A DNA stretch of 50,765 bases, the filler included, from Catajapyx aquilonaris (lineage: Eukaryota): NCBI GenBank assembly GCA_000934665.2. It is 2 parts of 2 records of this genome, joined end to end, with 100 filler letters (N's around TTAATTAATTAA, not from the genome) between each part and the next. Parts side by side here need not be neighbours in the genome. Positions count along the whole stretch, not along the records: positions 1 to 25,319 come from JYFJ02005389.1; 1 more part is not named here. One strand, 5' to 3'. This document shows, piece by piece, positions 1-50,765 of this stretch. Numbering within the stretch: position 1 is the stretch's first letter; the number at the start of each line of letters is the position of its first letter. The translations under genes and the position numbers were made by a program. The notes under the pieces are model-generated. The model ran no database searches. It was not told where the DNA came from and saw only the letters and a list, made by a program, of their open reading frames with translations.

Positions 1-137
1 CATAGCTGACGCGTTTTGGTGTCGTCAGCCATTCTCATTCCAATATGGCGGCACAATATGTGCACTTACCCCGGGTGTGCACTTCCCCCACTTCACCCTA
101 TTAATTTATTTCATATTAATATTATTATAAGTAATTG

Positions 138-220
138 ATACTTATTTGCGGCTTGTTGGCACTTCGGAAAACCCAAATTTGGGAGTTTTCCGAAGTTTCA
201 AAAAGCCGCAAATAAGTATT
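138..220. repeat. Short imperfect hairpin (MITE-like)
   Basis: ATACTTATTTGCGGCTT...ACTTCGGAAAAC pairs with GTTTTCCGAAGT...AAGCCGCAAATAAGTAT. Confidence 0.7.
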
Positions 221-1719
221 AATGTATTTCTCGCAAAGTACGACGATTTCAGCAAATTCGTCTGGCATGGTTCTCAAAAGTTGTTATTCCACATATTTCC
301 ATGCATTTCATAATTAAATTCGCCTAACAGTTGGTCGGTAGTACTCCAATTTCCAGTTTTTATAGGCTTTTTTTTGGAAATTAATTGTAGGACTTCTAGA
401 CGTGTAAAGCTGTTCCCGACTCATTCATAGTGTTTTCCCAGATCAGGTAAGTATAGCTGTTATTATTTGTAAAATATCTTGTCCGTATCTTCGGAGTACA
501 CGTAAGCCGAAATCTGTGTGGTTCGGGCCTATCTGGTAGCGAAGGGGTTACGTAGGCTAAAGACAATTGTCGAGAAGATGAGTGGGTGCAAATTATTCTT
601 CCATATTACAATTTCCCCTTAAGACACTGTTACAACCGCACCTATGATGGGGTCGGTTGTAACACACTGCCTTGCCTTGGAAAAATATTTATCAATCTAT
701 CAATTTTTAATCTTAAGATTTTTTACAAAGAGGAATGTTGCCTTATTTCCACCATGTCAAAAACCTTTGCCTAAATGCATATGTAACTGAATTTTAAAAT
801 CCTGACTAAAAAGTGTTACAACTGACCCCAATCTCCCTTAAGTCTAAGCCAAAATCTACATGGTTGGGGCCTATCTGGTAGCGAAGGGGTTAACTGGTGG
901 GGGAAGAAGAGTGTATTTTTGGTTTTGTTTCCCCCACTGTGGAACTTGCCTTGAAACCTACAGTACATCAACAACAGTGTACGGTCATGCCATTGGCAGA
1001 ATGCAAATAATTAGGCTGGGAAACATTGAAGAGCAGGAGTAGCAAAAAAGAAAAAAGGAAAAAAAAAAATGCCACCAGTGTCCTTTCTGACACCCCCCCC
1101 CCCAATGACCACTGTACAGAACTTCCCCTCTGTGCTGTTAACCTGGGTTGAAATAATTTTATTTGTAAGTAACAATTGTCCTGTGGGCCTCATATGTGGG
1201 TAATATAATTATGTTGCAGAGGTTTGAAGGTACACATCAATTTGGAAGTCAAGGTACTTTTCTTCTCTCAAAGGGCAAAAAATCATGACTGAGCTTATAA
1301 GACTACTTTTTGACACTTTTTGTAACTAGAAAATTCTGCTTCTTCTCTCAGTTCAGTACAATTGAAAAGGCCACAGAGAAACCACATTACTTTGTGTTGA
1401 AAATATTTATATTCTTTTTTCTTCTCCTTGCTGCCACATCACCATGTTACGCCTGTCCCAAGAGTTGTTCATTAGCTCAAAGGTACTATATTACTCAAAA
1501 AGATGGAGACAATTTTGCATTGAAACCAAATGCACCTGTCAATGATTGAAGCATTGAAATAAAAACGATTGCATTTTCTTAGCACCTTCCTCGACCACTT
1601 TAAACTTGAAACCATTACATAGGATCCCTTCCAGGATGGATTTTATGGTGTACCACAAAGGTTTTTAGTGAAGGTTGTTCCTAATAGCAGATGAATAAGT
1701 GAAACTCAAGTTTTTAAAT

Positions 1720-1989
1720 ATGGGTCATTCCTTGCCAAATCAACATGAGGTATGCTCGTGATAAGTGCTTGATATGGCTCAGCCAAAATGTAATAGTTAC
1801 AAATTAACGTAACATTATGGGAACAAGAAATTTTGAATCATGGTGATTTTTTATAAAAACACACTTATTGCAGACACTTTCTTATTACATATAAAATAGT
1901 GTTTCAATAATTCCATATCCTTAATCGACATTTCATTATCTGAAAAAAGTTACATGGAAAGAGCTGTAATTTGGTGTGGAATGACCCAT
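1720..1989. mobile_element. MITE
   Basis: Terminal inverted repeats TATGGGTCATTCC / GGAATGACCCATA. Confidence 0.55.
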
Positions 1990-2135
1990 ACATGTTCTCT
2001 GAGCAGTGAAAATCAGGGGTTGAGAGTTGAGTTTGCAATTTTTTAAACATTTGAAAATGGCCACAGAAGCGCTAGGATCCTGGAAGAATTTTAATTTCAC
2101 TTATTATGACAATTTCAGATGACGGCCAATCAAAT

Positions 2136-2490
2136 ATAATATTATAATAATAGTAATAACAACAACAACAACAACGATAATAATAATCAGGGTAGTGCTT
2201 GACCTCATTGCGAGGTATGTAGCACGGACCTTTATTATGTCCTTGTGTACACTGTACATTTTTGGAACCTTTCGCGAAGCGCCTGGGTCCGCGGGCAGGA
2301 TGACTGGGAGAGAATGTGCAGTGCAATGTCTCATTCGGTACATTTTGTCAACTCCCTGGGTGGTTAGTCTCAAGGAATCCCACCCGAGACGAAGCCCGAG
2401 ACAACTGCACAAGATGAAGGGGGAATGCCCGGGCTTGGGATCGAACCCGGGACCCTTCCATGCGTGGGCGCCATTCCGCCTCACTTTCAG
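2136..2490 (-). mobile_element. tRNA-derived SINE
   Basis: Minus strand has a B-box GGGTTCGATCCC near its 5' end, a ~300-bp body and an (ATT)n/(GTT)n simple-repeat tail. Confidence 0.7.
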
Positions 2491-2615
2491 TCAAATATAA
2501 AATGCACTTATGCAAGATTATCCATTTTGATACAGATGGGCAAATCAATACATTGGAAGGTTCTTTGTATGCCCTGAAGGAGATTCAGGATAGGTGCACT
2601 AATCAACTCTCTTAC

Positions 2616-2872
2616 CTGTTTTCAGATGTTCCCTCATTGTCACATACACTTGTTACATACACACTGCAATTACTGGAAGCATACCTCTTATGTTCTTTGT
2701 TTTCCTTATGATCCTTATGATCCTTATGCTCCTTGTGCTCTTTATGCTCTCGATGCTTGTGCTTGTCCCTGTGCTTGTCCTCCTTGCTCTTTTCTCTGTC
2801 ATGGTTTTTCTCATGGTGTTTATCATGCTTATCCCGATGTTTCTCTTTGGAACTATGATGACGATCTTTCTC
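2616..2872 (-). CDS. Top1: Coding exon 4 (EKDRHHSSKEKHRDKHDKHHEK...KEHKEHKDHKDHKENKEHKR) of putative Top1; gene presumably continues beyond position 1
   Basis: TTATTAG acceptor at 2873-2874, phase 0, open reading. Two in-frame donors: GAG|GTATGC (exon end 2685) and CAG|GTAAG (exon end 2616). Confidence 0.65.
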
Positions 2873-5131
2873 CTAATAATGGATTTTAATTTTAGATTAA
2901 CAGTCCAGAGTCAGAATAAAATATGCACCTACGTACACTTAACTATGACTATTAAATACTTCGTATCATAACAAAGGGCCTATTGGTGGCCACTCCCAAT
3001 ATGTCACCATTGGGAGAATTGAGGTGGGCAGTGACTTTCCACATTACATTACGAGCTTTACACTAAGGGCCAGATGCACTCAAGATTTGGTCATGATGAC
3101 ATGCAGGCTCAACTCAGCCATAGTGGGAAGTGAGAGAGTTGTGATTTCATCTTGAGTGCATCTGCCAGTCTACTGTAACTTCATATTTGATCATCCTATG
3201 ATTTAACTTTTTACAACATAATCACTGATAATTAGAAACAAGGCCCTAAAAACCAACATATAAAATTCTTGATTAACTCGAAAATGGTTGCACAGCGAAG
3301 ACTCATACTTTAATTTTGTTTTCGGGTGCTCAGTTTACCCCAAGTGAGTTTCATTCAACAAATCAATCGTTTCTGATTTGCTAAGTACTCCATATTAGCA
3401 TACCCTACCTACCACGAGATTGCTTGCCCCTTTTCCTCTCACCAGGCAATCACAGACAATTTGAAGTTGTATGTCATTACCAAGCCAATGTGTAGGAGGG
3501 GGGGAAGAGAAAAGGAGGTAGCTTCCATTGAAATCTACGGGTGGATAAGGTATAGCATGCTGCACAGCTGCATAGTCTCAGGAATTCTTGGGAATCTTAT
3601 GGAGTTGAACACAAGCAGTTTTGACCAGGTTGTTGTAGCCTGGAAATCAGGTGCATCAGTATGGCTTACAAGTTCATTGTTCAAGCTTATTCTGCTACAA
3701 CAGCAACTGCATCATGCTGTTACGCATAAAGAAGGATTTAAGACTGGAGGCCCTAAAAGGTGCCCGATATGCAAATTGCATCCCTGATTTGCAGAAGTGA
3801 AAAAATTTAATGATTTAATTGCATTCTATCAATTACAAATTACACAAGCAACACTTTGGTTGACAAGTAAGCATCATGAGGTCCTGCACTCCTTATGGAT
3901 TAAACTGTGCATAAAGCTGTATCTCTTTCACAGCCGTCCGGCAGCTGGGCTGCCCCAGATCTGGCCAGCCCAGGTGACCCTTTTGCAGATGGCCTACCTA
4001 GCTAGTAACTCCTGATCAGTGGGCCACCTTGTGTTCCTGACAAAAGGTTGCCTGATGGCTCCAAAGGCAACATGGGTTGTGCACATGGTAATTGTTCCAT
4101 GGCAAGTTTGTTGTGGGACTGGCAATTAGAAAGGCACACAGAGTAAGGCTTTCGTATATTTTTATAACTTTTTTTTAGGGCCCATTGCAGCAATGCAAAT
4201 TGCAAAAGCAGTAACGCGAAGAACTCAAAGTCTTTTCTAACATTGATGGAAAAAAATTACAAAACATTTTCAAGGAATCCTAATGTCTTCTGTGACCACT
4301 TCAATTTATTTATCTTTAAATTGCAAATTCACGATTTCCAAACCCACTTTCTGAGTTGGGTATCTAACTAGGCAAAGTTGAGTTTCACTTTTTAACCCAA
4401 TATCATTAGGAACAACCTCAACAAAAATTATTTCCATGTGTGCAAAAACCAAGGGGGGTAACAACTTCATGGAACCGGTGTACAGGGTCCCTGTGGAACC
4501 GTCTTGGAACCGGCCTGGAACCAGGTGGAACCACCCGGTCCCAGGAACAGGTGTACACTATTTGGGGAGTTGTTAGCCCCTTGGCAAAAACCTATCCTGC
4601 AACATATCCTTGTATTTAGCAACCGAAAAAAAATTGATATATTTTAACACCAGCATTTTCCCCCAGAAATTCCAACGTGGCCCAAAGAAAGGAAAATTTC
4701 TGCAGCTTGAATTAGTTACTCTTTCTCATTCCAGGATATCTTCATAACCAAGATTGACACACTGCATGCATCTTAGACAGCTCTGCCGTTCAGTTTGAAA
4801 GTCTGTACCAGCATCTGGTACAAATGATGGCCTCAGACCAGGTGAATTAAATACAACGGTACTTTTCCATTTCCTGAAGGCCCCTATGTTTCTGTTGTCT
4901 TTGTTATAGCCAACCTCCCACCTTTTCAAATTTTCATGAAAATGCCATCATATAGCAACAGGAGTACAGTGTCAACAACAGAACGAGTCCAACAGAAGAG
5001 AGGGCCATTCCAGAAGGGGAAAAAAAACCCAAATGGAATTCAAGAAACAGAAAAATACCAATATAACATTCCACAAAAATATATTCGTTGTTTATTAGTG
5101 AAGGTAAACTAACTCAACTGCTATGCTTTAA

Positions 5132-5885
5132 AGGAAGGTTTCAGTGATTTTGCAAGTTGGGCTTCAAAGATCAAGGTAGACTCCCGGATGCCAAAAATGT
5201 AATCAGTTTTTAAATCTGACGCCGCGTAAGCAAATGCTGTTAGGTGAAAGTCAATATCAGCTACTGTATTCGATACGGTAAGCGTACAGCTAGCGCCTCC
5301 CGCGGAGATCCCAGTAACATGCCTTGGCCAACATCGGCTTATCCACGAAGTCAATTTTTGAACTAGGAATAAGTGGATGAATCACTTGGCCCTTCCTCCG
5401 ACGCCGTCACATACAGCCAAGATGTGGGCAATGTATTCCTCGTCTCTCTCTCCGGATTATACCTCACGGCACTACCCGCCTTGGTAAGTCTCGAGCTGAT
5501 ACGAAAGTATCCCGCCGTGGCCATCACTCTGTCACATGGTCCGACCACTGGCGCCCTTCTCTCCCACTCTGCCTCCCCTTCTCATCCTCCCCTCCATTCC
5601 CATGGCCCTTGGCACCCGGGGCAGGTTCCGCTCGGGTCGAAAACACAAAAACCTGGCTTGCACGTGGTTTGTCGCTATGGGGGCGGACATCTTGATTGTA
5701 TGTTGGATCTTCCATTGCTGCCGCTAGAGGGAACCAGTGTTCGATGCTGATTTTCAAAAAAATCAACTTTGACTTGAAATTTTATGTTTATGGTGCATTT
5801 GCCACCAAAACTGACCGGATATTCAGAATCAGAGAGTTCTGCTTGATTTTTGAAGCTCAACATGCAAAATCACTGAACCCTTCCT
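5132..5885. mobile_element. Non-autonomous Kolobok-like DNA transposon
   Basis: TTAA on both sides (5128-5131, 5886-5889). TIRs AGGAAGG(T/G)TTCAGTGATTTTGCA..GTTG.GCTTCAAA.ATCAAG begin with purines, which fits Kolobok rather than piggyBac. Confidence 0.7.
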
Positions 5886-7079
5886 TTAAGTAGAGAATCC
5901 GAGAGTTTCATTAGGCGAACATCCTTTGTCAGAATCTCGCAGATGGAATCTGACCTCATAACCAGCGCACTAGGCCACTATTACGGCATAGGCACTTCCA
6001 AATTGTAAATCATGCATCCTTACACAAACCTGTGCAATCATTTTATTACACAGCACTGTTTAATTCAAAGTAATTAACACCAACTTCCATATTACAGAAC
6101 ATACACCCACAAAAAAAAAGGTGTAGGAGGCCCAGTAGTGGAACTTCGGTACTGTAGTCACTAGCCTTTAATTTAATTCAATTTTTTATAATGTTGTCAT
6201 TACAACATCAGTACTGCAAGCACTTTCAGTAATCATACCTGCCTGCCTGATCCTCAAGATGCTTTACATACCACTTTCTGTCACTTGGCCAATGCAAAAG
6301 GGGAAGGAAGGCAGCAGGGCACAAGTGCCTTGTCTAGATTGAGGTTATGGCCATCTAAGGAGGAGAATGGCCATCTTTAATCCCAGATTAATGGTCTATC
6401 ATTGACATAATGGAAGTTAATGCTCACACGAGGCATGGCACAGTGTATCCCTCAGTGGATGACCATTCATACAAAACTATATTTCCCAGGACTTTCTTGT
6501 GATAGACCGGAATGTACTTCAGAATATCCCATTGTCAGTCCAACTTCCTTGCCTGCCACCCCCAGAGAAGCTTGCCCACTGCTGCATTCTTGTCTGGGGT
6601 TCCATTCAGATTCTCCTTCACCATAGATTAAGATAAGGACAACCAGTTTTTGACAGAAATGCTCATCATTCTCACACCATTCCATTCCTTCCATTACAGC
6701 CTCCCTCCATGTTAAATAAATTTGCATACGTGGCTTAATATAAGGTCTGGGAGCAAAAGGCAGCAGTGTTAAGGCAGTTTCACAAAATCCGCATTGCAGA
6801 AGTGGGGCGTTTGCATTGCTCCCTCACTGTTTGCAAAAAGTCCACCAGGCTGGACATGAGTATAATGCTGCTGCTTGGCCACCAACATTGGTGCATAGCC
6901 CCTCGCAAGTTTTCTGTGCTTCACATGCCCTGCTACCGCAACACCGAGCATGTGAAACAGCCTTTACATGCCATTAATACAATACAAGTCGGGAAACTGT
7001 GTGTTCAATGTCCCTTTTAAATAAGAAAGTAGCAAATGTGTGGTCATTTCCACAATGCAAGGTGCTCACTCATTCATAA

Positions 7080-7517
7080 AGGTCTCAATTCATATTGACT
7101 TGAAACTATGATTTGTGCATGCAAGTCGAACATTTGCGCATTCGATTCCATCCCCATGAGCAGTCGAATCATTACCGGTGTGTGCATGCAATTCAATCCC
7201 CCAAGGGCATATGCGCATTATGGCTTGAAGACCGATAATAATCAAACAGAGCAAGATTCAAATTGCAACAAATGGCAGGGGTGCCAAGAGAATGGGACAG
7301 TGGGTGTGGCAAACATGGAGGTCCCACGTGACCACCCACGGGGACTGATTGGTTAACAGTTGTGCGTGTGGAATGCGCTTGCACACAAGGTGCCAAGAGC
7401 TGCATGCGGTGAGAATCAACAAGAGGCCTACCTGCACGCAGCAATGGCATTCAATCGCATGCATTTGTCACTTGCATGCACATATTGGAGTTTCAAGTTG
7501 ATATGAGTTTAGACCCT
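7080..7517. mobile_element. MITE with long imperfect TIRs
   Basis: GGTCTCAATTCATATTGACTTGAAACT...TGTGCATGCAAGT mirrored by ACTTGCATGCACA...AGTTTCAAGTTGATATGAGTTTAGACC. Confidence 0.65.
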
Positions 7518-7519
7518 AC

Positions 7520-7661
7520 AGCTGCATTTACATGTGAGCGATTTGATGAGCGAGGTCTTCGCCGAGGCTGAGTAACCCAAGTAACCAATATTGTTTGAGG
7601 CGAAAATCGATTGTTAATTTCAGCCTAGGCGAAGATTTCGCTCGTCAATGTAAACGCAGCT
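7520..7661. mobile_element. Harbinger-type MITE
   Basis: TIRs AGCTGCATTTACAT / ATGTAAACGCAGCT; internal inverted TCTTCGCC.AGGCTGA. Confidence 0.6.
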
Positions 7662-8017
7662 TTACACTGCAGAAATAACACAGTAACAGTAAGAACAAAA
7701 AGAAACCACACTTTCAAGATCAAAGCAACAATTGATGTGATTCTTATGATCAAGCAACTCTTCACCTTCAAATCCTACCTCAAGGCAGTGCAACATATAA
7801 TATCAAAATGTATACCTTAGCCTTCCTATGACAGATGTTATGTATTCAACTGTGCCACCAATTTTACCATTAAAAACATTAGTTTTCACATGATCTAGAG
7901 TGGAATACTCTCACTACACCCATACATGAAAACACATCCTATTATTATGAGGCACTATTATTACACACCAATAAATGAAATGACATGTCTGATTGCATAT
8001 ATAAATTGTTACCCTAC

Positions 8018-8178
8018 CTTAGTTACTCCAGAGCTCGAGTTGTGATGTTTTTCTTTGCGCCTTTCTTCATGCTTATCCCTGTGCTTATCCTTGTACTTGT
8101 CCTTATGTTTATGCTCCTTCACAGAAGAATTTTCCCCTATACCATTAGGAAACCCATTTGGTACTCGCTTCCTTTCAT
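8018..8178 (-). CDS. Top1: Coding exon 3 (DERKRVPNGFPNG...KEHKHKDKYKDKHRDKHEERRKEKHHNSSSGVTK) of putative Top1
   Basis: TAACAG acceptor, AAG|GTAGGG donor; 161 bp, phase 1 to 0; charged His/Lys repeat typical of the metazoan Top1 N-terminus. Confidence 0.65.
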
Positions 8179-8392
8179 CTGTTAATAACAAAAGAAACAA
8201 ATTAATAAGGATTCAAGAAAAGCAATTACATCCTATTTTCAACAGATGAGGAAACGTTACATTGGAATTTAAATGTAAAGCAGATCTACGAAGAAATATT
8301 ATAAATTGCATTTAAAATATAACTGTCAATTTAAATATTGTTAACAGTACAATAATAGCGGGTGGAGGGGAAACCCACGCATGATATAAATA

Positions 8393-8563
8393 CAGTAAAA
8401 CCTTGATATAACGCTCTTCAAGGGACAGCCCAAAAGTAGCGTTATAAGCGGGATAGTGTTATGTGGGAAAATTTATTTTATGGAAATGAGCAAGGACTGA
8501 ACAAAAGGGGCATGAAAAGCTGGAAGGTGTTTTATGCAGGAGCATTTTATCAAGGATTTACTG
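8393..8563. mobile_element. pogo/Tigger-type MITE
   Basis: TA|CAGTAAAACCTTGATA ... TATCAAGGATTTACTG|TA. Confidence 0.7.
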
Positions 8564-9194
8564 TATTGGTAATATATATTGTTGATTTAGGCAAAATACT
8601 GTCACCTTAAATTATAAAATTATGACTTTCCATAATCCATCTGTTAAGTTAAATCTAAATTCTCAAGCAAACTTTGTCCGTCACTGATTTCCTGCCCCTT
8701 TCTTCCACACTGCAGGTGATGAATGCATAATTTTCAAATTGTATTGCATATCAGCTTATTGAAAGAAAATCAAATTTAAAATTTCCACAAACGTTAAATT
8801 TGATTTACTTTCAATAAGCATACCATATCTGATTTTGTTTTCAACAGCAGGCTCACAGGCCAAGACCCTACCAGGCAGCATGGTAAAGATGGCATCTTGC
8901 CAAGTATGTAAAGCTGGAGCAGTGGTTCATAATTGTCTTTGGTGCAACATTTAACAAACTCCATCAATTTCAATAACTCAATGCTCAGACTATAAATTTT
9001 TAAACTGATTAAGGAAACGTTCATGCTTGAAATAACCCCTACGTTCCATAATGCTTTCTAAAACCTGGATGTACCATAGCTTAATACATTCTCTGCTTCT
9101 AACTGACCACCAATCTCTATTACCACAGATACTAGCATACATGCACGTCCACACCACCCCGTGCTGAATGCCACAATCACTGCATATCACTCAC

Positions 9195-9243
9195 CACTCT
9201 GCACCAGGCTATCATTTTCTTTTCTCCTCTTGGTTTCCACTTC
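9195..9243 (-). CDS. Top1: Coding exon 2 (EVETKRRKENDSLVQS) of putative Top1
   Basis: Poly-T tract plus TTGCAG acceptor, GTG|GTGAGT donor; 49 bp, phase 0 to 1, consistent with neighbouring exons. Confidence 0.6.
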
Positions 9244-9554
9244 CTGCAAAGAAAAAAAAAATCGCATTAACAATTTTTTTTTCAAATCAAGCATCACCTC
9301 CTCAAGCGATGTAGGCCTCAAAAACGCAATTCCAGGCCCCAAAACCCTTCGAACTCGGGGGACAACTAAGGTAAAAAATGACTAGTATAGAGCGGGGGGG
9401 ACTTAGTCTCCACACCGCCATCTTAGGGACTTAGAAAATTTTCCACCCGGCTCTGCCGGTTCCCTAACAGGTATATTTACCGTTTCCCCCGTCCGAAATT
9501 AAAGAAACTAGGTTCCCCCCGTGGGCTAGACACGCTAAAAATTAATCTACTTAC

Positions 9555-9590
9555 AGGCTGTGATTCGGAAAGTTCCTCTCCACTGGACAT
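9555..9590 (-). CDS. Top1: Coding exon 1 (MSSGEELSESQP) of a His/Lys-rich nuclear protein, tentatively DNA topoisomerase I
   Basis: ATG at 9590 in AAAATG context, then CCT|GTAAGT donor (phase 0). Lies in a GC-richer promoter-like zone with a YY1-like AAGATGGCGG at ~9415-9424 (minus). Splices in frame to the next three exons. The Top1 call rests only on the resemblance of the HKHKDK/KEHK N-terminus; the catalytic domain is not in the window. Confidence 0.55.
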
Positions 9591-10215
9591 TTTCGAAGCA
9601 ATTACTTTTACTTGGTGGTAGGTGATAGTTAGTACACCACGTCGCTCCTCACAGAATAAGGGGAAGCGCCCAGAAACAAAGTACCCAAACGGGCATAGAG
9701 CGCATGCGTCGGATATGCCCCACTTCTCTCCACACAGATCGCCAGCCTCCAACCAGTCGCCTCTCATACTATTCGGGTTCACAACTTATCCTGGTTTCAA
9801 TTCTGATATATAGATGGCATCGGATTTGTTTCTAGTTTTTAACCATCTCATTAGAGACATCTATGTGTCGGGTTTGGAACTTGCGGTCCTGTGTGCCTAT
9901 TGGGCAGTGTGTTCTCGTCTGCACACTACATTCCCCCCTGCCTCCCTGGCCTCCCCGCCCCGACTTCCGACTCCCCGCCACCGCCTTCAATGGCGCTTCC
10001 CCCCCTTCTCTTAAATACCCGGATGTTGATCACCCGCCACTTCTTCAGTGCGCATTTCAAGTTAGAATCAAAATTGTTGCCTGGATGAAGCAATGTTCAT
10101 CCACTTTATTATTCAAGAACTACATGCCACATGTCCAACACCAACATTGGCAATGTCATTTTCATTGTGTATGTGACAATAAAATCATGTTTTTCCACTA
10201 CAGCCTTCATTTAAT

Positions 10216-10485
10216 GAAGGCTGTAGGGGAAAAACATGATAACTGACATTTTTGTCATTTTTGACCTAAACACCTAGGACCTAGCAACTATGTATAAGAC
10301 ATGACAAACAGTTTGGTATACTCCAAGTTCATGTATCATGCATGAGACGGCCACACGGACTAGATCAAAACCAGCATTATTCCCTCTCGCATTCCCTATG
10401 ATTTGTTAAGCAAATTCAAACTTCAATTCTCTCTCCTGAAAAATTACTCTTTTGTCAGTTATCATGTTTTTCCCCCACAGCCCTC
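10216..10485. mobile_element. MITE (Sola-like termini)
   Basis: TIRs GAAGGCTGTAGGGGAAAAACATGATAACTGACA / TGTCAGTTATCATGTTTTTCCCCCACAGCCCTC; a further right-end copy lies at ~10185-10208. Confidence 0.65.
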
Positions 10486-10845
10486 AAATGTGAAACTAAT
10501 ATATTGCTTAGCAAAGAATTATGACATTTGTGTTATTGTACTATACACACCTCCAATACTCCAATAGTCTTGTCCCTTGAGATGTTTTGCTATAAGTTTC
10601 TTGCAGCATAATATGTGGGAGAACTTCCACAATATATATTTTTAAATCTGCCATCTCTAAACCACAGAATCCTAAAATAGCAATTTCAGTTTTATTTACC
10701 ATTCAGCATAGACTAACTGATGCACAGAGATCACCAATACTCCATAATAATAACACATAATAATCATACTCCTGTGACTATTGAGGCATCATAAGCATTC
10801 CTGGAAACAATCTTTCCTTATCCCAGTGTTTTTGTCCTTCTAATC

Positions 10846-11020
10846 TACAACAACAACAACAACAACAATTCCCCTGAAGGTCCTGTAAGGGATAGTAAAG
10901 GGTACCGTACTAAAAATAATTTTAAAAAATAAACAACAACACCACCATCATGACATTTCCCTATAAGGGGTAGTGAGTGATGAAGGGAGACGCAAGTTAA
11001 CAGGGTGGCAGGTACCCCTT
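10846..11020 (-). mobile_element. Retroposon 3' tails with (TTG)n; same family at ~33316-33390
   Basis: (ACA)n followed by GACATTTCCCTAT.AGGGGTAGT.AG.GATGAAGGGAGA.GCAAG.TAAC occurs here and at 33316-33390. Confidence 0.55.
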
Positions 11021-11269
11021 CTAATCTAATGTGTAAACTTTGCATCATTCATTCTTTTGCACCCAGTGCATGAAACAGGCACATTATAAGCAGTGGTTTC
11101 ATGGTAATAAACTGTTCCTTTTATGTATTAGTGTATTATCACTTATCACTACAGCTGTTTGGCTTTATATTGTTGCAAGATATTTCTTAATTAGCAGCAC
11201 CTTCAGCCATAGGAATCAGTTTTTGTTTTTTGACATGGGAGAAATGATCTAGTGCAATCCCCAACAAAA

Positions 11270-11960
11270 GTAAAATCCATAAAAATTCAACTTTCTTTCG
11301 GATTGGAATACGATTTAGGGCCTGTAAAGAGCAAATTTGAAGTTACAACAAAAGCATTCGTCTATAGAAAACAGTTCCCTATAACGATAGCTTATACGGC
11401 ATCACAATTCACAAGAGTCACAGCTCGAGCTTAGACACTGCCCTAATCGACATCGGCTCATCACTTTTCTGTTGCGGCCAAACCTACGTAGCCTTGGCTC
11501 GTGTCACAACAATTGACGGAATCCATATAATCAACTTTGATCATACCCAGGTAAAAGCTAACCCAATAGAAACTCCTTATACTGGAATACAACAGCCTCG
11601 GACATAATATTAGACAAATCCTAAAGTAGCCTAAAGTAATGTCACGGAAACAAGGTAGATGTGTATGATGGGAGAGTTGTTGGTTTGGGGTGTTGGAATA
11701 ATGTTTGGAAGAGCATGGCATGGGCGGCCCTCTTACAAACATGTCATGTGTGTCCTCTGACACTTTGAAAATACAAACCTATCAATTCCACACATTATAT
11801 CGTATTTTCCTGTGTACCGGAGAAAATATCATTCCTTATTTACTGCAACTGCACAGACAGTCTTGAGATCTAACCAAAAACAGACCCGTAAAAAAACCGC
11901 CAAGTCCGTAGCCACTCCGCCTAAAAAAGTTGTGAGATCATGGGTGGACACCAAGCCTCT
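11270..11960 (+). mobile_element. Helitron/Helentron Rep-Hel relic (C-terminal PIF1 helicase motifs, frameshifted)
   Basis: Translation across one frameshift: VYRKQFPITIAY/GITIHKSHSSSLDTALIDIGSSLFCCGQTYVALARVTTIDGIHIINFDHTQVKANP, i.e. PIF1 motifs IV-VI. GGGTGGACACCAA at ~11942 resembles a Helentron end. Confidence 0.8.
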
Positions 11961-12090
11961 TTGTGAGACTATAGATTAAGTCAAGTTACTTGGCTCACGA
12001 TTGGAGACTATAGACTTACAGCTCGTAGACTTGGCGCATGGTACGAGACTGTAGCCTAAGGTTGAGCCACTTGGTTCATCGGCCCTACAT

Positions 12091-12468
12091 TTGATGACCA
12101 TCACCGTCGATGTTGAGGAAGGAACCTTTCTGGCATCGGATGACTTTGTTTTTCTCCACACAACTTTGGCGCTGAGAGAAGACTCGCTTTACACAGAAGA
12201 GTTCAACTACTCCTCGAGCTTCTACTACAGCATCGGACTGAAGACAAAGCGAGACAGGATTCAAGCTCATCTGGACAAGCTTGGTATCGCCAGAATCAGG
12301 AGAAGGAACGGAGTCACATCTTGGGATGAGACGAATCCCAGTCCGTTTTCACTGATGAACTTGGCTGGATCGTTTGTGATCCTGACCTGTGGAGTATCTC
12401 TGAGTGTCGTGGCCTTCGCGACTGAACTGCTCTCTTATGATGGCCCATCAACTACATACCTAAGATAA
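12091..12468 (+). pseudogene. 3' fragment of a divergent ionotropic receptor (S2 end plus last TM helix)
   Basis: PFSLMNLAGSFVILTCGVSLSVVAFATE is an IR/iGluR final-TM signature. YYSIGLKTKRDR aligns to YYNIIGLKTKQDR of the copy at 21.35 kb. Upstream domains are missing. Confidence 0.7.
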
Positions 12469-12489
12469 TCGAAAAAATGTGACAGTGAA

Positions 12490-12507
12490 AATAAATTAAT
12501 TTTTATT
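12490..12507. terminator. Adjacent AATAAA poly(A) signals on opposite strands (IR fragment +, piwi -)
   Basis: AATAAA at 12490-12495 (+) and TTTATT at 12502-12507 (AATAAA on -), 22 bp after the IR stop and ~270 bp after the piwi stop. Confidence 0.45.
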
Positions 12508-12779
12508 TTTTGGGTCCACATGGGATGTCCAGGGTGACAACAACACCAACATTACTTTTGGCTCTGTATGAACCTATTACTGACAGTAACAGGGATTGAA
12601 GAGGGATTAAACACATCCGTACATCACGTACGTATGAAAAAACGAGAATGGTAACAGCATTGAATGGAACTCAACATGGATAACTAATTGGTCTAATCCC
12701 TTCCAGAGGTCCAACTGACTGACTGAGGGATCCAAAACAACAAGGAGGGATCTAATGAGGAGATCCAGCCAGAGCATCA

Positions 12780-15693
12780 TCAGAGGAAGTAGAGGGTGTC
12801 GCTGAGGTGTTCGTGCACGTTGGAGTGGATGTACTCCCCGACAAGGTAGGCCAGCTTGTGGGCGTACTGGCAGGGGGCAGGGACATGGACGGTGCCGCTC
12901 CAGTTGAAGTACAGGTGGCACAACTTGTAGGTGAGGAGCTGGATCTTGTCAGGCCCCAGGTTCAATGTGTTGTGGATGATGGAGTAGCTGGTGGGGGCCA
13001 CGGTGCCCTGTCTGACAGACTGGGAGATGAGATAGAAGTCGTACCTCTCCGGAAGGGTGATGTCGTCGTCCACTATGGTCCCTGGGAAGGGGTTGCCTGC
13101 CTGGGCGGTCATGATCCTCGTGTTCAGCCTCTTGTTCACTATCACGAAGCCAAACTTGCACTCTTGCTCCGTGGGGCCGTACATCCTGGTCAGGGCTGCC
13201 AGGATCTGGGACAGCTCGTATTTGCAGACATAGCCAACCTATATACAGAAAAGAAGAAGAAGAAGAAGTGTTAAGTGTCAACACCTCAGAGAGCCATACC
13301 CAAGACTCGTACCTGGCCTTCCCCAACTCCATCACGGTAGAGGATGACAAAACTGGGCAGCCTTCCGTTGGCCTGCTTGTACTTCTGGAGAGCCTGGACC
13401 ATGTTGTTGGAGATGAAGTTGGAGACTTCCTCTTGGTGCGAGTGGATGGCCACGGTGCTGTAGTAGCGGGTGAAGACGGTGTTCGTGGAGGCCACAAGGG
13501 CTCCCACTGAGGTCCCCTTCTGGGCCGTGTTGGGGTAGACGTCGAAGCCCACCACCATGCAGCTCCTCAGGGGGATGTCTGCGGACCAGGGCTCCCCTCC
13601 CAGCTTGCAGTTGATCTGGATGGCTATCTGGGTGGCGATGGACATGAGGCCCTTGGACGAGAGGTTGTGGGCCACCACCACCTGGGAGGCTATCCCCTGC
13701 TCCACGTAGCACCTCTTCTTGACCGCCCCGTACACGTCCTTCCTGTTGGTGGCCAGCACCACCATCACCATCTGGGGGTTGCACTGGATGCAGGCCTTGT
13801 CTATGGCCCTGATGTAGTTCTGCGGCCTCACGTCCGGAAGGAACTCCACCAGAGGGTAGGCCATGGGCATGCTCATCCCGGAGGCCGCGTCCTGCAAGGT
13901 CCTGAGGAAGGGGCCCAGCTCTGCCCTGTTGCGGGCAGGGGCGATGACGACCCAGTTGTGCAGGTTGACCACCTTGAGCATGGAGTTCCTCCTCAGGGCG
14001 CTGGTCCAGTCCGCCTGGATCCCTCCGTTGACCCTCCTGCCCTGCCCCAGCGCGATGGTCTCTGGTTCCAGCTGGCGACCATTGAGCTTGATGAGGTGGT
14101 TCCCAAAGTCCACGTCCAGCTTGCCCAGCTCCTCCATGCAACGGGGCTCGCTGTGGATGCGGCTCATGAACCTCTGGAGGACCTGGACCTTCTTGTCCGG
14201 GGTCTGGTGGGTGTGCTGCCCTACGGCCTTCATCAGCTTGAAGTTCTCCCTCATGGACTGGTCCAGCCCCGTCATGACGCACAGCTCGGGCACCAGGTAG
14301 ACGCACTCCACCTCCCCCCTGTGGACGTCCTTCTTCCTCGGCCTGGAAACCAGCAGGGGCTGCCCCATCTCCGTCACCCTCTCGTTGTAGCGGCTGAAGT
14401 AGTACTCCACGTAGGTGGTGGCCTTGTCCCTCATCATGAACGTGTCCGATGGGCACTTTTCCCAGTCGATGTCGTCGATGCGGTACGTCTTGGAGTTGTA
14501 CTTGGTCATGACGATGGTCCCCAAGAGGGCCTCTGCCGCCAGCTTCTGGTAGTTGTTCCTGTCCCTGTTGTACAGGGTGTGCAGCTGCTTGAGGACCGTG
14601 TCCCTCCTGAGCACCTTGTGGTGGATCTCTGCGCAGAGCAAGAGCTGGTTCTCGTGCTGGCGGATGGAGGTCAGGTATCCGGGCCATATCTCCAGGTCGA
14701 ACTCTGGTATGGAGATGGAGGCGTGCCGGTCGTAGTAGTGCCTCTGGACCATCTCCAGCTGGAGGTGGGACATGGTCTTGCGCAGAAGGGTGTTGAACAG
14801 CTGCAGGTACACGTGATTGTCCAAGGCCATGACCTCCCCTACCAGACGCACCTTCACCTTCACCTTGGCCTTGTCCATGGCCCTCTCCACCGTGGTCTCC
14901 AGCCTCCCTCCCTCCAGCCTGCGGATCATGTACATCACGCTCCCGTCGAAGACGAAGTGGCCTCCAATCACTTCCTCCAAGTTGTGCAGCATCCCCTTCC
15001 GGACAGCCACCCTGTCCTCGTCCGGCTCAAAGTCCACCCGGTACTGCAACAGGGTCCAGTCCCACCACTTGCTGGTCACCTCGAAGTAGTTGGCGATCAG
15101 GTTGGTGGGTCTCCCAGCCGTCCCCTGCTTGGTGTTGGCCGCGCTCTCTGGCCTGGTGCGAACCACCGTCTCCTCTCTCTGCTGGATGTCCCTGCTCCAG
15201 TGGGCCAGGGCTGATGACCGGTAGCCACCTCGACCCACCAGGACCTCCTCTCCAGGATCGTCATCTGCAACAAACAACACCATTTATTGTCTTATTGTAA
15301 TAAATTGTTCTCTCTCTAGCTGCAATGTCCGAAAAGGGACTGACCTTCGGATCCATCTCCTCCACCATTTCCCTTCTTGACCTCCATCCTACGGAGTGAT
15401 TCGGTGACTGCCTCCACTCCGCCAGGGTTAATATGGTCCTTGGAGGGCACCAACGATGACCTCCCCCTTCCCACGATGAAGCCAGCAGGGGTCAGGGTGT
15501 CCTGCTGCAGACCACTGGATGGTACCGGGGCACCTCCTCCTCCAAGTGGTGGTGGTGGGCAAGCAGCACCAGCACCAAGAGCAGCATCAGGCCGATGTGA
15601 AGGACCCTCCTCCAAGAAGGGACGGCCCCTGCCTCTGCCCCTGGCCCTGCCCCTGGCCCTGCCCAGGGGTCGAGCTGTCTCAGGGTTGTCCAT
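12780..15693 (-). CDS. piwi: Piwi/Aubergine-clade PIWI protein, 919 aa; exons 15345-15693, 13313-15264, 12780-13238
   Basis: GT-AG introns of 80 bp (15265-15344, phase 1) and 74 bp (13239-13312, phase 0) join 349+1952+459 = 2760 bp in frame. N-terminal GRARGRARGRGRG motif; PAZ (YNSKTYRIDDIDW, QPLLV, LVPELC); MID (YGAVKK, SQVV, QINCKLGG); PIWI catalytic GFDV / E / YRDGV / YAHKLA; C-terminal LYFL. Confidence 0.96.
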
Positions 15694-16253
15694 CTTGCGT
15701 CAAACCTTTCTGCAACATGATAAATATATGCCATTTGTCAACCGAGATGCTAGGCATTGGTGGAGGAAGACGTGGAACCATCCAAGTTGGCATAGTCAAT
15801 TCGATTTTAGCATAAAATTTAAACCAACTTATCTTCATGGAAATAATGTTCATTGCGCCTTTTGTCTGATGTGATTAAAGTGCACAATCTGTATTGCGTT
15901 ATGAGTATGACTCTCCACCTGTATGCCTCATAACAACCAAGACATACATTTCCCTAAATGTTCACCATCCACAGCAGGTGACCCAGCCGGTTTCGAATCC
16001 GGCGCACTTTTTGGTTGGTTATGCGCAATGTTGCCAACAGAGATCGTCCATCATCCGAAATAATTTCCTCTAAATTGACGGACTTGTTCTGTTGGCTCCA
16101 CCACCAGATGAGCAGCAACACCGTTCGTGGCCAGTCGGTTGGCTCCCCTGGCACAACAAAGTACACCCCCTCCCCTCCCCTCCCCCTCTCCCCCCCACTA
16201 CCTACAACCATTGGCACCCCTGATTCCGAGTAAACAAACTGTTGCGGCGGGAT

Positions 16254-18166
16254 GCCGGTATCCTTTCTGTCGACAGCCGTGAAGTTAACATTTCTTCCGC
16301 CTGGCGGCGCTGGAGGCCAAAGGGACCCCGCAAGGCGCGCTGCTCAAGTGGATGGTGACAATAGGCAGAGAGGGGCGACCACGGGTGGCCCACGTTGCTG
16401 GCACAGCGGGGGGCGGGGGGGGCGGGGAGGATTCCAGTATTTTACATGCCCAGGATGTCTGCTAGCCCTAAGGTCAGCATCCCAGAGGAATCAGACGTAA
16501 TGCCAGGGTCAAGGTTTGCACTCCAGACGTTCATCTAGACTAGAGTCTTCCTTATTACCAAGAGCTCTAACTTGTTATTACTTATTACTTATTTTTAATT
16601 ACTGGGTTCAGCCATGTTAAAAAGCAGGACCAACTCGAGTGCATACTTTGCATTCCAAGGCTCAGTTTGGAGTGCAGACTTCAAAGTAACAATAACAACA
16701 ATAATTTTGGAGTGCAAATAGCACCTTATTTGCATCCAAATATTTCGACCCATGTATTGTGAGCCCAATAATAACTAGCATTTGGGCTGCTTCCAACACC
16801 CTTTTTACTATCCTTTCCTATTAATTTGAAATTGGAGGATTTAGATTTCTTCTTCCACCTCCTCCTTTGTTGAAGTAGTAGTTATATGACTTATCATTAC
16901 ACTCTTCCTGAAATGCTTTCTTACAGTAGTGAATGATTCAAGGTTAAACTGGTTTCCATTCTTGTGTAGGTTCGACAACTTGTGAGTGGCAGGGTGCACA
17001 GGGGTGCGATTATGCAAGGTGAGCCACAGAGGGAACCTAGAGTGGGAACAAGTCCCATTTACTAACACTGGGTCACCATGGGGTTTACAAAGTAAGCTTC
17101 GAAGTATTGAACCCTGCTTTTTCTGCTGCAGCCGTTGGCCAGGTACCAGCCAACACTGGTCCAGCAGTTGTATGCACTGTGGGATCTACTAGTGCAGGGC
17201 AGCTAGGGCAAACTTCGGTACTGTATGTTCAAAACATAAATTATTGTCTGTTGCAGTGGATTGAGTGGCTACGCCTGAAAGGTGCATCTGCTGGTTGAAG
17301 AACTCCAACACCTCGTACTAATTTATTTATTTTTAATTAGCATAGGCCTATGCCAGGCTCATTCCATTTCCATTATTTTGTCAGCATACTTTTACCTCAG
17401 TCACTTCAGCAGAAATGTTTTGAACATACAGAAGTCTGCCCTGCCCTGCACTAGTGGATCCACAGTGCATACAACTGCTGCTGGACCAGTGTTGCCTGGC
17501 CAACGGCTGCAGCAGAAAAAGCAGGGTTCAATATTTCGAATCTTACTTTGTAAACCCCATGGTGACCCATTGTTAGTAAGTGGGACTTGTTCCCGCCCTA
17601 GGTTCCCTCTGTGGCTCACCTTGCATAATCGCACCCCTGTGCACCCTGCCACCGTCCGACCCCACTGACAAGTTGTCGAACCTACACAAGACGAATGGAA
17701 ACCAGTTTAACCTTGAATCATTCACTACTGTAAGAAAGCATCTCAAGAGGAGTGTAGTGATAAGTCATAACGACTACTTCAACAAAGGAGGAAGGCACTC
17801 TAGATGAAAGTCTGGAGTGTAAACTTTGTCCCTGGCATTACCTCTAATCCCTCTGGGATGCTGGCCTTTGGACTAGCAGCAAGAGTAAATAATTATTTAC
17901 TCTTGCTAGCAGACATCCCGGAATTTTCCCCTCCACTGTGCCAGCAACGTGGGCCGCCCGGCTCTCCGGCCTATTGCCTATTGCCTATGTGTGCCTATTG
18001 TCGCCTTATGCGCCTATTGTTGCCTATTGTTGCCTTATGTGCCTATTGCCGATCGCACTTGAGCGCAGCCCGCCATCTGCCGCCATCGCCGTCCGTCCCG
18101 CAGGCCGGCAGCGCCGCCAGGCGGCTGGCCGGGAACTTCACGGCTGTCGACAGAAAGGATACCGGC
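16254..18166. mobile_element. Foldback / Mutator-like non-autonomous element with very long TIRs and 9-bp TSD
   Basis: Termini GCCGGTATCCTTTCTGTCGACAGCCGTGAAGTT / AACTTCACGGCTGTCGACAGAAAGGATACCGGC. Direct repeat CGGCGGGAT at 16245-16253 and 18167-18175. Arms pair 16254-16545 with ~17800-18166 and ~16860-17237 with ~17413-17790; spacer ~175 bp; ~310-bp extra segment in the left arm. Confidence 0.88.
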
Positions 18167-18380
18167 CGGCGGGATAAACAAATTCTCCCCATTCCAGCTG
18201 ACTAACCCACCAGTCCTCCCCAGGGTCACCTCCATGAGTGCCTCCCCCACCTAGACCTAGGTTAGGGTGGGGGAGGCAACCATGTAGGGGACCCTGGTCC
18301 TCCCAACCTAAAAATGCCCAAATTTTCACAACAATCGCCCATTGAATTGAAGTGATGCAAAACCCTACATCGAATGTAAA

Positions 18381-18440
18381 ACAAATCATGCATTTCCCGA
18401 GAAACCATTGTTATTGTTTCTCGGGAAATGCATGATTTGT
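18381..18440. repeat. 60-nt hairpin, perfect 25-bp stem, 10-nt loop
   Basis: ACAAATCATGCATTTCCCGAGAAAC - CATTGTTATT - GTTTCTCGGGAAATGCATGATTTGT. Confidence 0.85.
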
Positions 18441-19742
18441 CATCCTTGTCCTCCTCCCCAAGCAAACCTCTTGAGGATAAACGATGGACCACCTCCAAAG
18501 ACAGACGTCCGAACAGCAACGACCTCCCTGGACGACTGATTGTTGACAAGTGATTGTTGATTACAATGGACCTGTTTGGGGGTGGGGGTTACCCTTGGCA
18601 ACCAAAACAAAAGACGAGCCGATCGCAAGCTGCCATTTTGTTGTTTGGAACACCAATGGTGCCAATAATAATCCACCCCTCCCCCCCCCCACTCCCCCAC
18701 CTTAGTTGACAAACCACTGACAATGTAGCCATTGTTTGGAACACTCCTCCCGTTGCCAAGGGAGACCGCTGCATCCAAGATGATGGATCAAAAAAACAAT
18801 GGTTCCATTTTTTTTTTTGACCCCTTGACGCCATAAAGTGGACCTGGTTCGGAACCGGTGTCCTATACATGTCCAGATGTCCTGCGTAATGGCCCCCCAT
18901 TGTTTTGAGATAATTCGAAGGCGTCAAGCATAAACAATTTCCCCTCCTCTCAGAAGCAGCGTAAATACGATTTTTTAAAAAATAAATAAAACGCAATTAA
19001 AATGAGTGGTAAGCACGCACCTTATGGTTGATGCAGACCACGTACACCTGCTGTCTATGCGGGGCACGACGACGGGTCTGGAGGACACAGCTAGAAGAAG
19101 TGGGGATAAACAGTCGGCCAGGTATAGAGAGGAAGAGCTCTTTTCACGTCCGAACTGGGCCGCTCTCAGACCACGACTGCTGCCAAACTGTTCCATTGTT
19201 GGGTTGAGGTCGATGGAAGGGGGAGTCTCCCAATTGGTCCTCCAGCCTCCTGCCCCGCCCACTCACATCGAGATGGGCCAATCAAAAAGTTTGTTTATAG
19301 AACGGAACAGGGTGGCCAACCTCTGGAGACGTTCGAATTGGTTGTTTACAACAGTGGGCAGGGTTGCCAATATGACAATGGAAACCATGGGAACCCGAAT
19401 GTTGCTCCTTTTCCCCATTAAAAAAAATGAGAATAATTAGAACGCCGAGTAATTGCTGCAATTAATTGGTGTGTATGCGTATCCCATTGCGTAACAATTT
19501 AACCAAGCAGTTCATTCCATTGGACCATTGAGCAGAGGCTGTCACTGTCACTTGAATAGTGCATAGCGACATGAGATGCTCCGTTTGAAAGCAGTACTTA
19601 CTCTCAGTGCGACATGTTGCCATTGACATCCGATATGACATGTGTCCAACAGGACCATTAGGCTGAGGCAATGACAACGCACAATGACAAGAACTTTAGG
19701 AGCAGTGCCAGTGCAGCAAGACTGCTCTAATGAATTCCAACA

Positions 19743-21611
19743 ATGACCATCTTCGTATACACTGTATTGTTGGTACAATTAGTGTCCGCCATCGTCGAAT
19801 TGCACCCCACAAATTCAGCAGGAGACGGAACAATGCTTCGGTTTGTGGCCGGTTCATGTCTGACCAACTGATCGTGGACACCCAGTGCCCTCTTGTGGTA
19901 ACCCACGATGTTCGAGGCCCTTCTCCGGCTCATCTTCACCACCGTCTTGCCAACATGTCCAGGGTGGGAAGGCCTCTTGTTGTGGAACAATCGGGCATTC
20001 GAACCACTTATTGGAACTGTTCTAATTTCGGACCGATTGGACCGAACAGACTTGAGTTGAAACCTGATGTGAAGAGAAGCAAGTGCGTCATGTTTTTAAT
20101 CACAACATGTGCTCGAAACTACAAAGAAGTCTGAAAGAAGTCCTGCGGGACAACATTTTGAGCGAAGAGAGGTCAATGCTGGTGGCCAAAACAGCTCGAG
20201 ATAATTTTTTCTTCTGGATCCGTGACTCACATGTTGACCACATGTTGCTTGAACACCCTGTAAACAAGATCAAGTACAAGTCACTCCTCATTCTTGATCA
20301 CACAAAAATCCAGGTCAAGTCAGCCTGTTTCTTCTGCAACGAAGGACATCCGGCCATTCAAATCCTCAATGGTCAATTGTTCAAAGATTGGTGCACAAAT
20401 TTCAGAGGCAAGTTCCTCCGTGGAGTGTACGACCAACGTAACTACCAGGCCACACGATGTACCCAGAATGATTACCCAAGCATGTGCTTCGTGTCCGATG
20501 CCCTCAACTTCAAATGGAATGTCACTTCGCCTAGGTGTTCAGAAACTTGAGCGTCATCCTCCATTATCTGCATGCCTTTCAGACTGGGAAACTGGACTTC
20601 GTACCTGACTTTGCCCAGCTGGAATACACCTTTGATGACTTCGACTTTGCTACTCCGTACGAGAACAGCCGGATAACATTTATGGCAAGGAAACCTCGTA
20701 GGATCCGGAATCTGTTCATGTTCATATCACCTTATCAGCTGATGCCATGGATCATGATCATTGTTTCTATCGTCATCTCCAGCCTGTTTCTTGTCCTTCT
20801 AAGGTTCAGACAGTACCGGACACTATTCTCGACAATTCAGTTTCTCTCCAGAGCTCTCCTGGAACAATACCCTAGTAGAACACCTGAAGTGCCTGAATTC
20901 CGCATGTTCTTCTCAATGTGGTGCTTCTTCGTTCTGATCATCGGAACAGGTTACAAAAGTAAGCTCTTCGACATCCTGACATTCCCACCTAAAGAAGTGG
21001 TGCCCACCACCATACTGGAGCTCCTGGAATCGCAATACTCCAGAATAGTTTACGACCAGACTTACCTAGCCTTGGTGGCCAACGTGGACAGAAACACTGA
21101 AGACAAATATTACGAATTGTTGAGTCGTATGATTCCAGCCACCTTGAATGAGATGGACATATGTAGCCAATATGTTCTTGACAACGATTCTGTTTGTGTG
21201 CACACAGACGAATTTTTGCAGAAGATTATGAGTAACTCGGAGGCCTTTCATATCGTCTGATTCGCTGACCATGTATCATACTACTGTTCTCTGGCTGTTC
21301 CCAAAGGTGACGTTTGCGCTGATAATTTTAATTTTTATTCGCAATTGTACTACAATATTATTGGCCTCAAAACTAAGCAGGATCGATTTAACCAGTATTT
21401 GGATATGATTAACGCTGCCAAATTTGAATGGATGAACAGTTTTGTAGACGAGGGTAATTGTGAAGCGTTTTCGCTTAATCGTTTGGGCCAGGAATTTTCG
21501 ATTCTTTTTGGCGGATTTATTCTGAGTGTCGGCGTCTCGCTAGCAGAACATCTCGTATGCAAATATAGCATCTGTGTACCTACATGTAGCCATTGTACAA
21601 TTAATACTTAA
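19743..21611 (+). pseudogene. Intronless divergent ionotropic receptor (IR), disrupted by ~3 frameshifts and one in-frame TGA
   Basis: Signal-peptide-like MTIFVYTVLLVQLVSA at 19743; CFFC...LFKDWCTNFRGKFLR; ALNFKW; S1 end TPYENSRITFMARKP; SPYQLMPWIMIIVS (TM1); RALLEQ (pore); RMFFSMWCFFVLIIGTGYKSKLFDILTFP (TM2); final TM FSLNRLGQEFSILFGGFILS. ORFs 20535-21260 and 21345-21611 share a frame across TGA 21258-21260. Confidence 0.85.
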
Positions 21612-24538
21612 GAGCCACATGTTAATGCGCAAAAAATTGTAACTTTGATCTATTCCATACATTTCGACATCTTTGTCACTTATAGTTCGTAATAAACACT
21701 TGTAAGGATAGTTGAAAAAATAGGCAAAATCAGTGCCAACAAAAACGTTAAACATACTTTTTTTTGGTCAGTCTATCTTGTACGCGAATGTACAGTACAA
21801 TAATGCAAAACCACAACTTAATGTTCTCAGAGTAGGTCTATTTACATTTTTCTTGATTGTAATTACTGATCATATGTAAATGTACCTGTTAAAGGTCCAA
21901 TTGTTTCACCTATCTGCCCTACTTTTTTTAAATTTTCCCTGTAAAGCAGCAGAAGAAGAAATACACTGGAAAATTTTATGCAAATTTAAATGCAGAATTA
22001 CATAAGCAAAAATGAGCTAAATTGAATTTTCACTCTCTCAAGAAGAGGAAACATTTTTCAAAAAGCTCACCAATCCTCTTGCGCACTGGAAGAGACAAAA
22101 ACAAACGCAAACATCGCATCCCGAGTTTTGATGGTGACCATAAACATCCGAATTTAATGAATCTTTAAATTTAATTGACATGACATATAAATAGGAAATT
22201 ATTCAGAGCAATTGAACTGAATAATTAAGAATCAGCAGTTTCAAGAACTTAAATTAAAATCAGTATAATTGGTGATTGAAGGTACTGTAAACTATGCAAA
22301 TGGGGGATATAATTGACTGTAAATTATTGAAAGTAATTACAGCCTGATTGCAAATTGAATTTGAAGTAATGCGTAATTTAGTTTCAGAGTGAACGGTCAC
22401 CATCACAGACCTGCTACTCAACTGACACCTAGCAAAAAATCAATGCAATTATCTTTCAAATCATTTCAAATTATTTCAGCGCAAGAAAATTTTAATCCAA
22501 ATTTTACACTTTTTTCTGCCAAAATGACTGCTTTAAAATTCCTGACATCTGAACGGTGATGAGCTGATATGGTACCTCGTGTTTAAAGTTGAAAGATAAG
22601 ACACTATGCGATGGCAAACTCGTATATGGTTCAGAGCGCGTAAGGCACTGCAGCATTATGGTCTGACTATACTTTTGTGACTTTTTTGGAACTTTTCATT
22701 ACTAAAAATGACAGTAAGGGAGAATGTCAAAATTGCAGTTGCTCCTTAAAAGAGAACATTCTGACGATTCAGAAAAAATATATAATCAAACTGCAGATGT
22801 AATTACTGTGGGTCATGTGACGATGTGAACTTGGAAAATTTCTTAAGTGGCCCATAACTGTATGGTTTACCCTAATATCAGGCTTCCAGTCCTCATAAAG
22901 AAAATTAATTAAGAAACTTGCCATGTGCTAAATTGTTATTAATTTTTTCAAGTAGAGCTATCATATAGAACTAGAATCTAGTGCATTACAGGGATGCTTA
23001 GTTATTTTTTATGCAAATATGGAGTAGGTTTTTCATCCTTCTGTTAAGTCTTTGTCGGCAACCTGCTTTTGCTAGTTGAAATTCTTCAATAAGCTTTCTC
23101 ATGGGTTTGCACCAAGTTAGAAGAAGGAAAACCCACCTCTTGCCTCAACTTTCACCTCTTCAAAGTTCTGATTGTGGAGCTTCACTCAAGTGAAAAATAT
23201 TCCATCATGAAAATCAGATGTCATTTGACACTTGTTGCTTCCCCATGATGCAGTTGCAGCAGCTGCTTACACTCTTCAATACTTTCTTCAGTGGCTTGCA
23301 CATGCTGAGTATCTGTGAAGCATAAGTCATGACAAGGCTTAAAAGTACAAAATAATATGAAGTGTGGTGGCAGTCTTAAAATTAGTGCGACATGGGCAGA
23401 CATACACTAATTTTGAGGTTCATGCTGCAACTATGAGCTTCACAACTAACCTCTTCTCCTAATGAGATCCTCAATAGCACCGACAACCATCCGATCCAGC
23501 TAAATCCGACAAACACTCAGCAATACATAGAACACTTCGACATCTAGAAAGACGCCATTTTGTGTGGCATGTTCTGACCGCCGTAACTTGAACCGTTTTA
23601 GAGATGCACTCGTGCGGCTGACACGTGCTGTTTTTAAAAAAATAAATGATTTTAATTGCGATATTTTTCACCAGTAAGTTTTTTGTCCCGAGTACTAATC
23701 ATTGCTCCAACAGTTTATAAACTACTATAAGATTTTCGCTCATTCGGCTCAACGGTCAACACCGTCCTGTCAACACTGAAGAACAGAGGCCTGTTGGAAT
23801 ATTGGTTGCAGCCGGGTTCAGCTCCCTCCTAAAGTTGATGCCAAAATCGAAACGAGGAGATGGTTGCGGGCTCGGCCGCCAGATGCGGAAGAGGCAACAT
23901 CTAGTCCTGTTTTTCTGGAAGCGCATATGGTCTTGCATTACTACTACGTTCATTTTTCTGCTAATATGTGACAGAAAAAACTGAAATTGGTGCCCGATGT
24001 GTCCTACTACATTCATTCAAATGTCGTATTGTATTCAACTACGATCTACCTTGGATCTACGGACTTGTCATGCCAAAAATAAATACCGTACCTTTCAGTA
24101 GCGGCGTTTCAGTTCCCGCCCCGCCGCCCACACGCGTACCAAGATGATGTGCTGTACATACGATATGAATTATGTCGTATATGTGATCCGGGCCCTTTTG
24201 AGTAAACTGAAAGAATTATTTGTTTATTACCTACTATTTGATAGACTTGATATCTGTTGATATACACACTGTACGCACTACTCAAGCTATTTTTGGTGAA
24301 TATTATGATCGCATGGTATAGACGGCGCGCGGCGGGAATTCTCTTTCCCGTCGATTCCACATCCATGTTCGCCCGTGTTCGCCTATATGAGATCATTTAC
24401 CAATCCACAATATAGACATCGTGACCAATCTGATGAAGAATGTCTCACATGTGACATCGGGTGCTCAGCACCTGGAATCAATTTCTCCGAAGATGGGCGG
24501 GCCGGAGGAAGTTAGAAATTCCCCGGGCTCCCAGAAGG

Positions 24539-24739
24539 TGTTGTAGTGTGGTAAGTAACAAGCACTTGAGATGTAATAATCACTGAGATGTATTAATCAC
24601 TACTTGATACACTTGGATATTGGCGGAGGGATGTGAGGGTGAGTGTGTCTGATCAGGAGGAGGTCTATTGTCTCACTCTGGATTGGTTTCTCCCTGGTGA
24701 TGCACAATCTTTCCCGCCAGGCGGCTCTGTACTACAACA
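24539..24739 (-). mobile_element. 3' LTR (201 bp) of a Gypsy/Ty3 retrotransposon
   Basis: TGTTGTAGT...ACTACAACA inverted termini; purine tract GAAAAGAAAAAA just 5' of it on the minus strand, ~65 bp after the pol stop. Confidence 0.85.
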
Positions 24740-24805
24740 TGTTTTTTCTTTTCAAAAAACAACAAAAACAAAGTCTGGATACATACTACAGGTGGCATCT
24801 TTCAA

Positions 24806-25319
24806 TCAACCTTGATGTTCATAGTCTTTCATCCACCTAGGAGGACGGATCTGCCTGCCACTTCTGGTTGAACACTGCTGACCATCGCTGCTTGGCACAG
24901 GTTGGGTTGGTGATTGGTCGTCAGTCTCATCACCTTCCTCTGGATCCTCTTGTAGCTGTGGCAGCTCCGGTGCAGGCCTAAGGTGTACTCTATTGCGTCT
25001 AATGTTCTCGCCATTATCCTTGATGACATGGTATGAACGTGGTGTGTCAGCAGGCTTCACTACCCGTCCGAGCTGGCTTGGTTTCTTGTCTTGGATCCAG
25101 ACTCGCTGTAGGGGTGTCAGGTCTGGAAGAGACCTTCTCTTTTCTTCTGTTTGTCTCCACTTATTTTGTTTCTTCTGCAAAACGGCACGGTACGCCCCGT
25201 GGTCTATCTTGGTGGGGGTTAAGGTTTCCAATGAAGGTATAAATGCATTTAGCTTGCGGCCATTGAGTAGCTCCGCAGGAGTATATGTAGTTCCAGGAAT
25301 AGGGGTTGTGTGGAGATTT
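24806..25319 (-). mobile_element. Gypsy (Mag-like) pol integrase C-terminus, truncated by the gap
   Basis: TTPIPGTTYTPAELLNGRKL...LPDLTPLQRVWIQD...GRVVKPADTPRSYHV...IRRNRVHLRP...TRSGRQIRPPRWMKDY. Confidence 0.88.
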
Positions 25320-25419
25320 NNNNNNNNNNNNNNNNNNNNNNNNNNNNNNNNNNNNNNNNNNNNTTAATTAATTAANNNNNNNNNNNNNNNNNNNNNNNNN
25401 NNNNNNNNNNNNNNNNNNN
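25320..25419. other. Artificial contig linker / assembly gap
   Basis: 44 N + TTAATTAATTAA (stops in all six frames) + 44 N = exactly 100 bp. Confidence 0.95.
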
Positions 25420-25640
25420 CTCCGCCCCAGCAACCGGAACCTCGCAAAATACTCATTAAATGGGCCGTGGCCAGAAACAAATCGCGCCATGTGCCCATGA
25501 ACGTGTCTGTCCGTGCAATCTGCCGTGCAATCTGTCCGTGCAGGACAATAACGATTACTTTGCTTGTTACGCAGCAAGTAGTCTGAAAACGTTCCATGAT
25601 GATCTGCAGGGAGAAGCCCACCGCTAACAGACCGTCCCTC
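25420..25640 (-). mobile_element. Non-LTR retrotransposon (R1/Jockey-group-like) ORF2 C-terminal relic
   Basis: MARFVSGHGPFNEYFARFRL matches the TQFLSGHG-F--YL-RF motif that precedes the C-terminal zinc knuckle. Confidence 0.6.
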
Positions 25641-25756
25641 CACAGGGACAGCCAGGGAAGCTTATTCTGGCCCAGTGCTGGCCCCTAGGGCCTAGTTTGC
25701 CCCCTGCCTTGCCCTCAGGTGAGTCCCTTCCCTTCTCACCATGTATTCTATTCACT

Positions 25757-25915
25757 ACCGAAGCAGTCGGCGTAGGGGTTAGAGCGACCGACTGCTAATC
25801 GGGAGGTCCCGGGATCAAATCCCGGCACCGGCAATCCTGGCCGATGCTTTCTGTGGTTTCCAGGAGAATTCCGGGATTGATCCCATAGAACGGCCACAGC
25901 CGCTTCCTTCCCCCA
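25757..25915 (+). mobile_element. tRNA-derived SINE
   Basis: A-box-like GGCGTAGGGGTTAGAGCG and B-box-like GGGATCAAATCCC, then TTTCTGTGGTTTCC...GGCCACAGCCGCTTCCTTCCC, a body common in arthropod SINEs. Confidence 0.75.
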
Positions 25916-26029
25916 TAAAGAGTGAAGTAAAAATGAAACTAAGAGTTCCAGACAAAAAAAAAGTGGGATGTACTCCCCACCCCCACCTAAAAAGCTGCTG
26001 GCTTCTAACGGGGTGTGAATTTTATTCAC

Positions 26030-27310
26030 AGGAGTGGGTAAAAAAACTCACTGACCACAGCAAATTGACCTGTAGAATAAGCAAGAGTTACAAGGAGTAC
26101 AATGCTGGAGAGCGCAAAACAGGCTGGCAGTATGATTTTAAGAAAGATTATAGGTTCCAACACAAGACAAAATGCACAAGGACAGTCGTGGACCCTAAAC
26201 CACAACAATCACAAAGAATACCAACGGCAGTTCCAACTTGAAGGTTCACGTTCTGATGTAAAATCAGGTAGCTTATGTATGTATAGCCTTCATGTACAAG
26301 GGCTGCTCAAGAAATTCTCAGATTTTTATTCTAGTGACAGAATGCACCATTCAATAAAAGCAGAACAGGGGGCATTGGGAAGAGGTGGCCTTTTTTTGTT
26401 TGCCCATGGCAACGGCTTTGTTGGTGATTACCACGGAAACAGGCTGTGCGAAGAACGGGCTCTGCTGTTAGTTATTAATTAATAATTAAATTTTTAATAA
26501 TTAAATCATGACTTAAACCAATGAATTAATTACATTGAATCATTAATTCAGCATTCAATTCTACAATATCATTTGTACAATTCAACTGTACACTTCAATT
26601 GTACATAAAATTCCACTTTGTTTATTTCATTATGTCTGTTCAATTCCAGGAGAGACTTGAAACACAGCAAGAATAAAGATCATCTGGCCCACCCTTGGCG
26701 ATGTATTGTGGAACTAAATGGAGTTCATAATCATCAAGTTGACAGCGTACATGCCCTGAGGTTTAGGGATACAGCTGATGAGGTGTGGGATAAACTTGAT
26801 CAACTGTTCAGGATGGGGCATTCTGCCTCTTCAGCACGCCACTCCTTGGAGACTGCCTTGCAGCTTGACCATCCAGATGACTGGCCTACTTACATGGCGG
26901 ATACCAAGTATCTTCCAACACTGTCTGCGGTGAACAGCTACTTTCGAAAAGTTTTCTTTGCAGAATATGGAACTCGGTCTGGCAAGGATGCCATTGTTGA
27001 TCTGGAGAAATTTCTGGAAAAGCGCAGTAGCACAGCAGAAGGGGAAGGGCTGAAATATGTGGTAGATTTCACCAGTGAGGGGCACCTGTATGTTTGCCTG
27101 TGTACATCTTTGATGTCAAGGATACACAAGCATGTTGTGCAATGTTCTGAAATCATGTATGTTGATGCCACAGGTGGGCTAGATAAGTCCAATCACCACC
27201 TGTACTTATTTATGACATCAACACCAGTTGTTGGGGGTTTACCCTTGGGAATTATTATCACGGACTCGGAGAAACAGTCAGTGTTTGAACAAGCCTTAGA
27301 ATCACAGATA
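26030..27310 (+). mobile_element. Mutator/MULE transposase fragment (N-terminal half, spliced, truncated)
   Basis: HNHQVDSVHALRFRD, LCTSLMSRIH, MYVDATGGLD (first catalytic D), GGLPLGIIITDSE; probable intron ending at CCAG| ~26649. Confidence 0.8.
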
Positions 27311-27319
27311 GAAAAGTGC

Positions 27320-28320
27320 TTTCCAGCATCATATCCACAGCAGGTTCATAAAAACAAATGAAGTGTGGTTAAGGCGACATCTCAATTTAGTGGCGACGCA
27401 GATATCTCTCAGAGACAGACCGGGCCGACCGCAAAAGCCATTCCAGGAAAGCAGCGACCGCACAAAAAGAAGAAAGGTGGATGCACTGTGCTCCACGCCT
27501 GAGGCAGATGAGCTCGCATATGTCACTCAAAAGAGTTTGAGGGCTTCTGGTTCTCGAGACGCAGCAGATTTGCTAAAGGAGGCAACAACAACATCGCCTG
27601 ACAGGGCAAGAAAAATCGAGAAAAATCAAGAAAGTGTGGAAAGCAAGCAGAAAGCCGCAGTCTTCCCAGGTTCAACGACTCTCCGCAGACCAAGCTTTGT
27701 CATTAATCATCGAGAAAAAGATGACTACACATCAGTACGAGCTAAACAGGAGCATTCTGAAGACTCAGGCAAATGCTGACGTGTATACATCATACAAAAG
27801 TGTACTGGCAGCAAAAAAAAGCGTGCTATCCAGAAGAGCATCAGTTAACACATAAATCCGCGGAGGTGTCAGTGCAAGCTTTGGTGGACCATACAGCTAT
27901 GAGACTTCTGAAGTACCAACAAGAAGTACTAACTTCTGTAGACTGCTTGCGGAACTTTGTATTGATACCATAGTGGGGTTGCATACAAGCAAAGGTTCGA
28001 AAGTGGGCACTGATAAACCGACGAAGATTTTTGTTTGTTAGTTCGCTAGTACCGATTCAACTGTTCGGGGGTAACTGACGACCACAAGAAGATAGTAGTG
28101 TGGCAAAATCCACGCCCCTCGTCAACAAGATACTGCCGGCCAATTAGGTTCGTGTTTTAGGAATGCGAAACAGTGATTGACAGGGAGTGTGGCCATATAC
28201 AAAGTCAAGTCGAGTCAGTAACAGCGACAGAAGCAGTCATCAATGAAAAAAGGCTGACAGTCAGACATGAAATGGTAATGACAATGGTGGACGGCAAGAT
28301 CTGTAACAACTTGACAAACA
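27320..28320 (+). mobile_element. Degenerate Transib transposase (RAG1-core relative)
   Basis: RFIKTNEVWL, GRPQKPFQESSDRTKRRK, ATTTSPDRA, YTSYKSVLAAKK-CYP, VQALVDHTAMRL, WGC, SSLVPIQL, WQNPRPSSTRYCRPIRF, MTMVDGKICN. Contains frameshifts and stops; the DG after WGC is deleted. Confidence 0.9.
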
Positions 28321-28324
28321 GAAA

Positions 28325-28535
28325 CAAGAACGAGGAACGTAAACGAGTACTACAAGTTCAGCACGAACTTCATTTGCGTCAAGCTGAACTTGCGAGAACC
28401 TCAAAGGCAAGTGACACAGCACTGAGTAAAGTGGACAAGGCGCACCATGTCTTCACATTTGACTTGCAGAAAACACTGCCCACACCAAGCCTTACAACCA
28501 ATGTTGTATATTACAAGAGGCAGTATTCCACATAC
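28325..28535 (+). mobile_element. Sola-type transposase fragment
   Basis: HELHLRQAELAR...FTFDLQKTLPTPSLTTNVVYYKRQYSTY matches the FDLQ--LPTP....YYKRQL--YN motif. Confidence 0.75.
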
Positions 28536-28939
28536 CACCATTGGAGGAGTCTTGGTTTACTGTCCTCCTCCAACACTCCTCCAATGGCTGGTTTCACCAA
28601 GCACGTTATATTATAAATCCTACCTCCTCCTTGGAAAATCCTTACTTTTGGTTGTTGTCAACAATTGTTATAATTGAAGTTCTCAATTATAACCAGGTTG
28701 GTGAAACCCAACCTAAGGCAGTGTCAGTACTGGTTTAGAGTTAATCAGGAGAAATGCCCCCGACTGTAAGACAGACACTAATGGCTTCCAGGGTGTTATT
28801 TGATTAATAAGGGAGGGTAGTAGATAATATTGATCAGAAGTTACCCTCTAACACCCTTCCTGATTATTTATATTTGTCAAGCATTTATTTTCTGATCTAT
28901 GTACTAATGCAGTTTTTTCTTGCCATTCCAAAGAAAATC

Positions 28940-29182
28940 TGCAAAAAGGAAGAGGAGGCCTGCTCCCCTTTCCAAGTATGATGAGGAGGCTCTAGATCTA
29001 CTTAAAAAGAAAAACAAGCAGGAGATGAGGTAATACGGAAGGAACATGCTTTGAAGACTGCACTACAAAATGCAAAACTAGCTGTTGAGGAGCAGCGGCG
29101 AGAGTACTATGCACTGAAAACCCGCCTCCTACAAGGAGAAGGGACGGATGGGATGGATGTCGGTATTTGAAAAATCAATAAA
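28940..29182 (+). mobile_element. Possible last exon of a Harbinger-type Myb/SANT accessory protein (degenerate)
   Basis: Coiled-coil EHALKTALQNAKLAVEEQRREYYALKTRLLQ, then a stop and AATAAA; family assignment is weak. Confidence 0.3.
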
Positions 29183-29243
29183 TGAGAACAGGCATTTTCA
29201 GTAATTGCATTTTGTAGAGAGGGTAATATCACATTGAGACCTG

Positions 29244-29460
29244 CACTGTGAAAAAAATCCGTTTATTTACGGAAAGAGTTGAGTTAAATACGACGGAAAG
29301 GTTCCGTGTTGTCCTTCTACGGAAAGTATCAGTAATAGGCAAAGGAAGGAATCTATCCGTATTTGGGGACGGATAATTTCCGTAAAATACAACCACAAAC
29401 GTAATAATTCCGTAGTCCAACTGACAATATACCGTACTGTACCAGTACCCAACGCCGCAA
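29244..29460 (+). mobile_element. CACTG-type (CMC/EnSpm) terminus with TCCGT/ACGGA subterminal motifs
   Basis: CACTGTGAAAAAAATCCGT...TACGG; first 13 nt identical to the reverse complement of the terminus at 49407. Confidence 0.6.
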
Positions 29461-29505
29461 CATGCTTTCACCATCCATGCATCACACAGTAGAGTGACTG
29501 TACGT

Positions 29506-29925
29506 ACACTGTTAATAAAATTGGAACCAAGATGGTGCCAAGTGACCCTAATTTGGTGCCAAGTGACCCTAAGTTGATGCCAAAGGGTCCACAACTGGTG
29601 TCGTATGGCACCAGATTTGGTGCCTTACCACGAAGGGTGCCAAATGGCACCTTACTTCATGGCCTCAATTGACAGCAGTAGGTGCCAATTGGCACCATAT
29701 TTGGAGCCATTGCACTAAATGGTGCCATGTGGCACCCATCTGTGCCAGTTGGCACCAATCACCAAACAGGACTTTTGGCACCCAATTTGGAGCCACGGGC
29801 ACTGAAGGTGCCGAATGGGCCCAAATTGGTGCCTTGCTATGAAATGGTCCCAAATGGCACCCATCTGGGCTAGTTGGCACCAATCACCAAACAGGACCTT
29901 TGGCACCCAATTCGGAGTCACGGTT
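29506..29925 (+). repeat. Second CACTG-type terminus with GGCACC/GGTGCC subterminal repeat array
   Basis: CACTGTTAATAAAA followed by many GGCACC/GGTGCC motifs, including a ~68-bp direct repeat (29731-29798 vs 29856-29923). Confidence 0.6.
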
Positions 29926-31039
29926 TACTTCCTCGTGTGCTTGTTCTGCCGACCTTCAGAGGTCCTGCAAGTCAGCAAGTGGCAGCGCCATACTGCCACC
30001 TGCTGGAAGTTTGAAAAACTAAATACAGTCTTTACCACCTCTCCTCAGGGTCCCAAAAACAGGCATAATGCGGGTGATAATAACGCTTTAATTTTAAAAC
30101 TAATGTAAAATATATTTTGTCATAATGGTTGTGCATGTTCTGGGCCATGTTTCTTAGTTGCCAGATATCATAAAAATGTCATGAATTTAGCAAATTTTTT
30201 TTAGCGAAGATGACCAAGGCTCGGAATATGAAGTACCCTGTAACGCGCAATCTAATGCAAAAACCAAAAATCGACTGTGATAGGGACATCGTTCCATGCT
30301 GCGTGGTGCCAAATTGGCAACTTTTGTGATGAGGTCATGAACGATGACCCGTACAGAGTCTCCCGCGAATGTCAAAATTTAGTGCAACTCTTCGACACTA
30401 GATGGCTGGTAACGTGGCCCGCTCATTTTCTCCTTTCCCCTGGGCTCCCAGCCCCGCCTTCTCTCCCCAGGGTACACAGGGTCTTCCTCCCCCCACTGTC
30501 CCTCTTTCCTGACCATTTTCTTCCCGCAACCCTTACTTTTTTTTTCTTTTCTCGAGGCTCATTTCAGGTTTTTGGATTTGGATGGGGATTCCCACAAGCC
30601 AGCCGGCCCGGAGAATAGTCAATGCATTTTTGAAGCCTTTCCCAATGTCGCTGGATAGTTCCAACTAACCATCAGGACATAGCATGGGGGCCCCCACTAC
30701 CTGCTATAGTGCTATGCATACCTATCATATAATATCATACTAACACGTTTATGCTCTGCACTACAGACTGCACTATGAATGTATTGCAGACGATTTTCGT
30801 CGCGTAGAAGTCCCTAAAATGATTTTCACGGAGATAGTCGTAAAAAAACCAAATTATACTGCTACCGGCCAACGGTTAATCTGATTTAATTATGAAATAG
30901 CTGGTACGTTAAAATATAGGGAATGATTATCTACATTGAGACCCCCCNCCCCCCCCCCTTAAGTTCCATCGAAAGGCTTTTCCGCGTGTGGTGTTCACGA
31001 TACCTCCTCAAGCCTTTGTTTGTCGCCTCCTGTCCGAAA

Positions 31040-31394
31040 GTCCCTAACCCTGTCTTTGGTTTATTTCCCTTCCGGTAAGTTCAACCTTACAGCGGAACAA
31101 ATAAAAGAGAAATCATTAGTAGCAATTAATGGACTCTGGCCGACTACTGATAAAATTATTGAAACTACGAGACCTCCAAACAGCTATGAAACTGTTTCAG
31201 GCGCATATCACTCCAATAATAATGTACAATGCCCATATTTGGGGCCCAAATCAGTTAGACACAATAAATCAGATTCAAATTATTTTATTTATTTAGAAAC
31301 AGGCATACTACCACTTACAACCAATTTGGTTAAAACGATTATCAGGAACATTGAAAAGTTAATAAACACTGATAACAACAGACTTGTGAAGGAA

Positions 31395-31481
<87 letters not shown>

Positions 31482-32046
31482 CAAGAAATAAACTTGAAGA
31501 ACCCATTAATCAGAGACAACTGGATATTCGCATGTAAACATTAAGTTCAAATGAATGATATAAATTGGGAAGAACTATTCACAAACTCACGGTCAACACT
31601 TGAAATTTTAAATTTAAACGTAAAAAACAATATCCTCAAAATGTTACAAAATACTTCAAGATATCAACAGTATGCTACAAAGATATTAAAGACAGTCATG
31701 ACCAGGAAAATTATTTAACATATGGTTTACCAATAGTACAAACGAGAATGATAGCAAACCTAAGAAACAATTCAAAGTATTTACGATTGGAAAGAGATTC
31801 AATCAAACTTTTTGACGAAGATTTCTGCGAATGGTGCAATACGCAGGAAACATTGGCAGCATATCATGTAATTTATTAATGTAGATTCTTTTCATCGGCC
31901 AGAGCAAGCAACTTGTATGACCTACCAACATACCCTCCATCACATTACCACTTACTTTACCTAGACATAACGAAAGAACATAATATTTGCTTTATTTGAG
32001 TTTTTCCAAAATGTCAACAAAAAGTTAAAATTTGTAATGTAATAAA
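31040..32046 (+). mobile_element. Degenerate LINE 3' region (post-RT domain)
   Basis: SNYFIYLETGILPL...NNRLVKEAY...DNW motif typical of CR1/L2/RTE-group ORF2 tails; later CEWC...H remnant; AATAAA at ~32041. Confidence 0.55.
31397..31477. repeat. (AT)n microsatellite, ~80 bp
   Basis: Seen directly. Confidence 0.98.
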
Positions 32047-32232
32047 GGATGGCATGATTTGTGTCCCCCGAATCAGGACAAAATGTACTGAACTAGGGGT
32101 ATAGAAATAAATAAATAAAATAATAAAATACACTCACACAATATAAACAACAGGTGAGCAGCTGAACGCAGGCTAATAATACAATAAAAATAAAATAAAT
32201 AAAATGAAAATGAAAATAGACTCCTTCAAGAT

Positions 32233-34064
32233 TCAATATTGAGTCATCTTTTTATTGACCCCATGCCACAGAAAGACGCAAACTGGAGCCTCTGGCTGCG
32301 TCTGGCGCCCATTGGCGGGTGTCTCCTTGGGAGGAAAGCTGGCGGGTTCCTCCAAGGGTTCCTCTCTCTTGGAATCTAATGCCCTCTTCAATAAATTTGT
32401 TTGGACTCGCCTTTCTTCCTTCGCCTCTTGCAGAAGACGGATGGTCGTCTCTAGCAAGATATTTGCTGTAAGAGACATTTAAATAATATATTGAACTTCA
32501 TTCAAGAATATAATTACAAATAAGTACCGTACTGATGCCGAGTAGGCTAATCCATACCACAGCAGTAGTGTCATGGGGTCTTTTTTGACCCCAAGCTTAC
32601 GAGAATTGACAGTGTCAAGTTACTACCCAAATGCCTTTGTGTATTCCTCAAACATATCTTTGCCTATCTGTTAATGTCTTTGAAAATGAATTTAAAAAAT
32701 CAGGGTCCTCAACCTACCAAACTCATTATATCTTCTGCGTGGCCTGACCAGTCACCAGAAGAGTCATTGTAATGGTCATATGAGACGGCTAGGCACTAAC
32801 TAGTCGTCGCTGGCTACCCCATGTCTGGGATTATGCCGTGATGTTATGAATGAATGAATGAAAAGGGTCCTCAAAAAACAGCTATAATCACGGTGGGGTG
32901 CGTCTGGGGTCAAAAAAGACCCCATGACACTATAGTTACGTTTGGATTTCTCATTACTCTAGCATTCACATCTTCAAAAAAAATGAGCCTCTTCTAGTCT
33001 TTCATTCATAAGATCAGTGCAGTTTCCTGTTTTTGAAAAAATATTTGAGCAGCTTTTGTAAGGTAATGTGTTGCAAATTAGAGGCTATCGGCTATAGGTC
33101 TCGGCTATACCGTATACGCTAATAAATTATTGAAGACCGCTAGGGAATATGTTCTTCATTTGAGACCTTCTACATGGTAGGTGTTACGCAGAAAAATGAA
33201 TTTTTATGACACTTATCGGAGGTCAAAAAATTCCCCCTGTGAACCCTGGATAGTGCAAATCTTTGTCAATCTAATGATATATTTGAAACTTAGAAATCGC
33301 CGTTTGTGTAATCATAACAACAACAACAACAACAACAACACGACATTTCCCTATGAGGGGTAGTCAGCGATGAAGGGAGATGCAAGCTAACCCAACATAT
33401 GAACTAATAAAACACATGAGAAAGAACCTAAAAACAACCTGTAATCATAATTAAGTTAATTGCACACTCAGTTATCTCAGCCATTTATAATCCGAATTAC
33501 TTCCCGAATGTATCGAAGACAAGCCAGAAATCTGCGTGATAAAATGACACAGTGCTCTATGACACTAAAAATTTTAAACGTATTTAAAAGTACCGCCGTC
33601 TATTCCCGCCAGAAAGCGGGCTGGGTACTTTTCTATTAAACTGACTAAAACAATACTTTTAAAAGTTTTAGTGTAATAGAGCACAGTGTAATTTTATCAT
33701 GCACATTTTTGGCCTGCCATCGATACATTCGCAGAAATGTGGGAAACCATTATGCTTTGATCTACGATGATTATGGTGCAGAAGCGGCATGGTATATAGT
33801 TTCAGTTAGTAAAGCGAAAGTAGAAGTGCAAAATAGTCTCATACCTTTTTGACACTCTGTGCACTGCTGTTCCGGCTTCCTCTCTGCTGCACTTGTCGAT
33901 AGCGATGAAGGACACTTAGGTAATAACTCCAAGGTGAGCTCTTCAATTTTTTCTTCACCGTCACCTGATCGTATTGACATCAATGGACTCGGTGGTCGAG
34001 ATAGGCCAAATGCTATCAAGGTGGCCTCATCAATGTCCGTAGTATCCGACTCGGAAGAATCCAT
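32233..34064 (-). CDS. Predicted two-exon ORF (33845-34064 + 32233-32465), 150 aa, unknown function, possibly a transposon accessory gene
   Basis: AAG|GTATG donor (phase 1) and TTACAG acceptor join MDSSESDTTD...CTECQK to ANILLETTIRLLQEAKEERRVQTNLLKRAL...SFPPKET in frame. Confidence 0.4.
33505..33731. mobile_element. MITE-like inverted repeat
   Basis: CGAATGTATCGA...GATAAAAT.ACAC.GTGCTCTAT.ACACTAAAA mirrored at 33655-33731. Confidence 0.7.
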
Positions 34065-34735
34065 GCCGGGTTCAGTTGAGACGTGCTAGCCGTCTGCTAC
34101 TGGTATAGAACGCGCGACAATTTTGTGACCTCGGCGCGATCGCTGCCTTTTCTCTCCCTTCTGCCATTGGGTGAAAATAACAAAAGGAATGCCGAGATGC
34201 TGTATAGAGTTGGCAGGTTGGTGTTGAGTAAGACATACGAAGTGTACTTGCTTTCTACCTGAGAGGTTACTGAGGGATGTTCAATATCATGAAGTGCGAC
34301 ATACTATTAAGTTATTTATGATCGTTATTAACCCTTAACTGGTGCGGTGCAAAAAAAAGTCTTTTCCCTGTGCAGTGGAGTCGATCGGAACGCCACTTTT
34401 CCTTTCGGAACGTGGACGCCTTAGGACGTGGAATATTCCAATTATAAAAATATGACCGGAAAATATGATTCATTGACGGGAAAACGGGAATTGACGGGTC
34501 ACAAAACATGTTCGATTTTCGGCCCTGTTGTTGATTTTGTGACGTCACCCTAGCTCACCTATTCAGGAAACCGATAACTGACAATAACCACAGGACGTGT
34601 CTTACTAACCATACAGGGGCTGCTCAAGACCCCGTTCTGATCAAAGCATTCCAACTGTTCAGGAACTAAATAGGCATGTGCCTAAAAATCTGCTGCAGGT
34701 TCTTTCTTCCTTTGACGTTTGGCAGCTTGTAACGT

Positions 34736-34793
34736 GTAAAGGCCATTTCCCCAAAAAAATGTCGCGACATTTTTTGGGGGAAATGGCCTTTAC
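34736..34793. repeat. 58-bp loopless palindrome (one mismatch)
   Basis: GTAAAGGCCATTTCCCCAAAAAAATGTCG|CGACATTTTTTGGGGGAAATGGCCTTTAC. Confidence 0.85.
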
Positions 34794-35698
34794 GCTTCTT
34801 TAGAGGCATTGAGAAACAGGAAAGGACAGCCGATATCTCCGACAATGGAATTCTCTCTCTTTTTTTGTTTCCTTAGAGATGCTTTTTGATATTGTTGGCG
34901 AATGATGGGGAGGCGGTATAGAGTGCCGTGGGAGTTAGGCTCATTTTCGGAAACTGAAACATGCGCCATTAGGTCCCTCGAAAAAAGTAACCCCCGATGA
35001 GCTAGTTTAAGGCGGTGTAGGGGCCTTCCCCTGCATTTATATAAGGGACAAACATCCAAACTATCTCATTTATAGATAAAGAAGATTTCCTTTCTCAATA
35101 CCAACAACAATCTTTGCCAATGGTGCCAAGTGGCCAAGTGTCACGGTAACAGTGGGTAACAATATGGAAAACCTTTTTGTGACAAATAACCTCCGGTTTG
35201 GGGTTGGAGGGGGGGGGGGGGGACACCGGACTGTTCCACTATACGGAGCCCGAACTTTGCAGCTGGGGTTGTAATTCTCAAAAGAGAGAGAAAACTTTCT
35301 GCGAAAACGGTCAATTTTGAATGTTTGCCAGTAGGTATTCCATTCTCTCTTTTTATTACCCTCTAAAAAACATCCCCCCCACCCCCCACTCTGTCGTCCA
35401 CTTCCCTTCCTGGTACCATTACCCCAGGATTCTTTGTAGTTGGCGCTGGAAACCCAGCAGGAGAAGGTCCTTCTTTGCCGGCCTCTTTTTCTCCTGCTGG
35501 GATTTCCTTCCCTTACCTTACCCCCCTCACTATTCAACGAATACAGTTTAGGGGCCATTGCTTTTTTACAGCCTGAAGTGACCCTTTTATAGACCTTCCT
35601 TTGACCTCCCTCAATAAAACTATCAGTCAGTGACACACCTCCCAAAGTTAGATATACTGGGTGGTCTATGTGGACTGAATTGTACTGTACAAATGGCA

Positions 35699-37203
35699 TA
35701 TGGAATCTACGAACGTGTACAATATGCATTACAAATAGGTGAAAAGAACATTTACCGATGTTTTCGCGGCCCTAAATTTGATTTTTTAGGCTATTTTGTA
35801 CCAGGACATACAGGGTGTACCATAAAAGACCATCGAATTTAAGAACTTGTGGAATCTGCTTTACAAGTAAGGATATGTGAAAATAGTATTTTACCGTATG
35901 TTGGGGGACAATGATTTTAATTTTTAGGCTATACTGAACCCAGACAAATAGCTTGTATCCAAAACACCGTCAAATTTGAGATATCGTGGAATAAATTGTT
36001 GCACAGTATAACACGATAGCATTTAATAATAGGCCTATATGTAGGTGAAAGTAATGCTTCCCCAGTTTTTACGGTCGCTGATTTATATTTTGAGGAAAAT
36101 TCCAACCCAGGCCAACAAATTGTATCATAAACACCATAACCACTCCACAAGTAACAGAAAATAATATACAAAATACGCTGCTCAAACATTCAACATTCTT
36201 CTGATTCATCGGAACGCGCCTGCTTTTGACTGATTGCATAATGCTAAAAACTAAATATTTAGGAAAATAAGTACTTGGTCTCGTAGAGCATGGATTTGGA
36301 ACTGTTAACAGAATATCAATAATGGGTACTTCTTTATTGTAAATCCGAGAAATTTCAACTGGTAACATTCCGCAAATTTTCACAAATTTTGAAGTTCAAT
36401 AAGGCATACAAAACGCGCTCAGTACGACTCAGTGATGAAATTGGATTTAAGTTGACCTGAAGATAATAGGGAAGCTATCCAAGTAAGATTCAGCTGCAGC
36501 GAGCCGCAGCTGAAGGAAATATTCTACGATATTCACTTTCAGGGGCCACTTCATCTTCTTTTTGCACTGAATTACTGCAGTATTAGTATTACGGTGCGAC
36601 CCCACTTCACAAAATGCTACCTTGGGACATAAATATTATTAGTCCCAAAGGAACCCTGTGGTTTGAGGCATAAAATTTTGAAGCTATACCTACAGGGTGT
36701 ACCAAAAACTCCATGGAATCTACGAACGTGTACAATAAGCATTACAAATAGCCTAAATAGGTGAAAATAACATTTCCCGATGTTTTCGCTGTCCTAATTT
36801 TGATATTTTAGGTTATTTTGCACCAGTACATACAGGGTGAACCATAAAAGACCATCGAATTTAAGAACTTGTGGAATCTGCATTACAAGTAGTCAAGTAC
36901 GGATATGTGAAAATAGTATTTTACCGTATGTTGGTGGACAATGATTTTGATTTTTACAATTGACATTTTTACTATTTTCACATATCCGTACTTGACTACT
37001 TGTAATGCAGATTCCACAAGTTCTTAAATTCGATGGTCTTTTTATGGTACACCCTGTATGTCCTGGTACAAAATAAGCTAAAAAATCAAAATTAGGACCG
37101 CGAAAACATCGGTAAATGTTATTTTCACCTATTTGTAATGCATATTGTACACGTTCGTAGATTCCATGGTGAGTTTTTAGTACACCCTGTAGGTATAGCT
37201 TCG
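35699..37203. repeat. Three copies of a ~230-bp unit: direct copies at ~35699-35930 and ~36680-36955, inverted copy at ~36970-37203
   Basis: ATGGAATCTACGAACGTGTACAAT...ACCATAAAAGACCATCGAATTTAAGAACTTGTGGAATCTGC...GGATATGTGAAAATAGTA occurs twice on + and once on -. Confidence 0.85.
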
Positions 37204-39290
37204 AACTAACCCAAAAATCGAAATCAGCGACTCTGAAAACATGGGGAGAAGTGTTTTTTACGTACTTAAACGGTTTAGTTTAGGAGCTATCATTTTCTTT
37301 TGTGTTTTTCCTGATATTGGCCACTGTGCGCCGGTTCAGAGTTTATGGAGATCAGGAAATTGAGTCTTTCTGTACATGTGACCTACTCTCGACCCTTCGG
37401 CTGGGAAATGCAGTGCAGCAATCATGACTACTGTTGTTGATATGATGTGGAGGATCTGTGATAATAAAGCGATTCGCGTCGCGTTCGAGTGTGTATTTTT
37501 ATTTATTTTATTTTATTTACCCCGATTATAGGGTAGAAACCCTCTGAGGGGGACACTTCGAGTGTGTATGGATGTCGTGGAAGATCAATTTGAGCATATA
37601 CTGTATTGTGAATAATGCTCGTACATTCCCATGAACTAAGGTAATTTTTACACCAAGCATCAAGTGTCCAGGCAGAGTGGTAAGAAAAATATAACTGATT
37701 CTTTATTGAGAGACTACCAAAGTTAAACACCCTGAACTTATGCAAGCTCTGTCAAGCCCCCCCNNNNNNNNNNNCCCCCCCAAGTGTTAATCAGTCTTGA
37801 AAACAATTAATGTGCATTATCGCAGCAGGTTACCATATAATTACGATTGTTTGCATTTAAATTTAGGTGTACAGTATTTTACATTGAAATGTAGTCACGT
37901 GAAGGTCAGTAATGAAATTATGTTGGATATTTTCACCAACTTTGATATTGAGATAAATTCTCATTAGTGAGGTGGAGATGTTTGGAAATCATCTAGCGAA
38001 TGACCTTGACGATTAATCTGATAATGGGGATAATTGAGTACAAATCTTGACACTGTTTTCTTACACCATAAAGTGCACTCTTTCTCTCTATTACGAACAA
38101 AGCGTGTAGAAAGGCAGCAAACACCCACCCATCGCCCCGACACACAATGGACCTTTTTCATTCTCTCTGACCCTCTCAGCTCGCACGAGCTGGGAGAGTC
38201 AGTGTTGTAAGAGAGAGAAAGAAAAAGATCCATTGTTAGCCTTCCTGGAAATGCACAACAATGGAGACCAATATTTGATTTCTTGTGTGCCAGTAATGGG
38301 GGGGGGGGGGGNGGGAGTTATCGTTTCTTTTTTCCCCACTCCCTCGCGTGATTATTGGTCCATCTCTATACCTCACAAAGTGACATCGATAGAGCTGCAA
38401 AACCAATTAAAGGTCACATCCATTACTGGTTTGGTTTTCCAATGACAAGCCTGGGACACCTTCGTCAAAAATGGGGAGATATTTGTTGTATATAACAATA
38501 AAACAATGGAAGTTTGGACATAAATGAAGTGTTCCCAATAAAGGGACGTCTTGTAGTGCATTTCCGTCAATATTAGTAGGCTGTTTGGAGGTGCAGGTCG
38601 GCTTCTATAGTTCGAGGAAGGATCAGGGTCCCCCTTGCTAGCGCTCTGGGAGGTACTGGTCCTGTATGCAAGGAGGGGTATGGGCAGTGACTGGTTGACA
38701 AGCAGAAGACGCATTGCATCCTTCTGGGGAAGGCTCAAGAAGGAAAGGCCTTTTTTTGTTTTTTGAGGGGGCAGTAAAAGTTTACAGTGGACCTCCTTGT
38801 TTACGACATCCTTCTTGTCGAGCGTCTGGTCCAGGCGTCCAGCTTGAGACAAAGGTTGTCCCCGAGGGCGGGGAGGATATGTTTTTTGGGGCCAGTCGCC
38901 AGTTGGTGGGTCGACTCCTAAGTAGCAAGTAATTGCATCTCGCGCCTACATCGCCTACATCGCCGTGCGGGACATAATTATTATATTCTACATATGCAAC
39001 GTGACAGAGGGTCCAACGAGGAGGAGCACGCTACGCACGCTTAGGAGGCTGATATTGCGTCTGTTGGCCTGGAGGGATTGCTGCTGTGACAGTAAGTATT
39101 GTTGTATGCAGAATGCATGAGGGTCAATTCGCGTCAGTTCTTCCAACTTTGGACACTTGGTGTGGCCGATTTGATTGGTTTTCTCATATCAGTTTATGAT
39201 AAATTAGAGATACTAAAACATTAGAACGAAGAGTTTTGAATCAAACTGTGAGTTTTTGCCGGGTTTTTTTTGTACGGGTGGGGGGATATA

Positions 39291-41783
39291 CTAGCTACCA
39301 GCCAATGGTGTGTCTAGATTTGAATGGAGATTTGAATAAGCCAATGGTGGAAGGGTAGTTCTGAAGTATATGGTTGATATAGAATCACCGAGGGCTTTAT
39401 GTAATTGGGTGGTTCCATTTCAGATCAGGCAGTGAGTGTTGTGGGAGTTAGGTTCATTTTAGAGAGCTGAAACATGCGGCGTAAAAATGTAACCCCTGAT
39501 GAGCTAGTTTAAGGCGGTGTATAGGGGCCTTCTCATGGATTTCTATATAGCCCAGGAGTTTTAGACAAAAATGAGGCCTAACCCGGACAAAAATAATGTA
39601 AAGCTTAAAATTTGCACACAGGCTCTGTTTGCCACGCTGAACAACATATCAAAAGTCCCCGACTCTCCCCTGTCCGCGTCATGTTTTTTTGGCTCAAGTA
39701 GTACATAAGTGACACTCGCTTTGGAATTGGCTATAAAATCGAAACTACTCGTCCGATTTTTCTCGGATTCCTCTTAAAATGTTTACAATTGGATGCACAA
39801 CGTGACTATCAGGTCATCATATCACCTGCAGGTCAAGGTCACGGTGAAAACGCCCTCCAAGTTTGAATTTTCTCCTTGCACTTTTGAAAACAGGAAAATA
39901 ATCAGTTCTGCACAGCAGACTCTACAAAATGTGTAGGGCGGAAAAAGTTTCCTCGTATTCTCACCTTTACAACGATGTCACTGGCATGTTTGTGTGATCA
40001 TCTGTTAAAAAACGGTCAAAATATTTCATATCGCTCTTAGCGCGGTGCCATCGTGCTAGTCGGAGCGGTACACTTGGAAAAACGGTATAAAATGCTGCAA
40101 ATTCTTACAGAAAGCAAGCCACCTTTCACATACGTTCCATAGACTAAGGCGAGCAATTTGATCAATTGCAATTGGCAGCATGCAGGAGGTCATAAGGACA
40201 CTAGTATGTGACCTATGTTGCTTTCAGGTTCCCAGGGATTTGTTTGTTGGGTCCTGGGGTCAGTCGCCTGCTGACTGAATTTCAGGGTACCCACAGCGAA
40301 AAGAGTCAGGGAACACGTCGTCATGAACAGTACCACTTTTGTTTACCAGTTTCATGCAATACCCACAGTTTCCTTAGATCAAGAACGTTGAGTCTATGAT
40401 TATTTCAAAAAAAAATGAAACCTCCAACACCAGCACATCAGTATCGGAGCATCGAATAACATCACTCTTAGCTCCATTCTGCACTGCATCTTTCAAATTC
40501 AGTATTATGTATTTATTTTATTTATTTAGTTACCCCGTTTCAGGGCGCCCTTTTGGGGGGACACTTCTGTCGTTATAATACAATGCATCGGAATTTACAT
40601 TACATACAATTCGGTCACTCATGATACACGTATACTGGAAGATTCAGGGGAAATACCCTCAAAAGTAAATTCGCTTTCCAACATTATCAAAGAACTCTAT
40701 TGGCAAGTATTCAAAAAGTAGGTGGGTCTTACCAGGCGGGTAGACACTCAGGTCCGACACAAAGTTTACCCTGGGCGTATTTAAAAAAGGACAACTGTAC
40801 AAAAATGTGATGCAATGACAAGGCTTCAGGTGAGTTGCACCACGAGCATGGGACCTCCCTCTTGAAGGTAATTTTTTGGTCACGTATGTATAATGAAGTG
40901 GATTGATTTCTGAGATTTTCACCTTCATATGCAGTATAATTATTGAGTGATCAGACTGTGATATAAAAAACTGCCAAGACCACTCGGAAAAACATGCCGT
41001 AAAATGAGCAAAAACTGATGATTACTTAACTCTCTCACTCGTACAATCTTGAAACTTTTTACGTCCATATGTTTCCGGAGTTCAGCTACAAACACACTCT
41101 TGTGCAATTAAGACCACAAGACATTAAAATTCGTAATTGCTGACTTGCTGTACGTATTTGTGTATGTGAAAGGTGGCTTGCTTTCTGTAAGAATTTGCAG
41201 CATTTTATACCGTTTTTTCAAGTGTACCGCTCCGACTAGCACGATGGCACCGCGCTAAGAGCGATATGAAATATTTTGACCGTTTTTTAACAGATGATCA
41301 CACAAACATGCCAGTGACATCGTTGTAAAGGTGAGAATACGAGGAAACCTTTTCCGCCCTACACATTTTGTAGAGTCTGCTGTGCAGAACTGATTATTTT
41401 CCTGTTTTCAAAAGTAAAAGGAGAAAATTCAAACTTGGCGGGCGTTTTCACCGCGACCTTGACGTGCAGGTGATATGATGACCTGATAGTCACGTTGTAC
41501 ATCCAATTGTAAACATTTTAAGAGGAATCCGAGAAATATCGGACGAGTAGTTTCGATTTTATAGCCAATTCCAAAGCGAGTGTCACTTATGTACTTCTTG
41601 AGCCAAAAAAAACATGACGCGGACAGGGGAGAGTCGGGGACTTTTGATATGTTGTTCAGCATGGCAAACAGAGCCTGTGTGCAAATTTTAAGCTTTACAT
41701 TATTTTTGTCCGGGTAAAAACCTAAAACTCCTGAGCTAATATAAGGGACAAACAAAGTCTCATCCTTATTTATAGATATAAGA
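39291..41783 (-). mobile_element. Non-autonomous Helitron-like element interrupted by a foldback; partial second copy at ~34927-35085
   Basis: Minus strand A|TC...CTAG|T ends. GTGGGAGTTAGG.TCATTTT...GATGAGCTAGTTTAAGGCGGTGTA and ATAAGGGACAAACA...TTTATAGATA.A are shared with the 34.9-35.1 kb copy, which lacks the insert. No clear 3' hairpin. Confidence 0.5.
39550..41736. mobile_element. Foldback-type DNA element with ~580-bp near-identical TIRs
   Basis: ~39550-40133 is the reverse complement of ~41162-41736 with few mismatches; TA flanks both ends; ~1-kb non-coding middle. Confidence 0.9.
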
Positions 41784-41973
41784 TAACATTTGATACGTGC
41801 ATTTTAGAAATGGGCTATAGAGAAAGAAGGTCAGTTGTATACTGACTGCGAGATTGGCTCAGGGTGGTCAATAAACCTGAGTTGCCGGAACCCACATTGT
41901 GATTTGAGTTAGCTGGTTATTATGGCAGTGGTTCCCATACTCTTTTTGTCGCGTACCCATTTTTGGAATAATA

Positions 41974-42242
41974 CATGGTGTTCCACGTTCGTGGGTCACT
42001 TCTTGATAACTGATATCATCCGATAGCAGTTATTTAATTAGTTAAGTTAACTACTGCTATCTGGTCATCACTGGCCAACGCATTTATGGGATTAAGGCTG
42101 TGACGAATATGAATGAATGAATGAATGAACTAATGCTCTATATTGGGGGTCATGGTTAGGGGCACAACAAGCTATACCAAAAATATCTGCTGTCGGGCGA
42201 TATCAGTTATCAAGAAGTGACCCACGAACTTGGAACACCCTG
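41974..42242. mobile_element. Tc1/mariner-type MITE carrying a (TGAA)n retroposon tail
   Basis: TA|CA(T/G)GGTGTTCCA.GTTCGTGGGTCACTTCTTGATAACTGATATC inverted at both ends, TA flanks. (ATGA)n tail at 42108-42129 resembles the one at ~32850. Confidence 0.8.
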
Positions 42243-42430
42243 TATATTATGTCAATGCAGTTTGTACCCTAAATTCTATCCTGTTACCTGATAATAGTAG
42301 GCGAATAGCAGGGGCGGCCATCTCGTTCTTGGGGTATGGTTACATAATTTGCCAGCTGCTTATGTTCACAAATCCACGTAACATTTCCCTTTCCCACAGG
42401 TAATCTACAAATTAAACAAGAGTTTACGTG

Positions 42431-45319
42431 ATGTTCCACTGCCCTAAATGCAACTACACTTCAACCAACCGGCGAAAATATGTGGATCACTGCATCCTCC
42501 ATGATGGAAGCAGCAGATATGGCTTTCCATGTGGGGTTAGAGGGTGTGCGAGAACCTTCCAATCTTATTTCGCATTTCGCCAGCACACTTTGAGAGATCA
42601 TACAGGGTTAGGTAAAATTGCAAAAAGATATGTCAGTGAAGATGTTGCCATGCGCTGCCCTATTGTCACATGCGAGAAAACGTGCGATAACCTACGTCAG
42701 TTGTTGTGTCATTTGCAACATCATCTTCACACACACACCCCTGACGTGCCATGCCCTTTTAAAGGCTGTGACAAGCGCTATTCCAACAAAGGGTCTTTTA
42801 AGTCACATGTGCACAGGTGCCACAGGCATGTAAGTGCTTTAAATGTAAAATCAGACTACGTAATTGGTCATCTAGTGCATGAACCTGAAGTCAGTCGTCA
42901 AGCTGAACCTGCTGAGTATGTCGATAGTGTTGAGTGTGACATTGTGGTTCCTTCCACTAGTACTTCTGCCCACACTTCAAGCAGTGTATCTTCAAATGAG
43001 GGGCTTGACTTAGATTGTTTTGAAAGGGCTGTTGGCAGATTTTATTTGGGACTGCAAATTGAGAAACATGTGCCAGCTAAAACAGTGCAACACATTTATG
43101 ATAATGTGAGTAGCCTTTTAAGGATCTCAGAAGGACATTTACAAATAAGAATGAGGGCGGCTTTGTCTAAGCACAATGTTTCATCAGATGCCAGTGACAG
43201 CATTATGAAAGACGTAGAGAGCAGCAATCTTTTTGCCAACGTGCATTCTGAATCAGGATCATTTGGGTCAGACTACAGTAGACAGAAGTTTTTGAAGTCC
43301 AACCTAAAGTTTGTCGCACCACATATCATTAACTTGAACCCTGCAGGAAAGTGCCAAGCAGCATACATTCCAATTCACAAGAGTCTCACTTCCTTAATGG
43401 AAGTAATTGATATGGAAACTTTGAGGGCAGAAACTGGTAGGGCACTTGAGATAGGTAGTTTGCTAGACATACATGACGGATCCTGCTACAAGGGTAACGC
43501 ATTTTTTGCAGCCAACCCAACTGCTTTACAAATTATATTATACCAAGATGCTTTTGAAACCGTAAACCCAATAGGTGCAGCAAGGAAGAAGCACAAGCTT
43601 TTAGCAGTGTATTTCACCCTGGGGAACATTCCTTTACACTTGCGCTTTGCCTTGGACATAGTTAAGCTGGTCTTGTTGGTCCGGGAAGATGACTGCAATA
43701 TGGTGGGGCAGAAAGTGCTATTTGCAAGGCTTCTGAATGACCTTAAAATCCTGGAGGTTTCAGGGATTACTATTGAGGGAAAGTCAGTCCTTGGGTCAGT
43801 GTATTGCATTTTAGGGGATAATCTTGGAAGCCATTATATTGGTGGCTTTGTGCAAAATTTCAGTACTTCCACATACTTTTGTCGTTATTGCACGATCACA
43901 AGAGATGAGTTTTTGGCAGACGGAACCAACATGGGCCAGGAGAGAACTAAGGAATCGTATGAATGTGCATTGGATTTTCTTAATAGTAATGAACACCTTA
44001 AAAATTTTGAAGGCATTCAGAAGTCTAGCCAATTCAATAAACTTCAGCACTTCCATGTCATTAATGGCTTGCCTCCCTGCATTGCTCACGACTTGTTGGA
44101 AGGGGTTGTTCAGTATGATCTTGTAGTTTTCATGGAATACTTTTGTGAGGTGAAGAAATGGATGACATATAATGACGCAAACAGAGCCATTATGACATTC
44201 AAGCACTTTGGCGCAGATGCCAGAAACAAGATGAGCAACAACCCCTTCCGACGTGGTCAGGTTAAATTCAGTGGGACCGCTGCACAAAGCCGTACTTTGT
44301 TAAGACTGCTTCCGCTGATGATAGGGCGCTTCATTGACAACAAGTGCGATGCTGTGTGGGAGCTGCTTCTGTCACTGAGGAAAATTGTAGAGTATGCTTG
44401 CTGCCCACTTTTCAGTCACCACGAAGCTGTCTTTTTGCAGTACTTGGTAATCGAGTATCTCCAAATCAGGCAAGATCATTTTCCCACAAAAAAACTGAAA
44501 CCTAAACACCATTACATGTTACACTATTCTGACCTCATACAAAAATTTGGACCATTAGTTTCACTGTGGACCTTGCGAATGGAGTCCAAACATTCATATC
44601 TCAAGTCTACAGCAAGGGCGGGGCGCAATTATACTAACATTGTGAAAACGTGCGCACAGAAGCACCAAAAATGGCAGGCATGCATGAATCAGTCAAGGAA
44701 AACGCATCCACTGGTAATAATCAGGTCAGATTTTGGGGAAGATGTGAGCTTCCTGTCTGCAGACTTACAAGATGCAGTGAAGTCCGCTAGTATTAACTTG
44801 CAAGGGTCTGTCGCATGCAGCCAACTTAGATTCAAGGGCACTTTCTATAAGGTTGGCCAATATTTTGCGATGATGAGGGAGGAGAGAGGAATTATATTTG
44901 CCAAGCTGCACCATATGTTTGTCGTGGGACACGAGACGGTTGTACTGCTTGTGCAATTGTTCCACTCAGAACTGACGGACTTGGGCATGTACCGACTGAC
45001 AGAGGCATTGGCATGGAAACAATACCAGTGTGTGCAGCTCGCTGATGTAATGGACTACCATCCATTATATGCGTACATGCTAGGGAGAAGGCTCTATCTC
45101 CCACTGCACCATTGGATATCTGACAATGACTCTTGCTCAGGTAGACTTCCCTACTGCTACTTCAGTATTCAGAGTATTCATTTCCTTTTTTTCTGTTTTA
45201 GGTGTCAGGTAGAATTGCCGGCTTTGCTCGATTACCTTCCACTATATGCGTATGGATTAAGGGGGAGATTGTATGTGCCACTCCACCACTGGATATCAAG
45301 CACTTCTTCATTCTTATAA
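42431..45319 (+). CDS. CMC/EnSpm (CACTA-like) transposase with N-terminal C2H2 zinc fingers, ~962 aa, open
   Basis: Four C2H2-like fingers, then LYQDAFETVNPIG...KHKL..VYFTLGN, GDNLGSH..GGF...FCRYC, PPCIAHDLLEGVV, KPKHHYMLHY...GPL...WTLRMESKH, all motifs of animal EnSpm transposases. Acceptor CCCACAG at ~42399. Confidence 0.9.
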   Translation: MFHCPKCNYTSTNRRKYVDHCILHDGSSRYGFPCGVRGCARTFQSYFAFRQHTLRDHTGLGKIAKRYVSEDVAMRCPIVTCEKTCDNLRQLLCHLQHHLHTHTPDVPCPFKGCDKRYSNKGSFKSHVHRCHRHVSALNVKSDYVIGHLVHEPEVSRQAEPAEYVDSVECDIVVPSTSTSAHTSSSVSSNEGLDLDCFERAVGRFYLGLQIEKHVPAKTVQHIYDNVSSLLRISEGHLQIRMRAALSKHNVSSDASDSIMKDVESSNLFANVHSESGSFGSDYSRQKFLKSNLKFVAPHIINLNPAGKCQAAYIPIHKSLTSLMEVIDMETLRAETGRALEIGSLLDIHDGSCYKGNAFFAANPTALQIILYQDAFETVNPIGAARKKHKLLAVYFTLGNIPLHLRFALDIVKLVLLVREDDCNMVGQKVLFARLLNDLKILEVSGITIEGKSVLGSVYCILGDNLGSHYIGGFVQNFSTSTYFCRYCTITRDEFLADGTNMGQERTKESYECALDFLNSNEHLKNFEGIQKSSQFNKLQHFHVINGLPPCIAHDLLEGVVQYDLVVFMEYFCEVKKWMTYNDANRAIMTFKHFGADARNKMSNNPFRRGQVKFSGTAAQSRTLLRLLPLMIGRFIDNKCDAVWELLLSLRKIVEYACCPLFSHHEAVFLQYLVIEYLQIRQDHFPTKKLKPKHHYMLHYSDLIQKFGPLVSLWTLRMESKHSYLKSTARAGRNYTNIVKTCAQKHQKWQACMNQSRKTHPLVIIRSDFGEDVSFLSADLQDAVKSASINLQGSVACSQLRFKGTFYKVGQYFAMMREERGIIFAKLHHMFVVGHETVVLLVQLFHSELTDLGMYRLTEALAWKQYQCVQLADVMDYHPLYAYMLGRRLYLPLHHWISDNDSCSGRLPYCYFSIQSIHFLFFCFRCQVELPALLDYLPLYAYGLRGRLYVPLHHWISSTSSFL

Positions 45320-45393
45320 GGTACATTTCATAAAAGTTTGTTGTTTCACATTTCACATTGGCTGTTCTTTTACTTCAGATTCTAGTGGACGAG

Positions 45394-48096
45394 ATGGAAG
45401 AGGTCAAAGCACTTATCCGGAAAGTTTTGCCGAATCTGGAGGAAGCTGTCTTTTTGGAGCTGCTGGAAAAGTTTGATGAACTTGGCGTAGATTGTGCGGA
45501 CTCCTTGCAGCTTCTGCAAGAATCAGACTTGGTGGGCGTTTTAAAACCCATTCAAAGTCGGAAACTACTGAAGCACATAGGAGGTGAGCAAATACTAATC
45601 ATATTATAAATAGTCATTCAATCAGGCAGCCTGGACAAAAGTAACTAATTGGCCACAGAGTGCTCAGAAGAGTAGCAAGTGCTTAGGCTACCTAAAGCTT
45701 GGAGATAGAAAAAGAGAAGAGGGGATTTGAAAAAATGCTTTTAAGTATTTGTATAGCCAGAATTTATTCCTGAGCTTCCATTTTGGCAGTGCTTGTAAAA
45801 ATATGTTTCTACTTTCACTGGCTTGCTCCAATAAGCCCTGGTAGCGGTTGGTATGGTAGCAATTGAGATGTGCTTCAATCGACGTTGATCCTAGGGACCT
45901 AAATCCACTGCAACTTTCATATTCATCAGCAGACAGCAGGCATAGAAATGCAATAGGCCTATCACTTTTGAAATGGCCGCTATGCTAAGTCTGGCTTATG
46001 AAGGTTTAAATTTTTTCTTTACATGGAGGTACTGAATCACTGAGGTCGTCAGCACCAGTTGCAGGCCAAGGGCATGAAGCAAGCAATAACAGCTCTCCAA
46101 AGTACACAGTGCCATGGGAGAAAATCAACAGTATGACAATGGAAAAGCTGGAGTCTCTGAAGCCTATCACACCACAAGAATACAGGGAGGTAATTCGTGT
46201 GGTCGCAGACCACATTCGAGGAATACGCAGGACCCCCGGCAGAAAAAACCTAGTAGATGTCGCTCAGCAAATGAGCAACAAGTTCCCTCACGTGTTCCAT
46301 GACACTATGCTTGGGGATGTTGTCGGGGAGGGACACCGGCAAGTGTTTATGAAGCTGGAGCACCGTATTGAAAATTGCAATAGGGTGTCATCAGCAAGTA
46401 AATCAGGTACAGTACTAGTCATTTCATTTTGCTTTCACGTGTCACACTGGCACATGTGTATGTCTACTTTTAAAGGTCTGATGTGTAGGCTGCAGGTGTA
46501 GTGCCATACCTATGGCATTTACAGTTGTGAATGCTCAACATTTAGTAATTATGAAGTCTAGTAAAAAGCATTTACAGACTATCTTTCTCGTTACAACAAT
46601 CTGCCACAGAAGTGATTGATCATCTAAATTGATGGACATAATTTATACAGAGGGTGTAAACTACAACTTGGTCACTATAAATAATGTTAGATGCTGCTTT
46701 GTATAAACATTAGTAAAAAAGTTGTGTTGTAAGGAGTAAACAGAGGAAAGAAGTTATATTTATCACCATAATGACAAACAAAAGTCACATCAGCTTGGAG
46801 GAAAATTCAAGCAATTATCTTATTTAGCTCCTTTGTTTTGAATTCTTCATATAATATAGGTATATACCCAAAAGTAGAATGCACCTTCCGTGATTATTTC
46901 AACAGTATGCCTAGTGTTCGTATGCAGTGTTCATTTTGAATGACTGTGAGCCTCACTTTCTACAGGGATGCACGATGCAGAACAGGAGTCAGGAACCAGC
47001 AAGAAACGGAATAGAGATTCCTACGGTTGCATGGCCTGGTACCCTGAGGAGATGACGGTAGAGGAGAGGGAATTGCAGATGACACTGTTGAATGACCTTC
47101 AAGTCATTTACAATGAGAGAGGACAACGGGAAGCTGATGTATCGGATGTTATGAGGAAAACGTACAATATGCAGAGGATTGACATCATTAGCCGCATGGA
47201 TGTGCATGAGCTGAAGGGGAAGTGGCCCTTTTTATTCAACGTGAAAGGCCTCATCCAGCATTTTGACCATCTTGTCCAGTTCAGCCTTAGTGACAGGCTC
47301 ACAGGTGAACTGGACAAGAAGGGCAAAATGGTGGTTGAGTGTTTCAGCCAAAAGATGCCAAAAGTAAGAGAAGCAATTGAGGCTGCCTGCCAAGACACTG
47401 ATTCACTGCAGCCCAAGACCTTGGGCTGTGTGGCAGTAGCAGCTACATATCTCCAGGAAGATTTCTGCGACCTCTGCCTCATGAATGATGTGCGTAAATA
47501 ATATAATATATTTAATTGACATTCTATTGATATTAATGAAGGATGTTTATTTCCAAATTGTCAGGGTCCAGTAACTGAAGAGGTTCTTTTGGCAAACAAA
47601 AAGGGATATCCTTCACTGATTTGCGAAGGTAAATTATAGTAGTTAGATGAATTGCTCAGATAATAAATGCGAAGTATTCTAAATCAGCTTTTCTCATTCC
47701 AGGTACAAACATGTACACAAGTTCTTCATTTGTGCTGGTGATGAATGGGCATTCACTGGTGGAGCAAATTAAAGGGTTGAAGGATGGTGTAGCAGTACTT
47801 GTTGCTTCATATTACTGCTTCGGTCTCAAGTACCCACCGGAAGCCTCTGGGACATTAGAATTCATCCAGCGGTAGGTCATATTTTGTCATCATCTGTTAT
47901 TTGGCATATAACATGCAATGCATTCTAAATGCGACTCTTTTCCGACAGATGTCTCCTGCTAATCAACCCAGAGAGGGGTTCCAAGAGTAGAACGAAGGGA
48001 GGACAGAGGAGGACTGGAGTTCACCCAAAACTACTCAAAATGTTGACCATTCTTAAGGATAAAACATCCTTATGGAATATGGACGATATGGAGTAG
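45394..48096 (+). CDS. EnSpm second gene (SAM-like N-terminus, SAMD3-like C-terminus), 490 aa; exons 45394-45583, 46029-46406, 46966-47489, 47565-47628, 47703-47871, 47949-48096
   Basis: All five introns are GT-AG and phase-consistent (1,1,0,1,2), total 1473 bp; the first acceptor is an uncommon GAG. Motifs: LGVDCADSLQLLQESDL...LKPIQSRKLL, DSYGC..W.P, WPFLF, YYCFGLKYP.EASGTLEFIQRCLLLINP.RGSK. Confidence 0.82.
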
Positions 48097-48110
48097 ACTC
48101 ACTGCAATAT

Positions 48111-48570
48111 TAGGGTGGTTCCAAAGTCTTTTTCTCAAGCTCCAATGCTGACAGTTGTTCTTAAAATACCTTGGTTTGGTCACTCACGTTACGACTTGAT
48201 CCTCAACAATCATTATTTGCATCAATCACTTATTGTTTATCATTTTATTATTTTATTACTTATCATTTATTTACAGGGTGGCCCGAAAGTTTCTGACCCA
48301 CGATATTGTTAATAATTTTAAAAATAAGAATGATATGAATTTTTATTGTATTGGACATTGTTCTGCACATTCTGCTCAGTAAGGAGTTTGCTTTCCCTTA
48401 TTTTGCAAACATAATTTTATCCTTGTTTTGAAACTCTAAATAAGGTTGAATGTTTCCTCAAGATTTGTGGCACTCTCATTATTTGCATCAATCATTTATT
48501 GTTTATCATTTTATTATTTTATTACTTATCATTTATTTACTGTATTTGCATCAATCAGTGAACCACCCTA
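48111..48570. mobile_element. MITE-like insertion with an internal ~60-bp direct repeat
   Basis: TAGGGTGGTTC / GAACCACCCTA termini; CATTATTTGCATCAATCA...TTATCATTTATTTAC occurs twice. Confidence 0.5.
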
Positions 48571-48907
48571 CTGCAACATGTATATATTGTGACCACTAAT
48601 ACATACATATTTGATTCTTGAATTTGTGTATGCCTTTCCATTATTTACTTCTTTAGTATTTGTTATAGCATCAAGAAACTGTTCCAAGCCTGTAAAGCCA
48701 AGATCAACAATTTTAAACAATGTGGGCATAGAATTCTTTGCGAAATGATACTCCTAGTAACTAGAGTAGTCCTACTCAATACAGTCTACAGCATATTGCA
48801 TTGGGAAATTGGGTATTTGAATTCAGGTGCTTATGAGCACGTAGTGTGCCGACACGTGGTAATTTTCATGATGATAAAATTTACTCATTTAGGAACATAC
48901 TCCGCTG

Positions 48908-49300
48908 CGCCTTTCTGTTGCAGTACTGTATAAGCATTCCGCGGAATGCTTATACAGTACTGCAACAGAAAGGCGTATGCTGTCCGTATCGCACCATTCC
49001 GTAATAGAGCGGGACCCATTTTGTAAACTGTCCGTATTTCGCCTTTCCGTAACACTACGAAATGTGTCCTGTATCCTGTCCGTATTTCGCCTCTCCGTAT
49101 ACACGACGGAGTGTGTCCTGTATCCTTTCCGTATTTCGCCTTTCCGTTACACTACGGAATGCGTGCAGTATGCTGTCCGTATTTCGCCTTTCCGTTACAC
49201 TACGGAATGTGTGCCGCATGCTGTCCGTATTTCGCCTTTCCGTTACACTACGGAATGTGTGCCGTATGCTGTCCGTATTTCGCCTTTCCGTAATACGGAA
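48908..49300. repeat. 68-bp perfect palindrome followed by ~7 tandem 48-bp subterminal repeats
   Basis: Palindrome 48908-48975. TCCGTAT(T)TCGC starts at 48983, 49031, 49079, 49128, 49176, 49224 and 49272. Confidence 0.92.
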
Positions 49301-49407
49301 TCTAGTTTGACTTCAGTACGGACACTCCGTCAGAATACGGAAAAAGTGCTGGTCGCAAAGTTGCCAGTACAATCTACCGTAGAATTACGGAAGATTTTTT
49401 CACAGTG

Positions 49408-49697
49408 CGGTCCAGGATTCTGGCCACCTCCATGTCCATTTCGGTGAACCCGAGGGTGAGGTGGGTGCACGAGGGACATATGGCGTTGCGGATGTTGACT
49501 CCGGGGCACTCCCAACCATACGACGAGATGAGCTCCTTCATGTAGTCATCGGCCAGGGTGACGGGGATGAAGCTGGAAAGAGCTTCGATCTCGCTGTTGT
49601 GTTCCTGCGGCTGAGTCTGGCACCATCTGAGCACCAGCTGGACGAAGGACTTGAGGGCCAGTTGTTCCAGACAAGGAAATGTGTTTGGTCGTGGCAT
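49408..49697 (-). pseudogene. 5' part of a BC-box/LRR-like ORF cut by the EnSpm terminus
   Basis: MPRPNTFPCLEQLALKSF resembles an Elongin BC-box (P-L--LC/A); CTHLTLGF...VARILDR resembles the start of an LRR. GC-rich codons; the ORF runs directly into the TIR. Confidence 0.45.
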
Positions 49698-50765
49698 GGC
49701 TCTGTTTTAATTTAAGTGCTTGAAGCGTAAATCAAGACTCCCAAGATTTCTTACTTGAATCTATGACCTGAGGAATAGAATATATTTTACGGAACACCAC
49801 ACCATGGCGACAAATCACCTTTTCCCAATATTCACTCTCGCATGAAACCAGTTTCAATAATGTCCCTGATTGCACTTGGTGCAATGTGCCGTGTAATAAG
49901 ATTGTTACCCGATTGCATGCATATCAATAGAATGTGTTGCGATCTAATAATTCAAAGTGGAGGACTATACTTACAGTTTGATTTAGATGAAACCGAATAA
50001 GTTGAAGGAATGATTTCTTTGGCAACAATAAAATGTTGGCTTTCGTCGTCTCTTGGCAACGCTTTGTAACCATTGACGTGCGTCGTGCAATCATGATCAA
50101 TGATGTTGGCTTGGAACCAATAAGTACTGTACCATTTTCCATAGCCCTTTGATTTCAAGGCAGTTGAACTCGTTAATTTTATCTCGTCATTCTAACCCCT
50201 AAATGTGAGGGTTGGAAAAATGTAGACATGAATCCATTCCATTTCCAGAGTGCCTTGGATCGGTCACTAAGGCAAGTAATTTGAAATCTCACATGCGAAT
50301 TCACACAGGAGAGACACCATTATGGTTACCGGAACTGTGCAATTTAGATGGATGGGGAAACTACCATCTTTTATACCTGAATAATCACCTGATCAATAAC
50401 CGTCTATTCATAATCAATCTTCATTGACTTTTTCTCCCTGTGTTTAGCCTTCAAATGCCACGTAAAGAACACATGTTTATTTCGCTTTTTATTTTAATTA
50501 ATTAATTTTGTCGTCCAAAATACAGTGCCTTTTCGAATATTCAAAACGCGTCAATAACGCGATAAGGTGCATCTTCCGGCCAGGGATGTGAATACCGTGT
50601 ACACCGTGTACCCGATCCTCATGTTGAAGAAGTATGGCTTCAGCTTCTCCTGCATCGAATTAACGAAACCGTCCGGTACGGTCCGGTAAGTGCCTCATCT
50701 GCTCACCGTCAAATTGTGCGTACTCCAGGCAGCGGCGTAACCACGGTTTTGAGCTAGGGGGGGGG

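What the first reader, a model, noticed from the sequence alone, without database searches (positions are those of the whole stretch)
16245..18175. 1.9-kb foldback transposon with 9-bp TSD sitting 560 bp 5' of the piwi start codon
Seen: a near-complete palindrome (arms roughly 700 bp paired, ~175-bp spacer) flanked by an exact 9-bp duplication CGGCGGGAT, plus a splice-acceptor-like TTGCAG 16 nt before the piwi ATG (15710), which implies an upstream non-coding exon. Known: long TIRs with a 9-bp TSD mark Mutator/Foldback elements, and long intramolecular dsRNA is a Dicer-2/ADAR substrate. Inference: if the piwi TSS lies beyond 18175, the piwi pre-mRNA carries a long TE-derived hairpin. That could make endo-siRNAs against this family or tie piwi expression to TE silencing in a feedback loop.
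Basis: partly seen in the sequence, partly recalled or inferred. Interest (0 to 1): 0.72.

Follow-up and report, generated by a model that had tools for sequence, protein, structure and literature searches.

The report
Splicing-gene-carrying foldback transposon beside piwi copy
A young palindromic jumping element, repeated at about 20 places in this likely arthropod genome and built around a borrowed piece of the splicing-factor gene U2AF65, sits upstream of only one of several near-identical piwi gene copies, most likely as a chance insertion and not as a regulatory switch.

Summary
The element is real: 1,913 bp (16254-18166), with an exact 9-bp duplication, 33-bp perfect ends, about 610 paired bases (not 700) and a 177-bp spacer. 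The piwi ATG is at 15693; 15710 is the splice acceptor. The genome holds 31 such ends, and full copies differ by 0.9-3.9%, so the family is young and non-autonomous. This piwi is one of about five recent duplicates: four other upstream regions are empty at the site and a fifth is deleted across it, so the hairpin is not a conserved piwi feature. New here: the arms and spacer are a decayed exon-intron piece of the splicing-factor gene U2AF65. The same module heads several Mutator (MULE) transposase genes in this genome, and one of these lies in an element with GCCGGT ends and a 9-bp duplication. That ties the foldback to a U2AF65-carrying MULE clade (a Pack-MULE). Candidate promoters lie on both sides of the element. 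A distal start, which would make the hairpin intronic, is somewhat more likely (about 60%), but no RNA data test it. A feedback loop is unsupported (about 7%).

The parts
16245..16253 (+). Left 9-bp target-site duplication CGGCGGGAT
   Evidence: present once at empty homologous loci
16254..18166 (.). Non-autonomous Mutator-like foldback element, 1,913 bp, GCCGG ends
18167..18175 (+). Right 9-bp target-site duplication
16254..16286 (+). Perfect 33-bp terminal inverted repeat, left; pairs with 18134-18166
18134..18166 (-). Perfect 33-bp terminal inverted repeat, right
16540..16858 (+). Unpaired block of the left arm, shared by other copies; 16591-16754 matches a separate dispersed repeat
16754..17237 (+). 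Left copy of the U2AF65-derived exon-intron module; 16860-17237 is the main paired arm
17238..17414 (.). 177-bp spacer. On the minus strand it carries the U2AF65-like donor, intron and start of the next RRM1 exon. The best match to host U2AF65 (35 nt, 2 mismatches) is at about 17273-17307
17415..17795 (-). Right copy of the U2AF65-derived module, in sense orientation relative to piwi
17396..17506 (-). Cryptic 111-nt exon with upstream TACTAAC branch motif, pyrimidine tract/AG and GT donor. Its signals are kept in 7 of 7 full-length copies. It holds two ATGs, one predicted to open an out-of-frame ORF that overlaps the piwi start
17620..17681 (-). Second cryptic exon (62 nt) from the captured module
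17880..17905 (.). 26-bp perfect palindrome flanked by a 7-bp duplication; found in this copy and in 0 of 12 other loci checked
18221..18296 (.). Separate 76-bp high-copy miniature inverted-repeat element with an 8-bp TSD, absent from the paralogs
12780..15693 (-). piwi (Siwi/Aub-type) coding region: exons 15693-15345, 15264-13313 and 13238-12780; 919 aa, catalytic-type D/E/D/H motifs present
15710..15715 (-). Splice acceptor TTGCAG of the 5' UTR intron, kept in paralogs
15948..16076 (-). Candidate proximal first exon (Inr-like +1 at 16076, DPE at +28, donor at 15947); present in 4 of 5 paralogs, absent in C189. Predicted only
18505..18539 (-). Candidate middle core promoter (consensus Inr, +1 at 18537, DPE at +28); no strong donor follows it. 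Predicted only
19021..19178 (-). Candidate distal first exon (Inr-like +1 at 19178, DPE at +28, donor AAG|GTGCGT at 19020); donor kept in 4 of 4 paralogs that cover it. Predicted only

Best explanation
This is a young, non-autonomous foldback transposon, likely of the Mutator (MULE) group, whose long arms are a captured and decayed piece of the splicing-factor gene U2AF65, and it most likely landed by chance upstream of one of about five recently duplicated piwi genes without a selected role. Shown: the element, its TSD, its family, the U2AF65-derived interior, the related U2AF65-module/MULE-transposase loci, and the empty piwi paralogs. Inferred: an ancestral MULE captured U2AF65 exons with their introns and used them as the 5' part of its transposase gene. 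One end was then duplicated head-to-head to give the foldback. A transposase acting in trans copied it into GC-rich nnnCnGnnn targets, one of which lay in this piwi upstream region. Any effect is predicted to be local to this one paralog and buffered by the others.
For: Family: 31 ends with at most 2 mismatches in 25 nt against 0 for the control pattern. 10 of 13 left-type ends pair with a right-type end through an exact 9-bp TSD, plus one more. Seven full-length copies differ by 0.9-3.9%. No long ORF. Targets are 70% GC with C4/G6 in 39 of 42 symmetrised strands (two sites counted twice). 48% of 31 flanks are at least 60% GC against 7.5% of window 50-mers. Capture: the interior aligns, introns included, at 66-73% (BLAST) to a triple U2AF-module/MULE gene on C1464, and at 74% over aligned columns to the U2AF65 gene on C559. 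The matching RRM exon on C8016 hits U2AF65 structures at E 1e-11. MULE link: C8016 joins the module to a MULE ORF with D, D, CxxH and E residues. C2886 is a 5,658-bp MULE element that starts GCCGGT, has an exact 9-bp TSD with C4/G6, and has degenerate module-like arms; C3166 is a 96-97% copy over its main blocks. Piwi context: 47 matches on 26 contigs, three others at 92-94% identity. 4 of 5 homologous upstream regions are empty and 1 is deleted across the site. Depth over piwi is about 4-5 times that over the neighbouring Top1 gene (a rough measure). Flanks differ from the paralogs by 1.6-8.5%. The same upstream region holds a second, unrelated insertion that the paralogs lack.
Against: No autonomous element with the foldback's own ends was found. 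Beyond the terminal GCCGGT, similarity to the C2886 ends is not above shuffles (P 0.15-0.77). The tree of modules is unresolved (3 of 4 inner branches open), so the direct donor and the order of events are not shown. The sequence favours a distal first exon, so the hairpin may well be transcribed and have effects. A 597-nt piece of run X5, likely spliced cDNA, is identical to this copy's 3' end, so the filled copy may be active. Neutrality is inferred from age and patchy presence and was not measured.
Confidence: 0.68

Rival explanations
1. The insertion is a chance event but not silent. Transcription from the distal promoter would place the hairpin and U2AF65-derived cryptic exons in piwi intron 1, and exon trapping, upstream ATGs, A-to-I editing or silencing of the element would then lower the output of this one paralog.
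For: The donor at 19020 is kept in 4 of 4 paralogs that cover it. C189 has a full 919-aa ORF yet lacks the middle and proximal candidates, and its proximal donor is degraded. Inr+DPE at +28 occurs 4 times in 1,957 bp against 0.6 expected (4 of 1,000 shuffles). The element brings a branch motif, acceptor and donor on the piwi sense strand, and an out-of-frame ATG. The hairpin is very stable.
Against: The proximal candidate is kept in 4 of 5 paralogs. The distal and middle modules resemble each other, so the motif count is inflated, and offset +34 also gave 3 hits. The cryptic exon would be base-paired with the left arm. C189 does not keep the distal DPE at +28.
Confidence: 0.2
2. One reading: the hairpin is a co-opted sensor that would make endo-siRNAs or be a piRNA target, tying piwi expression to transposon silencing in a feedback loop.
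For: A long, stable hairpin that is possibly intronic. Copies are similar enough (0.9-3.9%) for small RNAs to cross-react. It is known that small RNAs against an intronic element can repress the host gene (recalled, not from a call).
Against: Only 1 of 6 homologous loci has it. The insertion is young. Every full-length copy is an equal hairpin. Perfect 21-mers shared with related transposase loci are few: 14 of 800 and 13 of 810 in two C1464 modules, at an intron-exon junction, and 0 of 903 in C8016. Long inverted-repeat elements are common here, with two more in this 50-kb window.
Confidence: 0.07
3. The foldback belongs to another superfamily (for example P/Galileo-like) or was mobilised by the THAP element found inside two of its copies, and it took its U2AF65 module from the fusion genes second-hand.
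For: Foldback structure is not specific to MULEs (PMC3169594, PMC5499845, passages). Two copies with their own TSDs carry a THAP-like gene start after base 98.
Against: That THAP element occurs elsewhere with its own ends and no foldback terminus. The 9-bp TSD, GCCGGT end and shared module all match C2886, which encodes a MULE transposase.
Confidence: 0.05

Closest known systems
Pack-MULEs of plants and animal Pack-TIRs, especially Drosophila Ssk-FB4 (PMC8277862, passages read)
   Same: Non-autonomous element with long TIRs and a 9-bp TSD that carries a host gene fragment with introns and has transposed repeatedly; FB4 too has no known transposase.
   Different: Here the captured fragment forms the inverted arms themselves, is decayed and non-coding, comes from an essential splicing factor, and also heads related transposase genes.
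Mutator/Foldback elements Tm1 of root-knot nematodes (PMC3169594) and Muta1 of Aedes aegypti (PMC5499845); passages read
   Same: Long TIRs, 8-9-bp TSD, non-autonomous derivatives, MULE transposases in relatives.
   Different: Their TIRs are built of subterminal tandem repeats. Here only a short tandem patch (17982-18048) occurs, in one arm, and most of the arm is host-gene-derived.
TART-A capture of nxf2 in Drosophila (PMC7785250, abstract and outline seen)
   Same: A transposon carries a captured host-gene piece that could yield antisense small RNAs.
   Different: Here it is a DNA transposon, the gene is U2AF65 and not a piRNA factor, the match is old (no perfect 21-mer with host U2AF65), and no small-RNA data exist.
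Lineage-specific Aub/Piwi expansions, such as Daphnia pulex AUB-A to AUB-F (PMC2680839, passages read)
   Same: Several paralogous Aub/Piwi genes in one arthropod.
   Different: This genome has matches on 26 contigs, including a very recent set at 92-94% identity that duplicated together with upstream DNA and an ionotropic-receptor gene.

Membership tests
MULE (Mutator) superfamily | TSD of 8-10 bp (PMC5499845) | tested here: met
   Exact 9 bp here and in 10 of 13 paired left-type ends, plus L036
MULE (Mutator) superfamily | TIRs longer than 100 bp (PMC5499845) | tested here: met
   About 610 paired columns, 33-bp perfect ends
MULE (Mutator) superfamily | Encodes a zinc-finger plus DDE transposase with CxxH | tested here: not met
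   No such ORF in the element; it is non-autonomous. Related loci C8016, C3166 and C2886 encode MULE ORFs, each with a stop or frameshift
MULE (Mutator) superfamily | Shares its ends with a MULE-transposase element | tested here: inconclusive
   C2886 shares the terminal GCCGGT, a 9-bp TSD and a related module, but subterminal similarity is not above shuffles. No element with identical ends and a transposase was found
Foldback elements | Inverted arms make up most of the element | tested here: met
Foldback elements (type 2, Muta1/FB-like) | TIR built of subterminal tandem repeats at both ends | tested here: not met
   Tandem repeats only at 17982-18048, in one arm
Pack-MULE / Pack-TIR | Carries a host gene fragment with introns from an unlinked locus | tested here: met
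   U2AF65 exon-intron module; host gene on C559
Pack-MULE / Pack-TIR | Fragment has moved with the element (several copies, distinct TSDs) | tested here: met
Hairpin endo-siRNA locus / piwi feedback element | Both arms lie in one transcript | not testable with these tools
   Only promoter and donor predictions
Hairpin endo-siRNA locus / piwi feedback element | 21-22-nt or 25-30-nt RNAs map to the arms | not testable with these tools
   No small-RNA data were on offer
Hairpin endo-siRNA locus / piwi feedback element | Conserved among piwi copies | tested here: not met
   Present in 1 of 6 homologous upstream regions
TART-A/nxf2-type counter-defence | Near-perfect complementarity to the host mRNA within small-RNA-producing sequence | tested here: not met
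   0 of 780 perfect 21-mers with the U2AF65 region; 10 of 775 26-mers with 2 mismatches, all in the unpaired spacer

The most novel reading that the evidence does not exclude
A Mutator clade captured the first RNA-binding domain of the essential splicing factor U2AF65 and used it both as the N-terminus of its transposase and as the body of its terminal repeats. It produced autonomous-type elements, a domesticated triple-RRM gene and a palindromic family. That family spreads U2AF65-type splice sites and double-stranded U2AF65-like RNA into host genes; one copy inside piwi intron 1 damps a piwi paralog, a transposon counter-defence.
Probability: 0.12. Interest if true: 0.8.

Novelty: new variant of a known kind. 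Interest (0 to 1): 0.42.

Why it matters
The piwi adjacency alone is ordinary: one recent insertion in an expanded, redundant family. It does give a natural filled-versus-empty comparison among near-identical paralogs in one genome. The more unusual point is the clade: gene capture by MULEs is well known in plants and thinly documented in animals. Here one genome holds several apparent stages (host U2AF65, module fused to a transposase with DDE residues, TIR-bounded elements, a catalytically degraded triple-RRM gene, and a non-coding foldback family), which would let capture, fusion and domestication be ordered and tested. I found no description of a U2AF65-MULE fusion in two literature searches (listings only). 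None of 13 longer MULE homologs carried an RRM family label (weak evidence by the tool's own note).

Tried and rejected
No RNA holder was listed for the piwi region; this says nothing about expression. Run X5 is not on record as RNA. I read it as spliced cDNA because a piece ends at Top1 exon bounds (8017-8178). It has no cover over 15308-16477 or 18350-19500, so it cannot place the first exon. Its identity with this copy's 3' end cannot be assigned to the filled copy, because four orphan 5' regions have only two assembled 3' ends.

First reading of the empty-site joints in run X2 as a population polymorphism: dropped. Runs X1, X2 and X4 match the Top1 region with almost no differences and are probably the source sample, and paralogs explain the joints. 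An allelic origin of C13857 (2.0% diverged; joint at depth 16.7) is not excluded.

THAP element inside two copies as the autonomous partner: rejected. Search for the foldback's ends beside MULE genes on C8016, C3166, C1464, C524 and C2263: nothing clearly above shuffles. Of 41 MULE Pfam matches I fetched only those related to C1464 (9 contigs, not all among the 41). Upstream regions of 7 more distant piwi paralogs showed no alignable promoter. The Inr/DPE scan found nothing at the Top1 promoter, so I have no positive control for it in this species.

One search used wrong exon bounds and was redone. The module tree was unresolved. RFX, forkhead and CCAAT motifs are enriched upstream (6 vs 0.9, 6 vs 1.6, 10 vs 4.6 expected), but I chose them after viewing the sequence, so this is a lead only; the motif names are recalled. 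Literature searches returned nothing, and one search returned one unrelated paper. Earlier-findings look-ups were blank. No supplements were read.

Full report
Observation. The 9-mer CGGCGGGAT occurs on the + strand of the window only at 16245-16253 and 18167-18175. Between them lies a 1,913-bp element with perfect 33-bp ends starting GCCGG. A global alignment of one half against the reverse complement of the other gives 610 matches and 56 mismatches in four blocks. The largest block is 16860-17237 against 17415-17792 (87%). The left arm has an unpaired block at 16540-16858, and the spacer is 177 bp. The minus strand folds at -1180 kcal/mol against -598 to -620 for 8 of 8 shuffles, with 578 long-range pairs and 9 unbroken stacks of at least 19 bp. 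The neighbouring gene is an intact 919-aa PIWI, closest to Bombyx Siwi among solved structures and to insect Siwi/Aubergine at about 44% in the protein collection, so the organism is likely an arthropod. Its ATG is at 15693; 15710 is the acceptor G, 16 nt upstream.

The family. A 25-nt end pattern finds 31 ends in the 286-Mb assembly against 0 for the control. Pairing ends by their flanks, across contigs too, gives exact 9-bp TSDs for 10 of 13 left-type ends. One further copy has an exact TSD, and several ends stay unpaired at contig breaks, so there are roughly 20 sites. Seven full-length copies of 1.7-1.9 kb differ by 0.9-3.9%, the piwi copy being 0.9% from C6431, and each has 511-611 paired bases. 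Targets are GC-rich, with C at position 4 and G at position 6. 48% of 31 flanks are at least 60% GC against 7.5% of window 50-mers; some of these flanks are other copies of the element. Maize Mutator also prefers GC-rich DNA (PMC5861414, passage). No transposase is encoded.

The piwi context. A 367-aa piece of the protein matches 26 contigs, three others at 92-94% identity. The 564 bp between the ATG and the element match five other contigs. C13857, C10330, C11509 and C189 carry the target once, and C6437 is deleted from 16174 to 18317. Contigs of a DNA run also join across the site. Depth is 30-40 over Top1 and 105-146 over piwi in run X1. The tool warns that this is no copy number, but it fits about 4-5 loci better than alleles. 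Flanks differ from the paralogs by 1.6, 2.0, 6.5, 6.7 and 8.5%. The filled copy also has a private 76-bp miniature element 45 bp further on. The foldback is therefore a recent, copy-specific insertion in a redundant family.

What the arms are made of. The interior's best non-family match is C1464, where it aligns with introns and exons to three tandem modules (66-73%). These modules, and the element's right arm and spacer read on the minus strand, are decayed versions of the U2AF65 exons that lead into RRM1. The host gene is on C559 (74% over aligned columns). The corresponding C8016 exon hits U2AF65 structures at E 1e-11, and the element's own 24-residue piece has U2AF65 as its only two hits, weakly (E 1.4). 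C8016 joins one module to a MULE ORF with D, D, CxxH and E and one late in-frame stop. C1301 is a broken relative. C2886 is a 5,658-bp MULE element that starts GCCGGT, has an exact 9-bp TSD of the same C4/G6 type, and has arms with weak similarity to the module (E 0.002 to 4.5e-7); C3166 is a 96-97% copy over its main blocks; both are frameshifted. So the module-transposase fusion is, or was, a mobile clade and not a single domesticated gene, and the foldback is best read as its non-autonomous derivative. Limits: no transposase lies between the foldback's own ends in this assembly, subterminal similarity to C2886 is not significant, and the module tree is unresolved. That the exons splice to the transposase is inferred from splice signals.

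Is the hairpin in the piwi pre-mRNA? The sequence gives Inr-like motifs with a DPE at +28 at 19178, 18551, 18537 and 16076: 4 in 1,957 bp against 0.6 expected, reached by 4 of 1,000 shuffles. The 19178 and 18537 modules resemble each other, offset +34 also gave 3 hits, and the scan found nothing at Top1, so this is suggestive only. The best donor outside the element, at 19020, is kept in 4 of 4 paralogs that cover it. The proximal donor at 15947 is kept in 4 of 5 and degraded in C189, which lacks the proximal and middle candidates yet has a full 919-aa ORF. I put about 60% on at least one isoform starting beyond the element. In that case the pre-mRNA would carry the hairpin and also a U2AF65-derived cryptic exon (17506-17396) with branch motif, acceptor and donor, kept in 7 of 7 copies, and an out-of-frame ATG.

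Mechanism and rivals. The most likely reading (0.68) is a chance, largely neutral insertion. A local damping of this paralog through splicing, editing or silencing is the main rival (0.2). The feedback loop (0.07) needs conservation, small RNAs and a target; the first is absent, the second is untested, and the third is poor. The element shares 0 of 780 perfect 21-mers with the U2AF65 region, 0 of 903 with C8016, and 14 of 800 and 13 of 810 with two C1464 modules, at an intron-exon junction. Its best match to U2AF65 coding sequence (35 nt, 2 mismatches) lies in the unpaired loop.

Comparison. It works like a Pack-MULE/Pack-TIR such as Ssk-FB4 (PMC8277862, passages) and meets the TSD, TIR and capture criteria (PMC5499845, passages). 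It does not meet the tandem-repeat criterion of type 2 foldbacks. It resembles TART-A/nxf2 (PMC7785250, abstract) only in carrying host sequence. Piwi expansions are known (PMC2680839, passages). Two searches listed no paper on a U2AF65-MULE fusion, and 0 of 13 longer MULE homologs bore an RRM label.

Verdict. A real element and a new variant of a known kind. The piwi link is probably incidental; the U2AF65-carrying Mutator clade is the part worth following. Interest 0.42.

Noticed in passing
L118 (G000:C8016) 6623-1357, minus strand: U2AF65-derived RRM exons upstream of a MULE transposase ORF that keeps D, D, CxxH and E but has one late in-frame stop; the 5' end is cut by the contig edge.
   Followed up: partly
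L136 (G000:C2886) 2874-8531; L119 (C3166): 5.7-kb TIR-bounded MULE with a 9-bp TSD and GCCGGT end, in two copies 96-97% alike over their main blocks and both frameshifted; the arms hold tandem degenerate U2AF-like exon/intron units.
   Followed up: partly
L078 (G000:C1464) 7900-1: Triple U2AF65-RRM-like module fused to a catalytically degraded MULE/SWIM ORF, head-to-head with a gene that looks like NELF-E (name recalled).
   Followed up: partly
L007, L008, L038: Two foldback copies with their own 9-bp TSDs carry the start of a THAP-like element after base 98; the foldback also inserts into its own GC-rich right arm.
   Followed up: partly
window 17873-17912: 26-bp perfect palindrome between 7-bp direct repeats, private to this copy; possibly a footprint of another element.
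   Followed up: partly
window 20068-21611 (+) and 12055-12468 (+): Ionotropic-receptor-like genes flank piwi. The upstream one duplicated with the piwi 5' region and has an in-frame TGA at 21258-21260 that the C6437 copy lacks.
   Followed up: partly
window 39581-41715 and 35700-37176: Two more long inverted-repeat elements (arms about 560 bp at 98%, and a 133-141-bp repeat-based one); no TSD found in a quick scan.
   Followed up: partly
window 42416-47501 (+): 967-aa ORF with C2H2-like motifs plus downstream exons, no Pfam hit; looks like a CMC/EnSpm-type transposon (recalled) next to the 39581-41715 palindrome.
   Followed up: no
window 26609-27361 (+): MULE transposase fragment (ZSWIM RNase H-like, E 2e-4) related to the C1464 ORF at 27%.
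   Followed up: partly
window 15950-16253 and 18167-19700: The piwi upstream region is rich in RFX-half-site, forkhead and CCAAT motifs, and the insertion separates two forkhead-like motifs; chosen after viewing, so a lead only.
   Followed up: partly
window 15625-15664: This paralog's N-terminal RG repeat is longer (GRARGRARGRGRGR) than in the three paralogs checked.
   Followed up: no
window about 9590 down to 2600 (-): Single-copy gene that looks like DNA topoisomerase 1 (name recalled), used as the depth baseline.
   Followed up: partly
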